This document shows, one piece after another, positions 1 through 60,274 of a stretch of DNA of 60,274 nucleotides. Both the position numbers and the translations under genes were made by a program. The notes beneath the pieces were generated by a model. The model was not told the origin of the DNA, did no database searches, and was given only the letters and a program-made list of their open reading frames with translations. Source of the DNA: a virus (taxonomy: Duplodnaviria > Caudoviricetes); IMG/VR virus record IMGVR_UViG_3300027976_000041, positions 1-60,274 of that record; one strand, written 5' to 3'. Numbering within the stretch: position 1 is the stretch's first letter; the number at the start of each line of letters is the position of its first letter.

Positions 1-615
1 GCTCATTGCGCCCGTACCAATCGCAACATTATTAATTGCTGTGGTGTTACTCTGGAGTGCTTGATACCCGCTAGCCGTGTTGTTGCTGCCTGTGGTGTTG
101 CTGTAGAGTGCGGCCTCACCGTTAGCTGTGTTGCTGCCGCCTGTGGTGTTGCTTAGGAGTGCGTTTACCCCGTTAGCTGTGTTGTTGAAGCCTGTGGTGT
201 TGAAAACGAGTGCGTTCACCCCGCTAGCTGTGTTGTTGAAGCCTGTGGTGTTGGCAGCTAATGCGGCTGTCCCATAGCTTGTGTTACTTGATATCGCACC
301 TGCACCGCGATATGTCACAGCGCCTGTAAAGGTTGCGCCAGATAGATCGGCTTTGAGCGCCAAGTCAGCGCTGCTAGCAGCCCCCAGCGTAGCCCTCGCC
401 GCAGCAGCATCAGCGTCGTCGATTAGGGTGCTCCCGAAGGTGCTGACAGCCGAGACTGCCAGCTTCTCAGCATCCAACTCGTTGAGCGCAGCCTGCACCG
501 TAGTGGCTTCGATGTTGCCTGCTGGGGTGTTGGGCACGTTCCCTGCTATGGGCTTAGTCGTCATTGTGGTGGCATCATTAAAGACCACCTGTGTTGCATT
601 TAGTGAAACTGCCAT
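1..615 (-). CDS. Tail fibre/adhesin-like protein with 14-aa NTTGxNNTAxG repeats (runs off the window)
   Basis: Not in the ORF track. Manual translation: MAVSLNATQVVFND...NIEATTVQAALNELD...NTTGFNNTASGVNAL. AAGGAG SD precedes the ATG at 615. Confidence 0.8.
   Translation of the reverse strand, partial: MAVSLNATQVVFNDATTMTTKPIAGNVPNTPAGNIEATTVQAALNELDAEKLAVSAVSTFGSTLIDDADAAAARATLGAASSADLALKADLSGATFTGAVTYRGAGAISSNTSYGTAALAANTTGFNNTASGVNALVFNTTGFNNTANGVNALLSNTTGGSNTANGEAALYSNTTGSNNTASGYQALQSNTTAINNVAIGTGAMS
30..262 (-). repeat. 42-bp coding tandem repeats (NTTGxxNTAxGxxAL)
   Basis: gcctgtggtgtt recurs with a 42-nt period. Confidence 0.85.
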
Positions 616-625
616 GTTTGGCTCC

Positions 626-874
626 TTATGGTGTGCTACCAGCGGTTACCATCGCTGATCTCAAATTTACGTTTGCCGAATTTACCGTAAAGCTATAAAA
701 GAAAATACTGGTCGCACTACGATAGCTCACCATCTGAATGCCACCAACCGGATTGTCAATCAACTGTCGCACATCTGCATCATTTAGTGAGATTGGCGTT
801 GTACGACCTGGTGTGACAAGCTGAAGCTCAGCCAGAATAGCACTCATTGAAACAACACTAGTTCCTATAGTCAT
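626..874 (-). CDS. Short fibre-associated protein resembling the N-terminus of a fibre-tip adhesin; possibly truncated
   Basis: ISLNDADVR..P.G.I.M motif; lies directly after the S74-chaperone fibre. Confidence 0.5.
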   Translation of the reverse strand: MTIGTSVVSMSAILAELQLVTPGRTTPISLNDADVRQLIDNPVGGIQMVSYRSATSIFFYSFTVNSANVNLRSAMVTAGSTP

Positions 875-1950
875 TACTTATTCTCCAGAGCGACGATACG
901 TTCCCGCAGCATCACAACTTCCTTTGCCAATTCAATGCAAGCGGCGAGTGCGGCGTTACCATAGGCGACCGACAAGCTACCCTCTTCATTAGTAATAACC
1001 GCATCTGGCATCACCACTTGCAACGACTGGGCTGACACACCAACTTGGGTTAGTTCGACATCGGTACGATCATAAATTCCCGACTTGACTTCCGCGAGTT
1101 CAGCGATAAAATCAGCACCAAAACCGCGCCAGTTAGTTTTAACACGCTCATCCGAATTAGCAGTTACGTTATTCGCTGCTGTTAAATTACCAGATGCATC
1201 TAATGTCAGCTTCGTTGATTGAGTACTCGTGTCAGTCTGTTGTTGAAATAACAAAGATCCAGCATCATTTACAACCTGCCTATAATTATGCCCGTTATTC
1301 AGAGAGTGAACTCTGACTTGCCCACCGAGTGACGTTACAATAATAGGGCAATATATAGAAGCATCAAAAGTTTTACTGCCAGTAAATGTCTGGGCACCAG
1401 TAGTAATGATACCCGATGCAGTTGAACTAGCCGCAGGAATTGCTCCATAAGCTACTGCAGTCATCCCGGTCCCAGTCAAAGACCCGGTTGGGCCTGCGGT
1501 TGTACCGGCCGTCCAAGCGAATGTGGTTGGATAGTAATTAGTATCTGTATTATTATCTGCACCCCATGCAGCTGTACCTAAGGCAGTCCATCTAAGAATA
1601 TTTCCAGAAACACCGCCTGCAGGGATATGGATATTGCCAGCCGTAGTTGGGTGGGTATATACAGTATTATTATCTGGCGGTGTACTCCATGCGCCCACTC
1701 CATTTAGATACTGGCTTGCTGTTCCAGCAGCCTTTGCGACTAAAACTCCAGAGTCAGATGTCAGTATAGGTAGATCTGTAGTGGTTCCAATAGCCCCAGC
1801 ATTAGTAATGTTACCATGAGTGTGGCTTGTTGGTGACCTAGAATCAGATAACCGACTATCATCAGAAACCAATCCGGTCATAGCTTCCTGTGCCGTGCCT
1901 GCTGCGTTCATGCGCAGACTTTCTAAAGCTTTGAGTGTTATATTTGCCAT
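874..1950 (-). CDS. Tail fibre protein with C-terminal intramolecular chaperone (peptidase S74)
   Basis: SDERVKTN cleavage motif, GVSAQSLQVVMP, coiled-coil end; Thr/Gly-rich fibre body. Confidence 0.85.
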   Translation of the reverse strand: MANITLKALESLRMNAAGTAQEAMTGLVSDDSRLSDSRSPTSHTHGNITNAGAIGTTTDLPILTSDSGVLVAKAAGTASQYLNGVGAWSTPPDNNTVYTHPTTAGNIHIPAGGVSGNILRWTALGTAAWGADNNTDTNYYPTTFAWTAGTTAGPTGSLTGTGMTAVAYGAIPAASSTASGIITTGAQTFTGSKTFDASIYCPIIVTSLGGQVRVHSLNNGHNYRQVVNDAGSLLFQQQTDTSTQSTKLTLDASGNLTAANNVTANSDERVKTNWRGFGADFIAELAEVKSGIYDRTDVELTQVGVSAQSLQVVMPDAVITNEEGSLSVAYGNAALAACIELAKEVVMLRERIVALENK

Positions 1951-1953
1951 GTC

Positions 1954-3780
1954 TTATGCTCCTGCGATAACTTCGCTTGTGTTGACGGTGCAAAGCCACC
2001 GGATGTTGGTTGCTGCGACCCCTGTTACTGTGATCGCCAAGCCTCCATTGACCGTGTCTGCGGTGAGTACAAGGGGTGTGGCACTCAGACCTGTGATGTT
2101 GTTGAACAGCGAGGTGAGAGTGGATGCGTGCAGTGTGGTGGCTGCTGCGGATGCTACCCGGTTGATAACTGCGGTGAACTCGAAGGCTGCTAGCTCTGCA
2201 CCACCCGCTATGTTTCTACGTGCTGCTACTTGTCCTTGCACAGTCATCATCTGATTGTTTTGGAGGATGAGTTGGTTGTCTGCTCCGCCTGCTGAACCGT
2301 CTGAGCCAAGGGTTGATGCTGTTGCGTTTGTGGTTTCGCGGCGTAGGGTTAGGCTTCCGCGTTGACAGTCTCCAGCGTCTACGAATCTGCCGGAAGCATA
2401 GGCGTATTTACCGGTGATACCTTGAGTATTCGCAGAATATCCGCCTGGGATTGTTGAATATAACCCGCTGGCTGTATTACCAGAACCACCACCTACCGTG
2501 GCATTGGAACCGCCCCCAGCAGCATTCGTGTTGCCACCCGATACAGTGCAGGAAGTGGCATTTGCGGTGTTTGCTGTTCCCCCAGCAACAGTAGCAAAGT
2601 TGCCACTTGCAGTATTAGAAGCTCCACCGGCCACAGTAGCATTTGTCCCGCTTGCAAGACTACTTGACCCGCCGCCTATTGTTGAATATGCACCGCCCGC
2701 CACGCCATCAGCATTTGATCTAGATGACTGCCAATCAACCGCGTTTATGCCTCGTTTATTACCGCCCGCAGCCAAGTTATCCGCAATGTGAGCAGTCAGC
2801 GCACCAGAGCCTTTAGGTTTCAGTGCAAAGTCAACATTCGTTGCTGCATTGGTCGCTGTGAAAGATACAACAGGGACTGTTGCATTCGGCGCTGTTGTGC
2901 TGACTGCGGATGTGAAGTTGGAGACGTCTGTGGCAGTGCCGGTCATCGTCCCCGCCGAGAAGTTGCCAACAGCATCCCGCATTACCAGTGTGCTTGCCGT
3001 ATTCGCTGTAGCTTGGCTGTCTCCTGTTATGGTTCCGTTGAGGACTGCCATGGTCAGGATCTTATTGGTTAATGTGGCAGACGATGTAAGTGTCACAACT
3101 TCTGTCCCAATATCTATAGCATCGTCTGCCACGGAAATACGATTAGCCGTTCCAATTATATTCAGAATATTGCCATCTTTTTTTAATCCTGCGCCTGCAG
3201 TAATTGTTTGGCTAAATGTCAGAGGTGTTACGCCAAGTTCAATAGGATTTACTGTCGTGAGTGTATAACTCATTGACCCAGATATCGTTCCAGATGTTAC
3301 GAATACATCCATACCGGAAGTAACTTTAGAACTTGTATTTGCATCTGTAGAACGGGAGGCTACTACGCCTGATGCAACGACTACATAGATACCATTCTCA
3401 GTTGTAGCAGTTTGATTCTTAAGCAACACCCTATTACCGGTTGCTATTATCACATCATCTATAGTAACGTTATTAATCAATCCCGTGGCTATATTGATAT
3501 TAACAGTAGAGGCAACAAGAACCGATTCCTTATCCTTAAGTTCTTGTTTGGTTGTATCTACATAAAGTCTAGTTGACGCGTCTGTACCATTGGTCGGTGT
3601 AGGTACGGTGACGACTCCCGTAAAAGTAGGCGACGCTAATGTTGCGCGAAGAAGAACGCTGTCACTAAGTGACTTAAAGTTCCCATCGAGTTCCAAATTA
3701 GTAAGTGGTGCACCTTTAAGGATGGTACTTGTAGGAACTATTGGGGTAAGAGATGCCCTGTATTTAATATTACTCATCAT
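1954..3780 (-). CDS. Tail fibre protein with GGxxNxAxG (YadA-head-like) repeats
   Basis: KGAPLTNLELDGNF N-terminus, RVLLKNQT..ENGIY fibre motif, ATVAGGxxNTA repeats. Confidence 0.8.
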   Translation of the reverse strand: MMSNIKYRASLTPIVPTSTILKGAPLTNLELDGNFKSLSDSVLLRATLASPTFTGVVTVPTPTNGTDASTRLYVDTTKQELKDKESVLVASTVNINIATGLINNVTIDDVIIATGNRVLLKNQTATTENGIYVVVASGVVASRSTDANTSSKVTSGMDVFVTSGTISGSMSYTLTTVNPIELGVTPLTFSQTITAGAGLKKDGNILNIIGTANRISVADDAIDIGTEVVTLTSSATLTNKILTMAVLNGTITGDSQATANTASTLVMRDAVGNFSAGTMTGTATDVSNFTSAVSTTAPNATVPVVSFTATNAATNVDFALKPKGSGALTAHIADNLAAGGNKRGINAVDWQSSRSNADGVAGGAYSTIGGGSSSLASGTNATVAGGASNTASGNFATVAGGTANTANATSCTVSGGNTNAAGGGSNATVGGGSGNTASGLYSTIPGGYSANTQGITGKYAYASGRFVDAGDCQRGSLTLRRETTNATASTLGSDGSAGGADNQLILQNNQMMTVQGQVAARRNIAGGAELAAFEFTAVINRVASAAATTLHASTLTSLFNNITGLSATPLVLTADTVNGGLAITVTGVAATNIRWLCTVNTSEVIAGA

Positions 3781-4025
3781 CTATCCAGTTTTTGTAAAAT
3801 AAGATTTATCATAGATTGTATATTTATTATTTCGGTTTTAAGAAACCCAACTGAAGTATCTAATTCATTAATTTTATTAACACCATTTTTAACTCTTAAA
3901 GCGTCAATTTGTGCCCGATGAAAAGCAGAATTATTATTGACGAGAATGGCGCCGTTACAATCCCTAAGAATATTGGGAATAATTTGCCCGGCTTCGTCTT
4001 GAATTATGTTGCTAGAATTATGCAT
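3777..4025 (-). CDS. Small coiled-coil virion-associated protein
   Basis: L.RD..GAIL.NN motif plus a C-terminal coiled coil, as typical downstream of the large virion protein in T4-like phages. Confidence 0.55.
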   Translation of the reverse strand: MHNSSNIIQDEAGQIIPNILRDCNGAILVNNNSAFHRAQIDALRVKNGVNKINELDTSVGFLKTEIINIQSMINLILQKLDR

Positions 4026-6625
4026 CTATAACCCGTTACAGTTGGAATTACCATTCGATTAGTTGATCGAAGAACAATTTTAAGATCATATATATCGAAT
4101 GGCGATAGATCCTCTAAAGTAAACACATAATCTAGTTCTTGTGTTGAGTTTGAAGATAAATTTCTCTCTACAGGACAATTCATCTTTGTCCAATTTAGAT
4201 CGGTGTGAATAAGACTGGCTGATGTCAATGAAGTTCTCATATATACATCCACATTACTTTCCGCAGTCGATATCGCCGTTAGATTAAGTTGGGCGCCCTT
4301 TGAAATTTGAACAAGTGTAAATTGTTTTGTAAAATATTTAGAACGAGCAGAACCGCCGAATGCCAAAAGTTCCGAATTAAATCCAGAAAGTATGGCACTC
4401 CCTATGGCGCCAGTACCATCACCAGCAATTGTAAGTTTTGGTGGTTTTAGATAACCAGTTCCTGCTGTAACCACGGCCAAGGCGGTGACTTGTCCCCCAC
4501 TTACTGTAGCAGTAACAACCGCCTGGACCCCATCTGATAGATGAGGCGGCTCAACAGTTACAGTTGCAGTAGTATATCCGGACCCATTAAATCCCTGAGT
4601 CATGCTAACGCTAGAGATAATAGCCGAAGCACTTGTTGATTCGAAGTCTTCTATACTACTTTGATTATTGATAATATATGCAAATGTAGAAAGTTGAGGT
4701 GGCTCATGAACAACTATCATCGGTGATACATTTGAATTAGTTGAGGACAGACCCATTGTAATCGATGTACCCGCGGGTTCAATTGAATTAAATATGTTCT
4801 GTGTAGCATTAACGGTTGATAACAATATAGAAGGTGCCACAGGTCTATAATAACCCGAGGTAATTCTAGTCGGTGATGATACTGCATACGACTCTGAAGT
4901 AGTAATCAAATCTGTCGTAATTTTACTTCCAATTGGAATATGGTTAACAATTTGAGATTTATAACCGGCCACAATATTATTTGTAGTAAGAATAAAAATT
5001 GATTCACAAATTAGTTTGGCCACTGCGTCTCGTCCTGGCGTATGGCCACCAGTGATCGTTATAGTTGGAGCAACTGTATATCCAGCACCAATATTGGTCA
5101 GCGTAATACTTGTAATTACACCACCGGCAATAACTGGAGTAGCAGTAGCAGCAGTAGTAAATGTGCCAGGCGCACTGGTAATAACTATAGCAGCATCAAC
5201 AATATTATATCCAGCCCCGCCGTCATCGACTATAATTTTATTAACGAAGCCCGGCGTAGCCAAGGAACCAGTAGATGTAGCAACTACTGAAGCCGAAAAT
5301 ATAAAGACATAATCAGAAATTGATGTAATGACAAAATCTCCGGTCAAATTAGCAGCAGAGATTCCCCTAAATACCCCACCTTCTTTTGCGACCAGCGATA
5401 TTTTATTATTAGTTATAAGACCGTGCTGATGTTGTGTACAAACAGTAATAACATTACTACCTATAGTAACTAAAAAGTTAGCCCCCATTAATAGTGTGGG
5501 CGCAGACTTGGCTGTATAAGTCAAATAACTATTTGTACTTGAAGTATCGAAAACCGCTTGATATAATGTAAATTTAATATCTTCGGATTGTTCTGCGGTC
5601 CAGGTCGAATTGTTTTGAGATTTAAACATAGAACCAAGATGAGGCTGTTCAAAAATAGTTAATGTATTTTCGATTGATTTTGCACCCATTTGAGATGTAA
5701 AAACGTGATACGCCATAGAATTTGTTCTAAGTACAAAACAATATTCTTTATTTTCATTAAGATAGACCGGTATATCAAATTTAAATTTTGTCGGAAGCGA
5801 CGAATTTGAAGAAACAGCTACTTCTGTTGGTAATAGAGATTTTCTAGCAAATCTTGATACTAGTGCCGCGCCAGGATAACCATTAACTACTTCCCGAAGT
5901 TCAACCCAAACAGGGAGTGTATTATCCTTGGTAGAAAAGAAAATATCCAAAGATGTCACGAAACAACCACCGATTATACCGTACGTAAAAAACGATTGGG
6001 CGAGAGGGTCGGCTGGACCTACATCAGAACCATCCGAAAAACTCGATATTGAGTCTATAACATCAGTTGTGACAGTTGTGACTTCATTAATTACTACTGC
6101 TGGCGGCGCGCCAACGATATTCATCGTAATCGTCCGCAAAGAATCTTGTGTTTCCTTAAATGTCTCAAGAACACCTTGAGTATAGTATATAGCTGATGCA
6201 GAACCAACCATCGCGCCAGGTACAATATTTGTGCTTAATAGCGGTGTGTCTTGTACTCGAAACACTCGTGAACCAGTTTTAAAGGTGAATGGCGGAATAT
6301 AAAAGTCTAGAACCAATCGACCCTGCGCATCTGTTACCGCTGCAGCGCCCTGTATCAGTCCCGCAGGAGTTATTAGATCATCGATTGAAGTGCCATCAAA
6401 GAAAGCATATAATCTGGTATTTGGTTTTGTATCGACTATATTAATTTTAATAATACGACTTCTCATAAATACTATAGGTAAAGATCCTATCAAATCAGTA
6501 CGGGTAGACGTAATCGTAGAAGATTGTGCGTCGCTAGTAATAACTTGACGAGTCAATATTTGTGTAGTACTTTGTCCAGCATTAGTTAGGTTACCCCATA
6601 GTGTATTACCAGCGCCTGTTATCAT
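4004..6625 (-). CDS. Large virion structural protein (DUF4815/VrlC-like), C-terminal half
   Basis: FMRSR...KPNTRLYAFFDG, DPLAQSFF, GSMFKSQN.STWTA.Q.EDIKFTLY motifs. Confidence 0.8.
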   Translation of the reverse strand: MITGAGNTLWGNLTNAGQSTTQILTRQVITSDAQSSTITSTRTDLIGSLPIVFMRSRIIKINIVDTKPNTRLYAFFDGTSIDDLITPAGLIQGAAAVTDAQGRLVLDFYIPPFTFKTGSRVFRVQDTPLLSTNIVPGAMVGSASAIYYTQGVLETFKETQDSLRTITMNIVGAPPAVVINEVTTVTTDVIDSISSFSDGSDVGPADPLAQSFFTYGIIGGCFVTSLDIFFSTKDNTLPVWVELREVVNGYPGAALVSRFARKSLLPTEVAVSSNSSLPTKFKFDIPVYLNENKEYCFVLRTNSMAYHVFTSQMGAKSIENTLTIFEQPHLGSMFKSQNNSTWTAEQSEDIKFTLYQAVFDTSSTNSYLTYTAKSAPTLLMGANFLVTIGSNVITVCTQHQHGLITNNKISLVAKEGGVFRGISAANLTGDFVITSISDYVFIFSASVVATSTGSLATPGFVNKIIVDDGGAGYNIVDAAIVITSAPGTFTTAATATPVIAGGVITSITLTNIGAGYTVAPTITITGGHTPGRDAVAKLICESIFILTTNNIVAGYKSQIVNHIPIGSKITTDLITTSESYAVSSPTRITSGYYRPVAPSILLSTVNATQNIFNSIEPAGTSITMGLSSTNSNVSPMIVVHEPPQLSTFAYIINNQSSIEDFESTSASAIISSVSMTQGFNGSGYTTATVTVEPPHLSDGVQAVVTATVSGGQVTALAVVTAGTGYLKPPKLTIAGDGTGAIGSAILSGFNSELLAFGGSARSKYFTKQFTLVQISKGAQLNLTAISTAESNVDVYMRTSLTSASLIHTDLNWTKMNCPVERNLSSNSTQELDYVFTLEDLSPFDIYDLKIVLRSTNRMVIPTVTGYRCIILAT

Positions 6626-6690
6626 AATTTTTGCCCCACTTTATTGAAAAAGTTTTTCCTAATTTTATTAATTTTTGATGTTATCATTTT

Positions 6691-9600
6691 TTATTTCTGT
6701 TCTGAGCGTACTGTATACTCACCCTTAAATAGTGATTTCCACTCAACCTTTTTTACGAATACACCAATGAACCAAGAAATCGGTTTAAAAAATACTTCGC
6801 GGATAATCATGCCCTTAATATTCGGTTTAGAATTTTTTACACCCATTTTATATGCAATATCTTCGGCAAACCATCGTGTTGGGTATACAATTAGTTTAGC
6901 AAAAATTTTATATCTACGTATCAGCTTGACAATACTCCGACCCCAGAAATGATAACCCCGCATAGTCTGTTCCGAAAAATTATTTTTACTATATTTAATA
7001 TCGGCGCGCCATAATTCTCGCGAGATGACGCCTGTGCGATAAAATTCTGTACATATAATTTTGCCGCTATCGCCCCCGCTATCGCCCGGTCCAGCGTCGC
7101 TGCCAAAGTCGGACGGCGCGAAGTTACCAGAAACTGACTCACCAACATCCTGCACATCCATCATCGCCTGACCAGAATCGTCGACCCAGCCGCTATCGAC
7201 AAACGAGCTATTATCGGTGTCGCCGCCCCCTGTCGATGTAATGGGGACTATGACCAGGCCAGGCACTGTTCTAAAAACATTTATTGTGGTTTTATTAATA
7301 ATTGGCGGCGGCGCTGGTGTAAATTGAATCAGAGCACCAGCAGTCGGTTGCCAATCATAGGACCGATGTATTTCAGTCGTTTGAGTCTGAGCGTCATTAA
7401 TGTGCATAGGTAAATATTCAGTCTCAACCCAATTATCAAAAGAAGGTACCAGTTCCATATATCCAGTCCACCCAAAGGATAAAAACGGATTTAAATTAGT
7501 TTGATTAGATGATAAAGGCTGCTTGGCAAAAGTTATTTCGGTATATGGTAATGTATATACCATATTACTATCACCAAGTTGGATGTTATTAGTTGTTTTA
7601 AGCGTCATATCAATTAATTGACGTTCGATCTGAGGAATAATTCCACTACCCGTATATGTAACACTAAATTCTAAATTACCAAGATTAGAAATGGTATCTG
7701 GATTATCGAACGACTCAACTAAATAGCCAGATTTAAAACGATTCAATCCAGTTGCGGCATCAACCACATCAAAATTGATGGTATTTTTTTCCGACATCGA
7801 AAGCAAAGCGAAATTTTCAATATTCATAACACGCTTTTCGAGTCTACCAAGTCCCGCCATAGTATAGCCTCGGTTTTTTGGTATAGTGATACGAATATCT
7901 TTCGTCCGCCTTGTGTACGCTGGAATAAATAATCTTGCAAGTACTAAAATATCCAATGGAATATTTGGTGCCACCGGTATTTCTTTTGGTGTACCATATA
8001 TTATACGAATTTTAGATGATTTATCCAGAGCCACAATTACAATTTGAGGTATATAGAAGTCAACAATACTTGAGAATCTTGATTGCGGTATTAGCATATC
8101 TGATAAACTATCATACCCATCGCCCGCAGAATTTTCACGAGGTCTAAAATCTATGGAAGAGGCCAGCTTATAGAATCGTCCATCAGATGGTGATTTGAAA
8201 TTAGGAATTAATTCATAATCATCTGTTAATGCTACACTATATGATTCAGGCCCAAAGAAATCACCAGTGCCATGATGTGAGAAATACTCATAATTTACAG
8301 TCAGTGTTCCGGTGACCGGCAACCCAACTAATATTAAGCGCCCGCGTAGATAAGCAAAATCTCTCTGGCCATTATCAAGTTTATAATGATTAGTTACATC
8401 GCCCATTGTAGTCGAAATTACACTATTCAGTTTAAAAATATCAGCCTGCGCTAATAATACGCTTACGCCTGGGGTTAAGCCCTCCTCTTGAGTATTCGGT
8501 ACTAGAGTTTTTGTTTTGCTTGGAATACCAACTTTAGAAACCGCCACGATTACCGCAATTGGAAGATTAGCTGCCCAGGTATCAGTAATTGTAATATTGT
8601 GACCAGAAGAATCCAATGTGCAATTTGCAACAGAAATAGAGCCGTTTGGACCGACGGCAGTAATATTACCAATTTCAAGGGGATCAATAGTAATACCGAC
8701 AGTATTGCCGATACCCAATGTTGCGGTATTAAGACTAGTTACACCTGAGATATATTTGAAGACTTTATATGAAACACCGACTGTTCCAATATTTTTGGGA
8801 GCAGAAAATGGGAGTTGAATAACAGATGAATTACCCCCAAAGTTACCGACCGAACTTATTTCGGTAATAACACCAGTACCATTAGTACCAGTGATAAGAT
8901 CATTTATAATAGGATTTAAATTTGCAGAATTTCGATAGATATAAAGTTCATTATTGGATTTATCCCATTTCCAAACAACACCAGATCGGCCTATCCCTGT
9001 GACAGTAATTGCTTCATCTTTAATAAAATTAGCACCCGAACCAAGAATAGCAAGCTTTTGCAATACTATTCCAATATCTACATTTGTAGACGATTTGATA
9101 TAACCAATATTTTCTAACGAGGCCCCGCCTGTCATTAGAATATCGGTGATAAAGAATTTTGAGATAAAATGTTGTGTAATACTACCAGTATCATGAAAAT
9201 CTATCGCAATAATTTTGGCGGTACCTACTTGGACGCCAGTAGCAAATGTAAATAGCTTAACGGTTTCTCGGGTAACAATGTTCGGTAATGAAAAAATGTT
9301 TGTAACAAACAGATATTGACCAAATGATGGATTAACATTAATAGTTCGGCTATTAATATGTGCGGCCGTCCGAGCTTTATTAATTGAAAACGCTTGTTTC
9401 GAAAGGGTTGTATTCTCAAAACCTTCTATATATGCTTTACCATCATCAATATTTACAACAAACTGTTCAGCATCGCCGCCCTGTGCGACCGTAAATTGCC
9501 CGTTATTATATTTAGTTTTAAGATGTTCTCGAGCGGAAACTTTAAGGCCACGAACAACATAATTACCAGATTCATCAAAGGTCCGCCGTGCCAACGCTTT

Positions 9601-10428
9601 TTCTAGTTCATTATATTTTGGATAACGGGCATGTTCTTCAAGCACACCATCACTAAACCGCATCAATTCAATATAATCATCGGTTATATTAGAACCTATT
9701 GGCGTGGCAACAGGTAAAGTCGTTAATATTAATGACAATTTAAAACGATCCGCTCCAGGTGCTGAAAAGTTAAAAGAGCCATTGGCTGGATCAAGTAAAG
9801 TTTGATCTGTATCTGACGTAACTATAGTTTCGTTTATTTTTAGAAGTACGTGTGTGGTTGGGGTGCTTGTATATTTTCCAATAATAACAGTCTGTTTTGC
9901 TACACTAGCAAAATATCCGTTTACATAATAGACACCCTCGTTGACCGAAGCAGATGCCCCAATACCGATTGCTGTATTAAGACCAACTGTATTAGCAACA
10001 GTTAGTGCCAGAGCACCAGCTCCAATTAGAATAATTTCATTTGCGACAACCTGACCGCTACCAGAAATATATCCAACATATAGAGTACTTGGATCAGATT
10101 CTGTTGCACCAATTGCGTTTTTAATCACAAAGGTAACGCCCGATGTTTGTCCAACTCCAGTTGAACCAATTAGGGTTAATACATCGGTAGTCCCGTCTAC
10201 TAACTTTATATATGGAAGAGTCAGATTAGCCGTTGAATTACCAGGAATAACAATAGACCCATGCTTAAAGATATGGTTGCCAAAGGTTTTTATTTGATTC
10301 TGTATAATAGATTGAATCTGAGTCAGTTCTCGGGCTTGAACAGAGACCCCAGGCTTAAATAGAATTTGATGATAAGCCTTAGCAGGATTATAGTCATCAT
10401 AATAGGGAGCTTGTGAAAAAATGGTCAT
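6691..10428 (-). CDS. Large virion structural protein (DUF4815/VrlC-like), N-terminal half ending in a KIICT domain
   Basis: PYYDDY...ILFKPG.SVQARELTQIQS, APGADR, ARRTFDESGNY, NRFKSG motifs. Confidence 0.85.
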   Translation of the reverse strand: MTIFSQAPYYDDYNPAKAYHQILFKPGVSVQARELTQIQSIIQNQIKTFGNHIFKHGSIVIPGNSTANLTLPYIKLVDGTTDVLTLIGSTGVGQTSGVTFVIKNAIGATESDPSTLYVGYISGSGQVVANEIILIGAGALALTVANTVGLNTAIGIGASASVNEGVYYVNGYFASVAKQTVIIGKYTSTPTTHVLLKINETIVTSDTDQTLLDPANGSFNFSAPGADRFKLSLILTTLPVATPIGSNITDDYIELMRFSDGVLEEHARYPKYNELEKALARRTFDESGNYVVRGLKVSAREHLKTKYNNGQFTVAQGGDAEQFVVNIDDGKAYIEGFENTTLSKQAFSINKARTAAHINSRTINVNPSFGQYLFVTNIFSLPNIVTRETVKLFTFATGVQVGTAKIIAIDFHDTGSITQHFISKFFITDILMTGGASLENIGYIKSSTNVDIGIVLQKLAILGSGANFIKDEAITVTGIGRSGVVWKWDKSNNELYIYRNSANLNPIINDLITGTNGTGVITEISSVGNFGGNSSVIQLPFSAPKNIGTVGVSYKVFKYISGVTSLNTATLGIGNTVGITIDPLEIGNITAVGPNGSISVANCTLDSSGHNITITDTWAANLPIAVIVAVSKVGIPSKTKTLVPNTQEEGLTPGVSVLLAQADIFKLNSVISTTMGDVTNHYKLDNGQRDFAYLRGRLILVGLPVTGTLTVNYEYFSHHGTGDFFGPESYSVALTDDYELIPNFKSPSDGRFYKLASSIDFRPRENSAGDGYDSLSDMLIPQSRFSSIVDFYIPQIVIVALDKSSKIRIIYGTPKEIPVAPNIPLDILVLARLFIPAYTRRTKDIRITIPKNRGYTMAGLGRLEKRVMNIENFALLSMSEKNTINFDVVDAATGLNRFKSGYLVESFDNPDTISNLGNLEFSVTYTGSGIIPQIERQLIDMTLKTTNNIQLGDSNMVYTLPYTEITFAKQPLSSNQTNLNPFLSFGWTGYMELVPSFDNWVETEYLPMHINDAQTQTTEIHRSYDWQPTAGALIQFTPAPPPIINKTTINVFRTVPGLVIVPITSTGGGDTDNSSFVDSGWVDDSGQAMMDVQDVGESVSGNFAPSDFGSDAGPGDSGGDSGKIICTEFYRTGVISRELWRADIKYSKNNFSEQTMRGYHFWGRSIVKLIRRYKIFAKLIVYPTRWFAEDIAYKMGVKNSKPNIKGMIIREVFFKPISWFIGVFVKKVEWKSLFKGEYTVRSEQK

Positions 10429-10434
10429 AGTATT

Positions 10435-12504
10435 TTAGAATTCTATTACTGTTCGAAATGAAACGGTTTGATCGGGAGTCTGAATAAATGATGGTCGATT
10501 ATCAATAAACAAAATTTCACCAGTATTTTTGTCGATATTTGGTCCAAGAACACTCACAATAGTCTCGTTGGTGCCAGTCCCAACAATATTTATAACAGCA
10601 CCGGCAGTTAATACACCCGCGGTTTTCGGGAGTACAAGTAAACTTGTTACCCCGGTCACCGATGTATCTGATGAAATGATCAAATATGTATGATTATCAG
10701 TAATATTCCTAATAACCGTATCTGCTATCCATACTGTAAGATCAAATGCACCGGTAACGGCATAACATGTTGATCCGATAATAGAATCAAGTTTTTCTCG
10801 TCTTTGGCTATTTTGAACTGTCAGAGTTTTGATGATCGTTGTGGCCGTTACAATAGTAAATGTCGGGGGAGTTGCTACATTGGACTTTGTCAAAATTACA
10901 CCAGGTAATACACTTACAGGGTTTCCGTTTTTCGTAAAAATGTATACATTACTCGCATCTGAAAAATAAACCAAATAAACATTTGCAGCTCCATCTGTAC
11001 AGACAGTCCCCACCGGGAAGTCGGCAAACGTCGCCCCAACGCTAAAAGTACCAGTGGTATTCCAAAGATTAGTACTAGTCAATGACACACCATTGACAAC
11101 CTGTGATCCAGATGCAGAAGTTACTGTCATACCAGAAATCGATGTACCTACAGTAACAGAAGTTATCGTATAATCATTGGTTAAACTATCCCGTAGAATA
11201 GTACCTGGGGGGAAGTCTTGAATTGTTATACCAACACCAAATTCGGAAATTAACGCATACGAGTTCTTACTAATCGGATCAGAAATGTTAGTGCCAAACG
11301 CAGGACTTCTTGGGTTACGAATTAAGCCGTATTGTCGATAATCATTGTCAATCTTTACACCGCCGTATGATTCGCGTGTGAGATTACCGAAAAACATAAT
11401 TGATGTCGCAAATAATTCCGATACAGCATCTCGCCCGTGCCCAAGTGGTGGAGAAATATTGGCATAAAGTATCGCGGCTGTTCCACCAGGTGCTGGTGGT
11501 TGTGAAATTACTATATTTGCTACTGTATAATTTTTACCAATATTGGTCATTATTATATTTGTCAGTTCACCATTTAATCCAAGCGTATATGTAACAGTAG
11601 CATCGGAGCCGTCACCCTCAATTGTTAATAGTGTATTTACGGGATAACCAGTGCCCGCCAAAGTAGTTACTATTCGCTCAATTGTACCAGGAATCGCTAG
11701 CATTTCTACAACCGCCTGAGAAGATGTATAATCGCCCGTAGAAAGATTCACAGAGACCTGTGCACCTGTACCAAATGGATCAGATGTGTTTATAGTAATC
11801 GTAGCATTTGTATAACCAAACCCAGCATTAGTAATAACTACATTGACCAACTGCCCACCAACGATGACTGGCAGCATGGTCGCATCAACCCCATCACCAC
11901 TTACAATTAAAGTCGTCGCCCCCTGGCTATATCCAGATCCCCCATCTTCAATAGTAATATTATCAATACTACCATTCGAAAAGAATCTAGACCGAAGCGC
12001 CGTCATCACGGGCATAAACTCACCCGTCAAAAACTTGTTAGCCAAATGCCTTGGAATATTATACATGAATTTCCAAGTATAACCATCAGATAATTGTTGC
12101 GGAGACAAGTCAGTCGTTGACGGTGGTATTGTAGATGGATTCAATGTCCCACCATTATCGAGACATTTATAGACATTAAAAGTCTCAGTAATTAAACAAT
12201 ATTTTGGATTGCCCTCAGAACCCTCGTCAACGGAGATATCATATGCGTTAAAAAATTTACCAAAAGCCCAATCGCTTCTTGGCACTACGAAACTCAGATC
12301 GGCTGCGGTAAGGGCTTTTAATAGCACAATCTCATTCCGAACTTTAGATTCATAATCTACAGATGAATTTGGCTGTTCATTTACATCGGCGAAATCGACT
12401 GTTCGCCCAAGATAATAATAATATCGTGCTTGCTTTGACTCGATCTCAGAGTACATAGCATCGGCGATCGCCTGCTTAAGTTTTTGTTTTACAATAGCGC
12501 CCAA
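10435..12504 (-). CDS. Baseplate wedge subunit gp8-like, with insertions
   Basis: VYKCLDN, DGYTWKFMY, GHG.DAV.EL, DYRQYGLIRNP, GEILFIDNR motifs. Confidence 0.85.
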   Translation of the reverse strand: MGAIVKQKLKQAIADAMYSEIESKQARYYYYLGRTVDFADVNEQPNSSVDYESKVRNEIVLLKALTAADLSFVVPRSDWAFGKFFNAYDISVDEGSEGNPKYCLITETFNVYKCLDNGGTLNPSTIPPSTTDLSPQQLSDGYTWKFMYNIPRHLANKFLTGEFMPVMTALRSRFFSNGSIDNITIEDGGSGYSQGATTLIVSGDGVDATMLPVIVGGQLVNVVITNAGFGYTNATITINTSDPFGTGAQVSVNLSTGDYTSSQAVVEMLAIPGTIERIVTTLAGTGYPVNTLLTIEGDGSDATVTYTLGLNGELTNIIMTNIGKNYTVANIVISQPPAPGGTAAILYANISPPLGHGRDAVSELFATSIMFFGNLTRESYGGVKIDNDYRQYGLIRNPRSPAFGTNISDPISKNSYALISEFGVGITIQDFPPGTILRDSLTNDYTITSVTVGTSISGMTVTSASGSQVVNGVSLTSTNLWNTTGTFSVGATFADFPVGTVCTDGAANVYLVYFSDASNVYIFTKNGNPVSVLPGVILTKSNVATPPTFTIVTATTIIKTLTVQNSQRREKLDSIIGSTCYAVTGAFDLTVWIADTVIRNITDNHTYLIISSDTSVTGVTSLLVLPKTAGVLTAGAVINIVGTGTNETIVSVLGPNIDKNTGEILFIDNRPSFIQTPDQTVSFRTVIEF

Positions 12505-12523
12505 AATTATTTCCCATCAACTA

Positions 12524-12976
12524 TTAAGTTGGGTTAACAGTAACAGTCCATGTAATCGAAACCGTATCCAAAACACCCTTAGTCACTACGCCGTATATAG
12601 TTCGGCAAAGCATAGTACCAACCGTCGCGGCATTAAAAATACCCGCCTCGCGCAGAGCACCAGTACCAACGCCGGGCGCAAATGTTGTCGCATATGTCAC
12701 TGTATTAGCGGACACAGATGATGAAACAAAGACCAATCTCGCGGTTTCAGCGACCAAAGTCGTCTGTGCCGCCGATGCCACCGTTGAGCCCGTGCCAATA
12801 GCCAGGTGTGACATGACGGTGGTTGTATTATTGAATACCCGTGATGCCATATAAGCAAGACCCGCGGACACAACCAAATTGGGGACGTGTTTTTCCTCAA
12901 CTAAAACCATATTTTCGTCATAACGACGTACAAATAACTCACCGCTTGCTTTAATATTTTCTACGATTTTTCCCAT
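12524..12976 (-). CDS. Virion structural/tail protein
   Basis: NLVV..G..YMASR...MSHLAIGTG...LREAGIFN motif; AGGAG SD before MGK. Confidence 0.65.
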   Translation of the reverse strand: MGKIVENIKASGELFVRRYDENMVLVEEKHVPNLVVSAGLAYMASRVFNNTTTVMSHLAIGTGSTVASAAQTTLVAETARLVFVSSSVSANTVTYATTFAPGVGTGALREAGIFNAATVGTMLCRTIYGVVTKGVLDTVSITWTVTVNPT

Positions 12977-12993
12977 TTTTTCTCTCCTGTTAA

Positions 12994-14925
12994 TTACCAT
13001 GTTTCTATATGTGACCCTGATTGCGTAAGATAAGAATTTCCCAGTGTTTCGGGGACTACAAAATAAGATGATACATCAGATGTATAATCTTGCGCAAATA
13101 TTACTATAATTTGGCCCGTGTCCCCGGCAACTGCGATTTCAGCTCTAATATTATTTATATTGAAAATTGGATTGGAATCAATAGCACCAACCAATTCAGG
13201 CTTTACAAGCAGGGTATTATGGAGCCAAACCTCGTTACCAATCGAGGCTAGTTCAGATTTAGTCAGTGTAGTTTGGTGTGTCAGAGCATCGGTACCAAGC
13301 GCAATATCGGACTTGACTAGTGTAGTTTGGTGTGTCAGAGCATCGGTACCAAGCGCAATATCGGACTTGACTAGTGTAGTTTGGTGTGTCACCACATCGG
13401 TACCAAGCGCAATATCGGACTTGACTAGTGTAGTATCATGCAACCAAACTTCGTGACCACCCGTTGCAAATTCGGGTTTCACGAGAGTAGTATTGTGTAA
13501 CCAAACGTCGGTACCAAGCGCAATTTCGGGCTTGACCAGTGTTGTATCATGTAACCAAACGTCGGTACCAATCGAGATATCGGGCTTTACCAGTGTTGTA
13601 TCATGTAACCAAACTTCGTGCCCCGCTGTAACACTATCCTTAAGCAATTGTAAAAATTCACGAATAGCGTCTTTTAGAGTCGGGCTAATACTAATATTGT
13701 TTCGTAATTCAAATTGTCCCCATAACGCCATACCATCGGGATGCAGCAACGACATTACAGCATTTTTATATGTAGCCAATTGCGCATCTAATCGGAGAAC
13801 ATAAGAATTATGCTGATAATAATTGCTATCCTGTATCTTGATATCGTCCGACAAGAAGCCGCGAGTCGACGCATAGAAGCCTCGGTATCGCATTAACCCA
13901 CTAAGATTTAATTTAATATAGGCATCACCTACCTGATACCCGGGATTATAAGTTAGATCTGTAAAGTCACCAAATGTACCACTTATAAAGTAAGCAAGTC
14001 TCGTTTGGGGTCTAATACATATATATGTTGTTCCAACAAATCCGTTACCTTGAGCAATAATATCAACAAATAGAAACCTTGATAAATCATTGGGGTCCAT
14101 TGTAGTAATACGAATGATACAGTCTTTAGCTTGAAGCCCCGCTCCCGGAATAACATAAGCAGCCCCCGCAAAAAAACCGGGCTTTTCAGCACTCGTTAGA
14201 ACAGCAATACCGGGTCCACCATTGAGTACAGTGGCACTAATGATCGCATCTACAATTACACCAGGTATTTCAATACCATCCTTATTCACAAAACTAAAAA
14301 TATCACCAGTCTCGATAATAGCCTTGTGGGCCCGATCAATAAACAGGTCATAAATAGTATCGGAAATTTTCTTGACACTAGTGCATAATACAGCAAATCC
14401 AAGCTCGTGTACCTCGGGAGAATGAGCATCGCCATCGAAATGGATACCCCCCTTTTTGAGGATGAAATAATTACCCTGTATATTTGATGTTCCCACAAGA
14501 TCAGTTTCGGGTCCAGAAAGTTGGACCCGAAATGAGACTTCCTGGGTCCAACGACCGTCAGAAGCTCTCAGAACACTATCGCCTGGATATATAAAATCTA
14601 CTGACTTCCCGAACATAGCTCGCATCAGAAATTTAAACGAATCCTCACTACCTCGGGATAAGTAAAAATGTTTTGCTACTTTAAGAAAATCTTCGTCCGA
14701 TATAGATCCAAAGCTCGGCACATTCTTGGCTAACTCAGCCTTCAAGGAACCTATAAAGCGATTCAGAGATGCATCGATATCTCTAAGATTATCTACTTTA
14801 CCCGACTCCGTTGTCTCTAAGTACTCATAATACTTCTCCATAAACGTGATGATCTGAGGGAACTCATCACGATACAGCTCGGGGAACTGCTCTGCTATAA
14901 AGAGCGAAAGATTAGGTTTTTCCAT
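12994..14925 (-). CDS. Baseplate wedge initiator gp7-like with C-terminal repeats
   Basis: QFPE...FMEKYYEYLE, FY.SRGSEDSFKFL, IQDSNYYQ..SYV, LHP.GM motifs; position after gp6. Confidence 0.75.
   Translation of the reverse strand: MEKPNLSLFIAEQFPELYRDEFPQIITFMEKYYEYLETTESGKVDNLRDIDASLNRFIGSLKAELAKNVPSFGSISDEDFLKVAKHFYLSRGSEDSFKFLMRAMFGKSVDFIYPGDSVLRASDGRWTQEVSFRVQLSGPETDLVGTSNIQGNYFILKKGGIHFDGDAHSPEVHELGFAVLCTSVKKISDTIYDLFIDRAHKAIIETGDIFSFVNKDGIEIPGVIVDAIISATVLNGGPGIAVLTSAEKPGFFAGAAYVIPGAGLQAKDCIIRITTMDPNDLSRFLFVDIIAQGNGFVGTTYICIRPQTRLAYFISGTFGDFTDLTYNPGYQVGDAYIKLNLSGLMRYRGFYASTRGFLSDDIKIQDSNYYQHNSYVLRLDAQLATYKNAVMSLLHPDGMALWGQFELRNNISISPTLKDAIREFLQLLKDSVTAGHEVWLHDTTLVKPDISIGTDVWLHDTTLVKPEIALGTDVWLHNTTLVKPEFATGGHEVWLHDTTLVKSDIALGTDVVTHQTTLVKSDIALGTDALTHQTTLVKSDIALGTDALTHQTTLTKSELASIGNEVWLHNTLLVKPELVGAIDSNPIFNINNIRAEIAVAGDTGQIIVIFAQDYTSDVSSYFVVPETLGNSYLTQSGSHIETW
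13196..13625 (-). repeat. About 8 coding tandem repeats of 57-60 bp (xVWLHDTTLVKPDIALGTD)
   Basis: Near-identical units such as tcggtaccaagcgcaatatcggacttgactagtgtag. Confidence 0.9.
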
Positions 14926-16739
14926 TATCGCGGTGTGAATGTATAATTAGCACCGCCCGTAGCGATACCCGCAGCAATTTTATCTGAAATCGCTGATACT
15001 TTAAGAAGTTCATTTTGGATACCCGCAATAAGATTCTTATTAGATACCACATCATTGCTTAATGGGGTAAATACAAATTCAAGAAATGGATCATATAACG
15101 ATGTAATTAGCAGAGCTAAAACATGCCAAGAACCAACATTATAATTAATTGTACCAACGTCTTGTATATAGAAAGGCGCACCAAGACTATTTTCTCGATA
15201 AAGTTGTAATATTCCCGCCCCATTATCCTTAATATAGCAACGGTCGGTAGTTAAATTTGTATAAAATCGAGTCGTATAGAAACTTCCGCCGTTATCTAGT
15301 TTGACGATTGGATTATTATGAACCAATGAATAGCCCGTGTTAATTTCAAAGTTGGGTTGTACTGGCACACGAATTCGTAGAGACATAGAGTTAGAACTAA
15401 TTGATGTATCGCTATTGTCAATTAAAGCACTCAGTTTTGAAAATCTGAATACTGAATCAAATTTATTCAGAGTTTCTGAATAGTTAACAATTGTAGCTCT
15501 TACGTTGGTTTCAATTTCCCCCGTACTGAACGCGGCGATATTTTCGTTGTAATATACATTACAAAGAAGTTCTATATTCAAAAACCCTGCATCCACAAAT
15601 TCTGGAGTCACTGTGACTATTCCACGCCGTAACAGTAAACTGCCAAGCATAGAGTTCTTTTCTATTGTATTAAAGAAATCTCGATTGTGCGGCTTGGCTG
15701 CAATAAAAAGTTTACCGTAGATTGGGGGGTTATTGTCCTGTCCACCCCAGGCTCGCACGGATTCAATATTTGGATAGTGTTGCATCAAAATATTCTCATA
15801 GTCAATAGCAGTGACCGCTCGATCCTGTGCCACAAACGCCCGAGGCGCATTGAAACGAATAGACTCGATATCTTCTGCTTCCTGGCCTGTACGGGCGGCC
15901 TGGACCGTGGTAATATCAAATACGAATGGATTTGAAAAGGTGCTATGGGGTATAAAGTTGTTAGCCCCATTCGCCTTAGACCCTGCTGAAATTCGATAAT
16001 CAATATTAACTATATTGCCAGGTACTGGAGCAACTCCTAGTACACCATTGCCAAAGTAGATTTCGAACAATAGATCTTCTCGCTGTTTGATAAAGAAGAA
16101 ATGATCCGTGCCGGTCGCTCGAAGCATAGAAGCAGCAGGAAAGAATCGACGCACTACATTTGAAGAAGAATTATCGGATACCAGAATCTCAAGTGTCGTT
16201 GTATCAATATCGGCATTTGGTATTACATACGAAGAAGTATTCGTGACCGTATATGAAATACTGCCTGTGGTCCCCTCAATAATTTCAACATTATTAAAGA
16301 TAAAGGTACCCGCAAAAGTTTTAATCGCGCTATAATTTGTCAAAGGGCGAAATGTATAGGTTGAAGAACCAATACCCGCCAAAAAGATAGTATCTTTAGA
16401 TAGGGCTAAAACCTTTAGGTCGTCGGATCCAGGTGGGGGTGTTACAACTATATTGATAATAGCCCGGGCCGATGTTACAGATTTTGCAGTATAGCCAAGT
16501 GCCTTAGCCAACGAAATAACTGAGGCCTTTTTTGATGCAGAGTCGATGAAAGATTCATTGATGGCCAAATTGGTATACAACATATTGTAATGTGTATTAT
16601 ATGCCAATAGATCAATCAAAACGGTCATCGCAGAACCCTCAAAATTATACGAATCAAATTCACTCTGTCCCCGAAGGAATGTTTTTAAATTCGCCTTGAT
16701 GTCCTCGAATCCTAGACCGTTTGTTACGATTTGCTTCAA
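14925..16739 (-). CDS. Baseplate wedge subunit gp6
   Basis: L.F..IKANLK.FL..Q.EF..YNFEGS...LIDLLAYNTHY, QDRAVTA.DY, WGGQDN.PP.YGK. Confidence 0.92.
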   Translation of the reverse strand: MKQIVTNGLGFEDIKANLKTFLRGQSEFDSYNFEGSAMTVLIDLLAYNTHYNMLYTNLAINESFIDSASKKASVISLAKALGYTAKSVTSARAIINIVVTPPPGSDDLKVLALSKDTIFLAGIGSSTYTFRPLTNYSAIKTFAGTFIFNNVEIIEGTTGSISYTVTNTSSYVIPNADIDTTTLEILVSDNSSSNVVRRFFPAASMLRATGTDHFFFIKQREDLLFEIYFGNGVLGVAPVPGNIVNIDYRISAGSKANGANNFIPHSTFSNPFVFDITTVQAARTGQEAEDIESIRFNAPRAFVAQDRAVTAIDYENILMQHYPNIESVRAWGGQDNNPPIYGKLFIAAKPHNRDFFNTIEKNSMLGSLLLRRGIVTVTPEFVDAGFLNIELLCNVYYNENIAAFSTGEIETNVRATIVNYSETLNKFDSVFRFSKLSALIDNSDTSISSNSMSLRIRVPVQPNFEINTGYSLVHNNPIVKLDNGGSFYTTRFYTNLTTDRCYIKDNGAGILQLYRENSLGAPFYIQDVGTINYNVGSWHVLALLITSLYDPFLEFVFTPLSNDVVSNKNLIAGIQNELLKVSAISDKIAAGIATGGANYTFTPR

Positions 16740-16763
16740 AATTATTCTCCAGTATTATTTGTG

Positions 16764-17606
16764 TTATTTATTATTGATATAGAACCACGTGGCCCATTTT
16801 GGGCCTGTAGAGTGGCATCTTACACTAATCGTTGATTTAACAACACCCAAAGTACTAGCAGCCACGGCGCCGGATTTGTATTGTATTCCGTCAATAGAAC
16901 ATGACTTCGACCATATATTTCCAGCTGCGCATCTTTTTCGTCCTGCGATCGACATATTTGCCCGAGAAGCTTCTGACATAGGTTTCCCAGTCAGAGCGAG
17001 TGATATTTTAGCCTTATGTTCGGCTGTGGGTCTAATTCCTATATGACCTAACCCTATATTTTTCTTGTGTTCATCTGATAGAGGTATACCAGTTAGGACC
17101 AATGATCTTTTAGACCTCTTTTCCTCTGTCCAACCTAACCCCATATTTTTCTTGTGTTCATCTGATAGAGGTATACCAGTTAGGACCAATGATAACGCTG
17201 CTCTCTTTCCCTCTGTCCAAGCTAAGGATATTTTTTTCTTATGCTCATCTGTCAATTTTTTTCCGGTCTTTGATAACGATATAGCAGACCTAGTAGTTAT
17301 AGATACTATGTTACCGGCTTGCCCATCACCACCGTCCGTGAGATTGATTAGAATACCTGTACCGAGATTTTTTCTGCCATACCACATAATATAGCGGCGT
17401 TCAAGAGCCAAGGCCCCAAGTTCAGTAAGATTAGATTCCATAATTATTATATTGGAACGATCTTTAGGTGGAAATTTCTTGCCATGCATAGCAAATGCTC
17501 GGCCACCTTTGCCCTTTCCAATATAATATGGAGTACCAGCCATGGCCGCTTTGCTGTCCTTTGCCCGCAGGTAAGCGTAAATATAATAAATTGTTTTATT
17601 ATTCAT
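16764..17606 (-). CDS. Free-standing homing endonuclease (GIY-YIG-like) with NUMOD3-type repeats
   Basis: YYIYAYLR..TPYYIGKGKG.RA, GILINLTDGGDG, LSDEHKK repeats; sits between gp25 and gp6. Confidence 0.8.
   Translation of the reverse strand: MNNKTIYYIYAYLRAKDSKAAMAGTPYYIGKGKGGRAFAMHGKKFPPKDRSNIIIMESNLTELGALALERRYIMWYGRKNLGTGILINLTDGGDGQAGNIVSITTRSAISLSKTGKKLTDEHKKKISLAWTEGKRAALSLVLTGIPLSDEHKKNMGLGWTEEKRSKRSLVLTGIPLSDEHKKNIGLGHIGIRPTAEHKAKISLALTGKPMSEASRANMSIAGRKRCAAGNIWSKSCSIDGIQYKSGAVAASTLGVVKSTISVRCHSTGPKWATWFYINNK
17046..17252 (-). repeat. 87-bp tandem repeat (two near-identical copies plus a partial diverged third) within the endonuclease
   Basis: tttttcttgtgttcatctgatagaggtataccagttaggaccaatgat occurs twice with period 87. 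Confidence 0.9.
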
Positions 17607-17613
17607 AGCTCTT

Positions 17614-18006
17614 CTAGCGCACGCGGGTGAGTGTAACACCCACTTCTAATGGGTTCTCTGTATTCTTAATTCTAAAGATAATTCCGATATACACTTTATT
17701 GTTATCGTAACTAGGGCGTACATTGACAGATAGAACATCGATCCTAGGCTCATAGTTATTTAGTACATTTGTGATGGCCTCGGTCATAGTTATAACAAAT
17801 AGATCGTCCATATTATCGAACATCAATTTTCTAATTGGTGTACCGATCTCAGAATGAAATAGACGCTCATAATTACCGATCATCACTAGACTCTTAACCG
17901 CAAACTTTATTGCTCGGTCGTCAATCCGGATATTTAGATCGCCAGAGTTCGGATTCGCCCCAAAGACTGCATCTATATCTGTGTATGTTCGTGTTATTCT
18001 TGGCAT
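17614..18006 (-). CDS. Baseplate wedge subunit gp25
   Basis: Y.DID..F..NP.SGD, ERLF..EIG, NYEPRI motifs. Confidence 0.92.
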   Translation of the reverse strand: MPRITRTYTDIDAVFGANPNSGDLNIRIDDRAIKFAVKSLVMIGNYERLFHSEIGTPIRKLMFDNMDDLFVITMTEAITNVLNNYEPRIDVLSVNVRPSYDNNKVYIGIIFRIKNTENPLEVGVTLTRVR

Positions 18007-18024
18007 AATTTTATTATTTAGTTA

Positions 18025-18032
18025 TATTTATA
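18025..18032 (-). promoter_or_regulatory. T4-type late promoter TATAAATA for gp25
   Basis: Exact consensus 18 nt upstream of the ATG. Confidence 0.75.
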
Positions 18033-20457
18033 ACAGCAATACAAATGCGCCACGAGTATGCGTTTTATCGTTACGCATCGTAAAATGCGCCATTTTGTTG
18101 TCCCTTTGTTTGTATGAAATATGAATCCATATTGTGGGCCCTCTATACTCTAGAATAATCTGATTATATGCGGGCAATAATTTTTGGATTGCTATACAAG
18201 CATCAAAAGTCTCTTTCTCATCGAATAGATTAAACACTATGTCAACAGCGGATCCCGTCAAATGGTCTGATGATATAGAGCCTTTAATGGCTTTATTCCT
18301 AGCTTCTGAGCGCCAAGTATTGGTGATAATCATGTTTGGATATACACGTTTGATAGGATCGATAACATTTATAGTCAACTGTTTTAGATTACAAACGATT
18401 TGTTGTGCAGATAGGCCAGAGTTTATGCCCCTTGGGATCTCAGGCTTACTTCCCGTAATAATTTGACCCAATGTCCAATTATCGGTTAACTTATACGCCA
18501 TCGTAAAATTGTGCTCCTGCATAATAGCATCACAGGACGATGGATCGATCGGTGGCGACACCTTTGGTGGTATTTTAACCTCAGCCTTTTTTATAACTTC
18601 GGGCACCAGCATATCTGGATCAATATTACCTTCTCTTATATGCAACTGTATAAATTCCGTTGGATCACCATCCTCGGGAGTATCATAGGCATATTGAAGC
18701 ACATCTTGCCGATTTGGAGTAATTAACTTAGATAGATTTGGATCGCCCCGTGCGCCACCCTTTGATTTTAACACCGACCCGCCTTTGCCTGAGTTTAAAT
18801 GGATATTCGGGCCGTCACCGGATATTTCGACTCCCGCGGCCAATCGGATAGATCCTCCCGCCCCAATACCAATATTACCGCCGACCTTTAGATCAAAGTT
18901 CCCGAGAATATCAAATGTGGCATTATTTTCTACTCGAACATTAGCATTACCTTGCACAGTTATATTGCAGTTACCTCGAATAAGAATATTGCCATTTCGT
19001 TCCATAATAGAAAAATTATCGCCAATGATTCGGTTAACCTGGGTTCCATTGACATCAATCTCAGTATAGGTTCCCGCCTTATGATATAAATGTATACGCT
19101 CAGATCCCTCGGTATCATCAAATTCTTGAATATGGCCCGACTCACTTGAGTATACATTGTTATATGGATACGATGCATTGTAGGGTATAGCGGGTTGATC
19201 CCATGTGGACCCCGTGGCAGTAATAATGCCCGTGGCGCGGCCAGCCTCTTTCTTAACTACTATGGTGCCACCAAGATTCTCATGTCTTGCGAGTCTATTT
19301 GTATCGGGTTCATTTAGAAATTTTGGATATTTCTTTTTGGGGTCCGCAAAACCCGTCTCGGATAGCTGTTTGGGTGTATCGTTTGGGGTCGTACTCGGGA
19401 CACTTGGTATTCTAGATCTTATAACAACTGGATTTTGTGTCGCATCTGGTCTCGTTGGTGATTTCGCATCAGGTAATACTGGGGTAGTGGTTCCATCGTC
19501 GTTTGGAATGCCATTCTTCAGAAAGAGAGTCTTTTCTCGATCTCGTCTCGCGGATAAAACCCCCCCCTTCGTTGCAGAAATTGGAATAAACGCCGATGCC
19601 GCGTCATACTTGCCACTATTCAGAGCGGGTAGAATACTAGTATGCGAAAATCCGTCCGGCCCCATATTATAGATCATCGATACACAAGCATCAAACATCG
19701 ACTGTGTAACAGGTACTTTAATCAAGCTCCGAGCGGCTTTTTCGTATATACCCTTTAACGTTAAGACAAAAAGTTCATCACATTCGCGTTTAGTCAAGAC
19801 TGTATTAGCTAATACTTTGCTTTTGTCCTTTAGAAAAGTGCTACCCCAGCCTATTGTCCAAACCTTGGCGGTATCTTGATAAGCATGGATCAAAGTATCG
19901 TCTGGTAACGTAGACTTACCCACCACATTCTTGCCTTTGACAGTAGACGATAGCCCCTCTTCGCCGTGAAGGAATGTGATACCCGCCGGTGAGGTAACCA
20001 TGGCGGATGGTACCTTGACCTCTATGGGAATCTTGGCTATCGTAACTGGGCCTTCTACAGGCGCGTCGGCTCCCGACCTAATCGGATTACCCGACGAGTC
20101 ACGCCATATTATACCATCGGATGAGACAACAACATTATTAGTTTGTGGCGCCGCCGCGGTGCGAACACCATCATCACTTGGTATACCCGGCAACGTGCCT
20201 ATAATAATCGGTGATTGTTTGTCCTCATCCGAAAAGACAAGCATACACCAAGTCCCCTCAAGTATTCCCGTGGGTGAATGTCCGATACCAGAGTTAGCCG
20301 CACTGTTCGTAGGCTGCATAACTTGAGCCCACGGTAGATCCGACGTTGGCAGTTCAATTTTATTCTCAGAGTGGATTCCTGAGATACGGACACGCACGCG
20401 CCCCAACCGCAGGGGGTCATTAATGCGATCCTCACAGACGCCGTAGTAAATATTCAT
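18028..20457 (-). CDS. Baseplate hub/needle gp5: OB fold, GH24 lysozyme, beta-helix and C-terminal peptidase M15
   Basis: DPLRLGRVRVR..G.H, EEG..YQDT..VWTIGWGST, YPYN.V..SESGHIQEFDDT, SDHLTGSAVD...WIHIS. Confidence 0.9.
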   Translation of the reverse strand: MNIYYGVCEDRINDPLRLGRVRVRISGIHSENKIELPTSDLPWAQVMQPTNSAANSGIGHSPTGILEGTWCMLVFSDEDKQSPIIIGTLPGIPSDDGVRTAAAPQTNNVVVSSDGIIWRDSSGNPIRSGADAPVEGPVTIAKIPIEVKVPSAMVTSPAGITFLHGEEGLSSTVKGKNVVGKSTLPDDTLIHAYQDTAKVWTIGWGSTFLKDKSKVLANTVLTKRECDELFVLTLKGIYEKAARSLIKVPVTQSMFDACVSMIYNMGPDGFSHTSILPALNSGKYDAASAFIPISATKGGVLSARRDREKTLFLKNGIPNDDGTTTPVLPDAKSPTRPDATQNPVVIRSRIPSVPSTTPNDTPKQLSETGFADPKKKYPKFLNEPDTNRLARHENLGGTIVVKKEAGRATGIITATGSTWDQPAIPYNASYPYNNVYSSESGHIQEFDDTEGSERIHLYHKAGTYTEIDVNGTQVNRIIGDNFSIMERNGNILIRGNCNITVQGNANVRVENNATFDILGNFDLKVGGNIGIGAGGSIRLAAGVEISGDGPNIHLNSGKGGSVLKSKGGARGDPNLSKLITPNRQDVLQYAYDTPEDGDPTEFIQLHIREGNIDPDMLVPEVIKKAEVKIPPKVSPPIDPSSCDAIMQEHNFTMAYKLTDNWTLGQIITGSKPEIPRGINSGLSAQQIVCNLKQLTINVIDPIKRVYPNMIITNTWRSEARNKAIKGSISSDHLTGSAVDIVFNLFDEKETFDACIAIQKLLPAYNQIILEYRGPTIWIHISYKQRDNKMAHFTMRNDKTHTRGAFVLLL

Positions 20458-21707
20458 TGGAGTGTAGATTCCTTGCTTAATTCCATTGTGCATTTATATC
20501 CGTCACGAAGTATGTGGTGCGCAATCGCGGTGATCAGATAATTACCCGAATGTACTTTATCGATAATAGCTGTATCTCCTTTAGTTATCTGTCGAAGTTG
20601 ATTTAGATTCAAATGAACCTTTCGTCCCACTGTATAGGCCGTATGTCCATAAACGTCGATTTCCACCTTCGAGGCTTGAAGTCTTCGTAATATACTCGTC
20701 CGTTTTTGGATCCGGGCATAATTGGAATACTCACCGATTTCAAAATTACCATAAGAACGGTTCATACTACTAATCACAGGGTTCAACACCTTCACAATAC
20801 TTTCGGGATATAAATGATTGGGATTCATTACTGATGGGATATCGGCTGCAGAATAGGTTCCCCACCGAAACTTCTTGGTAATAGGATCGTTACTATATAG
20901 TTTCGAAATCAACGAACCATCTAGATAATCCTTCGCAAAATCATAAGTTAGATCGATTCGAAGGCCAAGAATACTTCTGTATTCTAAGCCCATATCTCGA
21001 GTAACATTGCCCGCGTTCGCCGTTGGCGCGCCGCCTATAATTCCCGAATAGTCTGAGGCCACGAACTTCTGTAAAACCTCGGTCTTCATAAGTTTCGACA
21101 CCGATTTAAAATTAAAGCCGTCCCGATTCTCATAGAAAAGAAATGATGCATCTGAATCGGCCCCATAACTATGATCAATGATATAAGAGAAATTCTTCGA
21201 TGGATTCCAAAAGTTTGATACATAGATCAGCTTATTACCAGATTCATCGGAATTAATCTTCTTGGTCGTCTTCAGATAATCAGTCGCAATCTTTGTGATG
21301 ATATCAACACATGAGCCCTCGAATTTCCGTGATATAGATGAGTTAATATCATGAAGAAACTCGGTCGATGCAAAATACAAAGTATACGTCTGGGCCCTGT
21401 CTCCCGTAGCAGCCTGATCTGAGATTTTATACACTACGAATAACGAATCAATAGTGAAGGACTTATCAAGTTCGGGTTGTTCTATCTTTAGTTTTAGAAG
21501 TGATGGGCCGAAGCGACCATCTTGATTAAGAAAGTCAAGAGTATCACTTAACTTCAGCTTCCCCGTGATAAATGGAGAAAATAGATCCTCAAAGATAGTG
21601 ACCGACTCAACGATAGAAAGAATATTGGTGGAATCGCCGGTACCCTGTTTTATAAGTGAACACTCTGTAATCTTTATCGATCCCGGTTGGACTTTAAGAT
21701 CAGGCAT
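20454..21707 (-). CDS. Baseplate hub protein (gp27-like)
   Basis: IFEDLFSPFITG, FLFYENRDGFNFKS, SGNYLITAI.H; lies between gp53 and gp5. Confidence 0.65.
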   Translation of the reverse strand: MPDLKVQPGSIKITECSLIKQGTGDSTNILSIVESVTIFEDLFSPFITGKLKLSDTLDFLNQDGRFGPSLLKLKIEQPELDKSFTIDSLFVVYKISDQAATGDRAQTYTLYFASTEFLHDINSSISRKFEGSCVDIITKIATDYLKTTKKINSDESGNKLIYVSNFWNPSKNFSYIIDHSYGADSDASFLFYENRDGFNFKSVSKLMKTEVLQKFVASDYSGIIGGAPTANAGNVTRDMGLEYRSILGLRIDLTYDFAKDYLDGSLISKLYSNDPITKKFRWGTYSAADIPSVMNPNHLYPESIVKVLNPVISSMNRSYGNFEIGEYSNYARIQKRTSILRRLQASKVEIDVYGHTAYTVGRKVHLNLNQLRQITKGDTAIIDKVHSGNYLITAIAHHILRDGYKCTMELSKESTLQ

Positions 21708-22657
21708 TAGAAGCTTTCAGAGGTAATGGCGGCCTTAAGATCAGAGAGAATACGTGGTATTAGCTTGGGGTGAATAAGACGTATTCTCCGTTTGCTTTCA
21801 TTAATTTTAAATTCGTGATCATAATTGGAAATTGCGATAGCCAATGGATTAACTTGATAACTAATATCAACCCAAGGCGTATCAATAGTGGGATTTCCAA
21901 AGATAGTATTACTAACTTCTAGTACGCCCGGGACGATATTGCCCGAACCATCTTCAAAATGGAGATTACCCCAGATTAAATGTTGTGTATTTCTTTTAGA
22001 AATAGGAGTAACACCCTGAGTTATAGTAATTGTGGGAACCAGGCCCGTGCCCGTTGTATACGCTACTAAATCAAGTACGGGAACAGACGGGGAAGTACTG
22101 ACGAAGACTATCGTGGCGGGTTCATCGGGGGTGTCATTAAGCAAAGTATAATCCACAAGAGTACCCGACAAACTAAGACCGGCGACGATTGATCCAAGAA
22201 ACACAGATGCACTTTGTGCGCCCGTAAAGATTGCAGATCCATCTGATGTCACGGTCAGACCCGCTATAGACACAGTGCCCGGATTCGCGAACGAAAACCC
22301 ATGGAGGAGAACTTTCGCCGTTTCGTCGATACCAACGATAGCCGGAATCGACGCATATTTCTTTTCAATATACTTTTCAAGTACAGTATTGCTCATCGGA
22401 AAATCATTAATATTCGAGAACTTGTCGTTCGTAAGCATGATGACCCAATTGAGATTTGGATCGCCATAGATTTTGTCGGCAATTCTCTCGGGGGTATCGC
22501 CATCAATAATGTCGTAGTCTTCGTATAAAGTAATATTGGAGAGCACCTGTTTCTTTATCCGAATATTCATCGTGATGTCGTTAACGACGCGCAGCTCATT
22601 TTTCCCATTAATATTGTAAAGATAGGTTATTAGGGGGAAATCTTGAAAGAAACTCAT
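21707..22657 (-). CDS. Baseplate wedge gp53 with internal insertion
   Basis: FFQDFP.I.Y, Y.I.DGDTPE.IA.KIYGDP, NESKRRIRL. Confidence 0.88.
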   Translation of the reverse strand: MSFFQDFPLITYLYNINGKNELRVVNDITMNIRIKKQVLSNITLYEDYDIIDGDTPERIADKIYGDPNLNWVIMLTNDKFSNINDFPMSNTVLEKYIEKKYASIPAIVGIDETAKVLLHGFSFANPGTVSIAGLTVTSDGSAIFTGAQSASVFLGSIVAGLSLSGTLVDYTLLNDTPDEPATIVFVSTSPSVPVLDLVAYTTGTGLVPTITITQGVTPISKRNTQHLIWGNLHFEDGSGNIVPGVLEVSNTIFGNPTIDTPWVDISYQVNPLAIAISNYDHEFKINESKRRIRLIHPKLIPRILSDLKAAITSESF

Positions 22658-23743
22658 TTATCCTCCTTCAGGTGATGCTAACACATCCGGCACGAAGATA
22701 CCTGATGCATCGTCATCGCCTTTATTAAAATTAGCACCTATAACACCGGTCGCTCCGCCATAGGGCTTAGACTTAACTTCAGGCGCTTTGCCTGGTACCG
22801 TTTCTTTTGTCGCCAGTGACAGTTCGGTGAAGCTCATCGTGAGATCGATCATCGTGGGCATGCCATTGGGAAACGTAGAAAAGATACCATTTGGGCTATA
22901 ATTGATTGAAATGTTAGTGAGTACGCAAGTAAAATTCTTTTCAAGATACTGGTTCTCCTTATCACCGACATAATACTTTATGTTGAAATCCGATGGATAT
23001 AAGAACAGGAATGTCGCGGTATCCTTATACTCGGGAAGCATGTGGTGTTTGAACATTCGAATGATAGATAGTACATTAGCAGCCTCAGCCTCAGACTTGG
23101 GGGCAAAATTGTACAGCATATTAAACGAGCGGAATGTTACCCGTTTGAATAATTGTTCGGCCCTTGTATTGCCTGGCGTAATTCGAGAAGTTGCAGCGGC
23201 AAGATTAGCTGCACCCAACAGATTAGATTTTATTAATGCCAGCCCTGTGCCGTAATAAGCTAAATTGCCCGCAGCATTAAGAACTCCCGACGCGCCGTCA
23301 CCCTTATAGCCAGCGTGTACCGAGGCTATACCTACAGTTGCAAGATTCGCCGGGTTATCTAACTCTTCTTCTCCCCAAACGACAGAAGTATCCTGAGCAA
23401 GAGCGTTTGGCATATATAACACAATCGCCGCGGCTAGTCGTTTCTTGGCTTCTCCGACTATTGGGGTCTTCGTGAGAACAGTTGATAACTTTATTCCAGA
23501 TGAGTTCTTTAGATCAGACTCTGGTATCTTGTGTAGATCATAATTAGGTGAGCCCTTTGGCGCGAAACCCTGGCTAGATTCGTTAACATTAATAAAGAAT
23601 ACAACGCGATTGCCCGAATACTTGTTGGATTTCGTTGCTTCCATCAAATCGAGGGGATATGTCAATTGCGCGATATTATATAGATCGGCGCCTTCGGGGT
23701 CCCCGTCATTATCGACAAATAGTGTTTTTTGGTGGTATGGCAT
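22658..23743 (-). CDS. Baseplate tail tube cap gp48
   Basis: I.LYMP, EQLFK.V.FRSF...YNFAPKS.AEA, CVLTNISINYSPNG, LTMSFTEL. Confidence 0.88.
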   Translation of the reverse strand: MPYHQKTLFVDNDGDPEGADLYNIAQLTYPLDLMEATKSNKYSGNRVVFFINVNESSQGFAPKGSPNYDLHKIPESDLKNSSGIKLSTVLTKTPIVGEAKKRLAAAIVLYMPNALAQDTSVVWGEEELDNPANLATVGIASVHAGYKGDGASGVLNAAGNLAYYGTGLALIKSNLLGAANLAAATSRITPGNTRAEQLFKRVTFRSFNMLYNFAPKSEAEAANVLSIIRMFKHHMLPEYKDTATFLFLYPSDFNIKYYVGDKENQYLEKNFTCVLTNISINYSPNGIFSTFPNGMPTMIDLTMSFTELSLATKETVPGKAPEVKSKPYGGATGVIGANFNKGDDDASGIFVPDVLASPEGG

Positions 23744-23776
23744 ATAAATAATTAAATTATTGTACTATTATTTATA
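23743..23776. promoter_or_regulatory. Pair of opposed late promoters: TATAAATA (+) 23743-23750 for gp4 and (-) 23769-23776 for gp48
   Basis: Two exact consensus sites in the gp48/gp4 divergence. Confidence 0.85.
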
Positions 23777-23779
23777 CCG

Positions 23780-24229
23780 ATGCCAAAATATCACAAAGGG
23801 ATTTATACATGCAAGAATCCATTGAAATATGTAGGTGATCCAACAAAGATAGTATTCCGATCGAGTTGGGAGAGAAAGTTCATGATCTGGGCCGATTCTA
23901 ATTCCCAGGTGTTACAGTGGGGTTCAGAGGAACTTGTGATACCTTATATCAGTCCCGTGGATCAAAAGATTCACCGGTATTTTCCCGACTTTATTATGAA
24001 AGTTGCCACGAATACAGGCATCATAAAGAAGTATTTAATCGAAATTAAACCCGAAGCCCAGACGAGGCCCCCTATTCCAAAAAGAAATACAAAACGGTTA
24101 TATGAGGAAACTGCGGCGTATGCTGTTAATACATCTAAGTGGCAGGCGGCAGAGGCCTTTTGTCTAAAGCACGATCTTACCTTCGTGATCATTACGGAAA
24201 AAAGTTTAGGACTCAAGCAAAGTAAATGA
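23780..24229 (+). CDS. Head completion protein gp4 (TnsA-like nuclease fold)
   Basis: NP.KY.GDP..I.FRSSWE, WGSEE..IPY.SP.D..IHRYFPDF, IEIKP. Confidence 0.92.
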   Translation: MPKYHKGIYTCKNPLKYVGDPTKIVFRSSWERKFMIWADSNSQVLQWGSEELVIPYISPVDQKIHRYFPDFIMKVATNTGIIKKYLIEIKPEAQTRPPIPKRNTKRLYEETAAYAVNTSKWQAAEAFCLKHDLTFVIITEKSLGLKQSK

Positions 24230-24249
24230 CCCCATATTAAATACTAAGT

Positions 24250-24837
24250 ATGAAACAAACTACCCTAGATCTATATCATGTAGAGTTGAAGGACATCCAA
24301 AAGTCCAAGGCCTGGTTCGACGCCAAAATCAAAGCGATGGCAAAGACTCGGGTTACACCTCAGGCGATGTTGGGTAGAGATAGCGGTATGGTTCTCACCA
24401 CGCGTTTGATACCCACGAAGATGTATGCTTTCTCTTATATGCCTTTGGGTAAAGATACGCTCCCATATTATGATACCTTCCCGCTTATTTTCCCTTTAAG
24501 TAGAACACCCGACACCTTCATGGGTCTCAATATGCATTATTTAGATTATCCCCTCCGATTTGCCCTCTTTCGAGCGTTGCTTAAGATTTCGGCTAATTCT
24601 AATATTACCGATGCGTCAAAGATGAGAATATCGTGGGCACAAATCTCTGGCTTGGCTTCGACACCTCAAGCCCAGGCCTGTATCAAGCAATATAGATATG
24701 ATCACGTCAAGTCGGTGTTCCTCGAAATTATGCCGACAGACTGGGCGACCGCTATGATGCTGCCAACCCATAGGTTCGTTGGTGCATCCCCTCAAGCAAT
24801 CTGGCAAGAATCCACTAAAATAGGTAGAAATTGGTAA
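24250..24837 (+). CDS. DNA end protector protein gp2
   Basis: K.TLPYYDTFPLIF, F.GLNMHYL, CIKQY..DHVKS, A.MLPT..F. Confidence 0.9.
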   Translation: MKQTTLDLYHVELKDIQKSKAWFDAKIKAMAKTRVTPQAMLGRDSGMVLTTRLIPTKMYAFSYMPLGKDTLPYYDTFPLIFPLSRTPDTFMGLNMHYLDYPLRFALFRALLKISANSNITDASKMRISWAQISGLASTPQAQACIKQYRYDHVKSVFLEIMPTDWATAMMLPTHRFVGASPQAIWQESTKIGRNW

Positions 24838-26093
24838 TGAATCCACACACCCTCAACGACTTTATTACCCACATCAAGAGTGTTGGGCTACCATTAGCAG
24901 CCTATTATTTTGTGCTTATGCCCTCATTACCAACTAAGGGTGGGCCTGTTACCGAGAACCCACGAACTATCGCCTTACTGTGCGATTCTGTTAATATGCC
25001 TGGCGTAAATATTATGTCGGCCGAAGTACGGGTTTTTGGTGAGGTTACAGATGTTCCTTTCGGGATTACTTATCCACCTTTGCAAATGGAATTTATTCTT
25101 GACCATAACTTCTCGGCTCGTAACTATTTTGAGGATTGGTCTCAGCTGGTTATGAATCGGGCTACACGCGCTATTGGATATTATGAAGACTATATCCGTC
25201 AAATCGACGTCATAGCGGCCGATAAGAATGGCGAAATTATTTTCGGCGTTCGGTTATTTGAGACGTGGCCTAAGACGATATCTGACACAATATTATCTTC
25301 AGGCGCAAGAGATATTATCCGACTTCAGGTTTCGTTGGCCTACAAGTACTGGAAACGCCTTGATCCGACAAACGAGTTTACAACAACAACAGACTATGGT
25401 ACTAAATCCGTGTTCGAAGAACTTGGAAAATCTAAGATATTCAAAGAAACATTGGCCAATTCTAATATGGCTGTAAATTTACCAAATGAATTGCAAACCG
25501 GTGTCGGTGCGGAAGCATTAACTCAATATGGCCCCTCGACCGCTGCAGACTTTGTTCGTTCTGGCAATGCCTGTTCTGCAGTACTTAATACGTCGAATAT
25601 AATTGCAACATCAGTTTCTACCGGATCACCGGTAGCAGGATTTAGTTCTACGCTGGGTGGCTTATTTGGTTCCACAGGGGCGCAAATGGGATCATTTGCT
25701 AATGCTATAGGCCAACTCGGAACCGCAGTTAATACTATTGCTGGCCCTATCTCTGCTGCTACAAATGCTCTCGTTGGAGTCTCTGGGACTTTGGGCTCTA
25801 TCGACGCGTTATTATCGTCGGTCGGTATAAACTCAGGTCTTGGAAATATTGCAAATGGTCTAACCCAATCCGCGGGCAAACTTGCGGTAGTCTCTCAGTT
25901 AAATAATATACCTGGATCCTTAACCTCAATTGGTGCCAATATGGGCGCCGCTGGTGGTGCAATCTCTGAGGCGACACGTCAGATCTCAGGCCTACCTGGT
26001 GCTACATCTTCCGTTACAGGCGCCTTAAGTAATATTGGGGCTTTATTTGGTACCAAGGGATCTACACTTGGCAATCTCGGGAATACATTTTGA
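24831..26093 (+). CDS. Baseplate tail tube initiator gp54 with a long G/S/A-rich C-terminal extension
   Basis: LCDSVNMPG, YFEDW, GYYEDY, L.ETWPKTI, V..AYKYW; low-complexity tail. Confidence 0.8.
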   Translation: MVMNPHTLNDFITHIKSVGLPLAAYYFVLMPSLPTKGGPVTENPRTIALLCDSVNMPGVNIMSAEVRVFGEVTDVPFGITYPPLQMEFILDHNFSARNYFEDWSQLVMNRATRAIGYYEDYIRQIDVIAADKNGEIIFGVRLFETWPKTISDTILSSGARDIIRLQVSLAYKYWKRLDPTNEFTTTTDYGTKSVFEELGKSKIFKETLANSNMAVNLPNELQTGVGAEALTQYGPSTAADFVRSGNACSAVLNTSNIIATSVSTGSPVAGFSSTLGGLFGSTGAQMGSFANAIGQLGTAVNTIAGPISAATNALVGVSGTLGSIDALLSSVGINSGLGNIANGLTQSAGKLAVVSQLNNIPGSLTSIGANMGAAGGAISEATRQISGLPGATSSVTGALSNIGALFGTKGSTLGNLGNTF

Positions 26094-26479
26094 ACGATTT
26101 ATCAACTACATTTGATGTGCTGCCACTACCTCTAGTGGCTGTACCTACAGTAGAATTTCCCGTAAGTAGTATTAGTGAGGATGCTGATGTTGCTCGAGAT
26201 AATCTGAAGAACCTTATTGATACCGCAACAGAAGCCCTTAACGGTATGCTTAATGTGGCAACACAGACTGAAGATCCAAAGGCATATACAGTCGTAGCCG
26301 ATCTTATTAGAGTGGCCGCAGAGTTAAATGCAAGAGTTATGGATACCCATGCAGTAGCAGCACGAGTAAATAATATGGTAACCTCGGCAGTAACATCTGC
26401 GACCCAACACAATCGCACAACGAACAACATTGTATTTTCAGGAACTTCGGCTGAATTAGCTTTATTATTGAAAGAATGA
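26090..26479 (+). CDS. Terminase small subunit gp16-like
   Basis: D...ARDNL..LI....EAL....VA...E.PKAY.V...TNN.VF.GTSAEL. Confidence 0.75.
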   Translation: MNDLSTTFDVLPLPLVAVPTVEFPVSSISEDADVARDNLKNLIDTATEALNGMLNVATQTEDPKAYTVVADLIRVAAELNARVMDTHAVAARVNNMVTSAVTSATQHNRTTNNIVFSGTSAELALLLKE

Positions 26480-27177
26480 TCATGAACCTTTCCACTCTAA
26501 ACCCAACGCCAATTTATACTACGACCTTGCCATCAACGGGCAAATCTGTACAGTATCGCCCATTCTTCGTCAAAGAGGAACGCGCACTTCTTTCAGCCTA
26601 TGAGTCAGACGATGTTGTCACGATGCTCGCTACACTTAATGCGGTGGTAAATTCTTGTATGATCGTTCCAATGCAAATGGCTATCTTCGATGTTGAATAT
26701 ATGTTTCTTCAGATTCGTGCTAAGTCGGTAGAAGAATTCTCTCATCTAGTTATGGAGTGTGGTGGGTGTAGCGTAGAAACTCAAATCGCCGTAGATCTTC
26801 GGAACGCCATAGTAGAAGGGCTGAACGTTGATAAGACTATAGTTTTATCGCCGGTGTTATCAATCAAGATGAAATATCCATCACTTACTGATGTTATCGA
26901 AATCTATAATGGCACTGATAATAGTAAGGTACTCGGCCACGCTATCGTGGCATCTATAGACACTATTTTCACTAAGGATGAATCGCTGAAGATCGTTGAT
27001 GAACCTATCGAGACGGTGAATGATTTTATTGATACTTTAACGGGTAAGCAGTTTGCCAAACTTGAGACATTTATCCATTCTATACCAACCGTTTCATTGA
27101 ATGCCGATTGGACTTGCCCAAAATGCAAGCATAAGAATATACACACTTTAAGAGGCGTCAATAATTGCTTTGAGTAA
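26476..27177 (+). CDS. Baseplate hub subunit gp26
   Basis: P.Y...LPSTGK.V.YRPF.VKEE, FDVEY.FLQIRAKSV.E, CxxC pairs. Confidence 0.92.
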   Translation: MIMNLSTLNPTPIYTTTLPSTGKSVQYRPFFVKEERALLSAYESDDVVTMLATLNAVVNSCMIVPMQMAIFDVEYMFLQIRAKSVEEFSHLVMECGGCSVETQIAVDLRNAIVEGLNVDKTIVLSPVLSIKMKYPSLTDVIEIYNGTDNSKVLGHAIVASIDTIFTKDESLKIVDEPIETVNDFIDTLTGKQFAKLETFIHSIPTVSLNADWTCPKCKHKNIHTLRGVNNCFE

Positions 27178-27179
27178 AT

Positions 27180-27392
27180 ATGATTAATCAACTTGTCGGG
27201 GTAAAGACTATTCTGTTATTGGGTTTGAGCCATGATACATTGGCCAATCACTATAAAACTAACTTCGCCCTAATATATAAACATAGATATAGTCTGACAG
27301 AATTAGACAATATGCTCCCGTATGAACGAGAGATAAACATTACATTATTAACTCAACATTTAGAAGACGAGAAAAATAAGCTAAAGGGATAA
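27180..27392 (+). CDS. Baseplate hub assembly protein gp51
   Basis: L.NHYKTNFAL...H.YSLTELDNM.PYERE. Confidence 0.9.
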   Translation: MINQLVGVKTILLLGLSHDTLANHYKTNFALIYKHRYSLTELDNMLPYEREINITLLTQHLEDEKNKLKG

Positions 27393-27393
27393 T

Positions 27394-29241
27394 ATGGCAG
27401 CCGCAGAAAAACAAGATAAAGAACGTGCCGAAGATATAGTGGCGAAAGATAAAGATCTAAAGGCGAAAGATAAAGCGTCTAAGAACTCAGAATCATTAGC
27501 AGAAGCTATTAAGCAACTCACCGAAACCTTCATGAAGGCAGGAGAAGATGCCAAGAAGGGTACTCAGAATAAATCTATAGAGCCAGGCTCGGGCTCTATT
27601 AAAGACGGAATCAAGGCGCATTTCGCTCCAATGATAGCCTCGATTAAACAGCTTACCACAAAAACAGGCGTGCTTGATATGTTATCGGCCAAGGCGGGTG
27701 GCGGTCTCATGAGCAGCGTGTTAAGTACGTCGTCTGATGCCCTAAAAGCGCGCGCAGAGGCTCGCGAGACTAAAACCAAATGGGGGGCAGCTTATCTTGC
27801 AGGAACTGATAAAGGTCGTGCTTTAGTTATAGAACATGGATCTGAGAAAGCCTCCACGATGGCCGCTCAAACCTATGATGATAAACTTAAGCTTGAAGAC
27901 GAAATCCGCGCCGAAGAAGAACAACGGTCAACTCTGCGAAAATCTGGCATCGGAGGCGCGGATCTAGATAAAGATAGGCTTATCGCCTTGGCTAAGAAAA
28001 AGAAAGATCATGCTGATCTAATTGGCGCTAAGTCGTATGACGCTGAGGCTGCTAAAAGACCAAAAGCTCCAAACAAATCAGGTATTCCAGAAACTACATG
28101 GGCGCCAACTGACGACAAAACAGACCCAAACGGTGGCCGACCCGTGCCAGAATCATTTGGCGCTGGTTCCAAAGATGATATTCAAGAGGAACTACTGAAG
28201 CTAAATGAAGAGCAACTAACGGCTTTAAAGGAACTCGTTAAAAACTCGATGAAGTCCGAAGAGGACAAGTTTGAAGAGGATAAGAAGGGAAAGATCGCTA
28301 GTGTGGGTGAAAAGATTATGGTGCCCCCAAAAAATAGTGGAATTTTATCAACGCTATTAAATGTAGCAAAAGACGCGCTGGGCCCCGCGGTAGGGGTGAT
28401 TAGCGGTTTAGTGGGTACGAGGATTACTGCAACGTTATTACCCGCCGCCGCGGCCGCCGCTGGTAGTCTAGGGGCAGGAGTGGCGGCTACCGCCGCCACT
28501 AGCGGATTGGCGGCAAAGGCTGCGATAGCGGCAGCGCCAGCAGTGGCAGCAAAGGCGGCGGTAGGCGCCTCGGCCGGTAAGGCCGCGATGATAGGTGGTG
28601 GGCTTTTAGCGGCCAAGGGGGCTCTGTTAGGCGCCTCGGCTTATGCGGGCTACAAAGCTGGCGGATTGCTTAATGACTATGTACTGAACCCATTAGCCGG
28701 GGCCATTACTGGGAACAAAAATGACACCCTTGGCGGCGCTATATATACAGGCGTCGATAAACTCAAGGGTTTCTTTGGAATGAAAACCGACCAGGATAAG
28801 ATTAATGATGCAGAGAAAACTCCGGCTACTGCATCAAAAATGAAAAGCCGTAGTATTTCTAATACTAAAATGAGAATCGGTGGGATAGATGTTGTCCCAG
28901 GTAAACCATTAACACCTTTGCAATTAACTTTGGTCCAAACCCGTAAAGATATGGGTAATGCACCAGATCCAGAAATCGAAGCTCATATTTTAGCTACAAG
29001 TGCAGTTAAAGTAACTAAGTTACCTGAACCATCTGCTATAAAGACCTCTGATGCAATGAAAAAATCAAGCGAAGCTATTGATAAAGCTAAATCGGACGCG
29101 CCCGAGGCTAAAGCTAACTCGAGTCAGAATATTGCTAATACTGTGGTGAACAATAACTCATCAACAATCTATACGGCGCGACCAGAGTTGAGGACAGCTG
29201 AACCGACATTCAATCGAATTTTGGCTAGGAACTTTGCTTAG
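27394..29241 (+). CDS. Probable tape-measure/hub protein (gp29-like)
   Basis: Follows gp51; helical, A/G-rich, NTVVNNNS near the C-terminus. Confidence 0.6.
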   Translation: MAAAEKQDKERAEDIVAKDKDLKAKDKASKNSESLAEAIKQLTETFMKAGEDAKKGTQNKSIEPGSGSIKDGIKAHFAPMIASIKQLTTKTGVLDMLSAKAGGGLMSSVLSTSSDALKARAEARETKTKWGAAYLAGTDKGRALVIEHGSEKASTMAAQTYDDKLKLEDEIRAEEEQRSTLRKSGIGGADLDKDRLIALAKKKKDHADLIGAKSYDAEAAKRPKAPNKSGIPETTWAPTDDKTDPNGGRPVPESFGAGSKDDIQEELLKLNEEQLTALKELVKNSMKSEEDKFEEDKKGKIASVGEKIMVPPKNSGILSTLLNVAKDALGPAVGVISGLVGTRITATLLPAAAAAAGSLGAGVAATAATSGLAAKAAIAAAPAVAAKAAVGASAGKAAMIGGGLLAAKGALLGASAYAGYKAGGLLNDYVLNPLAGAITGNKNDTLGGAIYTGVDKLKGFFGMKTDQDKINDAEKTPATASKMKSRSISNTKMRIGGIDVVPGKPLTPLQLTLVQTRKDMGNAPDPEIEAHILATSAVKVTKLPEPSAIKTSDAMKKSSEAIDKAKSDAPEAKANSSQNIANTVVNNNSSTIYTARPELRTAEPTFNRILARNFA

Positions 29242-29546
29242 CCCGCAAAGACGTTATCTGAGCCTTTGGTGATTATGTTGTTACCATAGCTATCACCAAT
29301 ACGCCCAACACCTTTGCCGCCGATAAAGACGGTATTAGAGTTGACGGATAACGTGGATTCATCGGGTCCACATCCAGATAGAGGGTGGGGCGCAATCTTG
29401 TTTCCATTTACGACTATTAAGATACCATTGGCATAGACGTTCGATGAGTTAACTTCATCAACCGAAGTTATCATTGGTGTTCCGCATTTGTATCCAATAC
29501 CATCTGGACTTGATACGTCATCATCTTTTCTTGATATTGCGGGCAT
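29238..29546 (-). CDS. PAAR spike-tip protein (gp5.4)
   Basis: MPAISR..D, NVYANG, VFIGGKGVGRIGD, GS.NVFAG. Confidence 0.9.
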   Translation of the reverse strand: MPAISRKDDDVSSPDGIGYKCGTPMITSVDEVNSSNVYANGILIVVNGNKIAPHPLSGCGPDESTLSVNSNTVFIGGKGVGRIGDSYGNNIITKGSDNVFAG

Positions 29547-29575
29547 AGGTTATCCTTTCTCTTATTTATGATACT

Positions 29576-29597
29576 AAAAAGGACCCGAAGGTCCTTT
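29576..29597. terminator. Rho-independent terminator after the gp32 unit
   Basis: aaaaaGGACC-cgaa-GGTCCttt; on the minus strand a TTCG-loop hairpin followed by a T tract. Confidence 0.8.
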
Positions 29598-29600
29598 GGA

Positions 29601-29762
29601 TTATCCAAGAAGAATATTTGGTCCTGTATTTTGACCAGATTCGTTTCGAGTCTTAATTTCCGTTATCTTCAGCAAGACCTCTTGAGCCTTCCCATACTCG
29701 CCATTCTCGAGCATCTTCTTGTAAATGAATTCAAGTTCGGCTATAATATTAAGATTAGACAT
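29601..29762 (-). CDS. Hypothetical 53-aa protein
   Basis: Manual translation MSNLNIIAELEF...NILLG; fills the gap between gp32 and the terminator. Confidence 0.6.
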   Translation of the reverse strand: MSNLNIIAELEFIYKKMLENGEYGKAQEVLLKITEIKTRNESGQNTGPNILLG

Positions 29763-29763
29763 T

Positions 29764-30657
29764 TTATTTTGCCAAAGAAGCGAAGTAATCAGTTAGATCA
29801 TCTTCTTCTGATACTGAGCTTGAGGCTTCGCCTTTTGGCGCAGGCGCCTCGGGTCGCTTAGCATTCTTAGACGGTTCGGCGCGCATTTGCTCAACAATTT
29901 GTTCTGCACGAGCAGTGCCCCCTTCGGCTAGAACAGATTCAAGTTTCTTGGTGAGTTCTTCATAAGACTTGAACCTACTTGGAGCCATAACAACATTCAG
30001 GGGTGTTACTTGATTCATGATAGCTAGAATAGCCTCGTCCGTTTTAGCGATTTCCGATGCGGAATCAAACTTTGACTGGTCGTAGTTTGGATAGCCTTCA
30101 ACTTTAGCCATGCGCAATCTAAATGCCGCGCCTTCCCATAGATCAAATACGTTACAAGCTACTTCGTCTTCAAACGTTGGTTGGACCACACCCATGATCT
30201 TTTCGAAGATTTTCTTGCCGTACTTGAAGGGCATAACTTTGTCATTGTTTTCTGGGTTTCTCGGGTCGCTGATAACAAGTATGTTTGACACATAGTGGGT
30301 ACGGCGTTTGCGCTTAGCACCAAGCTTCTTGTTATCTTCGGTGCCTGTGTTATATAGAGCGCGAGTTGCTTCACATACTGGGCAGGGAAGACCCAAAGAG
30401 GTTGGACAGTTATCGATCAACCATTTGCCGGAGTCGCCTTGAAAGCCGTGGGAATGATAGATAACCCACGGTAGTTCATCGTCTGCGTGCTTTGGGAGAA
30501 ACCGAATAACGGCGGATCCGTTGCCGGCCTTGTCAGCTGTGAGTTTGAAGTAGCCTTCGTCATCACGAGCGTATTCACTCTTTTTATTGAGTGCCTCTGT
30601 GATTTGACCAAAACCTTTTGTGCGGAGAGCCCGCAAGTCGGCGATAGATAGTGCCAT
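29764..30657 (-). CDS. Single-stranded DNA-binding protein gp32
   Basis: DKAGNGSAVIRFLP, HGFQG..G.W.I.NCPTSLG..CPVCE, YGKKIF.KI, Y.NYD.SKF, acidic C-terminus. Confidence 0.95.
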   Translation of the reverse strand: MALSIADLRALRTKGFGQITEALNKKSEYARDDEGYFKLTADKAGNGSAVIRFLPKHADDELPWVIYHSHGFQGDSGKWLIDNCPTSLGLPCPVCEATRALYNTGTEDNKKLGAKRKRRTHYVSNILVISDPRNPENNDKVMPFKYGKKIFEKIMGVVQPTFEDEVACNVFDLWEGAAFRLRMAKVEGYPNYDQSKFDSASEIAKTDEAILAIMNQVTPLNVVMAPSRFKSYEELTKKLESVLAEGGTARAEQIVEQMRAEPSKNAKRPEAPAPKGEASSSVSEEDDLTDYFASLAK

Positions 30658-30720
30658 AATTTTCCTTTTACCCACTAGGGGGGATTGTTCCGACGACCAA
30701 GAACGGTTGCGTCGGTATTT

Positions 30721-30728
30721 TATTTATA
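30721..30728 (-). promoter_or_regulatory. Late promoter TATAAATA for gp32
   Basis: Exact consensus upstream of a structured leader. Confidence 0.75.
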
Positions 30729-30752
30729 CGATGTATTCCGTATAAAATAAAC

Positions 30753-30929
30753 CTATTCTGTATCAGAGTACAGATCTTCTTCGTCGTTTAGAATACGATC
30801 GATTTCATCTTCATCATCGATGACATAATACCGCTTGTCGCGGATAACTTTACGGGTGTTTAAATTGTTATGCTCGTCGAGCTTTTCTTGACGATAATCG
30901 GGACCCCGATTAACGGGCTTATTTTTCAC
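30753..30929 (-). CDS. Hypothetical 58-aa protein (basic N-terminus, acidic C-terminus)
   Basis: Manual translation from GTG: MKNKPVNRGPDY...DEEDLYSDTE. Confidence 0.55.
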   Translation of the reverse strand: MKNKPVNRGPDYRQEKLDEHNNLNTRKVIRDKRYYVIDDEDEIDRILNDEEDLYSDTE

Positions 30930-31485
30930 ACTGTTTTTTCACTATTAGTTGAGCTATAAGTTCTGTGTTATATTTAACAAATCGTTTCAACTTGATTAAT
31001 TTTAACACACTTTCCTCGTGTCCAAAATAAACTTTGGCATCCCAATCAGCAAGAAATGGGATGACGGCATCTATTGCTACTGCAGTTTGTGGCATTATCT
31101 TACCGCCGACTATGAGTTTTAGGAGTTTTGGTAGAACATCGTCATGAAGATCGGTCGATAGGTCGAGCCCACCAAGATCGTCGGCTATCAACTTTGTTAG
31201 TGATTCCTTTTCTCGGATCCAGCGCTTGTAATTATCCCAGGCGTGGAGTGTAAAGGCTTCATCTGCTCTTGTATAGAGTAGATTAGATAAGAAGAACTCT
31301 ACCGCTTGATGCGGATTTTCAAACTTAACCGACATCATCTCATATAACATTTTATGATTAAGCTTCTTAAACATAATCTCATCGTCACCATAAAAACGTC
31401 CGTTATATTGGAATAGATCATACTTGCGAGTCGTAAAGTGCATCTTCAATGCACGATGCAATCTCCATACCTGAAAGCCGTTCAC
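30919..31485 (-). CDS. Helicase loader gp59
   Basis: GF.V......LK.HFT..KYD.F.YNG; gp33-gp59-gp32 synteny. Confidence 0.85.
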   Translation of the reverse strand: MNGFQVWRLHRALKMHFTTRKYDLFQYNGRFYGDDEIMFKKLNHKMLYEMMSVKFENPHQAVEFFLSNLLYTRADEAFTLHAWDNYKRWIREKESLTKLIADDLGGLDLSTDLHDDVLPKLLKLIVGGKIMPQTAVAIDAVIPFLADWDAKVYFGHEESVLKLIKLKRFVKYNTELIAQLIVKKQCEK

Positions 31486-31487
31486 GA

Positions 31488-31682
31488 CTATGCGCCCTGG
31501 TTATAACCAAATGTGGCTTTGGCTTTTGATATGAAGAAATCGGCAGAACGGATGGCGTCCTCAAGCTGAAACGCATTCCATATTTCACGTGACAAAGCTA
31601 GCTTAGCATCAGCAAGATATACAAGCGCTACACCAATAGCTGGTGTTGGTGGCGGATTTGTAATTGGTACTATTGGTCTCAT
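31488..31682 (-). CDS. Hypothetical protein
   Basis: ORF tightly packed between gp33 and gp59. Confidence 0.5.
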   Translation of the reverse strand: MRPIVPITNPPPTPAIGVALVYLADAKLALSREIWNAFQLEDAIRSADFFISKAKATFGYNQGA

Positions 31683-31984
31683 TAGAATCCCTCTAAGGTT
31701 GATCTTGAATCCATTAAACCCGTTTCGATCATTTCCTGCTCAATTTTGCCCTTCAAACTATTGTTGATGTGCTTGGCAATAGCATCGGGTTCGATGTCTT
31801 TTTCGTCACAGTATTTCAAGATGATATCGGTACATGTTTTATCCTGCTTAACCGCTTCACTTTCAATAAAGAGACTAAAATCGGTGGCAGATTTGAATAA
31901 GAAGTTATCGCTGAACTTAATATTAGCTAAAGCCATGACCTCAGCGGTCATAATAACAAATGGAGTTTCATTTTGTGTAGGCAT
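31682..31984 (-). CDS. Late transcription coactivator gp33
   Basis: FS..IE.......DIILKYC....IEP..IAK.I..SLK.KIE.E. Confidence 0.85.
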   Translation of the reverse strand: MPTQNETPFVIMTAEVMALANIKFSDNFLFKSATDFSLFIESEAVKQDKTCTDIILKYCDEKDIEPDAIAKHINNSLKGKIEQEMIETGLMDSRSTLEGF

Positions 31985-32279
31985 GGATAACTTTTTGGAG
32001 ACGAGTAATTTTAGCGTATTCCTCACACTGTATTTTGTGGAATTTATGGTATTTGTCAAATTTTTCTACATCTAATTTTTGTCCAAATTGATCGACGAAT
32101 CGATCACAGTTGTAGATGATTTGCGCTTTATAATCCTCCAGTTCGGCCATAACAGAGACTATGAAAGAAGTATCCTTATTACGGGAGTAGATAATATCTA
32201 ATTCCGTTTGTTTAAAATTGATCATGAGCCATACCTTCTTACGTAAAGCGGGATTATCCCAAAAAGAAACAGTCCGCAA
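31968..32279 (-). CDS. Hypothetical protein
   Basis: ORF in operon orientation; start uncertain. Confidence 0.5.
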   Translation of the reverse strand: MRTVSFWDNPALRKKVWLMINFKQTELDIIYSRNKDTSFIVSVMAELEDYKAQIIYNCDRFVDQFGQKLDVEKFDKYHKFHKIQCEEYAKITRLQKVIHAYTK

Positions 32280-32376
32280 AATTTATAGTGCGAACCAGAT
32301 GTGGCCCAAGTAGAATCTTTTGGCTTTTGGACCATCCATTCACGATAATAAAAGATAATATTTCTCCTAAATTAGA

Positions 32377-32538
32377 TTATGACTTTCTTTTAGACATCTT
32401 TATGCCAAAGAATAATGCGCCAACAAGGAATACAACAGGCCAGAAAAATAATGGCATCAGCACGATCCACCAGGACCATGCTATATAACCCATTAATTTC
32501 AATGTGATGAAGATAAGACCTAATATAGGTAAAGTCAT
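32377..32538 (-). CDS. Small membrane protein
   Basis: Manual translation MTLPILGLIFITLKLMGYIAWSWWIVLMP..., a common phage motif. Confidence 0.7.
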   Translation of the reverse strand: MTLPILGLIFITLKLMGYIAWSWWIVLMPLFFWPVVFLVGALFFGIKMSKRKS

Positions 32539-32678
32539 GATAGAAGTCCCTTAATAATTAATTCTATAACAAGATACCAGCCCCAAAATGGGATTATAAT
32601 GGCAAACGTTGTGCTCCAGAAGCCATTAGCTAAAACAATACCCGCGATCCAAATTATTATAAAGAAGATAGCTGTCAT
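32535..32678 (-). CDS. Small membrane protein
   Basis: Manual translation MTAIFFIIIWIAGIVLANGFWSTTFAIIIPFWGWYL...; ATGA overlaps at both ends. Confidence 0.65.
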   Translation of the reverse strand: MTAIFFIIIWIAGIVLANGFWSTTFAIIIPFWGWYLVIELIIKGLLS

Positions 32679-32809
32679 ATAGTTGCATTCAACCTATCGA
32701 TGAACCACCGACGTGCTACAGTGGCTATTGGGCCACCAAGTTTCTTGGGCTCAAACTGATTTTCCACAATTATATCCATTTCCTCTTTCATAATATTATT
32801 ATAACACAT
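32675..32809 (-). pseudogene. Relic C-terminal fragment of a second RNA ligase allele
   Basis: NIMKEEMDIIVENQFEPKKLGGPIATVARRWFIDRLN aligns by eye with the adjacent ligase end DIMKECSDLFVKSGISPKEVFPHVAKIARTYFIDRMN. Confidence 0.7.
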
Positions 32810-32831
32810 ACTGCAGGTTTCTCATTTACCC

Positions 32832-33887
32832 CTAAGAATTCATTCGATCTATAAAATAGGTTCTGGCGATTTTCGCTACGTGAGGGAATACTTCCTTTGG
32901 AGAAATACCGCTCTTGACAAAAAGATCTGAACACTCTTTCATAATATCTTGGTTGACGAACTTTAGATATGCGCCAAGATGGGTCATCTCCATGTTCCCG
33001 CCGTTCAATAGATTACATGCAGCTTCAATCCCCTGGTCAAGCCTCCAGGCTGGGGTAACACCATTAGCTAAGATGATCCTTTCGTTTATCGAATCAACAT
33101 CCACTAGTGCCAAGGTTTTTACCTTTGAATTGGCGTGGGCGGTACCTTTTATTTTGAACATGAAGTCAGAAGATTCGTAACCTGGTGTGATACATTTCCA
33201 TACAACACCTTCACCAACAGTCACGTCGGTTCCAAGCACGCGACCAAAGTGTTTACCAATCGGACATTCAACTTCAACTGCGTCAGTAATGGCAATCATT
33301 TCGTTCACTGCTCTACCGGAGTTTTCAAAGTCAATATCGATGTGGTATGATCCGAAGTCCAAGATATTATAGATATTGTGCTCGGGTTCAGCAATATTAC
33401 CGACAGCCGCCATATCCATCCAAGTATGGGTTTCACCTTTGATAACCTTGATACCGAAGATGATAAACATCTTAGCAAGACCGTTGATTGATACGCCCTT
33501 TTGAATAGACCCACCGCACCACTCCCCGTAAATAGCAATCTTTTCAGGATATACAACATCACTTAGCGCATGAATATGTGTGAAGATAGAGAACAGTGCA
33601 GCTTCCTTACTCATCATATACAGCATGAATCCGGCGTTATCGGAAGTCAGTTCTAAAACACGTTCACGAGATTGATATTGAAGCGTGCTACTTGCAATGT
33701 CATAGATAATACCGCCGTTGGAACCGTGTGCTTTCGTGGTTCCTCGGAAAGTCAGTGTCGGCATCTTCGCGGTACGGTCAAACACGTTATCGCCGTTTTC
33801 ATCAAGCGAACGCCATTGTACTTTAGCTTGAACAGCCTTAGCACAGTTACGAAATTGATCGATACTAGGAAACTTGTAAATTGTCAT
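32832..33887 (-). CDS. RNA ligase (Rnl2-like nucleotidyltransferase)
   Basis: KAHGSN motif I, QSR, YGEWCG..IQKGV, GEGVVW, FKIKG. Confidence 0.85.
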   Translation of the reverse strand: MTIYKFPSIDQFRNCAKAVQAKVQWRSLDENGDNVFDRTAKMPTLTFRGTTKAHGSNGGIIYDIASSTLQYQSRERVLELTSDNAGFMLYMMSKEAALFSIFTHIHALSDVVYPEKIAIYGEWCGGSIQKGVSINGLAKMFIIFGIKVIKGETHTWMDMAAVGNIAEPEHNIYNILDFGSYHIDIDFENSGRAVNEMIAITDAVEVECPIGKHFGRVLGTDVTVGEGVVWKCITPGYESSDFMFKIKGTAHANSKVKTLALVDVDSINERIILANGVTPAWRLDQGIEAACNLLNGGNMEMTHLGAYLKFVNQDIMKECSDLFVKSGISPKEVFPHVAKIARTYFIDRMNS

Positions 33888-34107
33888 AATCTGCTTCGTT
33901 AACCACCCACCCATCATTTCTGAGGGCTTCCCGACCCTCGACGGTTTCGAGTAATCGATTCATGGTATTGTGTAATTTTTGAATTTCGGTTTGGACATAC
34001 TCAATTGAGTTCAAATGCATGCACCATACTGGGCGGAAGCCAAGCAGGTCTTTATGGAAGTCAGAGAACCGCGTGCGCAGTTCTTCTAGTTCAGTTGATT
34101 CATTCAT
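33865..34107 (-). CDS. Hypothetical early protein
   Basis: SD GGAG; FSDFHKD..GFRP motif. Confidence 0.65.
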   Translation of the reverse strand: MNESTELEELRTRFSDFHKDLLGFRPVWCMHLNSIEYVQTEIQKLHNTMNRLLETVEGREALRNDGWVVNEADYDNLQVS

Positions 34108-34304
34108 TTTTTACTCCGTGTTGGCTCTGTGTTTGCCATCAGAACTGATAGCAGATGATTATAATCACCGGACTGACAGTCGTAAAGTACATTGGCGATG
34201 TCATTCTGAGACCAACCTTGCTGACGAGCTGCTCTTTGAAAAGCCCCCATCAGAGCGAATGCATTGCCGTCGAGACCGACGAGTTTGAGTTTAACTTTTT
34301 CCAT
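34104..34304 (-). CDS. Conserved small phage protein
   Basis: LVGLDGNAFALMG...SGDY.HLL motif. Confidence 0.7.
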   Translation of the reverse strand: MEKVKLKLVGLDGNAFALMGAFQRAARQQGWSQNDIANVLYDCQSGDYNHLLSVLMANTEPTRSKK

Positions 34305-34311
34305 TTTGAAC

Positions 34312-34566
34312 TTAGTAAGATTGAAATTTAACCGTGCTGTCGATACTGCATAATTCTTTAACACACAAATTTAAGCATTCTGCCTTGGCGCGAAGCGCCG
34401 TCCCGCGAATCTCACCATCGCAGGAAATATTTTCTGGGCTCATATCAGCTACCAAATGATCTGCAATTGACTGACGGTCGGCAGCATTCGAGAGGCTGTA
34501 CGGCGCGATCATAAAAAATTTGTGTAGGCGGTTTTTCTGCTCTACGTACATTTCTAGCGATTTCAT
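34312..34566 (-). CDS. Hypothetical early protein
   Basis: SPENISCDGE motif; SD and early promoter upstream. Confidence 0.7.
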   Translation of the reverse strand: MKSLEMYVEQKNRLHKFFMIAPYSLSNAADRQSIADHLVADMSPENISCDGEIRGTALRAKAECLNLCVKELCSIDSTVKFQSY

Positions 34567-34586
34567 TTCATTTCCTTTGTTGGTTT

Positions 34587-34616
34587 ATTATAACACAAAC
34601 AAGAATAAAAGTAAAC
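34587..34616 (-). promoter_or_regulatory. T4-type early promoter GTTTAC..TGTGTTATAAT
   Basis: 30-bp element identical to 35331-35360. Confidence 0.85.
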
Positions 34617-35008
34617 TATGTTTTGCTCACTTCGACGATGTGCTTGCAAGCACGTCGAAACTGGAATCCTGGGCAGCTGCATGTGTAGACGCCTCTGTTG
34701 CCAGTTACTGTATAAAATACACCCGACTTGGAGCCCGCAACCTTCACCGTCTTGAGCGATACCGTGACAGGCCGAAAGAAGCCGTTGATGAGTCTGATTT
34801 GCTCAACTGTGCTGATATCGATAACGCGAACTGGCGTATCGCCGTATCCGCTCAGGCAGAACTGACTATCAGTCATCCATTTATAAGACGGTAGAACTTC
34901 GCCGGTGTAATATTCTGTGGTATGGCGGGGTGGAATCATCGATGAGCCAAACGGGTAGCTCATCATTACTAGGACAGTCGAACCGACTGTAGGAATTTCG
35001 TTAATCAT
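34616..35008 (-). CDS. SWIM zinc-finger protein
   Basis: GSK...Y.V......CSCPGFQFRRACKH. Confidence 0.75.
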   Translation of the reverse strand: MINEIPTVGSTVLVMMSYPFGSSMIPPRHTTEYYTGEVLPSYKWMTDSQFCLSGYGDTPVRVIDISTVEQIRLINGFFRPVTVSLKTVKVAGSKSGVFYTVTGNRGVYTCSCPGFQFRRACKHIVEVSKT

Positions 35009-35309
35009 TGAAGATCGTCATTTCATAACCAGCCAGAATGGGCGTGTATTTGAGATCAAACTCCGTCATCACGGGCTTCAGGATCCAGCCTAGCTGGCAG
35101 CCTGGGCAATCACCGGTCACATACCACACGGTAACATTTCCTGTATTCTCGTTGCGAATGGCGATGCCGCGGTCGTATGCGTCGCCGTAGAGCCGGAGGA
35201 ATAAATCGTTAGTAGGAAAGTCGGAACGTTCGGCCGACAGGGTTTTGCGCTTAGAGTCGTGCGCAAACATCTTTGAATTCCATTCGACGAGAGGGAGAAA
35301 TTTTGCCAT
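35001..35309 (-). CDS. Hypothetical early protein
   Basis: AAGGA SD and early promoter upstream. Confidence 0.65.
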   Translation of the reverse strand: MAKFLPLVEWNSKMFAHDSKRKTLSAERSDFPTNDLFLRLYGDAYDRGIAIRNENTGNVTVWYVTGDCPGCQLGWILKPVMTEFDLKYTPILAGYEMTIFND

Positions 35310-35330
35310 TTTGTTTCCTTATATGAGTTT

Positions 35331-35360
35331 ATTATAACACAAACAAGAATAAAAGTAAAC
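35331..35360 (-). promoter_or_regulatory. T4-type early promoter
   Basis: GTTTACTTTTATTCTTGTTTGTGTTATAAT. Confidence 0.85.
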
Positions 35361-35364
35361 TACA

Positions 35365-35622
35365 TTATTTCGGCCCCCAAAGTTCTATCTTAAAGTATAT
35401 TTTCTTTGTTTCAAAGCTTTTTAACTTTGTCATAAAATTGACTTTGATATCAAGGAGTTCCATATTATCCCTGTCTTGAATTAGTCGATTGAGAAACTCA
35501 ACTTCACCCTTGGATAATTCTGTAACCTCAAAATAAAATTGTGGGAACTTCTTGAGTTTCCACAATGCACGATTCAGCGATGGCAACGTGCCGTAAGCTA
35601 TTTCCCAGCAGATATCTTTCAT
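35365..35622 (-). CDS. Hypothetical protein
   Basis: ATGA-coupled to the epimerase. Confidence 0.55.
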   Translation of the reverse strand: MKDICWEIAYGTLPSLNRALWKLKKFPQFYFEVTELSKGEVEFLNRLIQDRDNMELLDIKVNFMTKLKSFETKKIYFKIELWGPK

Positions 35623-36473
35623 ACAGTCTCCATAATTGTCTTAATGTAGCCACGAACATTTCGTTTAGCCGACCACCCTAGACTTTGCGTCTTATAAGTG
35701 GAAAGGGTCGCTTCCATACGATTGCCGGCACGGTGCGCCATCATCTCAATTTCACCGCCAAACATTTTTGCTATATCAAGTACAGAATATGTTTCTTCAG
35801 AGCCGATACTATATCCATCACCGATGCCATTTTGTCCAACCAATATTAAGCCATCAACAATATCATCCACGTGGGTAAAGTTACGAAGCTGTGAACCCGG
35901 CGAAGTTATCGTCAGGGCTTTGCCATTTTTTGCTAGTCGAGCAAACTTTGCTATCAGCGTGGCATATTTGCCATCGGCGATCTCATTTTTCCCGTAGACA
36001 TTGTAGAAGTAGGTGATAGCATAATCAAGACCAAACCATATCCCATAATTCTTTACGAGCTCAGTGTTCTTTGCTTTCGTGAATGCATAGGGCGAACTGT
36101 CGGCACCGATATCACCAAATTTGGTAGAGGAACCTGCGTAGATAAGTTTGGCTTTTTTCGACCGAGCGAATTCAAGAACTTCAAAAGACCCTGTCGAATT
36201 AGATTCCCATACTTGCCGTATATCATCGAATGACTGTTCGACTCGAGGATATTCACCAAGATGGTAAATAGAGGTCGGCTTAAAATCAAGTTCAAAAATA
36301 TCGGCTGTATGCATATCATGATAGCTCACACCGGGTACGTGATTCGATCGAGAACCGGTACTATAATTATCAACTGATACCACGTTATGGCCAGTTTTCA
36401 CTAGTCGTTCACATAAATTACTACCAATAAAGCCTGCTCCGCCAGTTATTAGAATGTTCGTTCGTTCGTCCAT
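35619..36473 (-). CDS. NAD-dependent nucleotide-sugar epimerase/dehydratase (extended SDR)
   Basis: TGGAGFIGS, YAFTK (YxxxK), YFYNVYG, RNFTHVDD. Confidence 0.9.
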   Translation of the reverse strand: MDERTNILITGGAGFIGSNLCERLVKTGHNVVSVDNYSTGSRSNHVPGVSYHDMHTADIFELDFKPTSIYHLGEYPRVEQSFDDIRQVWESNSTGSFEVLEFARSKKAKLIYAGSSTKFGDIGADSSPYAFTKAKNTELVKNYGIWFGLDYAITYFYNVYGKNEIADGKYATLIAKFARLAKNGKALTITSPGSQLRNFTHVDDIVDGLILVGQNGIGDGYSIGSEETYSVLDIAKMFGGEIEMMAHRAGNRMEATLSTYKTQSLGWSAKRNVRGYIKTIMETV

Positions 36474-36490
36474 AATCGCCTAAAAATTAA

Positions 36491-36526
36491 ATTATAACAC
36501 CACTTCGGTAAAATAGAAATAAACTA
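36491..36526 (-). promoter_or_regulatory. Promoter: extended -10 plus upstream TAGTTTATTTCT box
   Basis: TGTTATAAT; same box and spacing as 39510-39545. Confidence 0.6.
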
Positions 36527-36590
36527 CCGTTCTTCATACATTCCAATCGCGGAAAACCGTTCTTTCAGTTCAACGAGTTCTAAGTCATGA

Positions 36591-37418
36591 TTATAGTTTC
36601 ACGTGTTGAGCTATCTCTCTTTCTAAAAGATTTGAATACCCACCACGAATGATCTTATTCACTCGAATTACTTCATCTAAAATGGTGAGTTTACAATCTG
36701 AAAAGTGAGAAAATGCTGCTGTATCTTTGAGGAAACAACTGCCTCCGGCTCCATACCGACCATCATTACCTGGAACCATTGTGTGACCGGGCGCAATTCG
36801 CGGGTCTGTCGTTACTGCTTCGCGAACGGTATTATAATCGGCGCCATACTTCGAACACAATGCTTCTATCTGATTGAAGAATAAAACCTTAGCCGTCAAA
36901 AATGAGTTCATCGTATACTTTACAAATGAGGCTTCAACAGCACTCATGTGGAAACGCGGCGCATCATTGTTACAGATTGACGCGTGGATGTATAACAGCT
37001 CCAGTTTCCTGGTCTGTTCAAGTTCACCACCGAATACATGCATAATTGGCCACTCGAAATCTCGTAATGCGTTACGTTCTGTTAAAAATTCTGGGTTATA
37101 GATAAAGTTCGTATAACGTACAGCTAATTTCTCAACGATATCGGGTACTACTGTGGATTTAAGAACCAGAAGAGTTTCCAAATATCTCAATTCAAACAAA
37201 ACCTTTTCAACAATAGATGCGTCAATTACACCATCACTCCCCATAGGAGTTGGAACACAAATAAAAATGGCGTCAAATTTCTCTTTGGTTTGAACCATAT
37301 CTGCGGTTGATGTTCCTAATAACGGGTCAGCTATTATTAAATTACAACCTTGAAACCCATGTGCTACAGCTCGTCCAACGAAGCCGTATCCAATTATTCC
37401 AATATTTGCTTTTTTCAT
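36591..37418 (-). CDS. UDP-glucose/GDP-mannose 6-dehydrogenase family (no C-terminal UDP-binding domain)
   Basis: GYGFVG, ICVPTP, KSTV.P, NPEFL, K...NSFL, GG.C..KD. Confidence 0.9.
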   Translation of the reverse strand: MKKANIGIIGYGFVGRAVAHGFQGCNLIIADPLLGTSTADMVQTKEKFDAIFICVPTPMGSDGVIDASIVEKVLFELRYLETLLVLKSTVVPDIVEKLAVRYTNFIYNPEFLTERNALRDFEWPIMHVFGGELEQTRKLELLYIHASICNNDAPRFHMSAVEASFVKYTMNSFLTAKVLFFNQIEALCSKYGADYNTVREAVTTDPRIAPGHTMVPGNDGRYGAGGSCFLKDTAAFSHFSDCKLTILDEVIRVNKIIRGGYSNLLEREIAQHVKL

Positions 37419-37464
37419 GTTGTTCCTAAAAATTCTGACAGGGGTTCGTTAACTGACTTTACCT

Positions 37465-38034
37465 TCACTCGCATGAATATGTGTCGAACTGACGTTTCAA
37501 GTCAGTTGGGGCAATCATATCCCAGTTGTTCGTGTGCGACTGTTCTTTGAATATCAAATGGTTTGTTGGCAACACTGCGAGACGATCATTTTTAAGTTTG
37601 ACGAAACTGAACTCTTTGGCTTGCTCTGGGTACAAAGAAAAACTATCACTCACCGGGGCAACTGTAAATAGGTAAGTCCCCGGTATTGTACGTTTATTGC
37701 CGTGCACGTCAATGCGTGCAGCGATTTCCAAATCCGACAAATATTCATATCGAATCGTCGAAAATCTTTCGCCGTAGCAGTTCCAAGCCTGCGCATCTTT
37801 CGGAGTCCACAAAGGTTCAGGAGTTTTTGAGAATGCCAAGGCGTGTACGGGGACATTGCGGTAGACCGCGCCGGATTTGAGCAGCACCGTGCAACCCCAG
37901 ACGCGACCTCGCATCGAAACCAGACCGTACCAAACAGCCTCTATAAATCCAATAGGTTGTGTGTGCGTGAACGTGGTATCGACAAAAATATATTGATGTT
38001 TAGGCAGCTCGCCTACAAGGGTGTAATCTGACAT
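37465..38034 (-). CDS. Hypothetical protein flanked by direct repeats
   Basis: 189-aa ORF; GAVYRNVP.HA and WNCY motifs. Confidence 0.7.
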   Translation of the reverse strand: MSDYTLVGELPKHQYIFVDTTFTHTQPIGFIEAVWYGLVSMRGRVWGCTVLLKSGAVYRNVPVHALAFSKTPEPLWTPKDAQAWNCYGERFSTIRYEYLSDLEIAARIDVHGNKRTIPGTYLFTVAPVSDSFSLYPEQAKEFSFVKLKNDRLAVLPTNHLIFKEQSHTNNWDMIAPTDLKRQFDTYSCE

Positions 38035-38042
38035 TGTTGTTT

Positions 38043-38273
38043 CTAAAAAAATTCTAACAGGGGTTCGTTAACCGCACTGTCGATAGACCATTTTAATTTT
38101 GTCACGGAATGCTTCTTCATAGCCTTCAGGTGTGGTGTACCAAGCAAATCTGCGAACTTTGCCAGATCAGTCTTATTACGAATCCGCACCATAATAAAGC
38201 GACCTTCGCCGCGTGACATTCGTTCAACTTCCGGAGACGGTTTTGTAAAATCTTCGGGTTCGTTATATAGCAT
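38043..38273 (-). CDS. Small protein associated with the glycosyltransferase
   Basis: V.I....DL.KFA.L.G pattern, similar to the neighbouring ORF. Confidence 0.6.
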   Translation of the reverse strand: MLYNEPEDFTKPSPEVERMSRGEGRFIMVRIRNKTDLAKFADLLGTPHLKAMKKHSVTKLKWSIDSAVNEPLLEFF

Positions 38274-38275
38274 AT

Positions 38276-38542
38276 TTAGTCCTCTTCAATCCACACAAAT
38301 AATGCATTTGAACCACGTTCCCCAGGGTCCAGGCGGGGAAACCATATTGACTTGGCGCTTCTGATACCGTTCTCTAGGATACTCTCGATCCCTGTCAGTT
38401 CGCAAAACTTTTTCATATCTGCTTCTGTTTGCATGCAAACTTCTACAACATAGGGCGCCTCAAATGCTTCTTGTTCATATGGGGGAAACCCAAGATAACC
38501 AATACGGTTTATTGTTTTGGCTCCAAAAAATTCTGTCGTCAT
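38276..38542 (-). CDS. Small protein associated with the glycosyltransferase
   Basis: GFPPYEQE...V.......D..KF..L.G....KSIWFP; ATGA-coupled to the GT. Confidence 0.65.
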   Translation of the reverse strand: MTTEFFGAKTINRIGYLGFPPYEQEAFEAPYVVEVCMQTEADMKKFCELTGIESILENGIRSAKSIWFPRLDPGERGSNALFVWIEED

Positions 38543-39477
38543 TCTAACTCCATTCGCACTTCGGTCATTGTTGTATTCGTATAAGATCCACAAATATTCT
38601 TTGGGTTATTCAACTTAACCAACTTAAGTTTAGTATCATATTCATCGGGCCAGGTGCAACCATCTTTCAAGATAAGCCTATTATTCTTTTGAAAATGCGA
38701 ATAATCTACCTGGTGATGGTGTCGCCCCCATTTAGTAGTTAGCTCAACACAATCTGGATGCGCGCGATGCAGAGATGCAGCAAATGAATATCGGTTATCG
38801 AAATCCTTCTTATCACCAATCTTATAGATAGCCTCAGTATTTCCACCCTTCATCTGATTGGTTGCAGCTTTACCAACAGCGAATGAATTCAATAAAATTG
38901 TGCAATAGCCTTTTTTTAAGAGCTGAAGGGATAAATCTGTATCTTCATTGAATGGTGCGGGTTTGTTATCCCATTCAAGAACTCGCCAACGTTCAGAAAT
39001 GGAGTTATCCAAGAGGATACACGAGTAGATTCTCGTGTTATAATAAGCGGGCTCCTTTTTAACGAATGATGGGCAGAAGAAGTGATAGTTCAGACCGCTC
39101 ATTTTTACATTAGTAAAGCGATCCGTATAATCTTCTAATACTCGAAATGGTACAGATGATCTAACACGCAATTTAGTATTTTGGTGGATACGATATAGAT
39201 ATCTAAAGTTATCGTCGCACACCCAATGCCGCTTGTGCCCTTCGGCTATAGAATGTTCCCAGATCCAATTGCGAGCGGGGATGCCACCAAGCCCAAGATT
39301 TTTGAATGGTAGTACCAGAATCTTCTTTGGATTGATGACTGAGGCATATTTGTCGTATTCTTGTTCTTCGATTACGATTCTATAATCCATGTCGTTTTCT
39401 TCGAATGTTTTTGACGTCATTCGAGATTCCCATCTGCCCTTTGAGAGGATGTAGATAGGGTAGCGGGTTTGCTTCAT
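38539..39477 (-). CDS. GT-A fold glycosyltransferase, TET-associated (TAGT)/GREB1-like
   Basis: YPIYI.SKGR, E.QEY..Y, G.IPARNW.W.HS...G..RHW..DDN, TRIYSC.L, NEDTDLSL, MKGGNT, GR.HH.VDY. Confidence 0.8.
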   Translation of the reverse strand: MKQTRYPIYILSKGRWESRMTSKTFEENDMDYRIVIEEQEYDKYASVINPKKILVLPFKNLGLGGIPARNWIWEHSIAEGHKRHWVCDDNFRYLYRIHQNTKLRVRSSVPFRVLEDYTDRFTNVKMSGLNYHFFCPSFVKKEPAYYNTRIYSCILLDNSISERWRVLEWDNKPAPFNEDTDLSLQLLKKGYCTILLNSFAVGKAATNQMKGGNTEAIYKIGDKKDFDNRYSFAASLHRAHPDCVELTTKWGRHHHQVDYSHFQKNNRLILKDGCTWPDEYDTKLKLVKLNNPKNICGSYTNTTMTEVRMELE

Positions 39478-39509
39478 TTAATCTTTCGCGTTGTTCATTG
39501 TATAGTTTA

Positions 39510-39545
39510 ATTATAACTTATCTTTGGGAAACCAGAAATAAACTA
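39510..39545 (-). promoter_or_regulatory. Promoter: TATAAT plus upstream TAGTTTATTTCT box
   Basis: Same box and spacing as 36491-36526. Confidence 0.6.
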
Positions 39546-40337
39546 TACCATAGCCGTGAGTTCTGCCAAACTAATGATTTTGATACCGAGATCACGGGCT
39601 TTCTGAGTTTTTCCTGAGGTTGAATGAATATCCTTACACACAAGAATCGTGATAGCCTTGGAGAAGTTTTCTACGACCTCACCACCCATCGACTGCACTT
39701 TGGCAATCATCTCAGGCGATAATCTAACACCTGTTGCGATAATCACTTCATTTATGAGAGCGCCTTTGCCGAGAACGACTGCTTTCGGTTGAACGAATTT
39801 AACTTTCGATTTGATGCGTTGATATATTGTGTTAGCAGAACTTGCATTGCAATGAAGTAATTCCGCCGATTTTACATCATAGCCTTGGAGCTCACAGTAT
39901 TCCTCAACCGAAACCCGTCCAGATAATACTTCCTCAACCGTGTACTTATCAAATACTACTTTGAGCTTTCGTTCGCCGAGCCCACGGCCAAATAAACCAA
40001 GCGCCGCGAACAAGCGTTGAGGCGTGGTTGATTCAAGAATCTTTTTCATCATGATCCCAGCTTTACGACCGTTTTCGCCGATAACTTCTTCTAGAACTTC
40101 TGGGTTGTTGATAATACCCACCGCGCTAAAGAAACCATGTTCAATCAGTTTTGCGACAGAACCTTCGCCAATCCAATCAATCTCCATCTTCGAGAAGAAA
40201 TATTGAAGCACCTTGGCGCGCTGTTCATCGGCGCCCTCGGCTGAAGTAGATACAAGATCAACACCCGTGGCATTCCATTCTACACCAGCTCTGCCTCCTG
40301 GGAATTGCCCGTAAAACCAATCATCATATGTTTGCAT
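39543..40337 (-). CDS. ligA: NAD-dependent DNA ligase, C-terminal part (HhH and BRCT)
   Basis: WN.TGVD, IGEGSV.KL, FGRGLGERK HhH; BRCT I.ATG.R...GG.V...FSK....LV......SGK..KA..LGI.II. Confidence 0.85.
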   Translation of the reverse strand: MQTYDDWFYGQFPGGRAGVEWNATGVDLVSTSAEGADEQRAKVLQYFFSKMEIDWIGEGSVAKLIEHGFFSAVGIINNPEVLEEVIGENGRKAGIMMKKILESTTPQRLFAALGLFGRGLGERKLKVVFDKYTVEEVLSGRVSVEEYCELQGYDVKSAELLHCNASSANTIYQRIKSKVKFVQPKAVVLGKGALINEVIIATGVRLSPEMIAKVQSMGGEVVENFSKAITILVCKDIHSTSGKTQKARDLGIKIISLAELTAMV

Positions 40338-40359
40338 AATAAATCCGAAATAAAAATGT

Positions 40360-40367
40360 TATAAATA
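40360..40367 (+). promoter_or_regulatory. Late promoter TATAAATA for the endonuclease
   Basis: Exact consensus about 90 nt upstream of the ATG at 40459. Confidence 0.7.
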
Positions 40368-40368
40368 C

Positions 40369-40398
40369 ATTATAACACATTTTGTTATAAAAGTAAAA
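40369..40398 (-). promoter_or_regulatory. Early promoter driving the ligase C-terminal half
   Basis: TTTACT-N17-TATAAT with TGTG extension, matching the other early promoters. Confidence 0.8.
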
Positions 40399-40458
40399 AG
40401 TGCCATCCACGGGCCTCGAGAGCCCCGACGACAGTACGCAACCCTACTAGGAGTCTTT

Positions 40459-41253
40459 ATGCGCAACAAAAATATTTATCAATTCAACTATGTCTACCGT
40501 ATTACCAACATAGTTACTAGTATGCATTATTACGGTTGTAGAAGCTGTGATATTGATCCAAAACTAGACCTTGGTATCAAATACTTTGGTTCACTTACGG
40601 GTGAAGTCGGTAAAGCCTTTAGAGCCGACCAAAAAGCAAATCCGTCAAAATTCAAGTATAAGATCGTTAGAATATTCACCACACGTGAATCTGCACTAAC
40701 ACTCGAAATAATGCTCCATGCTATGTTTGATGTTGGCCGCAACCAGAAATTCTACAATATAGCAAAACAGACATCAACTTGGTATGATAGAACTGGTGTG
40801 CCAGTTTCTCCAGAAGTTTTAGCAAAAAGGACTATCACGCTCGCAAGAAATAGAGCGGCCCCTGGTTACATACACCCGCTTAGTGGTAAGAAGCGTTCGG
40901 CCATTCATATAGCGAGTAGCATTACCGCTAGGGCGATAATTCGGGCTAAACCAGATTACATAAATCCTCAAAAGGGTAAAAAACACACGAAAGAACATAA
41001 TGCTAGTATTGCAGCCGGTATGGCAAAAGCTAACGCCGTTCCTGGGTATATAGATAAACGTACTGGCACAGTATGGTCAGAGGAAACTAAAATTAAGGCC
41101 GCAAAAATTCGAGCAAGAAGAAGGGCTGAACCGGATTATATCAGGCCCGTATATCGGACGAATGTTTTCGTCCGTAAAATGAAACGCTTTTATTGCAGGG
41201 GGCCTGGTTTACCAAACCCGATAATGGTTGGTATAACATCTCCCGCTCGGTGA
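40459..41253 (+). CDS. GIY-YIG (Seg-like) homing endonuclease inserted antisense in ligA
   Basis: YVYRITN...HYYG.RS...YFGS, A..LE..LH..FDV..N..FYN; about 30-aa basic repeats; AGGAG SD. Confidence 0.85.
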   Translation: MRNKNIYQFNYVYRITNIVTSMHYYGCRSCDIDPKLDLGIKYFGSLTGEVGKAFRADQKANPSKFKYKIVRIFTTRESALTLEIMLHAMFDVGRNQKFYNIAKQTSTWYDRTGVPVSPEVLAKRTITLARNRAAPGYIHPLSGKKRSAIHIASSITARAIIRAKPDYINPQKGKKHTKEHNASIAAGMAKANAVPGYIDKRTGTVWSEETKIKAAKIRARRRAEPDYIRPVYRTNVFVRKMKRFYCRGPGLPNPIMVGITSPAR

Positions 41254-42278
41254 ATCTTAACAATTGAACCCGGTTGAATTTTGTTATCATAAATGAATCG
41301 TGCATTAAAACCAGAGCATCTGGAGATAGTAACCCCGCCAATATACACTGGCTCGATAAGTATGACTGGTTTGTAAAAACTGTCTTTTGACACGGACCAC
41401 TCGATTCCTATCACCTCTGTTTCTACGGAGCTATTCACCAGTTTAATTTTTACTGAGTAATTAGGATTTAAATCATCGGATGTAGCATTGAACTTTCGAT
41501 ATTCAATACTATCAACATCGACTACCACACCATCGAGTTCGTATTCTGAGTGCTCGATCATCTGTGCGATTACCATTTCAACATCTTTATAAGTAAAATG
41601 GCAATTCTGTAAGTATGTAACTGGTGTGGTGAAGTTATAGTGCTGCGATAGTATACGCATCTGTGCACTCTTATCCATTAGATTTTTGTAATTGGCGAAC
41701 ATCTCGAACGCCACGAATTTAAAATATTTGTAAAGTTCGCCTTGACCTTTAGTCGAGTTTAAGAATCCTGCGACGAAGTTACGGGCATTAGCATACTCGC
41801 GGTCGGCTTCGGCCAGAAGCGCGGGCCAATCCTTTTTAGCAATCACCAATTCGCCCCGGATAAAACCTGTAAACTTATCTCCAGTATGGGCGGGAAGGCC
41901 AACCATCTTAGATGTATGACGGATATTGGATGCGCCATAAACTCCATCGCCACGAGACCAGGAATTGATCAGGACGCCGTTTTTGTATTCCAGCAGGCAA
42001 GAATTGCCGTCGATTTTTTCGGTGAACAGATATTCACGAGCCTTTGGAAAGTTGTTTTTCCAAGCCGACCACTCTTTTTCATTGCGAATTTGATTCAAAC
42101 TGCCCATCACCATAGGCAATTTTTCCTTGCCTGTGCGTTCGTTTGAACCAATGTGCTTCAGAATCTCGGGGTTGGTTTTGGATAGAGCAAGTTCGAATGC
42201 GTCGAACTCAGTATCCGTCATGATGGGATCGCCCGCGAAGTAGGATTTCTTCGCGGCGAAATATTTGGAAACAGTCAT
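41190..42278 (-). CDS. ligA: NAD-dependent DNA ligase, N-terminal part (adenylation and OB domains)
   Basis: Y..G.PIMTD.EFD, MGSL, EKIDG, SRGDG, RGEL, ARNFVAG, ELDGVV, RAGDVIP. Confidence 0.92.
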   Translation of the reverse strand: MTVSKYFAAKKSYFAGDPIMTDTEFDAFELALSKTNPEILKHIGSNERTGKEKLPMVMGSLNQIRNEKEWSAWKNNFPKAREYLFTEKIDGNSCLLEYKNGVLINSWSRGDGVYGASNIRHTSKMVGLPAHTGDKFTGFIRGELVIAKKDWPALLAEADREYANARNFVAGFLNSTKGQGELYKYFKFVAFEMFANYKNLMDKSAQMRILSQHYNFTTPVTYLQNCHFTYKDVEMVIAQMIEHSEYELDGVVVDVDSIEYRKFNATSDDLNPNYSVKIKLVNSSVETEVIGIEWSVSKDSFYKPVILIEPVYIGGVTISRCSGFNARFIYDNKIQPGSIVKIHRAGDVIPTIIGFGKPGPLQ

Positions 42279-42280
42279 GA

Positions 42281-42511
42281 TTAGATATAGAAGGGGGTTT
42301 TGAATTCAAGTTTATTGTAAACAATTTCACGAACTGCGGTATCAAGACATTCGGCGAATTGTCCATCAAACTTTTCTGCGAGTTCTTCGAGTTCTTCAAG
42401 AACCTGTGGCCAGGTCAGTTTCAGAACCCAGGCCTCACGTACAATAGCGTGAACAGCATCGTCACCGAAGTCTGTATACATGCTATATTTGTTATCGACG
42501 AGATCGATCAT
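42281..42511 (-). CDS. Hypothetical early protein
   Basis: YSMYTDFGD.AV...E..DTAVRE.VY motif. Confidence 0.65.
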   Translation of the reverse strand: MIDLVDNKYSMYTDFGDDAVHAIVREAWVLKLTWPQVLEELEELAEKFDGQFAECLDTAVREIVYNKLEFKTPFYI

Positions 42512-42512
42512 T

Positions 42513-42701
42513 TTAGTTTCCGTTTCTGAAGTACTGAAGTGCAACTGATTCGGAAGAGCCGTGAACCATCAGTGATATTGCAGCCAGGGCCCGGCGCTCG
42601 ACCGTCTCAGCATAGCGGCGCTGTGTATAAGTTTTTGCCGTTATTTGATCTAAGCGAACTTTATCAATTATTCTGCCGAGTTTTTTAGTAAGATTTGTCA
42701 T
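42513..42701 (-). CDS. Hypothetical early protein
   Basis: AAGGA SD and early promoter at 42726-42755. Confidence 0.6.
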   Translation of the reverse strand: MTNLTKKLGRIIDKVRLDQITAKTYTQRRYAETVERRALAAISLMVHGSSESVALQYFRNGN

Positions 42702-42718
42702 TCCGATTCCTTGTTTTG

Positions 42719-42973
42719 TTAGTTTATTATAACACAACAAGGGATAAAAGTAAACCAGGTTAGCGGCCGGAGCGAACCGGTCCGAACCGGTCCGATTTTT
42801 GGGAGCAGCCGAAGCTCCCTACGACGAGATTCCATTGCAGCGTCTACTCTATTCTGCTTGACGATAGCAGTCGGTACCACACGGAAATCCCGAGAATCAG
42901 CGGTAGAAGAACGAACGGGAGTCGTGTCGATGAGAACGGTGCGAGGGGAAGAAGTTGAGAGTATTGTTTTCAT
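42719..42973 (-). CDS. Hypothetical basic protein (probably leaderless)
   Basis: ATG lies 6 nt after the -10 box. Confidence 0.45.
   Translation of the reverse strand: MKTILSTSSPRTVLIDTTPVRSSTADSRDFRVVPTAIVKQNRVDAAMESRRRELRLLPKIGPVRTGSLRPLTWFTFIPCCVIIN
42726..42755 (-). promoter_or_regulatory. Early promoter
   Basis: GTTTACTTTTATCCCTTGTTGTGTTATAAT. Confidence 0.8.
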
Positions 42974-42979
42974 TCGGCT

Positions 42980-43009
42980 ATTATATCACACACCGGAATA
43001 AAAGTAAAA
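42980..43009 (-). promoter_or_regulatory. Early promoter
   Basis: TTTTACTTTTATTCCGGTGTGTGATATAAT. Confidence 0.8.
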
Positions 43010-43201
43010 CTACTTCAGACCATACTTATCGCCTGCAACTTGAAGAATAGCCGCGGTTTTTGGCGGTAGATCTTTGACTAGTTCTGTAAAGAATAATTGA
43101 ATATAAGTTTGTAGATATTCCTGTTTATCGCAGACTGGGCTGTCAAAGCTATCAAAGCGAATACCTGCGGCGAATGCATATTTGGTTAAATGTAAATTCA
43201 T
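43010..43201 (-). CDS. Hypothetical protein
   Basis: AGGA SD; packed operon. Confidence 0.55.
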   Translation of the reverse strand: MNLHLTKYAFAAGIRFDSFDSPVCDKQEYLQTYIQLFFTELVKDLPPKTAAILQVAGDKYGLK

Positions 43202-43202
43202 T

Positions 43203-43409
43203 TTAGTTCCTAAAGTTAAGTTTGTAATCAATCATACAATCGACCCACGCGTTTTGGTAGATCAAAAGTTCTTTCCATGTGGGATGGTTCACATCCTCAT
43301 GCATAGTTGTAACTTCTTCTAAGATCGGCATAGACATAAAGAAGTTCATACTTACGTGAGCGATCTCGCCGTCGCCCAAAATTTCACGTATTTCGTCGGT
43401 TGTTCTCAT
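43203..43409 (-). CDS. Hypothetical protein
   Basis: ATGA-coupled to the upstream gene. Confidence 0.55.
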   Translation of the reverse strand: MRTTDEIREILGDGEIAHVSMNFFMSMPILEEVTTMHEDVNHPTWKELLIYQNAWVDCMIDYKLNFRN

Positions 43410-43849
43410 ATTTTAGGTGTAATGTGTCGGTGATTTATTCTACAATTGATGATGCCATTAAAATACTTATCTTGATTTTCCAAAACCTCAGAAAGCATCT
43501 GCTCTTTAGCTTCCCAATACGACATGCCGCCTTTGGTGCTGCAGAAAAACAAAATTTCTCGCGTGAATTTATCTTCGCCGAGTTCCTTAACAAGCTGAAC
43601 AAGCTTCTCGCTACTGCTCCAATATGTCGGCCAATCTGACTGCACTAAAGTTTTTGTTTTCTTTTTATATTTCGCGCCATTTTTTCTCTTCAAAGTTTTC
43701 ACGGACGTCTTCTTAAAAAACAAAAGTTTTTTTCCAAGATATGCCTTGCCATTTTCCAAACAAGTAATTTTGTAAATGAAACCTAAAGCGTTTTCGGGAA
43801 TAAGAGTTTCGTTAAATGGCGCATCATGGTATACCCACTCAGACATCAT
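43406..43849 (-). CDS. Short GIY-YIG-family nuclease
   Basis: GFIYKIT....K.YLGKK, SDW..YWSS, F.REIL, Y.E.K.Q, YFNG.I. Confidence 0.75.
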   Translation of the reverse strand: MMSEWVYHDAPFNETLIPENALGFIYKITCLENGKAYLGKKLLFFKKTSVKTLKRKNGAKYKKKTKTLVQSDWPTYWSSSEKLVQLVKELGEDKFTREILFFCSTKGGMSYWEAKEQMLSEVLENQDKYFNGIINCRINHRHITPKI

Positions 43850-43991
43850 CCGAATCGTCTGAGTTATCTAAATCAAGAGGGTCGGCGCAGACTGGGCAAT
43901 ATGCTACTTCGGCGTCATCGAAGTCGTCTCCTAGTTTTATCAATCCTCGAGTCTCGCATGAATCGCAGAAGAAGCTTATTTTTTGTGTCAT
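43839..43991 (-). CDS. 50-aa zinc-ribbon protein
   Basis: Manual translation with CDSC...CPVC and an acidic tail. Confidence 0.7.
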   Translation of the reverse strand: MTQKISFFCDSCETRGLIKLGDDFDDAEVAYCPVCADPLDLDNSDDSDDV

Positions 43992-44016
43992 AATGGTTAT
44001 CTAAGTTTATATAAAC

Positions 44017-44274
44017 CTATTTAACGCACTCTTTTAAACTAAGTAACTCCGTGAAGCCCCCGATATAGATACCATCAACAAAAATAACCGGAACAGCGCG
44101 AGCGGTCGGCGCTAATTTCATAAGGTCTTCTCTAATGATATAAGTTAGTGTGGTATCTTTCTCTTGGTTTATATCTACATGAATTTCTTCAAAAACCAAC
44201 CCCCTCTTTATAAGAAAATTCTTTGCTTGGACACAGTAAGGGCAATTTGGCTTGGAATAAATTATTATCATCAA
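44017..44274 (-). CDS. nrdC: Glutaredoxin
   Basis: IYSKPNCPYC, AVP.IF.DG.YIGGF. Confidence 0.92.
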   Translation of the reverse strand: MMIIIYSKPNCPYCVQAKNFLIKRGLVFEEIHVDINQEKDTTLTYIIREDLMKLAPTARAVPVIFVDGIYIGGFTELLSLKECVK

Positions 44275-45371
44275 AAGTCCACATCAAAGGAAGTTACAGA
44301 ATCGTCACGAATTATAGAGTTTACTTTATAGGCATTTGCGTCTTGCTCTTGTGGCGCAGCTTGGGTCTGACCGATGTTTATCCAGTTTTCTACATGGGGC
44401 ATTGGATTATATCTTGGAAACTTATGTTCAGATTCGATATCTAAAAATGTATAAACATCCCGCGCATTATATAGAACAAACTGCTTCACCATAGCCGCAT
44501 TGGTACCAACCAACTCCCGCCCATCGCTGAATAGGTTTGTCGTCCACGCAAGTTCGGATTCAACGACCTCATCGAGTAGGGCCTTTATTTTATCCTTCTG
44601 ACGCTCGTATGATACACGCCCGCGTGCTGTTGCCAATTCAATCCGAAGAACCTCTTTATCAAGTTCAACGTGAACCTCAAGCTCGTCCTGTGCAATTTTC
44701 TGAACTGCTTTTCCGATTGGTTGGAATAAATTGGAAGAGCAGATGGTGAAGGTGACAGCAAATGATGCCATAAACTGCACCCGTTCAAGCATCAGCAGTG
44801 CTACGATACCCATAAACAAGTCATCATATGCTTCGATGATCTTGACTTTACCAAGCGCGTACTTATGTGATGTATTATACAGGGTTTCCATCACGGTACC
44901 TACTGTTGATAACCGCGCGAATGATTCCTTGACGGCTAGTACTTCAGAGAGTACTGTTGTGGGGTCATCAAAAGACATTCGTACAATCTCGGAATATGTT
45001 GCTGAATGAATAACTTCATTATCAGAGATACGCTGCCATGCTGCCCATAAAGATGCATCAGTGATAAACGGCGCAAGCACTGGTGCGATAGATCGTGATG
45101 CTATGGAGTCGGCTTCCCACTGCCAAGCCAAAGTTCGGATCATTATATCATAAACTGACTTAGGGCAATTTTTAAAGTCGAGGTTGCACTGTGTGTAGTC
45201 AAATTCCGCTTCGTCCCAATCTAATGATTTCATGGTTTTGTATATTGCCCAAATCTTCGGATAGGGTTTGTTCACTGTATTGAACAAACCCGGATCTGGG
45301 CCAAAAAACAATGGGGCACTCCGATCAAGATAAGACTCTTCTGTTTGTTCAAAATTAAATACTTTGCTCAT
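44271..45371 (-). CDS. nrdB: Ribonucleotide reductase class Ia beta subunit
   Basis: W...EFD, EADS, EVIHS.TY, E.VQF..SF, DE..VH, APQE. Confidence 0.95.
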   Translation of the reverse strand: MSKVFNFEQTEESYLDRSAPLFFGPDPGLFNTVNKPYPKIWAIYKTMKSLDWDEAEFDYTQCNLDFKNCPKSVYDIMIRTLAWQWEADSIASRSIAPVLAPFITDASLWAAWQRISDNEVIHSATYSEIVRMSFDDPTTVLSEVLAVKESFARLSTVGTVMETLYNTSHKYALGKVKIIEAYDDLFMGIVALLMLERVQFMASFAVTFTICSSNLFQPIGKAVQKIAQDELEVHVELDKEVLRIELATARGRVSYERQKDKIKALLDEVVESELAWTTNLFSDGRELVGTNAAMVKQFVLYNARDVYTFLDIESEHKFPRYNPMPHVENWINIGQTQAAPQEQDANAYKVNSIIRDDSVTSFDVDF

Positions 45372-45396
45372 TTTTCATTTCCATTAAATAAATTTC

Positions 45397-45404
45397 TATA
45401 AATA
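45397..45404 (+). promoter_or_regulatory. Late promoter TATAAATA for the endonuclease
   Basis: Exact consensus followed by a stem-loop leader. Confidence 0.8.
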
Positions 45405-45462
45405 GGTGGTACTCGCGGTTTCTGAGACCCAGTACCATTAGCCAACTCAACAAGGAGCCTTT

Positions 45463-46224
45463 ATGGCCAAGTCATATACTTATCATTACGCATACCGTAT
45501 CACAAACAAGGTAACCGGAATGCACTACTACGGTGCACGTAGTTGTAATATCGAACCAAAACTAGATCTCGGTTACATTTATCCCGGCTCACTCTCAAAT
45601 AAAGAGGGTGTTATATTCGTGGCCGATCAAAAAACTAATCCCCGAAACTATAGGTACAAGGTTGTTCAAATATTTGAAACTCGCATACTGGCAATATCAC
45701 GCGAAATAATCCTCCACGCCATGTTCAACGTGAAGTGCCATCCAAAGTTCCACAATAAGTCAAACCAAACATCCACCGGATGGGATACCACTGGTACGAC
45801 CATGCCAGAAGGAGCTACGTTGAAGCGACTTAGTACCCGAGCGAATAATGATGCACTCCTAACATTAGCTAAAAGGGAAAAACGTGCCGCTGACCGAACA
45901 GCGCGCCGCATTGCAAAGGCGGCCGGTGGATTCGTTCGCAAAAAGCAAACTCCAATATCTTCAGAAGCAAATGCCATCAAAAAGCAAAAAGAAAGATATA
46001 CACGGGCCATAAATGATGCACGCAGATCACCAGAAGATACAGCGACAAATTACGCAAAGAGACTTGCATCATGGGCTCAAACTATGGCTAATGGTTTCGA
46101 GCACCCGAATAAGGGAAGGAGCCCTTCGGCGGTCTCCGAAGCATCTCGCCTGGCCTCCAGAGATAGAAACCAAGCAGCCGGGAAGATTTACAATAAACCC
46201 GGGCCCAAGATTAATAGATCATAG
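45463..46224 (+). CDS. GIY-YIG (Seg-like) homing endonuclease, antisense between nrdA and nrdB
   Basis: YAYRITN..TGMHYYGARS..PKLDLG; paralog of 40459-41253. Confidence 0.85.
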   Translation: MAKSYTYHYAYRITNKVTGMHYYGARSCNIEPKLDLGYIYPGSLSNKEGVIFVADQKTNPRNYRYKVVQIFETRILAISREIILHAMFNVKCHPKFHNKSNQTSTGWDTTGTTMPEGATLKRLSTRANNDALLTLAKREKRAADRTARRIAKAAGGFVRKKQTPISSEANAIKKQKERYTRAINDARRSPEDTATNYAKRLASWAQTMANGFEHPNKGRSPSAVSEASRLASRDRNQAAGKIYNKPGPKINRS

Positions 46225-48486
46225 CGTACACGACTCGCATGGCTCTTCGTCATCTGGTGCATCCAAACTTATTAGAGCATTTTCGGTTGTATTAAGATCA
46301 ACTCCATCAGAAGTTAGGCTCACGACATAATATCTTGTCTTCATTCCGAACTTCACCATGTCCAGGTAGTCGTTGATCATGCTCGATGATGTTACCTTAT
46401 CGTCGCCGACGATTCTCACAAACAGGTCGGCACTAATACCTTGGTCGGTCCACTTTTGCATCACAGCATATACTTTGATCATGTCTGTCGTGGCTATATC
46501 CCATGCAGACTGATATCGAACCTTCAGCTTTGTCGAATCGGGTGCGCACCAGTGATTCACTGCAGTATCGTTTGTCTTCATGATGTATGTTTCACGAATA
46601 GGGTATGGTCCATTCGTAGTACCTGAACTGATACTGCTAGACTCGCCTGGCATATAAGCTGCTAGCACAGAGTTACGAATTCCGCCGTTCTTGATGATTT
46701 TTGATCTGAGTGATTCCCAGTCTCGTTTGTTTTCAATCGTAACCAAACCACCCACCCGCTTTTCATAGGTATCGATAGGCAACCATCCAGATGGCCATTT
46801 TGTTTTGTTCATCCATGGAGCATTACCGAGTTCTTTACCAAGACGCAATGACGCGTTGATGAGATGATATATGTGTGTCTCAGCAAGCTCGTGAATAAAG
46901 TTCAAACCATCTTGATCATCATACTTTTTGTTCTTCATCGCCATAAGGTGTGCAAGACCCATCATACCAACGCCAGCCGACATACGAGCTTTTGCTGTAT
47001 CGTCTAGATTTTTGAACACATAGTCAGATTTGAAGATACACACGTCGATCATTTTAAGACTGTAATAAGCAGCATCGGCATACATCTCATCTGATTCGAT
47101 ATTCGATACGACAATCCCAGCAAGGGAACAGAGCCCTATTTCGCCGCCGCCTTCTGTATATGATTGATACAGACCTGCGACCGATTTATATGCTGATGTC
47201 GGAAGAGCTATTTCGGCGCATAAGTTACTTGAATAAATTTTGTCGTTAAACGGTGTATGCTGATTCATCATGTCGGTCATATGAAGATACTGAACCCCGG
47301 TTTCATACGATTGGGTTAGGGCGGCCAACAATACATCGCGGGCATTTAGTTTATGGATTGACGTTTTTTCAAACTCGGCATACATTTCTTCAAATTTCGT
47401 TTGATCGGTGTCGTACATCGCTTCATACATCTCTGGATGTGTAGAGTATGAGAACAGTGAGTACAACTCGTTCCGGGCCGCGCGCCGAGCAAATAGCTTA
47501 TTGGATCCAAAGTTATAATGACAGCCGCCGATCTTTTTGCTGGCAGGCGTCATTGGATGCTTTAGCTTCATAATCACCTCGACCTCTGGGTCAAAGCATG
47601 TGTAATACACAGTTGACGCGCCCCCGCGACCATTCTGCATGTTCGCGCCAATAGCTCCAACCATGGCGCGATAGTAGGGTAGTTTGCCCTGATGCTGGAT
47701 CATACCGCCACGGATTGGATCGCCAAGCGATCGCGTCTTAATGTGGGTACCGATACCCGCGCTCATGCACGTCATCATATACGCAATGTGATCGCCCGCA
47801 GCCAGACTTGGTGCAGAGTCGTGGGTTGTGTACAGACAGCACGACGCATAGCCGTTCAGTGCAGTACCGAGATTCACGAAGTTTGGGGTCGGCGCGTTGA
47901 TACGATTGTGAGCGAAGTGCTCGTACCACTTGGCCACGTGGAGCAAACGGTCGGACTTTTCATTCTCCCCTAGTGCCATGGCCATACGCATATACACGAA
48001 CTGAGCGGTTTCATATTCCAGTTTAGTAACCTTATTACGGATAGCATACTTGTTACGGATCTGATTCAATTGGAAGTGAGGATATTTCAAGTCGATTTTA
48101 TGATCAATGACACTCTCAAGATGTTCATAGTCATCGTCTGTATAGTTCAGTTTTACCATAAGACCTGCATCAAACAACCGAGAGTGCAGTTTTTTGATAG
48201 TTGGTCGGCCAGTTGGATATATGATGCGCGTCAAGAGGGCTGAGTATAATCGACCAGCCATGCGGTTGTATTCCCACGTCTTCCGATTAATACATACGTT
48301 GATAAGAGTCTCTTGAAGCTGCAAGGAACTACATTCGGTTGGACATTGATTAACTGCTTCAAGAATAACCGTTGACCATTCAACATGACCATTCAATGTC
48401 TTAGCTGCCCACATTCCCCAACCGTTTACTTTAGAAGGAGAGAATGGTTGGGTAGAACCATCCCGCTTGATGATAGTCTCGATCAT
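46219..48486 (-). CDS. nrdA: Ribonucleotide reductase class Ia alpha subunit
   Basis: IKRDG ATP cone, PTP, ASCC, SNLCAEI, LCSL, MPGESSS, DQGISAD, KTRYY, C-terminal CESC. Confidence 0.96.
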   Translation of the reverse strand: MIETIIKRDGSTQPFSPSKVNGWGMWAAKTLNGHVEWSTVILEAVNQCPTECSSLQLQETLINVCINRKTWEYNRMAGRLYSALLTRIIYPTGRPTIKKLHSRLFDAGLMVKLNYTDDDYEHLESVIDHKIDLKYPHFQLNQIRNKYAIRNKVTKLEYETAQFVYMRMAMALGENEKSDRLLHVAKWYEHFAHNRINAPTPNFVNLGTALNGYASCCLYTTHDSAPSLAAGDHIAYMMTCMSAGIGTHIKTRSLGDPIRGGMIQHQGKLPYYRAMVGAIGANMQNGRGGASTVYYTCFDPEVEVIMKLKHPMTPASKKIGGCHYNFGSNKLFARRAARNELYSLFSYSTHPEMYEAMYDTDQTKFEEMYAEFEKTSIHKLNARDVLLAALTQSYETGVQYLHMTDMMNQHTPFNDKIYSSNLCAEIALPTSAYKSVAGLYQSYTEGGGEIGLCSLAGIVVSNIESDEMYADAAYYSLKMIDVCIFKSDYVFKNLDDTAKARMSAGVGMMGLAHLMAMKNKKYDDQDGLNFIHELAETHIYHLINASLRLGKELGNAPWMNKTKWPSGWLPIDTYEKRVGGLVTIENKRDWESLRSKIIKNGGIRNSVLAAYMPGESSSISSGTTNGPYPIRETYIMKTNDTAVNHWCAPDSTKLKVRYQSAWDIATTDMIKVYAVMQKWTDQGISADLFVRIVGDDKVTSSSMINDYLDMVKFGMKTRYYVVSLTSDGVDLNTTENALISLDAPDDEEPCESCTL

Positions 48487-49115
48487 TTTTTATTTCTTTT
48501 CTTGTTTATTTTTCTCAGAGTGCTTTGGAATTCTGCAATGTCTTCAGTTAGATCTGGGTGAATGTCCATCACTGGTACAAAATCGGTTATAACTTCTAAT
48601 TTATCTTCGACAATCAATTCGAAATATTTAGGTTCAACTATAGGAGTCATTTCAATTGTCTCAAAACCAGATGCTAGAATATCTTGAAATTCCTCACTGA
48701 GCGGATCAATAGTTATCACAGAATTATCAACAACTATCACTGGTTCGAGTGATTCATTAATTATCAATTGTTCTTTTGTGGCTAGTAATTGCCATGGGTT
48801 CATCAATTCAGGTTCGCTAATGATGTTAACTGCTATGACAGGAGTCATTTCGATAATGATAATCTCAGGCTTACCAAACACAAGCTTAGGTATGATCGTA
48901 TATAACTTACCACGAACATGTTCCTGATTTTTTATATCACCGGTCAACTTCATGATCACTGTAGATTTATCTGAGTTAATGTTGGCATAATTGTATAACT
49001 CAGAATAGAATGAATCGTTTTCCAACCAATATTCGTGTGTGTCGGTATTGATAATAATTATATTATCATCAACGGAGCACCAATTATTTTTTTGATAATG
49101 TTCTTTCATTAGCAT
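48483..49115 (-). CDS. Hypothetical protein
   Basis: 210-aa ORF between primase and nrdA; internal IEMTP repeat. Confidence 0.55.
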   Translation of the reverse strand: MLMKEHYQKNNWCSVDDNIIIINTDTHEYWLENDSFYSELYNYANINSDKSTVIMKLTGDIKNQEHVRGKLYTIIPKLVFGKPEIIIIEMTPVIAVNIISEPELMNPWQLLATKEQLIINESLEPVIVVDNSVITIDPLSEEFQDILASGFETIEMTPIVEPKYFELIVEDKLEVITDFVPVMDIHPDLTEDIAEFQSTLRKINKKRNKK

Positions 49116-50125
49116 CTTCTTTCTAGGGCTAGAGATAATAGAGCTCCCGCCCCACTCTTTTTGTTACTTAATATGTATTGTTCGATGTCATTAGACGATA
49201 TCCCAGACTGAACAATTTCGTTGATATCTTTTTTCCAGTGATCTGGTAATAGACAGATCGTATAACCATTTATCACAGCCTTTTTCAATTGCAATAGCAC
49301 ATGGGGATTTCTACGAAAGTCATTGTCGGGTATGATAATCACCTGTTCTTTATGGGCTTCTAGAAAAGCGGACTTGTAACTAGCACGACCTATTCCAACA
49401 CAGTTATTAAGAAACATGGAATCGATCTGTCCCTCTACTACGAAAATGGGGGCTTTGATATCAATATGATTCAACCCATAAATAAATTCCTTTGTGTCGT
49501 CCGTTCTAAGATGGATATATTTTGGCTGTTCTTTACCAAAAGCCCGACAGCTAAACCCAAGTAGATTATTATTTAGGTCATAGTAGGGTATGATCAGTCG
49601 AGGCACGTCACGTTTGAACTTGGCGAAGATGGGATCGATTCGAGATGCCCATTTATAAAACTTTGGCGCTAGGAAAAATTGTATATACCGATGCTTTGGG
49701 ATACCACGGTCGATAATATACTTTACGGCTGGATTATTTTGATCAAGCTCGATGTATGAAACTAAGCCGTCAAGATAGTTTAGTTTTGGTTTTTCAATAA
49801 CAGCCACAGGTTCCACGAGCACGGGACGATATTCTTCTTTACTCTCCCATACGCCAGCCTTAAAATTCTCGAGACAATATTCTTTATATAGACCTGGATC
49901 GATATCTTGAATAAACTTGGAAAGGGGAAGAGACTCACCACAATTAAAGCATTTTAACAGGGTAACATTTTTATAAGTTAAAAAGTGACCACGCTTCTTG
50001 TTAGAATCGGAGCGTTCGCAAGTATGTGAAAAACTAGCAACAACTGATGCTGTGTTTTTGTATACAAGATTTCTTAGACGTGATGACACAAGCCCAATAA
50101 ATTTACGATCAATAATTATACACAT
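49109..50125 (-). CDS. DNA primase gp61
   Basis: SN.KRG, KCFNCG, PRLIIP, GF..RA, VVEG.IDSMFL.N, DN..RN, KDINE. Confidence 0.92.
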   Translation of the reverse strand: MCIIIDRKFIGLVSSRLRNLVYKNTASVVASFSHTCERSDSNKKRGHFLTYKNVTLLKCFNCGESLPLSKFIQDIDPGLYKEYCLENFKAGVWESKEEYRPVLVEPVAVIEKPKLNYLDGLVSYIELDQNNPAVKYIIDRGIPKHRYIQFFLAPKFYKWASRIDPIFAKFKRDVPRLIIPYYDLNNNLLGFSCRAFGKEQPKYIHLRTDDTKEFIYGLNHIDIKAPIFVVEGQIDSMFLNNCVGIGRASYKSAFLEAHKEQVIIIPDNDFRRNPHVLLQLKKAVINGYTICLLPDHWKKDINEIVQSGISSNDIEQYILSNKKSGAGALLSLALERRC

Positions 50126-50130
50126 AGTTT

Positions 50131-50141
50131 ATTATAACACA
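50131..50141 (-). promoter_or_regulatory. Extended -10 promoter directly before the primase ATG
   Basis: TGTGTTATAAT followed by 5 nt and then ATG. Confidence 0.6.
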
Positions 50142-50175
50142 TAAGTTAGATAGATATAATAAATTGTGGTATAAG

Positions 50176-50200
50176 AGAAGTTCGCCCGCAACGCGGGCTC
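50176..50200 (-). terminator. Probable terminator hairpin
   Basis: GCCCGC-gtt-GCGGGC followed by a pyrimidine tract. Confidence 0.5.
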
Positions 50201-50204
50201 TAGA

Positions 50205-50405
50205 TTAAGAACCGCCGCTACGTTGATACATATCTAATACATAGCTAATTACTTTCGCCGAATTAAGCCCCCAGGTCTCGCTTGGGCTTTTAAATCTAAG
50301 TGCGCTATTCTGGCTGTGCCACCACATGTTAACTAATTCCTGTGATCCAAGCATGGCCATTAGAAATGGGGCCAATTGCTCTTTAGTTTCTATATTATAG
50401 ATCAT
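50205..50405 (-). CDS. Small protein resembling the Xre/MbcA/ParS C-terminal antitoxin domain
   Basis: LGS.E.V..WW.S.N.AL..KSP pattern. Confidence 0.5.
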   Translation of the reverse strand: MIYNIETKEQLAPFLMAMLGSQELVNMWWHSQNSALRFKSPSETWGLNSAKVISYVLDMYQRSGGS

Positions 50406-51046
50406 TAAAACTCAATCGGGCCAATTCTATCGGCCATATTATATTGTACAACCTGTTCGGGCGCAAGATAAATATCATGATCTGTCACTAGAAACTTACG
50501 AATAATTTTCTCATCTAATCCAGTATGTTTAATATAATGCTGCATTATCATACGATCTAAACGGTCATACTCGCTCTGTAGGCTTTTGAGTTCCGTGTAG
50601 GAGCCCTCGGACACTGTATTGAAGTTATGGGTCAGTGTCATGCACGATGGCGTGATCACTCGGCGGCCCTTCGCGCCAGCCATGAAGATCAATAAACCGG
50701 CGGACTGAATCTGGCCGATACCAACGGTCTTGATTGGAATCTTGGATGCAGTAATGGCTTCAACAATAGCCATGCCGCCACACAAGTCGCCGCCTTCCGA
50801 ATTAATAAGAATCGTGAGTTCTGGCGGGGGATTATCGACAATATTCATCATAACAATCCACTGAACCATATCTGCCGCGGATTCGGTCGTTATCTCGGAG
50901 AATAATAAAAACGGCCCAAGTTTCTCTTGGAATTCGATTCTAGTTAAATCGAAATTCTCTTGTTTAATTGGGGTCTTTTTTGATACGGGCTTTTTGATTG
51001 GAGACCTTTTGATTGGAGACTTTTTGATTGGTGATTTTTTCGTCAT
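50405..51046 (-). CDS. clpP: ClpP protease subunit with N-terminal KKSPI repeats
   Basis: LINSEGG, G...SAG (Ser), RR...P....H (His), D.YL..E.V.Y..AD (Asp); GGAGAGG SD. Confidence 0.88.
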   Translation of the reverse strand: MTKKSPIKKSPIKRSPIKKPVSKKTPIKQENFDLTRIEFQEKLGPFLLFSEITTESAADMVQWIVMMNIVDNPPPELTILINSEGGDLCGGMAIVEAITASKIPIKTVGIGQIQSAGLLIFMAGAKGRRVITPSCMTLTHNFNTVSEGSYTELKSLQSEYDRLDRMIMQHYIKHTGLDEKIIRKFLVTDHDIYLAPEQVVQYNMADRIGPIEF

Positions 51047-51548
51047 TGACTGCCTCTCCAGTATAGAATATATGATTTCCGATCTGCATATGGTATTTAT
51101 ATCCGAATCGTTCATAAAACGATTTTACTGTAGTATTGTGAAAAAACAGAGATCCGACCGTATTATCTTTGATAGATTTAGATATCACCAAATTATAGGC
51201 TATCTCTTTAATTTTAGAGGATATTTTAGTGGCAATGGCTGTCGATTCCAACATATTAATAGTCCAAGAAAATTGATACGGTTGATAAACCACACCACAG
51301 ATACTATTTGGAAATCTAATATTTTTGACACGATTCATTGTGACGTGGCCCACGGCGATAATACCCATTTGAGACTCGCCGCGAGCCTCGTAATGGAGAT
51401 TGAGTTCCATACACCGGAGTTCTGTTTTTAGCTTTTTGTTTATTAGAACAAATTCTGGCTTCAGAATCATGTGACCAACGACTGCGTTGTGATAAAAAAA
51501 GCCGATTATAATATTTATGAATAGAATAGATTTAATTAATTTTTGCAT
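50964..51548 (-). CDS. SleB-like cell wall hydrolase (Hydrolase_2)
   Basis: CM..N.HYEARGES..G..AV..VTMNRV...FP.SICGVVYQ..QFSW, IGNHIFY; hydrophobic N-terminus. Confidence 0.88.
   Translation of the reverse strand: MQKLIKSILFINIIIGFFYHNAVVGHMILKPEFVLINKKLKTELRCMELNLHYEARGESQMGIIAVGHVTMNRVKNIRFPNSICGVVYQPYQFSWTINMLESTAIATKISSKIKEIAYNLVISKSIKDNTVGSLFFHNTTVKSFYERFGYKYHMQIGNHIFYTGEAVNDEKITNQKVSNQKVSNQKARIKKDPN
50966..51040 (-). repeat. Five 15-bp tandem repeats read in two frames
   Basis: AAAAAGTCTCCAATC-like units: KKSPI in ClpP, NQKVS in the hydrolase. Confidence 0.85.
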
Positions 51549-51606
51549 GTATCTTATATTGATACCAACCCAATCGTGGGAAGAATACCGATGTCGAATA
51601 TTTCAA

Positions 51607-51810
51607 TTATCGTTTGTAATGAACTGGTCGTTCATATAAACCGCCTTCGGAACGATATACTGATATGTAATGGCCGTTCTTCGAACCATCTTGAAAGGTC
51701 CAACTACGAGTTTCACCGTAGACAATGGCCCGAGAAGTTTCCCCCCATGTGTCAATCAAGCCCTCGGATTCGAGTGCAGCATTTAGTGTGGGAAAGTAAT
51801 TTTGTTTCAT
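51607..51810 (-). CDS. Hypothetical early protein (probably leaderless)
   Basis: QNYF.TLN.ALE...ISVYR...G.YERPVHY; ATG 5 nt after the -10 box. Confidence 0.7.
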   Translation of the reverse strand: MKQNYFPTLNAALESEGLIDTWGETSRAIVYGETRSWTFQDGSKNGHYISVYRSEGGLYERPVHYKR

Positions 51811-51815
51811 GTTTC

Positions 51816-51845
51816 ATTATAACACAAACAAGAATAAAAGTAAAA
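51816..51845 (-). promoter_or_regulatory. Early promoter
   Basis: 29 of 30 nt identical to 34587-34616. Confidence 0.85.
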
Positions 51846-51885
51846 ATAAAAACGCGGCCTAAGATAGCTCCTTATCATCTAGGCC
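51846..51885 (-). terminator. Probable terminator of the prkA-spoVR operon
   Basis: GGCCTAGAT...ATCTTAGGCC followed by gcgtttttattttt. Confidence 0.55.
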
Positions 51886-52046
51886 CGGTGCACCTCGGCT
51901 AACGAAAAGATTATTTCGTCATTGCCAACAATAAAACGAATATAACAACAGAGATAAATCCACCCAATACTACTGTGATTGATTGTGTCGCAATTGTTAC
52001 AATAACAGAAACCAAGAGCGAGATAAAACAAAAACTTTAAACATAG

Positions 52047-53549
52047 TTATTCCTCAAAATCTTCGGTAGAAACCGTATCTGATTCCACACCATCTATAAA
52101 TGTAGAAAGTTCTACTTTAAATCCCCAAAGATTTTGAACGTGTTGCAATACGGCTAATGTATCCTTTTCGTGTAATTCAGAACCATCCTGGGAAATATAA
52201 TGGAGTTCTAAACGCCGGGTTGAATTTAGATTGGCAGAATATACTTGAATATTAGGAGTAATTTTAGATCGATCATATCTATTAGCTAGAGTAGCTCTAA
52301 TCTCTTTATAACCCTTTTCGTCATGAATTTGTTCAACGACATACGCACGATCATTTAAATCGGCGATCTGAAACATTCTAAATTCCCGCATAACCTTAGG
52401 CCCGAGGAACTGTCGTATACCCGATTCGTCGTTGTAGTTTGCAACAATATCTCGAATTACTCCAAAGTGATTGCCTTTGCCCGCAATGGCGGGAAACCAT
52501 TGGCGATCTTCTTCATCTGGTTTAGTACAGATTCGTTCTATATCACGCAGAATTGCCAGACCGAGTGCATAGGGATTAAAATTTGGGCCAACCTGCTCAA
52601 AGGTACCTTGACGCACAACAGCGGACTGTACATCTGCGATCTCAAGCATAGAGCCTTCAGAGATTAATCCCTTTTCATACAGCCGACCCAAAATATACAT
52701 GTGCGTATATGTGGCCATACCTTCATTAAGAACCTTTGTTTTCGACTGCCCATTAAAGTATGTTGCTATGGTGCGAACGATTCTAATTATCTCGCGTTTC
52801 CATGGGGCTAGTGATGGGGAGTGCTTTTCGATAAATTTTAGAATATTTTCTTCTGTATCGATAGGGAATTTCTTGTGTTCAGTTTCTATAACCTTTGGAG
52901 GTTCTGGTAATGTACTATCCATTACAATATCAACCTGTGATAAAAGATATTCTTCTCGAGCTAGACGATGAGCTGTATCTTCGGCTAGATTAAATACTTT
53001 CTTTTTTGTTTTATCAACCCCCTGTTGCTCTAGAGCGTGAGCTGAATCCAATATAGATTCCACTTCGCCTAGGCCATATTTTTCTTCGCAATTAGAGATA
53101 AATTTCTTAGCGAATGTAAGATAATCTATTATAGAATCCGCCATACCCAATTCTTTAAATAGATAGTTATGTTTAAAGAAATGATTGTGGCCGAATGCGG
53201 CGTGCGCTATAACTAGTGCTTGTATAGTTGCAGAGTTGCCCTCCATAATAAAATTGATACATGGGTTTGTGTTAATTACAATCTCATATGCCAGTCCGCT
53301 ATGGCCCTTCCTATAGTTATATTCATCTCTAGCAAATGATTTTCCAAAGCTCCAATGATTATATCCCGTGGTAAGGCCGACTCGACTATACGCATCTAGC
53401 ATCTGTTCGCTTGTAGTGATATAGAATGTGTTTGGATATATATCTAATCCCATTTCACTGATGGCGATTTTTTCACACTCAACTGCTATTTTAGAAATAG
53501 TATCGGCATTCCACTCGTTATCGACAAAAAGTAATTTAGATTTTTTCAT
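52047..53549 (-). CDS. spoVR: SpoVR/YcgB family protein
   Basis: HWSFGK, GLAYEIVIN.NPCI, AHAAFGHNHFFK, TKV.NEG.ATY.H, NPYALG. Confidence 0.95.
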   Translation of the reverse strand: MKKSKLLFVDNEWNADTISKIAVECEKIAISEMGLDIYPNTFYITTSEQMLDAYSRVGLTTGYNHWSFGKSFARDEYNYRKGHSGLAYEIVINTNPCINFIMEGNSATIQALVIAHAAFGHNHFFKHNYLFKELGMADSIIDYLTFAKKFISNCEEKYGLGEVESILDSAHALEQQGVDKTKKKVFNLAEDTAHRLAREEYLLSQVDIVMDSTLPEPPKVIETEHKKFPIDTEENILKFIEKHSPSLAPWKREIIRIVRTIATYFNGQSKTKVLNEGMATYTHMYILGRLYEKGLISEGSMLEIADVQSAVVRQGTFEQVGPNFNPYALGLAILRDIERICTKPDEEDRQWFPAIAGKGNHFGVIRDIVANYNDESGIRQFLGPKVMREFRMFQIADLNDRAYVVEQIHDEKGYKEIRATLANRYDRSKITPNIQVYSANLNSTRRLELHYISQDGSELHEKDTLAVLQHVQNLWGFKVELSTFIDGVESDTVSTEDFEE

Positions 53550-54823
53550 GGTGTATCTCTAGAAAAAATTTCCCGAAACACGGCATAAATTCCTGATGGG
53601 AATATCAATTTTTTCAAGACGATATTTTCGTGCGCAGTTCGCAATTTTTCATATAAGCCCCACAAACTTGTTTTTCTGATATCGGACATATTAAATGAAC
53701 TAACATGTTCTGAAGTTAATTCGGTATAGATAAAATACTGTAGTTTTGGCAATAAATCTTCTAAATATTTTTGTACGGCTGGATTATCACTTTCGAAATT
53801 ATCGCCGTCACTAGAAGAAGCACAATAAATATTCCATTCTTCTATGGGATATCTAGCCTTGATGATTTCTGTTACTAGTTTGAATGCTGTTGATACTATA
53901 GTGCCACCCGATTCTTTGCCGTAAAAGAATTCATCTTCATCGCACTCTTTCGCCTCAGTCGTGTGTCTGATAAAAACCACGTCTATATTTTTATATTTAG
54001 AAGATAAGAACATATGCAGAAGCATATAGAATCTTTTAGCGAGATCCTTTTCATATTCTCCGACAGAGCCAGATACATCCATCACACAAAACATCACCGC
54101 CTGGTTCATGGGTTTAGTTTGTATTTCAAACTTTTTATATTTTAGATCAATTGGATCAAGAAAAGTTATAGCATTGGCTTTTCGTTTTAATCGGGCGATT
54201 TCTTCAATAATAGAATCACGCTCTTCATCATCTAGTTCTTCAAATAATAGAATCTTTTCAAGCTCTAAGATTTTTCGAAGCTTTGGAAATTTCAGCGCGA
54301 TACGTCGCCCCAATGAATTTATCATTGACTGTTCTAAATCTAGTAGAGACGGGTTTCCAGAGGAAGAATATCCAGCTCGATTTCGTACAGTAGAGTTTAC
54401 TTGCTTTGATGATTTTTTGATAAAGTCCGGTAGTTCAAGCCCATCAAATAATATTTCGGCGTATTCTTCTTTGGATAAAACGAATTCGAATTCGTCTTCG
54501 CCGGAACCAGAATCAGATGCATCATTACCTTTGCCTTTATTCTTTTCGGGCTTTTTAATGAGATCATCGACAACGAATTCTTCATTTCCCGGAAGAACAT
54601 ACTTGCCTTTAACAGTATTCGGATCATGACGAAAATGCGGCTCTGAAATCCCATCGATCGGGATTTTAACTTTCTGTTGACCAGTATTAGTAATAGAACG
54701 CTCTGATACTGTATCCCGGATAGCTTTCTTAATCGATTCTCGTGCTCTTCTAATAAATCGGCCCCGATTGCCCAGTGACTTACCGCCCGGATTAGTTCTT
54801 CTATCAACAATAGTATGTGACAT
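53546..54823 (-). CDS. yeaH: YeaH/YhbH (DUF444) VWA-like protein
   Basis: DRR.N..GKS..NR.RF, PGN.EF, AVMFC.MDVSGS, FIRH, ESGGT, SDGDN. Confidence 0.95.
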   Translation of the reverse strand: MSHTIVDRRTNPGGKSLGNRGRFIRRARESIKKAIRDTVSERSITNTGQQKVKIPIDGISEPHFRHDPNTVKGKYVLPGNEEFVVDDLIKKPEKNKGKGNDASDSGSGEDEFEFVLSKEEYAEILFDGLELPDFIKKSSKQVNSTVRNRAGYSSSGNPSLLDLEQSMINSLGRRIALKFPKLRKILELEKILLFEELDDEERDSIIEEIARLKRKANAITFLDPIDLKYKKFEIQTKPMNQAVMFCVMDVSGSVGEYEKDLAKRFYMLLHMFLSSKYKNIDVVFIRHTTEAKECDEDEFFYGKESGGTIVSTAFKLVTEIIKARYPIEEWNIYCASSSDGDNFESDNPAVQKYLEDLLPKLQYFIYTELTSEHVSSFNMSDIRKTSLWGLYEKLRTAHENIVLKKLIFPSGIYAVFREIFSRDTP

Positions 54824-54824
54824 A

Positions 54825-55157
54825 TTAAACTGAGAAGGATGATCCACAGCTACATGTAGATGTAGCGCCGGGATTATTCGTGACGACAAATTGTGCGCCA
54901 GCCAGATTGTCATTATAATCTATAATAGATCCAACCAGATACTGATAGCTCATTGCGTCGATCAAGAGGGTTACACCGTTCGTGACCGTGGTCATATCGT
55001 CTTCCTCGATATCTTCGGCGAACGCGAATCCGTAGGAAAAGCCAGAACAGCCTCCACCCTGTACAAAAACGCGTAGCATAAGACCGGGCTTGCCGTCTTC
55101 GGCGAGTAACTCTGCAACCTTTACGGCCGCTGATTCGGTAAAAATTATTTCTGTCAT
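54825..55157 (-). CDS. erpA: A-type Fe-S carrier ErpA
   Basis: [47 protein letters not shown]. Confidence 0.92.
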
Positions 55158-55483
55158 ACTTTTTTGATGTGAAAACTTTCGCCGCAACCACACATTGTAT
55201 CGACGTTAGGATTGTCAAATTTGAACATCTGCTTGAGCCCTTCGGTGACGAAATCTATACGACTACCATCAAGATATTGTAGATTTATCTTATCGATCAA
55301 TACCGTGGCACCATATGCCTCAAATATATTATCTGTATCTGTTACATTGCCTGCTATTTCGAATGTGTGTGCCAAACCAGTACACCCAACCTTCTTGATA
55401 CCGATTCGCAATCCAATACCTGGCTGTTTCTCAAGTTGGTGGCGAATCTGTTTCGCGCAATTTTCAGTTAGTATGATTGCCAT
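55154..55483 (-). CDS. iscA: A-type Fe-S carrier IscA
   Basis: MAI.LTE, GLRIG.K..GCTG, FKF.NPN....CGCGESF. Confidence 0.92.
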
Positions 55484-56042
55484 GGGAAAGCCTTATTATA
55501 TTTATAATGTCAACAAGTTCTGGGCTCTGGAGTACTTCAGTGTGCCCATAGTTCAGAATTATTTCATTTGACTGTTTATATAGTTCTCGTTGACTTTCGA
55601 TGGTAATAACCCCATCGTTTTTTCCAAACCATAAGACATCAAAACCGTGGGTAGTAACAATATTAGTCCATGGGCATGCCGGAGGCATATGTCGCGGGCG
55701 ACTTGTCCACATTCCAGTTCTACTCAACATTATTAACCAGTGTGGTATCCGATTGAATGATGACCAGAAGCTAACGTATTTACTACCGCCCCAAGGTGTT
55801 CCAATAGAGATTCCGTGAGTTACAAGCTCTGGATTCCGTTTAGCCAAATGCCAGGCATAAAGACCGCCCATGCTGTGTCCAACAACGATGCACGGTTCGG
55901 TGATGTGCTTCTCCATCGCGATGAGATTATCTTCCGGCGATAATGTCATTTCCCAAGATAAACGAGTATTTGACATATGCGCACCGACCCAATTCCAGGA
56001 TATATTTGATGCATGTGCGCCATGAATCAATAGGATTTTCAT
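55464..56042 (-). CDS. Alpha/beta hydrolase
   Basis: LIHGA, VGHSMGG, GTPWGGS, NDGV, H.EVL. Confidence 0.88.
   Translation of the reverse strand: MKILLIHGAHASNISWNWVGAHMSNTRLSWEMTLSPEDNLIAMEKHITEPCIVVGHSMGGLYAWHLAKRNPELVTHGISIGTPWGGSKYVSFWSSFNRIPHWLIMLSRTGMWTSRPRHMPPACPWTNIVTTHGFDVLWFGKNDGVITIESQRELYKQSNEIILNYGHTEVLQSPELVDIINIIRLSHGNHTN
55499..55506 (-). promoter_or_regulatory. Late promoter TATAAATA upstream of iscA (inside the hydrolase 3' end)
   Basis: Exact consensus 15 nt upstream of the ATG. Confidence 0.65.
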
Positions 56043-56046
56043 AATA

Positions 56047-57984
56047 CTAACTCTTGGCGATACGAAGATACCATTCAACTAAACGCCGGACGGTTTTTTC
56101 AGTGTAACCTTTTTCAATCATCCGTTTCAGGAATTCAGCATGTTTCTCGCCATCGGCTTTTGAGGCTTTTGCGCTAAAAGATATAACCGGTAACATTTCG
56201 TCAGTCGCGCTGAACATCTTTTTCTCGATCACTTCGCGTAGCTTCTCATAGGAAGTCCATGCGGGATTCTTACCCTTATTCTGAGCACGGGATCGCATTA
56301 CAAAGTTTACGACCTCGGCTCTAAAATCTTTAGGATTAGAAATCTGGGCGGCCTTCTCTATTTTCTCAAGTTCCTTATTCAGGACTGCTCGATCAAACAT
56401 CTGGCCCGTGTCGGCATCTTTAAATTCGATATCCTGAACCCAGTGATCAGCGTAATCGATATATCGGTCAAACATATGCTGACCGAAGTCGGAGTACGAA
56501 TCTAAGTATGCTTTCTGAATTTCATGGCCGATATATTCTTTATACTTCTCGGTCATGTGTATCTTAACAATCTCCAGTAAAGAGGTTGCCTGATCTTCTG
56601 GAAATTGCTCCTGTTTAATTGCGCGTTCTAATACATACATTAAATGCACGGGATCACACGAAACTTCAGTGGGATCAAAATTGTATGTTTGTGACAGGAT
56701 TTTGAAGGCGAATCGAGTAGAGATGCCACGCATGCCCTCATCGACTCCAGCATTCTCTTTGTACTCTTGGAGAGTTTTGGCCTTAGGGTCTTTGTCCCGT
56801 AAATTCTCACCGTTATATACAGCCATCTTCGAAACCTTGGAAGAATTTTCGTGCTCCTTCAGACGGGACAATACAGAGAAGTCTGCTAGAAGTTCCATAG
56901 TCATCGGTGCGCATGGGGCAGTTTTCAGGGATGATTCGCCTATCATCTTCTTGTATACTTTAACCTCTTCTGTGGTCCGGAGGCAATATGGAACTTTAAC
57001 AATATAGATACGATCCAAGAAGGCTTCGTTATTCCGGTTTGAACGGAATGTGATCCATTCAGCCTCATTCGAGTGAGCCAAAATAATTCCGTTAAATGGA
57101 ATCGCGCCGAGCCCTTCTTCAGTTCCGTTATAGTTACCTTCTTGTGTAGCAGTTAAAAGCGGGTGAAGAACTTTGATCGGTGCTTTGAACATCTCGACGA
57201 ACTCAAGGATACCCTGATTCGACAAACACAAACCTCCGGAATAGGAATATGCATCTGTGTCGGATTGAGAAAATTCCTCAAGCATCCTGATGTTAACTTT
57301 TCCGCAGAGAGCAGAAATATCTTGATTATTATCATCACCAGGTTCAGTTTTGGAAATTGCTACTTGATTCAGCTTTGAAGGCCACATCTTCATAACAGAG
57401 AATTTAGAAAGATCGCCGTCACATTCCTTGAGACGTTTCAGAACCCATGGTGATGGAATCTGATTTAGATAACGTGTCGGAATATTATATTCGGCTTCAA
57501 TATGTTCCTTCAGAGCTGGGTCAGTGAATAGACCGAGGGGAGATTCGAAAACTGGGGAAACTTGGTTACCGAACTTCAGTACGTAGATCGGTTGTTTTTC
57601 CATCATGTTTTTTAGACATTCCGCAATGGAAGATTTTGCTGAACCCACTGGTCCAAGTAGATACAATACCTGTTTACGTTCTTCAAGCCCTTGTGCAGAG
57701 TGTCGGAAGTAACCAACGATTCGTTCAATTGTATCTTCCATACCGTAGAGATCCGCGAAGGGTTTATAACGGCTGATGGTTCGATTTTGAAAAATACGTG
57801 ATAGTGTATGATCCGTAGATGTATTAATTACCTCAGGTTCACCGAACGACTTTAACATTCGCTCGGCTGGAGAGGCATAAGTGTCTGGAGAGGTTTTACA
57901 TAGGTCCAAATATTCTTCAAGTGAAAATTCTTCACTGTTCTTTGATTTTGCAACGTCGGAATACAGAGAAAACAGTTTATTCAT
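56047..57984 (-). CDS. prkA: PrkA/YeaG AAA+ serine-kinase family protein
   Basis: LLGPVGSAKSS Walker A, EPGDDNNQDIS, GILEFVEMFKAP, AHSNE.EW, NEAFLDRI, PKDFR.EVV. Confidence 0.96.
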   Translation of the reverse strand: MNKLFSLYSDVAKSKNSEEFSLEEYLDLCKTSPDTYASPAERMLKSFGEPEVINTSTDHTLSRIFQNRTISRYKPFADLYGMEDTIERIVGYFRHSAQGLEERKQVLYLLGPVGSAKSSIAECLKNMMEKQPIYVLKFGNQVSPVFESPLGLFTDPALKEHIEAEYNIPTRYLNQIPSPWVLKRLKECDGDLSKFSVMKMWPSKLNQVAISKTEPGDDNNQDISALCGKVNIRMLEEFSQSDTDAYSYSGGLCLSNQGILEFVEMFKAPIKVLHPLLTATQEGNYNGTEEGLGAIPFNGIILAHSNEAEWITFRSNRNNEAFLDRIYIVKVPYCLRTTEEVKVYKKMIGESSLKTAPCAPMTMELLADFSVLSRLKEHENSSKVSKMAVYNGENLRDKDPKAKTLQEYKENAGVDEGMRGISTRFAFKILSQTYNFDPTEVSCDPVHLMYVLERAIKQEQFPEDQATSLLEIVKIHMTEKYKEYIGHEIQKAYLDSYSDFGQHMFDRYIDYADHWVQDIEFKDADTGQMFDRAVLNKELEKIEKAAQISNPKDFRAEVVNFVMRSRAQNKGKNPAWTSYEKLREVIEKKMFSATDEMLPVISFSAKASKADGEKHAEFLKRMIEKGYTEKTVRRLVEWYLRIAKS

Positions 57985-58025
57985 TTTGTTTCTTTCAGCT
58001 AAGTTAATTCATAACAACTATCATT

Positions 58026-58033
58026 TATTTATA
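58026..58033 (-). promoter_or_regulatory. Late promoter TATAAATA upstream of prkA
   Basis: Exact consensus 41 nt upstream of the ATG. Confidence 0.75.
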
Positions 58034-58118
58034 AAATAATCTTAACCAATAATTTTCTGGCACCATTTCATTTGAAGTATGTGATAAATATATTTATCCT
58101 AGTTTATCTTAGATCATT

Positions 58119-58325
58119 TCATATTCCTGATAGAGTCTCCTTGAGTTCCACCGCCTCCGGGTTACAAGAAGGCCAAGTGCAGGAGTGGCTCTGGGAGGTG
58201 TCGAGGGAAGCCCGCAGCGCATCCATCGCCCCATCAATTTCAGCAGGTAGGCAAGGCCCGCCGATACTTGTCTCGTTCAGTTGCTCAAGCCGCAGGAGAG
58301 CTAGCTTTAATACTTCGATGTTCAT
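58119..58325 (-). CDS. Hypothetical mosaic mini-gene
   Basis: AAGGAG SD; CTWP.CNPEA segment shared with the next gene. Confidence 0.55.
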   Translation of the reverse strand: MNIEVLKLALLRLEQLNETSIGGPCLPAEIDGAMDALRASLDTSQSHSCTWPSCNPEAVELKETLSGI

Positions 58326-58783
58326 GGTGTCTCCTTAGTTTGCTGCGCTATGGCAGCGTTTAGCACGATATAGAGATTCCGCATTTCTGTAGGTAGCCCC
58401 CTAGAAGCAACCTCGTCATTCCCATAGTCACACGGGTGCACATCTACATTGTTAAGTGCGAGTCTAACTACTGACTGTGCTGCTGCCCTCAACCCTTCGA
58501 TCTCCTTGGCTTGTGCAGGTGGTGAGGTGTAGAGCGGTCGGTCATCCTCACAAGTCTTGTGCCCCCAGATGCTTCCACCAATGGCTTGCCATGCAACAGG
58601 CTCCTGCTCCCCCGCCTCCGGGTTACAAGCAGGCCAAGTGCAGGGGTATGTGTCGATGGAAGCATCAGCCTTCAACTCCTCGATCTCCTTGGCTTGGCGT
58701 TCTAGTTCTTCAACAGCATCTTTGACGTCACCGTACTCTTCGTATAACGCACCTGCTCGGAGGTGTTCAATTAGTGTGCTAAT
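58322..58783 (-). pseudogene. Hypothetical gene whose start appears mutated (ATG to ATT), or which uses an ATT start
   Basis: Frame is open to AAGGAGACGAA-ATT; EQEPVAW...PLYT.PP motif. Confidence 0.55.
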
Positions 58784-58899
58784 TTCGTCTCCTTTGTTTG
58801 CTGCGCTATGGCAGCGCCGATTGCATCAGCCTTCAACAGCCGTATCTCAGCATGAGCCTTACCCAGCTGTAGGTCAAGCTCTCGTAGTTCTTCAGTCAT
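58771..58899 (-). CDS. Hypothetical 42-aa mini-gene
   Basis: GAGGAG SD; MTEELRELDL...AAIAQQTKETKLAH. Confidence 0.55.
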   Translation of the reverse strand: MTEELRELDLQLGKAHAEIRLLKADAIGAAIAQQTKETKLAH

Positions 58900-58955
58900 T
58901 TCTCCTCGGGGTCTTCTACAGTTCTATGTAAAACTTTTACTATCGTCTCCCACTC

Positions 58956-59237
58956 CTAATGAGTCATGATAGTTCGCAAGGTGCTATACGCCCCATTGCT
59001 TAGTTGCGTGCGCAATACAAATTCATAGTCTAATAACGCGCTGGCTCCGCTACCCAATACGATACAGTGCGTTGCGCCCATAAAGTTTTCTTCGTTTTTC
59101 TCTGTCCTCTCGATAGACTCTGCTGCGGCGGGGCGGATGCCGAGATAGTTGTAGCCGATGCCAACGGTAATTCCCCGCTGGTCGGCTACCCTTTTGTGAA
59201 GAAAACCGCCGTACATTGTTGAGTCAACTTTTGTCAT
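58956..59237 (-). CDS. Hypothetical protein
   Basis: AAGGAG SD; ATGA coupling. Confidence 0.55.
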   Translation of the reverse strand: MTKVDSTMYGGFLHKRVADQRGITVGIGYNYLGIRPAAAESIERTEKNEENFMGATHCIVLGSGASALLDYEFVLRTQLSNGAYSTLRTIMTH

Positions 59238-59407
59238 TTCATCTCCTTCTTTTTCGGTAGTGCTTTTACATCATCAACCCACACTCCGCTGTCGGGCTTG
59301 GCTTTTAACGCCACATCATTTTCCCTGCCGTGGGCAAGATAGAAGCCGTTGCGGTCTGCCATCTCATTGGCAACTTCGTGTTGTCTTACTGTTTGCCATG
59401 CGTTCAT
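59234..59407 (-). CDS. Hypothetical 57-aa protein
   Basis: Manual translation MNAWQTVRQ...KKKEMK; ATGA coupling at both ends. Confidence 0.5.
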   Translation of the reverse strand: MNAWQTVRQHEVANEMADRNGFYLAHGRENDVALKAKPDSGVWVDDVKALPKKKEMK

Positions 59408-59480
59408 TTCGTTCCCCTAAGTTTCTTCCACCAATAAAGAAGGCTCATGCCTTCAAATACGTCTCGCCAGAATTGTTTAG

Positions 59481-59684
59481 TCATTTGTAAAACCCTGTAG
59501 TTTTAAGCCACGCAATAAACGCGGCATAGACTGCCGTAGCCTCGTCGGTATCTTGCTCAATCTTCACGCCGTGGACGTAGAACCCGTCTGGCGATACGCG
59601 GAACATCTCAGCACCGCCCATAGGTGCGTGGAATGTGATTGAGTTTTTTGGCTCGGGTGCTGCTGTAATTTCAGTGTTGTTCAT
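59481..59684 (-). CDS. Hypothetical protein
   Basis: AAGGAG SD; SITFH....EM.R...DGFYV.G motif. Confidence 0.6.
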   Translation of the reverse strand: MNNTEITAAPEPKNSITFHAPMGGAEMFRVSPDGFYVHGVKIEQDTDEATAVYAAFIAWLKTTGFYK

Positions 59685-60109
59685 ATCGATCTCTCCTTTA
59701 TGTGTCGCTCGACGTACTCGGCCTGCATCCAAGCCAAAGCTCCTAGCTGTTGATAAACGTCATCGTGGAAGTCGCACCACGCAGCCATTGCTGCGTCACT
59801 TCCGCTGCCTATGGCAAAAAACTTGTTTCTAAGTTTCATGGGGTATGGACTATTTTCATAGAGCCATACTCCCTCCGGCCCACCGACCAATAATGTCGAT
59901 TTATCTGCCTCGGCAATTTTGGGAAACTTTTCAATGTTAGCCCCCGCCTCTAACCACTTGATCATGGCTTCAGTGGCGCAAACCGTACCAGCACCCCCGA
60001 CAATAGCGTGCCCAACTCGTTGAATTTTCGTACGCTGCGTTTTTGTGTAGTAATACTCACCCTGTCTATCAGAGGCCATTGAGTTGCCATCGAATGCGAT
60101 TACAGTCAT
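59681..60109 (-). CDS. Ntn-hydrolase (HslV/proteasome beta-like) protein with an apparently replaced C-terminus
   Basis: N-terminal Thr (MTVIAFDG...ASD), KI, GGAG, FFAIGSG.D.AMAA. Confidence 0.7.
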   Translation of the reverse strand: MTVIAFDGNSMASDRQGEYYYTKTQRTKIQRVGHAIVGGAGTVCATEAMIKWLEAGANIEKFPKIAEADKSTLLVGGPEGVWLYENSPYPMKLRNKFFAIGSGSDAAMAAWCDFHDDVYQQLGALAWMQAEYVERHIKERSI

Positions 60110-60274
60110 TTCGTCTCCTTCATAGCCGCGTCAATCTCAGCGCAAACTTCGCGCAGTCGGTTTTCTTGAGCATCCCACGCAACAGTCCCCGCAACAGTCC
60201 CCGCAACAGTCCCCGCAACAGTCCCCGCAACAGTCCCCGCAGCAGCCCCCGCAGCAGCCCACGCCGCAGCCCCC
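60106..60274 (-). CDS. 3' end of an Ala-rich repeat protein (AAAW/AGTV...DAQ..RL)
   Basis: Manual translation ...AAAWAAAGAAAGTVAGTV...AWDAQENRLREVCAEIDAAMKETK. Confidence 0.65.
   Translation of the reverse strand, partial: GAAAWAAAGAAAGTVAGTVAGTVAGTVAGTVAWDAQENRLREVCAEIDAAMKETK
60179..60274. repeat. 12-bp coding tandem repeat (gcaacagtcccc x5, then gcagcagccccc variants)
   Basis: Directly visible. Confidence 0.92.

Follow-up and report, generated by a model that had tools for sequence, protein, structure and literature searches.

A six-gene minus-strand cluster among replication genes

The window analyzed here, a 60,274-nt stretch, is a T4-like phage contig from IMG/VR that represents about 28% of a genome. 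Within it, six minus-strand genes, all reading in one direction, fill positions 35619-39477 (< 4 kb): a TAGT-family (PF20691) glycosyltransferase, two small ORFs, a beta-barrel protein, a UGD-family dehydrogenase, and an SDR. The genes overlap or abut, with an ATGA overlap between the TAGT gene and the first small ORF and a 2-nt gap between the two small ORFs. Pfam and PHROG searches place a split NAD-dependent ligase upstream of the cluster and, downstream of it, genes for RNA ligase and for gp33-like, gp59-like, and gp32-like proteins; NrdAB and a primase are close by. The original prediction of a co-oriented cluster among replication genes (35619..39545) is therefore borne out, and the five genes it named are all present on the minus strand where it placed them, although it overlooked a sixth gene within that range (37465-38034, 189 aa).

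A comparison with a whole genome is provided by G001, a complete genome whose TAGT belongs to the same clade. Core genes of the window share only 24-46% identity with their G001 counterparts, well below the TAGT (68%) and the dehydrogenase (56%), a pattern which suggests that these two genes travel together and are jointly selected. As the window covers about 28% of its genome and its core genes are this divergent, the relatives tell us little about the remainder of the phage.

A TAGT glycosyltransferase with a detached N-terminal domain

The TAGT gene (38539..39477, minus strand) encodes a GT-A glycosyltransferase of 312 aa. Residues 6-212 match positions 1-205 of the 205 in the PF20691 profile (E = 5.4e-36; 124.9 bits versus a cut-off of 27.5), and the protein also matches phrog_842 (E = 1.1e-38). 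Across 17 homologues, the motifs DDN (88-90), NEDxD (177-181), GGN, and HH do not vary. PF20691 includes the T2/T6 beta-glucosyl-HMC-alpha-glucosyltransferase (PMC13216743, PMC13390438), with which the window protein shares a score above the gathering threshold and a GT-A DxD-type motif. Unlike that enzyme, however, it falls in a clade that our tree separates from the T-even/thymidylate synthase (TS)-associated TAGTs with 99/99 support; there is no gene 42 and no alpha- or beta-GT near it, and its neighbors would supply UDP-GlcA derivatives rather than UDP-glucose. The separation is also visible in tblastn searches, in which the window TAGT retrieves 25 phage records, none from T-even phages, and the T-even-like TAGT of locus L055 retrieves 628. 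In the available text of the TAGT literature, the members named as characterized all act on DNA (PMC13216743, PMC13390438, bioRxiv 10.1101/2023.12.21.572611), and none of them belongs to the window's clade. The homologue in Vibrio phage 1.076.O lies between portal and head-morphogenesis genes, a placement that sits uneasily with DNA glycosylation.

The window TAGT consists of the catalytic domain only, without the N-terminal domain of ~ 90-100 aa carried by its homologues in cultured phages. In phages 65, PTm1, 1.076.O, POP12, and GD1, the fused proteins are 384-471 aa long and the PF20691 match begins at residue 103-131. We find this domain in the two small ORFs immediately following the TAGT gene. 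The first copy (38276..38542, minus strand; pI 4.5) was listed as an ORF of 105 aa (38276-38593), but its start is likely the ATG at 38542, where ATGA joins it to the stop of the TAGT gene, giving 88 aa; among its 25 stand-alone homologues (56-118 aa), matches begin at query residues 19-52. In blastp it matches the N-termini of the POP12 TAGT (E = 9e-07) and the phage 65 TAGT (E = 1e-03), and an HMM of its family likewise matches the N-termini of fused TAGTs. The second copy (38043..38273, minus strand; 76 aa, pI 9.1) starts 2 nt past the stop of the first and is divergent: BLASTP aligns nothing between the two, but the HMM of the 105-aa family detects copy 2 with E = 7.4e-07 among 5793 ORFs. 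By tblastn, copy 2 has counterparts in L012, L014, L015, and L033, four of 80 related loci (those of the 80 top-ranked among 585 IMG/VR relatives that the short dehydrogenase has), and the same HMM matches the counterparts in L012, L014, and L015.

Fused or detached, the ~ 90-aa domain accompanies the window's clade in 23/23 loci and is found in 0/5 loci with a T-even-like TAGT, and so appears obligate in this clade. These matches identify each small ORF as a detached copy of the domain that fronts TAGT in cultured phages, a finding new here. The two had originally been described as similar small partners of the glycosyltransferase; the similarity holds at the profile level and fails in the pairwise comparison, and the idea of independent partners gives way to that of a split-off domain. 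An AF2 model of copy 1 alone (pLDDT 70.9) contains hardly any regular structure. Acidic and modeled as largely unstructured by itself, copy 1 offers no pointer to DNA binding.

Probable enzymes for a UDP-glucuronate-derived donor

The dehydrogenase gene (36591..37418, minus strand) encodes 275 aa with matches to PF00984 (E = 6.4e-18) and PF03721 (E = 1.2e-12); its TIGR03026 score of 132.7 bits is below the cut-off of 189.8. Its top PDB match is the UDP-glucose 6-dehydrogenase 3vtf (E = 1.4e-21), whose GGSCFPKD aligns with the GGSCFLKD catalytic Cys motif of the window protein, and C228, K167, and N171 are invariant in its homologues. Like cellular UDP-glucose 6-dehydrogenases, it is built of an NAD-binding and a central domain and keeps the catalytic Cys; unlike them, it has no UDP-binding C-terminal domain (PF03720), nor is there a match to this domain elsewhere in the window or in four other records (five records in all, two of them complete genomes). 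We retrieved 2009 homologues, the best 120 of which are 268-299 aa long, and these lengths place the enzyme in a large phage family without the UDP-binding domain, described here for the first time. The assignment to the UGD family thus stands, with the qualification that this is a two-domain form. The missing domain is the one that binds UDP in solved homologues, which is awkward for a DNA-glycosylation reading.

The SDR gene (35619..36473, minus strand; 284 aa) matches PF01370 with E = 1.3e-40, and its top PDB matches are 6vlo (E = 4.2e-24) and human UXS1 (E = 1e-23). It shares the extended-SDR fold signature and the YxxxK motif (here YAFTK) with UXS1/GalE-type 4-epimerases, but it is short and has neither the T-S-E motif of UXS, where it carries S-S-T, nor the T-D-E motif of dehydratases. 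Identity reaches 31% with the GalE-like SDR L040c and 22-26% with six other references, including UXS-like and UGAE-like ones. The protein retains GSQxRxF and RxG[DN] stretches, which bind the nucleotide in GalE-type enzymes. Its catalytic motif is GalE-like, and its probable role is 4-epimerization of what the dehydrogenase makes or of the precursor. Judged by sequence, catalytic motifs and family membership are intact in all three enzymes of the cluster.

The SDR partner varies among relatives. The closest relatives of the module encode a UDP-xylose synthase as this partner, which matches human UXS1 with E = 9.5e-105 and conserves ASTSEVYGD and CYDEGKR; in other loci, the SDR resembles UDP-glucuronate 4-epimerase (5u4q, E = 8.3e-79; 6zl6, E = 3.5e-48), a type that accounts for 34 of 59 SDR genes in related loci; the window's GalE-like type is the third. 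Both the synthase and the 4-epimerase-like enzyme require UDP-glucuronate, and the exchange of partners would fit selection on glycan identity. Since the dehydrogenase keeps GGSCFLKD and such partners occur in related loci, the donor originally proposed, a uronic acid or derived pentose, is well supported as the chemistry of the module.

Recurrence of the module in T4-like phages

Of the 585 relatives that the short dehydrogenase has in IMG/VR, the 80 best were retrieved with their loci. These loci include an SDR in 57 cases, a TAGT of the window's clade in 23, and one or more DNA-modification markers in 48 (any TAGT in 28, a PF11440 alpha-GT homologue in 11, a TS homologue in 16, and a C5-methylase-like gene in 22). 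The other 32 show no marker in the fetched stretch, and many of these stretches end early. In relatives, the module is located between DNA polymerase and UvsX/gp41 or gp45/gp44. The order in RB27 is pol-imm-42-TAGT-uvsX-40-41, so that, on gene order, the module recurs in T4-like phages in the polymerase-UvsX slot, the place of T-even gene 42/TAGT; replication genes surround the window cluster as well.

Members of the short dehydrogenase and SDR families also neighbor a dCMP hydroxymethylase resembling gp42 and a homologue of the T4 alpha-GT. The gene order in locus L038 is DUF1599, a cytidylyltransferase-like gene, a TS homologue, dCMP deaminase, a UDG-like gene, AGT (E = 1.4e-54), SDR, the short UGD, a C5-methylase-like gene, and UvsX. 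In its TS homologue, RSNDVVFGYKNDYAWQ aligns with RSNDVVFGFRNDYAWQ of RB27 gp42, which puts Asp in place of the Asn that specifies dUMP in ThyA. In phage C48C1, the SDR and short dehydrogenase lie between a primase and a repair gene, and there is no TAGT anywhere in the genome.

Search for base-preparing enzymes

Profile searches of the window gave no match to PF00303, PF12851, or PF00145, in agreement with the original remark that no TET or hydroxymethylase is visible there; for PF12851 this is a weak negative, as the same search matched in no control genome. A TS homologue is present in 5/5 loci with a T-even-like TAGT and in 0/23 with a TAGT of the window's clade. PF00303 is likewise absent from nine contigs carrying this clade (G001-G004 and G006-G010; 14-100% complete, one complete), and PF12851 (Tet_JBP) and PF00145 (C5-methylase) each from G001-G004. 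A Pfam search of the complete G001, covering 125 of its 174 ORFs that have at least 100 aa, returned only ThyX-like, MazG, NT5C, and dCMP deaminase proteins and no base-hydroxylating enzyme.

Interpretation and alternatives

The reading we lean toward, with modest confidence, is that the cluster is a phage DNA-glycosylation module making its own UDP-glucuronate-derived sugar donor. The two-domain dehydrogenase would convert UDP-glucose to UDP-glucuronate, and the GalE-like SDR would turn this product or its precursor into the donor in use, most likely a 4-epimer, e.g., UDP-galacturonate. The TAGT enzyme, with its two-copy detached N-terminal domain, would then transfer the sugar to a hydroxylated base of phage DNA. 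DNA as the target is an argument by association, from the TAGT family, the gene 42/TAGT slot, and the gp42-like and alpha-GT neighbors in related loci.

This half of the original prediction meets opposing evidence in the separate clade and the absence of TS homologues (0/9 contigs, 0/23 loci) and of Tet_JBP and C5-methylase (0/4 each, G001-G004). The same observations favor an appreciable, though less probable, alternative in which the donor route is the same and the N-domain clade, distinct from the DNA-acting T-even TAGTs, glycosylates a phage or host protein (e.g., one of the virion or one used in replication) or some other polymer, with the N-domain as an acceptor-recognition or docking piece. 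The head-module location of the 1.076.O homologue and the acidity of copy 1 point the same way. GREB1, a eukaryotic relative with a TAGT domain, has been reported to glycosylate a protein, which we also count here. However, the module occupies the T-even slot, clusters that carry a T4 alpha-GT homologue alongside a gp42-like enzyme share its dehydrogenase and SDR families, and the TAGTs named as characterized in the available literature are all DNA-acting. The cluster also has no late-promoter motif, which weighs slightly against virion-protein glycosylation.

It is unlikely that the dehydrogenase and SDR serve host nucleotide-sugar or envelope metabolism as auxiliary metabolic genes, with the TAGT an unrelated neighbor. 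C48C1, which has the pair and no TAGT, and the 32/80 loci without a marker in their often shortened stretches would suit this idea. In the window, though, the genes are co-oriented with the TAGT in < 4 kb; across loci, a TAGT (28/80) or alpha-GT homologue (11/80) stands beside the pair, which keeps to the replication/modification slot, and identity to G001 is raised for TAGT (68%) and dehydrogenase (56%) alike over the core genes (24-46%). Oxidation of glucose already on DNA, which would account for the family-wide loss of PF03720 (best 120 homologues all 268-299 aa) and the lack of a separate PF03720 gene in five records including two complete genomes, is very improbable given partners that are UDP-sugar enzymes requiring free UDP-glucuronate (UXS, E = 9.5e-105; UDP-GlcA 4-epimerase-like) and a window SDR that retains GSQxRxF and RxG[DN].

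Comparison with known systems

The preferred DNA-glycosylation reading has partial precedents. In E. coli, a phage GT-A and its partner epimerase yield 5hmC modified with hexuronic acid (bioRxiv 10.1101/2023.12.21.572611), and the subclass II hypermodification clusters of that preprint, as described in its available text, resemble the window in pairing a GT-A with an SDR-type sugar epimerase. They differ in having an adjoining C5-MT and 5mYOX, both absent from the window, which in turn has a detached N-domain on its GT and its own UDP-glucose dehydrogenase; the preprint's available text uses "dehydrogenase" solely when naming a HAD enzyme. Bacillus phage SP-15, whose DNA bears phosphoglucuronolactone, combines a UDP-glucose dehydrogenase with glycosyltransferases in its DHPU cluster (PMC5977210, available text), and its enzyme is a tblastn match of the window dehydrogenase (28.3% identity). 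Its base is 5-dihydroxypentyl-uracil with a phosphodiester-linked glucuronolactone (PMC5977210), its GT families are different, and it is not T4-like.

The T4-like phages RB69, DLP3, and Shewanella phage Thanatos, according to the available text of PMC13326640 and PMC12838424, use enzymes of their own to put a non-glucose donor on cytosine, giving pentosylated 5-hydroxycytosine; the nearest relatives of our module, with a UDP-xylose synthase, would also yield a pentose donor. These phages, however, rely on a ThyA-homologue 5hodCMP synthase and on GT-B transferases, and start from ribulose-5-P or xylose-1-P in a kinase/pyrophosphorylase route (PMC13326640, PMC12838424); the window has none of these.

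Other genes and sequence signals

The overlooked sixth gene (37465..38034, minus strand) encodes an all-beta protein of 189 aa with two SH3-like barrels (AF2 pLDDT 92.2, pTM 0.88). It belongs to phrog_3704 (E = 3.6e-16), a family whose cyanophage members carry the label "PurM" or "ferredoxin"; its best PDB matches score E = 3.7e-03 and TM 0.26 by Foldseek and Z 5.7 by VIA (rmsd 4.4, 66 residues aligned). It matches 52 phage records, best Pseudanabaena phage Pam2 (48.7%), where sugar genes are not adjacent, and occurs in 0/80 related loci; it is probably an insertion and outside the module. An 85-aa ORF (35365..35622, minus strand), the first 4 nt of which overlap the end of the SDR gene, has no Pfam, PHROG, or NCBIfam match and is found in 0/80 related loci, and we doubt that it belongs to the module.

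Within the 117-nt spacer ahead of the SDR gene (36474..36590, minus strand), an extended -10-like TGTTATAAT lies ~ 20 nt before the SDR ATG, a resemblance to consensus only. The late-promoter motif TATAAATA does not occur on the minus strand from 30729 to 51093. Upstream of the TAGT gene, a consensus scan, which returned 31 sigma-70-like sites in the region versus 18.6 expected, found a promoter candidate, TTGGCA-16-TATAGT with TG (39542..39569, minus strand); together with the lack of a late-promoter motif inside the cluster, it may lend weak support to a DNA-glycosylation module.

A six-gene sugar cluster in a T4-like phage

We lean towards reading the gene cluster on the minus strand of the window, at 35619-39477, as a DNA-glycosylation module with self-made donors derived from UDP-glucuronate. 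First in transcription order is a TAGT glycosyltransferase of 312 aa (38539-39477; PF20691, E 5.4e-36), followed by a small ORF of 105 aa (38276-38593), whose in-frame ATG overlaps the TAGT stop as ATGA, and a second small ORF of 76 aa (38043-38273), which begins 2 nt past the end of the first. A 189-aa ORF comes fourth (37465-38034), a UGD-family dehydrogenase of 275 aa fifth (36591-37418; NAD-binding domain PF03721, E 1.2e-12, and central domain PF00984, E 6.4e-18), and an SDR sugar enzyme of 284 aa sixth (35619-36473; PF01370, E 1.3e-40). The original prediction had listed all of these except the 189-aa gene; its genes are present, and its three enzymes have strong family matches. The two small ORFs that it called similar are so at the profile level only, and its UGD-family dehydrogenase belongs to that family in a truncated form.

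The omitted gene is treated here as an insertion outside the module, and it occurs in 0 of 80 related loci. Its protein family is annotated as "PurM" or "ferredoxin" in cyanophages. We rejected both labels, as the model (pLDDT 92.2) is an all-beta fold of two beta-barrels whose best PDB matches are barrels of the Tudor/BAH/chromo/KOW type; with Z at most 5.7, these matches are too low for a family to be named.

By gene content (PHROG and Pfam scans), the window comes from a T4-like myovirus, and CheckV estimates the 60,274-base record to be about 28% complete. It encodes homologues of the baseplate proteins gp5, 6, 25, 48, 53, and 54, of gp2, gp3, gp32, gp59, and gp33, together with RNA ligase, NrdA/NrdB, primase, and several homing endonucleases. 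In the gp6 homologue, identity to cultured phages reaches 35% at most (best matches: Methylophilales phage Melnitz, cyanophages, and a Pelagibacter phage), and we therefore assign the window to an uncultured branch of the environmental T4-like phages. The cluster DNA (35300-39600) had no megablast match among 50,697 phage records.

A TAGT clade with a detachable N-terminal domain

The window TAGT scores 124.9 bits against PF20691 (cut-off 27.5) and covers profile positions 1-205 of 205. Two acidic stretches, D88-D89-N90 and N177-E178-D179-x-D181, are invariant across 17 sequences; we infer that they are probably the catalytic GT-A metal/donor motifs, by analogy with the R...DDD...EDY/F motifs given for phage GT-A enzymes in a preprint (bioRxiv 10.1101/2023.12.21.572611). 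A tree built from 32 TAGTs does not group the window enzyme with the RB27/T6-type enzymes; the window enzyme lies in a separate clade, split with 99/99 support from RB27 (on a long branch, 4.08) and the TAGTs associated with thymidylate synthase (TS) homologues.

Related loci were collected from IMG/VR. The TAGT as a single-protein query found none and the single dehydrogenase found one distant locus, so an alignment of short dehydrogenases was required; it found 585 relatives, of which the best 80 loci were fetched.

Longer TAGTs, of 384-471 aa, occur in the cultured phages Aeromonas phage 65, Tenacibaculum phage PTm1, Vibrio phage 1.076.O, Pectobacterium phage POP12, and Paraglaciecola virus GD1; PF20691 starts at residue 103-131 in these versus residue 6 in the window TAGT. 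The 105-aa ORF aligned to this N-terminal extension, at residues 32-87 of POP12 (E 9e-07) and at the KSIWFP stretch of phage 65. Fused forms of this N-domain occur in cultured phages that include Aeromonas phages 65 and Aeh1, PTm1, and POP12, and an exhaustive search for relatives of the small ORF yielded 25 representatives, every one a stand-alone protein 56-118 aa long. When a profile of the domain was run against 5793 ORFs from all loci, the matches below E 1e-3 were small ORFs beside a TAGT, the N-termini of long TAGTs, or the 76-aa ORF of the window (E 7.4e-07). The domain is present in all 23 IMG/VR loci with a TAGT of the window clade (20 stand-alone, 3 fused) and in none of the five with a T-even-like TAGT, and within the clade the tree implies at least two changes between the fused and detached states. 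The two small ORFs are the N-terminal domain of TAGT in detached form. It is this pattern of fusion and fission that leads us to propose that the small proteins would work with the TAGT. A 59-aa ORF immediately after the fused TAGT of POP12 (L010:6849-7028) also matches the profile (E 1.6e-04), so that a free copy may exist in POP12 alongside the fused one.

Modeled alone with AF2, the N-domain reaches a pLDDT of 70.9 with one short helix, in keeping with a domain that needs its partner in order to fold. The two copies differ in charge, copy 1 being acidic (pI 4.5) and copy 2 basic (pI 9.1). Neither small ORF had a credible match in Pfam (to E 5), NCBIfam, or PHROGs, and the best E-value of the profile against the PDB was only 0.44. 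Longer fused forms were also sought with a word-based search, which returned one match, a 211-aa protein without a Pfam domain. Fold leads from a protein atlas (viral unnamed clusters, two ParB_N-containing clusters, and one TAGT cluster) were set aside, with TM 0.44-0.50 and a model pLDDT of 0.43.

Related loci and the link to DNA modification

At least one DNA-modification marker lies in the fetched stretch of 48 of the 80 loci: a TAGT in 28, a homologue of the PF11440 alpha-glucosyltransferase in 11, a TS homologue in 16, and a C5-methylase-like gene in 22. UvsX is encoded in 48/80 and DNA polymerase in 22/80. One locus, L038, reads in order DUF1599, cytidylyltransferase-like, TS homologue, dCMP deaminase, UDG-like, AGT (E 1.4e-54), SDR, dehydrogenase, C5-methylase-like, and UvsX. 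Its TS homologue has the stretch RSNDVVFG(F/Y)(R/K)NDYAWQ in common with gp42 of RB27 and carries Asp where canonical ThyA has Asn, which is the pattern of dCMP hydroxymethylases; such a cluster predicts DNA with hexuronosyl-hmC. The gene order of RB27 is pol-imm-42-TAGT-uvsX-40-41, from which we conclude that the environmental modules occupy the DNA-modification slot of T-even phages.

The L038-type cluster (L038:2372-8993), with its gp42-like TS, T4 alpha-GT homologue, and SDR resembling UDP-GlcA 4-epimerases, recurs in environmental T4-like phages, with about ten similar loci that include L025, L034, L036, L039, L052, and L064. A variant of the slot (L089:3366-7822, L073, and L074) has a phosphomannomutase, a divergent dCMP-type TS homologue, and an asparagine-synthase-like gene beside the short dehydrogenase; SDR and glycosyltransferase are absent from the stretch.

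Compared with G001, a related complete contig, the window is 68% identical in TAGT and 56% in the dehydrogenase versus 24-46% in core proteins. The module looks either laterally mobile or unusually constrained, and these values hint at its lateral transfer.

There are published precedents for non-glucose sugars on phage DNA. In the preprint (bioRxiv 10.1101/2023.12.21.572611), a phage GT-A enzyme and its partner epimerase yielded 5hmC modified with hexuronic acid in E. coli. The window resembles the Subclass II clusters of that work in having a GT-A gene and an epimerase gene, here co-oriented within 4 kb, but it differs from them in that their neighboring C5-methyltransferase and 5mYOX genes were not found in the window. 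According to PMC5977210, SP-15 DNA bears glucuronate and the SP-15 cluster includes a UDP-glucose dehydrogenase; PMC13326640 and PMC12838424 describe T4-like phages that put pentoses on 5-hydroxycytosine. Within the literature covered, which leaves out most subscription journals, no UGD-UXS or UGD-epimerase route to phage DNA appeared beyond the papers cited here.

Search for an acceptor-making enzyme

That no TET or hydroxymethylase is visible in the window held up: with about 28% of the genome present, there are zero matches to PF00303 (TS homologues), PF12851 (Tet_JBP/5mYOX), or PF00145 (C5-methylase). A TS homologue is found in 0 of 23 loci with a TAGT of the window clade, compared with 5 of 5 with a T-even-like TAGT, and PF00303 is likewise absent from nine contigs of the window clade (G001-G004 and G006-G010), one of which is 100% and one 86% complete. 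PF12851 and PF00145 had no match in G001-G004. As PF12851 matched nothing in any genome, controls and five other contigs included, its negative result is unvalidated. A Pfam scan of 125 of the 174 ORFs of at least 100 aa in complete G001 revealed no oxygenase and no methylase; it did find a ThyX-like protein, two MazG-like proteins (one encoded 1 kb upstream of the TAGT), NT5C, and dCMP deaminase.

Two candidates for a hidden enzyme were discarded. The ThyX-like protein of G001 matches phrog_85 at 2e-90, keeps the ThyX motif, and bears no mark of being unusual, and a protein of about 310 aa that recurs in 31/80 loci, considered as a hydroxylase, is a gp61-type primase (phrog_9765, E 7e-52).

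Cultured phages give a mixed picture. The TS genes of phage 65, POP12, and GD1 are all of the ThyA type, with the Asn or with strong ThyA scores, and Vibrio phage 1.076.O has no TS homologue. PTm1, which has a fused N-domain TAGT, encodes a second TS homologue (L109:1444-2121, NC_049340.1) with RSNN and Asp at the position of ThyA N177. This pattern agrees with the D169N signature that, in PMC13326640, marks synthases of 5-hydroxy-dCMP (5hodCMP).

A serious rival is that TAGTs of the window clade act on an acceptor other than DNA. The scans of window-clade loci and contigs, which returned no known acceptor-making enzyme, would fit such an activity; on the other side stand the DNA-modification genes of the related loci. 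We continue to favor glycosylation of DNA.

A minimal dehydrogenase with exchangeable partners

The dehydrogenase stops about 20 residues beyond its central domain. Its GGSCFLKD aligns with GGSCFPKD of 3vtf, a solved UDP-glucose 6-dehydrogenase, so that the catalytic Cys is kept; this residue is invariant in 24 sequences. The TIGR03026 score is 132.7, below the cut-off of 189.8. The UDP-binding domain PF03720 was detected in 0/5 records (the window, G001, G002, G005, and phage C48C1, with G001 100% complete and C48C1 complete), and the same profile matched 13/14 control genomes. Nor is the truncation an accident of this contig, since the best 120 of 2009 homologues are all 268-299 aa long (49-69% identical).

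The substrate would be UDP-glucose, as the top hits in the PDB and NCBIfam and the UDP-GlcA-using partners in relatives suggest. Indeed, our main reason for the name UDP-glucose 6-dehydrogenase is that the two best-identified types of SDR partner consume UDP-glucuronate. An SDR is present in 57/80 loci, with 59 genes in total. The L038 type accounts for 34 of them and matches UDP-GlcA 4-epimerases (5u4q, 8.3e-79; 6zl6, 3.5e-48; MoeE5); five are UDP-xylose synthases (L012-L015 and L033; E 9.5e-105 to human UXS1), seven are of the window type, and the remainder are short L055-type (5), GalE-like (4), or others (4). That the dehydrogenase instead acts on glucose already bound to DNA is very improbable, as the partners in relatives are UDP-xylose synthases and SDRs resembling UDP-GlcA 4-epimerases.

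The window SDR has the GxxGxxG stretch as TGGAGFIGS and YxxxK as YAFTK. Its PDB matches are weak and mixed (E 4e-24 or worse), namely 6vlo at 4.2e-24, human UXS1 at 1e-23, and then GalE-type enzymes. In the HMMER alignment to UXS1, it has S-S-T versus T-S-E and YAFTK versus YDEGK, at positions of UXS1 that we take to be catalytic. The UXS signature (T-S-E, Y-D-E-G-K) is thus absent from the window SDR, and identity to the UXS-like SDR of L015 is only 25%. The nearest reference, L040c (31%), has Thermotoga UDP-glucose 4-epimerase as its best PDB match (4.7e-49), and S-S-T fits the S-x-T stretch of GalE-type 4-epimerases. We read the window SDR as a putative 4-epimerase. L012 and L015, where the TAGT is most similar to that of the window (65-69%), have a xylose synthase, whereas the window has another SDR, which is preceded by its own promoter-like spacer.

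In locus L040 (L040:3099-7807), the short dehydrogenase is preceded by a DUF366 gene and as many as three distinct SDR genes, which suggests a longer sugar pathway.

Implications

What appears new is that one TAGT clade has an obligate N-domain that can be detached, that the dehydrogenase family is minimal, that the SDR is exchangeable, and that no known acceptor-making enzyme was found. A bolder proposal, which we consider doubtful, is that N-domain TAGTs, fused or detached, constitute a separate DNA-glycosylation system, independent of ThyA-type hydroxymethylases or hydroxylases, TET/JBP, and C5-methylases. The acceptor would come from an unrecognized enzyme, or the N-domain would permit a new kind of acceptor; xylose or hexuronate would be supplied via the minimal two-domain UDP-glucose dehydrogenase in widespread environmental T4-like phages.

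If the cluster is indeed a DNA-glycosylation module, the DNA of many uncultured T4-like phages would bear xylosyl or hexuronosyl groups; the short dehydrogenase is encoded in at least 585 IMG/VR stretches. Such phages could escape restriction, CRISPR, and glycosylase defenses in unstudied ways, and sequencing of their native DNA could suffer, an impairment described for Thanatos in PMC12838424. Three objects lend themselves to experiment: a UDP-sugar dehydrogenase that lacks the nucleotide-binding domain, an SDR "cassette" that would set glycan identity, and an accessory domain tied to one TAGT clade.

Other features of the window and G001

The NAD-dependent DNA ligase of the window is split into two ORFs (39543-42278), with adenylation and OB domains at 41190-42278 and the C-terminal BRCT domain at 39543-40337. 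Between them, on the opposite strand, lies a GIY-YIG-type homing endonuclease gene (40459-41253), preceded by a TATAAATA motif at 40360; this motif occurs 11 times in the window versus 6.55 expected, and the difference is not significant. As no Rfam family matched anywhere in the window, the split ligase shows no sign of a group I intron. Three further homing-endonuclease genes (16764-17639, 43406-43849, and 45463-46224) comprise one within the baseplate block, one SegE-like, and one on the opposite strand between nrdB and nrdA.

In the 192-kb G001, a radical-SAM gene adjoins an ABC transporter with a C39 peptidase domain; this contig also carries a GH5 cellulase, a homologue of the CBASS inhibitor Acb3, and an NAD-salvage set. 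G001 has no homologue of PrkA, the DUF444/YeaH-like protein, or the SpoVR/YcgB-like protein, which the window encodes as a gene trio at 52047-57984 (E 1.9e-157, 2.1e-142, and 6.6e-138, respectively). In bacteria, the PrkA/YeaH/YcgB trio forms a stress-response operon; phages do not usually carry it.

Follow-up and report, generated by a model that had tools for sequence, protein, structure and literature searches.

A phage DNA ligase gene apparently split into two open reading frames by a free-standing antisense homing endonuclease gene

Introduction

How can a phage obtain an NAD-dependent DNA ligase (LigA) from a gene that is interrupted by a homing endonuclease gene (HEG) on the opposite strand, and would the product still be a working enzyme? 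This question is raised by a locus at positions 39543–42278 of a stretch of 60,274 nt from the virus record IMGVR_UViG_3300027976_000041 (Caudoviricetes). This whole stretch is called the window below. A sequence-only reading of the window had proposed a naturally two-piece LigA that tolerates the invading gene without an intron. Here, we follow up this proposal by domain, promoter and RNA searches, by comparison with relatives and known split genes, and by a predicted complex of the two halves.

Anatomy of the locus

Calls of open reading frames (ORFs) and domain searches confirmed that LigA is split at 39543–42278. The main parts are:

41190..42278, minus strand: LigA N-half, 362 aa, with a putative domain Ia, followed by the adenylation (NTase) domain and an OB fold
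41190..41253: overlap of N-half and HEG, antisense, 3' end against 3' end, 64 nt
40459..41253, plus strand: free-standing homing endonuclease gene, 264 aa, with a GIY-YIG-type nuclease domain and NUMOD3-like repeats
39543..40337, minus strand: LigA C-half, 264 aa, with its own ATG, a cysteine-free Zn-finger remnant, HhH region and BRCT
40302..40328, minus strand: YDDWFYGQF element, C-half residues 4–12, the conserved start of stand-alone C-halves

LigA is not encoded as one polypeptide, since a stop codon at 41190–41192 ends the N-half and a new ATG lies at 40337, with 852 nt between them. This gap holds the 264-codon endonuclease ORF, and 121 nt of the insert lie outside that ORF. Together, the two halves span positions 18–379 and 405–652 of the 656 positions of phrog_3869 'NAD-dependent DNA ligase'. 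The closest relatives (P0002–P0009) are single proteins of 561–623 aa with 55–63% identity. In an alignment with such uninterrupted relatives, the break falls at the boundary between the OB fold and the following linker, and no core residue is missing.

These results bear out most of what had been read from the letters of the window. The N-half was said to end soon after the motif RAGDVIP, and the stop indeed lies about 10 residues past it; the overlap of 64 nt with the endonuclease gene and the position of the break at a domain boundary were recovered as described. Likewise, both halves had been called open with their motifs kept, and both ORFs are intact and retain the residues that are invariant among relatives, including the KxDG lysine.

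The locus combines an endonuclease ORF inside the host gene with intact alleles in relatives and neither an intron nor an intein, as expected for a gene in pieces. Thus, the sequence evidence supports a ligA gene split into two ORFs, which would be translated separately, by a free-standing antisense HEG. As the closest relatives (55–63% identity) are intact, two polypeptides are therefore the best reading of the locus, with a ligase activity that is putative.

The ligase halves

The N-half matched PF01653 (1.6e-20) and PF03120 (2.3e-14, residues 286–354) and contains a LigA-type OB fold and an adenylation domain with the KxDG lysine. Among 12 relatives, this lysine (K88) and 90 other columns of the N-half are invariant, D90 and G91 included. 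Within the first 30 residues, Y13, D22, F25 and D26 are invariant in the same 12 relatives, and the match to phrog_3869 runs from profile position 18; these early residues may be equivalent to the domain Ia residues of E. coli LigA that serve NAD+ specificity. The best PDB match of the N-half was a full-length LigA (1v9p, residues 107–389). For PDB code 9HU3, no publication turned up in the literature.

The C-half is 52–65% identical to the C-terminal parts of the intact relatives P0002–P0007, and its BRCT domain was matched by PF00533 and PF12738 (6e-7 and 8e-6). A Pfam search for HhH gave no match in the window's own C-half, and PF14520 was found in some relatives. A four-cysteine Zn finger was not found, as residues 1–60 of the C-half contain no cysteines and PF03119 gave no match; the Zn-finger cysteines are also missing from the uninterrupted relatives P0002–P0007. 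Against PDB sequences, the C-half gave no match at E<=0.01.

The endonuclease gene

The endonuclease ORF matched phrog_314 'homing endonuclease' with 3.3e-21. The window's own protein stays below the Pfam cut-offs (E 0.028 and 0.058); among 21 aligned members of the family, NUMOD3 was detected in 15, SegE_GIY-YIG in eight and GIY-YIG in three. In these 21 sequences, the motif columns Y11, Y13, Y24, G26, E83 and N100 of the GIY-YIG domain are invariant and R28 is conserved in at least 90%, and these tyrosine, glycine, arginine, glutamate and asparagine columns presumably fill the catalytic roles of GIY-YIG enzymes. A second copy of the endonuclease is located at 45463–46224 (54% identity over 127 aa). 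No relative of the endonuclease protein was found among viral contigs, and neither the protein nor the profile of its 21-sequence family matched a PDB sequence at E<=1.

Promoters and leader

Between the two start codons, the following candidate signals were found:

40397..40369, minus strand: sigma-70-like promoter for the C-half, TTTACT-17-TATAAT with TG extension
40360..40367, plus strand: TATAAATA, a T4-type late-promoter motif, adjoining the C-half promoter and 92 nt upstream of the endonuclease ATG
40399..40458, plus strand: endonuclease 5' leader, carrying a ribosome-binding site (AGGAG, 6 nt ahead of the ATG) and predicted to form a small hairpin

The restart of the C-half at 40337 with a promoter of its own, and the contact of that promoter with the late motif of the endonuclease on the other strand, had both been proposed earlier, and the ATG, the sigma-70-like site and TATAAATA were found in this arrangement. 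The C-half promoter matches 10 of 12 positions and is one of three sites tied for the top score in 39300–42700; taken together, promoter-like sites show no enrichment in this region (12 vs 7.7 +/- 2.7 in shuffles). About 30 nt that bear this promoter are missing from the otherwise homologous region upstream of the paralogous endonuclease gene (45397–45462).

TATAAATA is present upstream of both endonuclease copies, in the paralogous case at a distance of 59 nt (45397–45404). We assume it to be a late promoter from T4 biology and from its position upstream of ORFs; in the window as a whole it is not clearly enriched (11 occurrences vs 6.55 +/- 2.57, with 7 of 100 shuffles reaching 11). The endonuclease leader is homologous to the leader of the second copy, and the fold of its hairpin is not significant (z = -1.63). 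As a side observation, several other ORFs also have TATAAATA in the matching orientation at most 100 nt upstream of their start.

Recurrence of the break and its flanks

Stand-alone halves are found beyond this locus. N-halves of 361–399 aa account for 11 of the 119 non-self matches listed, and 33 of the best 150 representatives of C-half homologues have at most 310 aa. A Y-x-x-W-F-type element after a short leader was present in 14 of these 33 short C-halves vs 3 of 100 full-length proteins (Fisher p = 1e-7), and stand-alone C-halves that start at a conserved YDEWF-like element occur in at least 14 clusters at 50% identity. Among the uninterrupted relatives, P0004 has a linker of the YDEWF type and P0002 has not. 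Other split alleles include P0014/P0188 and P0196. The content of the gap is known for locus L017 only, where an unrelated antisense endonuclease ORF is similarly placed and overlaps the N-half by 47 nt.

The sequence next to the break is mosaic when compared with the split allele P0014: the two N-halves are identical at 25 of 32 positions in aa 321–352 and at 141 of 312 elsewhere (Fisher p = 4e-4). Mosaic flanks would be an indirect sign of homing and of cleavage of endonuclease-free alleles. The part concerned is:

41223..41393, minus strand: break-proximal OB part, aa 296–352, with a mosaic character compared to other parts of the gene and a predicted contact to the C-half

A predicted complex of N-half and C-half reached a score of 0.73, and the best control reached 0.32; the mark applied to such models lets 58 of 80 solved complexes pass, along with 2 of 110 mismatched pairs. 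Agreement between the runs extends to at least 56% of contacts, with a partner pLDDT of at least 84. According to this model, which was built with our own alignments and may draw on memory of solved single-chain LigA structures, residues 292–303, 325–335 and 361–362 of the N-half would contact residues 2–12, 19–30 and 35–46 of the C-half.

Proposed explanation and its alternatives

The explanation that we consider probable is that an antisense GIY-YIG HEG occupies the linker of a two-polypeptide ligase, which reassembles without a covalent link into a working enzyme. The phage carrying the locus would be a large, uncultured T4-like freshwater myophage, and its GIY-YIG-type HEG would sit antisense in the short linker that joins the OB fold to the remaining ligase. 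With the HEG in the OB linker, the ligase would therefore be made as two polypeptides. The N-half (Ia-NTase-OB) may be translated from the upstream message and the C-half from its own ATG, aided by the sigma-70-like promoter that stands back-to-back with the putative TATAAATA late promoter of the endonuclease. The halves would most likely reassemble non-covalently, with the YDDWF head of the C-half packing on the break-proximal OB face, and the pair might then act as a nick-sealing enzyme, as in phage T5 LigA/LigB. The sequence data themselves show the anatomy, the lack of an intron or intein, the intact relatives, the recurring break and the mosaic flanks, whereas the timing of expression, the assembly of the halves and the ligase activity are parts of this explanation that we infer.

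The insertion might instead have inactivated the ligase, leaving the halves as recent relics or an N-half that alone keeps a partial function (self-adenylation), with the host LigA or another phage ligase in use. Another such ligase could exist, as the window covers about 28% of the genome; a gene of the RNA ligase family lies nearby (32832–33917), and the ribosome-binding site before the C-half is weak (GGA). However, both ORFs are fully open and have kept the invariant columns, and the C-half possesses a strong promoter of its own, for which the paralogous cassette has no counterpart. Stand-alone halves with the same ends are moreover kept in many diverged lineages, and the T5-like phages keep a split pair throughout. 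A loss of the enzyme is thus regarded as unlikely. Rejoining of the halves at the RNA or protein level, be it by an intron with an antisense endonuclease gene, by split inteins or by translational bypassing, is very improbable. No RNA family was found at E<=1 in an Rfam search of 39000–43000 on both strands, which speaks against an intron, and so does the small size (121 nt) of the insert outside the endonuclease ORF. A domain search of the halves found ligase and BRCT domains only; neither an intein nor a Hint domain was detected, and there is no room for one. The tail of the N-half and the head of the C-half before YDDWF comprise just a few residues, which can be aligned with the linker of intact proteins and add no extra length. 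The in-frame stop and the separate ATG point in the same direction, and the earlier view of a split without an intron is supported.

As the record is a metagenomic contig, chimeric assembly or sequencing error has to be considered too, and an assembly artefact had been named by the sequence-only reading as a finding that would overturn it. The data speak against this. Three Logan runs from three studies, of which X1 and X2 may be source samples, gave identical assemblies of the locus: in X1, one contig of 17,468 nt covers the entire 3 kb and shows 0 differences. The region was recovered from X2 and X3 as well, with contigs of X3 bridging both junctions. The endonuclease-free form was in none of the Logan contigs of X1–X3. 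Identical copies of the N-half protein are on record for 5 contigs, as are those of the C-half protein, and a similar architecture is present in the unrelated locus L017; the chance of an artefact is accordingly negligible. At the DNA level, the 3-kb region had no match among phage records, and no close DNA relatives turned up.

Comparison with known systems

The arrangement is not new in kind, and its novelty had been overrated at first. In phage T5, LigA is also encoded by two adjacent genes, ligA (T5.116) and ligB (T5.117), which have long been annotated with a homologous cut and promoters in the gap (part of PMC3632103); the break lies a few residues after G(D/G)VIP. T5 ligA ends 8 residues after GGVIP, ligB begins at the Zn finger, and two promoters are annotated in the gap of 202 nt. 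The second gene thus starts at the Zn-finger position in T5 as in the window, with one or more promoters in the gap. However, the T5 gap is without an endonuclease gene, and T5 LigB has retained its four-cysteine Zn finger. Of 445 matching phage records, 431 retain the T5-like ligA/ligB split, and the same break is found in Aeromonas phage Akh-2, which belongs to another genus. This stability implies that a lytic phage can live with a two-piece LigA. Matches of the window's N-half in phage records all stay below 60% identity; the T5 halves are thus only distantly related to those described here, so the T5 split probably arose independently. Searches of the literature for a split LigA with an endonuclease or for the biochemistry of T5 LigA/LigB yielded annotation-level mentions only.

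Other phage genes are in pieces because of free-standing HEGs, namely nrdA by mobE in Aeromonas phage Aeh1, gene 43 by seg43(25) in phage 25 and the topoisomerase gene 60/39 by mobA in T4, and their pieces were described to reassemble, with NrdA being active and 43A and 43B co-purifying and polymerising (excerpts of PMC2988022). As in the window, an essential gene of DNA metabolism has been cut there into two ORFs with no intron or intein. The window differs from the mobE, seg43(25) and mobA cases in that the host gene is ligA, the HEG is antisense and overlapping, and a dedicated host-type promoter precedes the downstream half. For T4, the same excerpts describe only segD as antisense to its neighbours, and segD lies between genes (PMC2988022).

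Fractured genes, reported from metagenomic phage-like loci, are DNA-metabolism genes, including one DNA ligase, that are broken by a free-standing gene for a GIY-YIG or Vsr-like endonuclease (Dassa et al. 2009, PMC2677866). They carry split-intein halves at the break and use protein trans-splicing, whereas no intein is present at the locus described here. Single-chain phage LigA proteins without the Zn finger (P0002–P0009; jumbo phages Atu_ph07 and XacN1) share the domain order and the cysteine-free linker with the window, but are uninterrupted.

Against this background, several points appear to be new here. Judged from sequence comparison, the break recurs in a number of highly diverged metagenomic ligases, in one case together with an antisense HEG of an unrelated kind, a YDEWF-like start seems to be common to stand-alone C-halves, and the sequence flanking the break is mosaic. 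In addition, these flanks are placed by the model at a predicted interface between the halves.

Implications

A further idea, which we hold to be doubtful but conceivable, is that the mobile unit consists of the endonuclease gene together with its flanks, which code for the final ~57 OB-fold residues and for the YDEWF head of the C-half, and that homing with co-conversion delivers a ready-made subunit interface along with the break. If so, any recipient LigA would tolerate the cut, and the site could afterwards be taken over or vacated by various endonucleases, with the empty gap of T5 as an end state. Selfish genes would then have spread a portable 'split-and-reassemble' module.

In T5-like phages, the two-gene ligase is unexplained, and a HEG at the corresponding boundary offers a concrete origin for that split. 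The gene ligA would thereby join the few essential phage genes that tolerate interruption by a free-standing homing endonuclease gene. Its two-piece form is no isolated case, given stand-alone C-halves with the conserved start in at least 14 clusters (50% identity). Together with the mosaic flanks, this conserved element suggests a small interface that may hold the split ligase together, and this could help to engineer split ligases.

The split ligase locus

The window is a 60,274-nt viral metagenome record with an estimated completeness of about 28%, and it carries T4-like genes for a gp32-type single-strand-binding protein, a gp5-like baseplate hub with lysozyme, nrdA, nrdB and a primase-like protein. 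A sequence-only reading had proposed that its NAD-dependent DNA ligase (LigA) exists in two pieces around an antisense homing endonuclease and without an intron. ORF finding recovered the three proposed ORFs exactly, with an overlap of 64 nt between the endonuclease ORF and the end of the N-half.

41190-42278, minus strand, LigA N-half (362 aa; LigA adenylation domain, 1.6e-20; LigA OB fold, 2.3e-14)
40459-41253, plus strand, endonuclease ORF, antisense to the ligase (264 aa; homing-endonuclease PHROG, 3.3e-21)
39543-40337, minus strand, LigA C-half (264 aa; BRCT match)

On the PHROG profile for NAD-dependent DNA ligase (656 positions), the N-half aligns to 18-379 and the C-half to 405-652, and the N-half shows 91 invariant columns in a 12-sequence alignment, including K88-x-D90-G91. 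In an alignment with uninterrupted LigA, a check that the reading had suggested, the break falls within the linker that follows the OB fold. These results support a LigA in two pieces without an intron, and we infer that the pair is active.

No close DNA relative turned up among the phage records and viral contigs searched. The eight proteins nearest to the N-half in a large protein collection share 55-63% identity with it, and each is one continuous chain of 561-623 aa that contains adenylation, OB and BRCT domains. The four-cysteine Zn finger is also missing from these uninterrupted proteins, and its absence is therefore a clade feature and not a result of the split. An RNA-ligase-family protein at 32832-33917 (minus strand; PF09414, 1e-11) is a possible second nucleic-acid ligase of the same phage.

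Endonuclease genes and expression signals

Pfam matches of the window endonuclease lie under the cut-offs (SegE_GIY-YIG, E 0.028; NUMOD3, E 0.058), and among 21 aligned members of its family NUMOD3 was matched by 15, SegE_GIY-YIG by eight and GIY-YIG by three. Residues Y11, Y13, Y24, G26, R28, E83 and N100, which we take to be GIY-YIG nuclease residues, are invariant or nearly so in the family alignment. Database gene calls begin the protein at Met22 (P0121); relatives align from an upstream ATG, which has AGGAG 6 nt ahead. Two further endonuclease genes bring the total to three in a stretch of about 6 kb that holds replication and nucleotide-metabolism genes.

45463-46224, plus strand, second copy from this family (54% identity across the 127-aa nuclease domain; C-terminal part differs)
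43406-43849, minus strand, third endonuclease gene, SegE-type GIY-YIG (PF19835, 1.2e-30)

The second copy is also antisense and lies between nrdA (46219-48486) and nrdB (44271-45371). The leaders of the two copies are homologous, and TATAAATA precedes both, at 40360 and at 45397 (45397-45404), a motif not clearly enriched (11 versus 6.55 +/- 2.57).

A promoter ahead of the C-half, abutting a late motif of the endonuclease, had also been proposed, and both elements were located side by side: TTTACT-17-TATAAT with a TG extension lies at 40397-40369 on the ligase strand, adjoins TATAAATA of the opposite strand and would give the C-half a leader of about 25 nt ahead of its ATG. The ribosome-binding site of the C-half is weak, and the region shows no overall excess of promoter-like sites (12 versus 7.7 +/- 2.7). 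When the upstream regions of the two endonuclease copies were aligned, the roughly 30 nt bearing this promoter were present only at the ligase locus and absent at the second copy, which, on this two-sequence alignment, fits selection for a promoter driving the downstream half.

Intron, intein or assembly artefact

An intron or intein joining the halves was ruled out on several grounds. No Rfam match at E<=1 was obtained on either strand of 39000-43000, a domain search of the halves found no intein domain, and the insert holds only 121 nt outside the endonuclease ORF. Moreover, the N-half residues past the OB fold and the C-half residues ahead of its YDDWF element (YDDWFYGQF, residues 4-12) fit the linker of uninterrupted proteins with no spare length. 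An assembly artefact, named beforehand as an outcome that would overturn the two-piece reading, is countered by Logan assemblies of three sequencing runs, each from a different study, which reproduce the region with 0 differences. Two of these runs may be source samples; contigs of the third (X3), not flagged as a possible source, bridge both junctions, and one 17,468-nt Logan contig covers the whole region. An endonuclease-free joint was not seen in the Logan contigs of the three runs.

Recurrence of the break

Judged from sequence comparison, the split is recurrent and falls in the same place each time. Among 119 listed non-self matches of the N-half, 11 are 361-399 aa long and end 7-21 residues past the G(D/E)(V/I)IP motif. 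One such split allele (P0014) lies on a 6,740-nt contig, and P0188, a 264-aa stand-alone C-half, is likewise listed on a 6,740-nt contig. Of 92 ligase loci from viral and metagenome contigs, 81 are uninterrupted, nine are cut by a contig end and two (L017 and L019) stop early. L017 has the same order as the window, with N-half, antisense endonuclease ORF (47-nt overlap with the N-half, TATAAATA ahead on its own strand) and C-half, and its endonuclease belongs to another family (phrog_559, 3.8e-44). A second homing-endonuclease-like ORF (7697-8626, minus strand; phrog_3339, 4.8e-11) directly follows the L017 C-half, which is thus bracketed by two endonuclease genes.

A search of the C-half against 1.84 billion cluster representatives gave 2005 matches, of which the best 150 were examined. 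Stand-alone size (<=310 aa) was found in 33 of these, and 14 of the 33 begin like the window's C-half with a leader of 2-10 residues followed by a Y-x-x-W-F-type element, versus 3 of 100 proteins of at least 560 aa with such an element (Fisher p = 1e-7; best 150 of 2005). In the uninterrupted proteins P0004, P0006, P0042, P0059 and P0245, the linker reads as a PGP-like tail, a few residues and YxEWF, so that N-half tails and C-half heads are two sides of one ancestral linker with a single cut point. P0041 (371 aa) stops 19 residues past GDVIP and is 94-99% identical to the uninterrupted P0043 (611 aa) over the first 295 aligned residues; the two may represent an insertion polymorphism, with versus without, between near-identical phages.

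Mosaic flanks and modelled assembly

P0010, a split allele with the same sequence as the L017 N-half ORF, matches the uninterrupted P0012 at 256/296 positions in aa 1-295 but at only 31/57 in aa 296-352 (p = 2e-7). Over the latter segment P0012 and P0017 share 55/57, and P0010 is closest to further split alleles. Across the break, identity between the L017 C-half and P0012 is 36% in residues 21-45 as opposed to 82% in 46-180; the stretch is naturally variable and the numbers are small. The window N-half shares 141/312 residues (45%) with P0014 overall and 25/32 (78%) in aa 321-352 (p = 4e-4), and against P0002, the intact protein nearest to it, the drop in identity lacks significance (p = 0.25). 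Homing that co-converts the neighbouring sequence would produce just such a mosaic, a mechanism reviewed in PMC2988022. Recombination in the opposite direction could also have given rise to such flanks.

Modelled as a complex, the two halves scored 0.73 versus 0.32 for the best control; of 80 solved complexes 58 reached the mark, as did 2 of 110 mismatched pairs. Runs agreed in at least 56% of contacts, with a partner pLDDT of at least 84. As solved structures of single-chain LigA exist and the model used alignments made for this analysis, its passing the mark may stem from likeness and is no proof of binding. Confident contacts join N-half residues 292-303, 325-335 and 361-362 to C-half residues 2-12, 19-30 and 35-46. 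These coincide exactly with the mosaic segment of the OB fold and with the YDDWF head, at which the modelled halves may pack together. A solved 339-residue chain named 'DNA ligase (NAD(+))' (PDB 9hu3 / 9i5i) aligns to N-half residues 10-353 and covers the Ia-NTase-OB span only; a literature search found no paper for 9hu3.

Neighbouring genes

Directly downstream of the C-half (35619-39477, minus strand) lie genes for a TET-associated glycosyltransferase (PF20691, 5.4e-36), a UDP-glucose/GDP-mannose dehydrogenase-like protein and an NAD-dependent epimerase/dehydratase, a set that suggests sugar hypermodification of the phage DNA. At 52047-57984 (minus strand), a DUF444 protein (2.1e-142) lies between two large proteins matching only unknown-function PHROGs (phrog_35217 and phrog_22605); the arrangement is reminiscent of the PrkA / DUF444 / SpoVR stress trio of bacteria, and such a set would be an unusual one for a phage to carry.

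Relation to known systems

In phage T5, ligA ends 8 residues past GGVIP and ligB begins at the Zn finger, with a 202-nt gap holding two annotated promoters. Of 445 matching phage records, 431 contain the T5 pair at >=80% coverage, and a pair of this type is also found in Aeromonas phage Akh-2. According to PMC2988022, free-standing endonucleases split nrdA (Aeh1), gene 43 (phage 25) and the T4 topoisomerase gene, split NrdA is active, 43A and 43B co-purify, and gene 43 of phage 44RR is split without an endonuclease. 'Fractured genes', one ligase among them, use split inteins as described in PMC2677866; none is present in the window ligase. The literature searched yielded no paper on an endonuclease inside ligA or on two-piece LigA biochemistry. 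The locus is a further case of a gene put in pieces by a free-standing homing endonuclease, and also of the two-gene LigA of the T5 type. It adds to these an antisense endonuclease gene with a host-type and a late promoter placed back to back, the recurrence of the same break with unrelated endonucleases and a conserved C-half head, and mosaic flanks that coincide with the modelled interface.

Follow-up and report, generated by a model that had tools for sequence, protein, structure and literature searches.

A phage-borne PrkA-YeaH-SpoVR triad enclosing a serine hydrolase and two A-type Fe-S carriers in a freshwater T4-like myovirus

Results

Gene layout of the locus

The window analysed here is the whole 60,274-nucleotide stretch of the IMG/VR record IMGVR_UViG_3300027976_000041. 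Baseplate, gp5, gp32, gp59, gp33, RNR, and primase genes within it indicated that the record is a fragment of a T4-like phage, and its source is an uncultured freshwater T4-like myovirus. Six ORFs, each matching its own family, were confirmed on the minus strand in the order prkA, alpha/beta hydrolase, IscA-type carrier, ErpA, yeaH, and spoVR (Table 1). The tight six-gene block of the original prediction was thereby borne out: prkA and the hydrolase gene are separated by a 4-nt gap, the hydrolase and IscA-type genes overlap by 20 nt, the IscA-type and ErpA genes share an ATGA overlap, ErpA and yeaH are 1 nt apart, and yeaH and spoVR share a further ATGA overlap (53549-53546). Such tight packing is usual across the whole window; hence, the packing of this operon is not special. 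The starts in the longest-ORF list were corrected from the DNA for the hydrolase (ATG at 56042), ErpA (55157), and yeaH (54823). spoVR immediately follows yeaH, and prkA is separated from yeaH by 1,223 nt holding three genes. The GC3 of the six genes was 0.30-0.47, compared with 0.33-0.48 for the eight core genes measured, with yeaH and spoVR just under the core-gene range; the six genes are compositionally ameliorated.

Table 1. Positions in the window of the operon genes, candidate transcription signals, and other genes referred to in the text.
Feature	Position	Strand	Basis or remark
prkA/yeaG homologue, 645 aa, AAA+ and PrkA C-terminal domains	56047..57984	-	PF08298, PF06798, NF011999
Lid-less alpha/beta serine hydrolase, 192 aa, predicted Ser57-Asp143-His167 triad	55464..56042	-	Weak Pfam matches, alignment, AlphaFold2
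A-type Fe-S carrier, IscA/SufA-like (type II), 109 aa	55154..55483	-	PF01521, TIGR00049
ErpA, type I A-type Fe-S carrier, 110 aa, three Cys	54825..55157	-	PF01521, NF010147
yeaH/DUF444 homologue, 425 aa, VWA-like	53546..54823	-	PF04285, NF003707
spoVR/ycgB homologue, 500 aa	52047..53549	-	PF04293, PF24755
TATAAATA, T4-type late-promoter-like motif	58026..58033	-	41 nt upstream of the prkA ATG
Second TATAAATA	55499..55506	-	In the 3'-terminal part of the hydrolase gene; IscA-type ATG 15 nt further on
Candidate operon end: imperfect GC-rich hairpin, then U-run	51842..51885	-	Some 160 nt downstream of the spoVR stop
Sigma-70-like promoter match TTTACT-17-TATAAT with TG	51816..51844	-	Before the next gene (ATG 51810)
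gp33-type late-transcription co-activator	31682..32059	-	PF16805, E 1.7e-13
Glutaredoxin	44017-44274		Window gene
ClpP-like gene	50405-51115		Window gene; start 51046 chosen over 51115 in the promoter-site count
Cell-wall hydrolase	50964-51548		Window gene

The gene arrangement is real. A chimera joined within the IscA-type gene (55226-55238), by way of a carrier motif shared with abundant bacteria, would account for two features of the data, namely that the Logan contigs of all three main runs end at 55238 and resume at 55226, and that the depth between these positions rises 5- to 10-fold. The rise is due to look-alike iscA pieces from other organisms, and the 13-nt overlap would fit the breaking of a k=31 graph at a short exact repeat. 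While the Logan contigs do not bridge the interval, other assemblies do: the exact full-length IscA-type protein, spanning the break, was found on 6 contigs from two assembling sources (JGI and ENA), and a 51,006-bp contig carries both the operon hydrolase and the cell-wall hydrolase. In addition, 94-99% of the stretch is covered in each of three freshwater metagenome runs, with contigs that align with no differences listed, and its two halves vary in depth in parallel across these runs (9.2 and 9.8, 22-26 and 19.8, and 5-6 and 6.3). Furthermore, a chance join would be unlikely to bring prkA together with yeaH-spoVR across the break. We regard an artefact as exceedingly improbable.

PrkA, YeaH, and SpoVR retain their family motifs

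Motif conservation was measured against 119-142 homologues, and the original description of intact motifs (Walker A GPVGSAKS, the YeaH MIDAS-like set, the SpoVR blocks, and three Cys in each carrier) held throughout. PrkA matched PF08298 (1.9e-157, 524 bits) and PF06798 (1.3e-64, 219 bits), passed the NF011999 equivalog model (1107 bits; cut-off 576), and was assigned to phrog_22605. Its Walker A motif departs from the consensus GPVGGGKS, found in 136 of 142 homologues, by having S-A in place of G115-G116; the same variant occurs in four of the 142 others (L019, L020, L026, and L040). The invariant K117, S118, and EFVEMFK block are retained, as are 205 of the 218 columns conserved at 97% or above, and the protein is the most divergent of the 143 sequences at conserved columns. 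YeaH matched PF04285 (2.1e-142, 476 bits) and NF003707 (508 bits; cut-off 396), and is 37% identical to ORF29 of phage RsoM2USA. The D-x-S-x-S, T, and D residues of its MIDAS-type set (D249, S251, S253, T308, and D339), invariant in 128 homologues, are kept, as are the likewise invariant G306-G307-T308 and D339-G340, and 50 of 53 conserved columns are retained. SpoVR contains both the SpoVR (PF04293, 6.6e-138, 460 bits) and SpoVR_C (PF24755, 65 bits) domains. It lies just under the NF008737 equivalog cut-off (618.6 bits against 679) and, judged by these scores, is a divergent member of the family; the invariant H116 and G120-H121 (H-x3-G-H) and N275-E276-G277 (N-E-G) are present, together with 85 of 92 conserved columns. 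The three proteins are the most divergent in their own alignments at conserved columns (21/253, 4/66, a tie, and 10/118). Because of this unusual divergence and the rare G-to-A change in Walker A, an altered function of the triad is possible.

The inserted genes

The first carrier passed the subfamily model TIGR00049 (103.3 bits against 58.8), and contains C34, C99, and C101; it belongs to phrog_17776 and is 34% identical to the ErpA of the window. A strict IscA identity was rejected, as the scores for TIGR02011 (113.4 bits against 150.6) and NF007049 (106.8 against 181) fell short, and from these matches the product is best filed as an IscA/SufA-like A-type carrier. ErpA passed the NF010147 equivalog cut-off (159.8 bits against 117), with its cysteines in GGGCSG and in a C-terminal C-S-C-G. 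No IscU was found in the window. Pairs of ErpA-like and IscA-like genes were present in six of seven other viral loci, where the triad is absent. In L088, the sole locus annotated in full, an IscU gene lies between the two, and a SOD is present in L084. The carriers of other phages sit among nucleotide-metabolism, IscU, and SOD genes, and not among structural genes.

The Pfam matches of the hydrolase were weak and generic (PF12146/PF00561, E about 1e-7). At E <= 0.001, its homologues formed 45 clusters, whose identity to the query was 32-100%, and H56-S57, D143, and H167 were invariant in 28 aligned sequences, the 27 homologues among them being 31-67% identical. The window protein has the nucleophile elbow G-H-S-M-G-G. 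An AlphaFold2 model (pLDDT 88) was matched by Foldseek with a probability of 1.00 to many esterases, and with TM 0.55-0.69 to esterase, lipase, and thioesterase folds; the model is without the lid seen in the 240-290-residue structural matches. As modelled, the fold is canonical alpha/beta and esterase- or thioesterase-like. BioH (pimeloyl-ACP methyl ester esterase), a name given to homologues by some sources, was rejected (TIGR01738, 19.7 bits against 206.95). Of the 69 viral loci retrieved through the hydrolase alignment, 67 contained relatives of the hydrolase, and in none did the triad lie within 8 kb.

Transcription signals

The window contains 11 TATAAATA sites against 6.55 +/- 2.57 expected; this total is not significant by itself, being reached in 7 of 100 shuffles. 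Their placement is more informative: nine lie 5-100 nt upstream of a same-strand start (eight if the ClpP-like gene starts at 51115 and not at the chosen 51046), where 5.8% of positions overall would fall (binomial about 4e-10). The 3,640 non-coding bases wholly contain five sites, for which 0.42 would be expected, while composition predicts 5.9 wholly coding sites and four were seen. Two late promoters had been predicted for the operon. The one before prkA stood, since it belongs to the positionally enriched non-coding class, is correctly oriented, and lies entirely within the 134-nt upstream spacer (57985-58118). The one before the IscA-type gene is wholly coding, inside the hydrolase gene, and thus indistinguishable from chance; a transcript starting there would carry a leader of about 9 nt. 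We infer late expression of the operon from the prkA-side motif; no RNA run was among those listed as containing the stretch. The minus strand of the spacer gave no sigma-70-like match in a promoter scan, and read-through from upstream same-strand genes is possible. In 29 of the 60 non-redundant viral loci, the hexamer TAAATA occurs in the 110 nt preceding prkA, compared with 5.2% of random windows.

The gp33 homologue is a sign of T4-type late-transcription parts in this phage. No gp55-type sigma was among the Pfam matches of the scanned ORFs of the window, which is about 28% of the phage genome. Downstream of spoVR, the candidate hairpin was missed by the terminator scan and its folding was no better than that of shuffles (z 0.09). 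The sigma-70-like match before the next gene is a consensus match only, in a region where the count of such matches does not exceed that of shuffles; it is consistent with a transcription-unit boundary.

Conservation of the triad and its linkage to carriers

PrkA relatives were encoded on 225 viral contig stretches in IMG/VR, and the viral linkage counts were made on the best 80 of these. The triad was present in 69 of the 80. As had been supposed, prkA and yeaH are normally adjacent: the gap was 150 nt or less in 67 of the 75 viral loci holding both genes and in 70 of 78 bacterial loci, and the same held between yeaH and spoVR in 64 of 69 viral loci. Neither a carrier nor this hydrolase was found inside the triad in any of the 80 viral loci, or between prkA and yeaH in the bacterial loci. 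The sole carrier within 8 kb was an ErpA-like gene of L080, about 7 kb away on the opposite strand, and no carrier occurred within 10 kb of the triad in 80 bacterial loci. Among 18 large PrkA-bearing phage records, five encode an A-type carrier, at a distance of 10-120 kb; a carrier was present somewhere in three of the five PrkA phage records that are at least 90% complete. Two near-complete phages, L020 (98%) and L026 (97%), have the triad and neither carrier nor hydrolase.

In the PrkA tree, the window groups with L019 (support 0.93) and L040 (0.999). As these nearest relatives have uninterrupted triads, the insert between prkA and yeaH is derived. The spacers of other interrupted triads hold different ORFs, and homing-endonuclease-like features were read from the ORF translations in L003, L018, L073, and L027. 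A hydrolase and two Fe-S carriers within the triad were seen in the window only, among the loci compared, from which records very near the window may be missing. The Fe-S insert is probably a lineage-specific, one-off gene shuffle and not a conserved machine. The original prediction had combined the AAA+, VWA, and Fe-S delivery functions in one machine, and had proposed a search of phage genomes for co-location of the triad and carriers; that search found them unlinked in relatives, the outcome that the prediction itself had named as refuting, and the claim loses weight accordingly. A functional link between carriers and triad in this one lineage is compatible with the tight translational coupling.

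Discussion

Here, we propose, with slightly more confidence than doubt, that the locus is a real mosaic accessory operon built from two independent, recurrent phage cargo modules. One would be the complete PrkA(YeaG)-YeaH-SpoVR(YcgB) triad, long resident in phages and ancestrally contiguous; the other, a three-gene cassette of lid-less serine hydrolase, IscA-type carrier, and ErpA, appears to have been inserted precisely between prkA and yeaH in this lineage, with neither gene truncated. Transcription would most likely start from the TATAAATA motif before prkA, by the phage late machinery, and run through all six genes. In E. coli, YeaG is required for a starvation-induced and largely nonspecific degradation of cytoplasmic proteins that supplies amino acids and ATP, according to the available part of PMC13684143, and yeaG, yeaH, and ycgB show cofitness in six bacteria (10.1101/072470, available part). 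Bulk proteolysis was shown there for E. coli YeaG only, the part of PMC13684143 at hand reporting no role of YeaH or YcgB in it. By extension from these bacterial homologues, the phage triad would most likely start or boost ATP-dependent bulk turnover of host cytoplasmic proteins late in infection, and in a nutrient-poor host the amino acids and energy so freed would support the making of virions. The two carriers would form a scaffold-to-target relay supplying the Fe-S enzymes of the infected cell or the phage, in parallel with the triad and not as its subunits. The mode of action of PrkA is still debated, as protease, kinase, or regulator, and protease or kinase activity or a part in starvation proteolysis is known only for B. 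subtilis PrkA and E. coli YeaG. A further-reaching scheme, to which we give little credence, is that large phages widely use the triad late in infection to trigger self-digestion of the host proteome and so turn host protein into material for virions, and that in this lineage, where an IscA-to-ErpA relay and an esterase joined the same transcript, the freed Fe-S clusters and iron would be recaptured for energy and nucleotide enzymes until lysis.

Other readings of the locus differ in what the triad does and how it relates to the insert. The triad could be a kinase- or ATPase-based signalling module that locks or blocks the host starvation or dormancy programme, with the cassette as unrelated cargo; for example, the phage copy could compete with the host YeaG-YeaH-YcgB and keep a starving cell productive. 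This is a minority possibility, though the strongest of the rivals. The triad has been proposed as a conserved signalling pathway with species-specific phenotypes (10.1101/072470, available part), loss of YeaG shortens the regrowth lag (PMC13684143, available part), and the unusual divergence at conserved columns would fit neofunctionalisation. Against it, every invariant motif residue is retained, regulatory reprogramming would have little time if expression is indeed late, and in B. subtilis the kinase activity of PrkA was not confirmed while ATP-dependent proteolysis was, as far as the available part of PMC9512850 goes. Loading of metal into virions, in which late-expressed carriers would equip structural proteins with Fe-S clusters or iron and the triad would serve as chaperone, seems very unlikely to us. 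The late-promoter motif on the block would suit it, and a title cited in PMC8163748 concerns Fe-S clusters of phage tail-tip proteins; nevertheless, Pfam revealed no Fe-S-binding structural protein among the scanned window ORFs, the carriers of other phages keep company with genes other than structural ones, and the triad is found in phages without carriers.

The integrated machine, in which PrkA, YeaH, and SpoVR would physically work with the IscA-type carrier and ErpA to remodel or mature Fe-S complexes or to deliver clusters late in infection, is also improbable, more so than a regulatory triad. The co-orientation of six genes whose stops and starts overlap or almost abut would favour it, as would the intact MIDAS-like metal site of YeaH and the carriers encoded somewhere in 5 of 18 large PrkA-bearing records and in 3 of the 5 with a completeness of 90% or more. 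The reading draws on an analogy with RavA-ViaA, a pair linked to Fe-S biology. However, tight packing is the rule across the window, and conserved linkage is absent (carriers inside the triad in 0/80 and within 8 kb in 1/80 viral loci, and within 10 kb in 0/80 bacterial loci). The nearest relatives have uninterrupted triads, L020 and L026 manage without carrier or hydrolase, and where carrier and triad occur together they are 10-120 kb apart.

The interest of the locus is wider than this lineage. An intact starvation triad is a common cargo of T4-like and jumbo phages, often with a late-promoter-like motif upstream, and phages may use it to trigger host self-digestion and feed virion synthesis in nutrient-poor waters. 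This idea is testable by ordinary genetics, now that bulk proteolysis under starvation has been found, in 2026, to require YeaG in E. coli. The window, with carriers in the same predicted transcript as the triad, is a natural variant that could serve as a test case for a coupling of proteolysis and cofactor salvage.

Comparison with known systems

The window proteins match the family models of the bacterial yeaG-yeaH-ycgB (prkA-yhbH-spoVR) system end to end and keep its invariant motif residues. The order prkA, yeaH, spoVR is common to both, and the yeaH/spoVR overlap is operon-like. In contrast to the bacterial triad, which is under RpoS/NtrC control (PMC13684143, available part), the copy described here is phage-encoded and lies behind a T4-type late motif. 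Its prkA and yeaH are, moreover, 1.2 kb apart with three foreign genes between.

RavA-ViaA consists of an AAA+ MoxR ATPase and a VWA partner, and is tied to Fe-S and respiratory complexes. An AAA+ gene followed by a VWA/MIDAS-type partner in the window may be likened to it in kind, whereas the families differ, being MoxR and ViaA there and PrkA AAA and DUF444 here, and none of the present sequence or linkage comparisons tied PrkA-YeaH to Fe-S biology.

A literature search found no paper addressing the role of the PrkA-YeaH-SpoVR triad in phages. In the available part of PMC8504454, PrkA and SpoVR of RsoM2USA are listed separately, with no comment on the triad, and that of PMC8940887 places the spoVR of ocean viromes among auxiliary genes, under 'sporulation'. 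Phage-borne triads with the same three genes as the window are represented by ORF30-29-28 of the cultured Ralstonia jumbo phage RsoM2USA, by PHROGs 22605, 19072, and 35217, and by the huge-phage sequences LR756502, LR745206, and LR756504, and they are borne by large myovirus-type genomes or by jumbo genomes. In these phages the triad is contiguous or broken by other ORFs; that of the window alone contains a hydrolase and two Fe-S carriers. In T4-like environmental viral genomes, A-type carriers, IscU, glutaredoxin, and ClpP have been described as auxiliary genes related to Fe-S (Nishimura et al. 2017, PMC5332604, available part), and the window likewise has two A-type carriers, a glutaredoxin, and a ClpP-like gene in a T4-like genome. 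The carriers of L083-L088 lie among RNR, PAAR, and cell-wall hydrolase genes, whereas those of the window abut, with an ATGA overlap, inside the triad.

The six-gene block and its source virus

The virus record comprises 60,274 bases, with an estimated completeness of 28%. It encodes T4-type baseplate proteins (gp5-like hub/lysozyme, gp6, gp8, gp25, and gp53), together with a tail tube protein, gp32, gp59, a gp33-type late-transcription co-activator, RNR subunits, glutaredoxin, a primase, and several homing endonucleases. Its structural proteins showed only 30–44% identity to those of cultured phages, and the best matches were a Synechococcus phage and Methylophilales phages. In three freshwater metagenome runs, 94–99% of the studied stretch was present, and the runs listed as containing it included no RNA run; a DNA-level search of the operon region against GenBank phages gave no match.

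The six genes occupy 57984–52047 on the minus strand, with junctions ranging from a 4-nt gap to a 20-nt overlap. Such tight packing is normal across the window and is not confined to the block. PrkA, YeaH, and ErpA reached the NCBIfam equivalog cut-offs. SpoVR passed Pfam and narrowly missed its equivalog cut-off (618.6 vs 679), and the IscA-type carrier passed only the general A-type carrier subfamily of NCBIfam. The two carriers were 34% identical and are therefore distinct types, not a recent duplication. Neither the GC nor the GC3 content of these genes set the hydrolase-carrier cassette apart as a recent import. When the triad proteins were aligned with 119–142 viral and bacterial homologues, the window sequence was the most divergent member of each of the three alignments. 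All named motif residues that were invariant across the alignments were retained, as were 205/218, 50/53, and 85/92 of the columns conserved at 97% or more in PrkA, YeaH, and SpoVR, respectively. The Walker A motif of the window PrkA is GPVGSAKS, a variant type common to four viral relatives (loci L019, L020, L026, and L040), while GPVGGGKS was found in 136 of 142 sequences. The six minus-strand ORFs, their short junctions, and the invariant residues agree with the tight coupling and intact motifs originally noted.

Features of the six-gene block and of other window regions
Feature	Position	Strand	Length or remark
prkA	first in block	-	645 aa
alpha/beta hydrolase	true ATG 56042	-	192 aa
IscA-like A-type carrier	after hydrolase	-	109 aa
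ErpA	ATG 55157	-	110 aa
yeaH	ATG 54823	-	425 aa
spoVR	last in block	-	500 aa
Adenylation and OB domains of split NAD-dependent DNA ligase	41190-42278	-	
BRCT-bearing ORF of split NAD-dependent DNA ligase	39543-40337	-	
ORF of unknown family between ligase parts	40459-41253	+	own TATAAATA 91 nt upstream
I-TevI-like endonuclease (NUMOD3), between gp6 and gp25	16764-17639		among core genes
TnsA-like endonuclease	23780-24229		among core genes
SegE-like GIY-YIG gene	43406-43849		among core genes

Elsewhere in the window, an NAD-dependent DNA ligase is apparently split (39543–42278). At 35619–39477, a TET-associated glycosyltransferase (TAGT) lies next to UDP-glucose dehydrogenase-like and NAD-dependent epimerase genes, an arrangement hinting that the phage DNA may be hypermodified with sugars; within this 28%-complete fragment, no TET/JBP enzyme was detected.

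The triad in other viruses and bacteria

PrkA relatives were identified on 225 IMG/VR contig stretches. We examined the best 80 of these viral loci (59–71% identical) and, from bacterial PrkA matches numbering at least 600, a further 80 loci, with flanks of 8–10 kb; most of the viral records were fragments, and the searched collections may omit entries that closely resemble the window. The prkA-yeaH-spoVR triad was present in 69 of the best 80 viral loci, and the other 11 carried prkA alone or prkA-yeaH, mostly where the available DNA ended inside the last gene found or shortly beyond it. The distance between prkA and yeaH was at most 150 nt in 67 of the 75 viral loci having both genes (among the best 80 of 225) and in 70 of 78 bacterial loci (among the 80 of at least 600), in line with the original remark that the two are normally adjacent. 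Neither a carrier nor a window-type hydrolase lay between prkA and yeaH in any of the best 80 viral loci, and neither was found within 10 kb of the triad in the 80 bacterial loci taken from at least 600 matches. The co-location search therefore did not bear out the proposed joining of the triad with Fe-S carriers, as no carrier was found inside the triad in either set. The sole ErpA-like gene seen near a triad among the best 80 viral loci was about 7 kb off on the opposite strand (L080). Larger triad spacers carried other ORFs: some had HNH-like (L003, L018, and L027) or GIY-YIG-like (L073) features, as judged by reading the translations, and L014 had a 380-aa ORF.

Some of these viral loci evidently belong to phages: gp59 and gp32 followed the triad in L028 and L029, RNR preceded it in L002, and a primase was near it in L024. 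In the cultured Ralstonia jumbo phage RsoM2USA, the triad is contiguous (ORF30-29-28); the paper on this phage enters PrkA and SpoVR as separate items (PMC8504454). In a FastTree phylogeny of 143 PrkA sequences, the window grouped with L019 (support 0.93) and L040 (0.999), both of which are viral and have uninterrupted triads. Because these nearest relatives lack the interruption, the insert between prkA and yeaH is, judged from gene order and phylogeny, a derived state. Endonuclease elements of the I-TevI/TnsA/SegE kind could have moved the cassette.

An A-type carrier was present in 5 of 18 large PrkA-bearing viral records, its distance to prkA ranging between 10.6 and about 121 kb, and whole-record searches of L020 (98% complete) and L026 (97%) detected neither carrier nor hydrolase. 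In the window, a ClpP-like gene (50405–51115) whose N-terminus bears a KKSPIKK-type repeat is located 1–1.6 kb downstream of spoVR, and a ClpP gene lies 2–3.4 kb downstream in L019 and L040. In two other PrkA-bearing phage records (L007 and L010), a ClpP gene and an A-type carrier gene are immediate neighbours. ClpP-family genes occurred in 23 of 42 PrkA-bearing viral records, 2–30 kb from the triad where the distance was computed; many of them may be prohead proteases, and we claim no linkage to the triad.

Carriers and hydrolase in other loci

Six of seven other viral loci carried both an ErpA-like and an IscA-like gene, with NrdB, PAAR, and a cell-wall hydrolase nearby. In L088, the only locus annotated in full, IscU lies between the two. 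Across the T4-like contigs L083–L088, the pair is placed between RNR/glutaredoxin/PAAR genes and the cell-wall hydrolase, with an Fe/Mn superoxide dismutase as an additional gene in L084. These loci are distant from the window (NrdA and NrdB 25–28% identical).

The hydrolase family is tight and comprised 45 clusters at E ≤ 0.001, mostly of about 185 aa (105–336 aa searched). The catalytic Ser, Asp, and His were invariant among the aligned relatives, and the confident model of the hydrolase is a lid-less alpha/beta fold. A fold search returned generic alpha/beta hydrolases (esterases, lipases, and thioesterases), indicating no one substrate class. Scanning viral contigs with the single protein gave zero matches, and an alignment-based scan gave 69 loci, 67 of which contained hydrolase relatives. 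No triad was found within 8 kb of the relatives in these 69 loci. An ErpA-like gene was 4–7 kb off in 17 of them, including 10 of the 12 closest. Neighbours in L090 and L097 were dCMP deaminase, an exoribonuclease, a PTPS/QueD-type enzyme, and Cpn10; in L090, a relative of the I-TevI-like endonuclease (42% identical) is located between the ErpA and hydrolase genes. A PF08298 search of five hydrolase-bearing records (21–31% complete) yielded sub-threshold AAA matches only, which, given how incomplete these records are, does not bear on whether prkA is absent. Elsewhere, in the loci compared, the triad and the inserted genes occur independently of each other.

Continuity of the assembly

Logan contigs, assembled from three metagenome runs, covered the studied stretch with no differences listed. 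All of them broke at two places: 55226–55238, which falls within the IscA-type gene, and 58180. Depth at the former break rose 5- to 10-fold. This rise arises because short iscA-like pieces of other organisms match there at 90% or more: the DNA of the IscA-type C-terminal motif (55200–55260) is at least 90% identical over 50–60 nt to many iscA-like contigs, which are more abundant and GC-richer in the same metagenomes. Such look-alike DNA explains the break, presumably as a short exact repeat interrupting the k=31 graph. Depths of the two halves matched in each run (9.2 and 9.8; 22–26 and 19.8; 5–6 and 6.3), six contigs from JGI and ENA assemblies encoded the exact 109-aa IscA-type protein across the break, and one 51,006-bp contig held both the window hydrolase and the cell-wall hydrolase (50964–51548). 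A chimera is therefore unlikely, and we accepted the join.

The region 58119–58700, where GC rises to 0.54, contains a tandem pair of small paralogous ORFs, 68 aa and 117 aa in length. They share a 40-nt stretch, 93% identical, at 58147–58186 and 58608–58647, which encodes C-T-W-P-S/A-C-N-P-E-A and belongs to a direct duplication spanning about 460 nt. Depth of the bin 58006–58200 was 65–1955 in four metagenome runs, where loose ends flanked the stretch on either side, and that of the neighbouring phage DNA was 6–20 in the three runs covering it. Two readings fit this region: a short conserved element that is very widespread, or an assembly seam. At the window end (60151–60270), a 12-nt tandem repeat of about ten copies, whose open frame reads as a G-T-V-A repeat, is probably the reason that the assembly stops.

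Promoter-like sites

The motif TATAAATA, which we take to be the T4 late promoter, occurred 11 times in the window against 6.55 ± 2.57 expected, a count that is not significant. Its placement was informative: 9 of the 11 sites (8 if the longer ClpP ORF is used) preceded a same-strand start by 5–100 nt, compared with a background of 5.8%. Five sites were wholly non-coding, compared with 0.42 expected from non-coding composition, and four were wholly coding, compared with 5.9 expected. The site at 58026–58033, upstream of prkA, falls in the enriched non-coding class, and a promoter scan detected no sigma-70-like site on the minus strand of the spacer holding it. It accordingly stands as a predicted late promoter, as originally proposed. 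The second late promoter proposed before iscA did not hold up, as the site at 55499–55506 falls within the hydrolase coding sequence, with the next ATG 15 nt away, and is indistinguishable from chance.

T4 late promoters are driven by gp33 and gp55. Considering the gp33 homologue and the placement of TATAAATA, it is reasonable to infer that prkA, and then the whole block via read-through, would be transcribed late. An exact TATAAATA was upstream of prkA in just 4 of 61 non-redundant viral loci, and the looser TAAATA in 29 of 60, a figure inflated by AT-rich spacers. A candidate hairpin with a U-run (51885–51842), followed by a sigma-70-like match, lies 3' of spoVR; it was missed by a terminator scan and folds no better than shuffles.

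Discussion

Here, we proposed a model in which one late transcript would span the six genes. E. coli YeaG is needed for starvation-induced, largely nonspecific proteolysis that yields amino acids and ATP (PMC13684143), PrkA has ATP-dependent protease activity in vitro (PMC9512850), and cofitness of yeaG, yeaH, and ycgB has been observed in six bacteria (10.1101/072470). Taken together, these suggest that the triad would raise ATP-dependent turnover of host cytoplasmic protein and thereby feed virion synthesis.

The carriers most plausibly act like phage Fe-S helper genes, in parallel to the triad. Physical or functional coupling between carriers and triad is possible in the window lineage, without support from the compared loci. 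Type II A-type carriers take clusters from scaffolds, and ErpA passes clusters to targets.

Phage triads are already present in PHROGs and GenBank. Our literature search found no study on their function, and spoVR appeared there solely as a 'sporulation' auxiliary gene (PMC8940887). In T4-like environmental viral genomes, A-type carriers, IscU, glutaredoxin, and ClpP are described as Fe-S-related auxiliary genes (PMC5332604). The window shares glutaredoxin and a ClpP-like gene with this set, and represents a new architectural variant of a known yet unexplored phage cargo.
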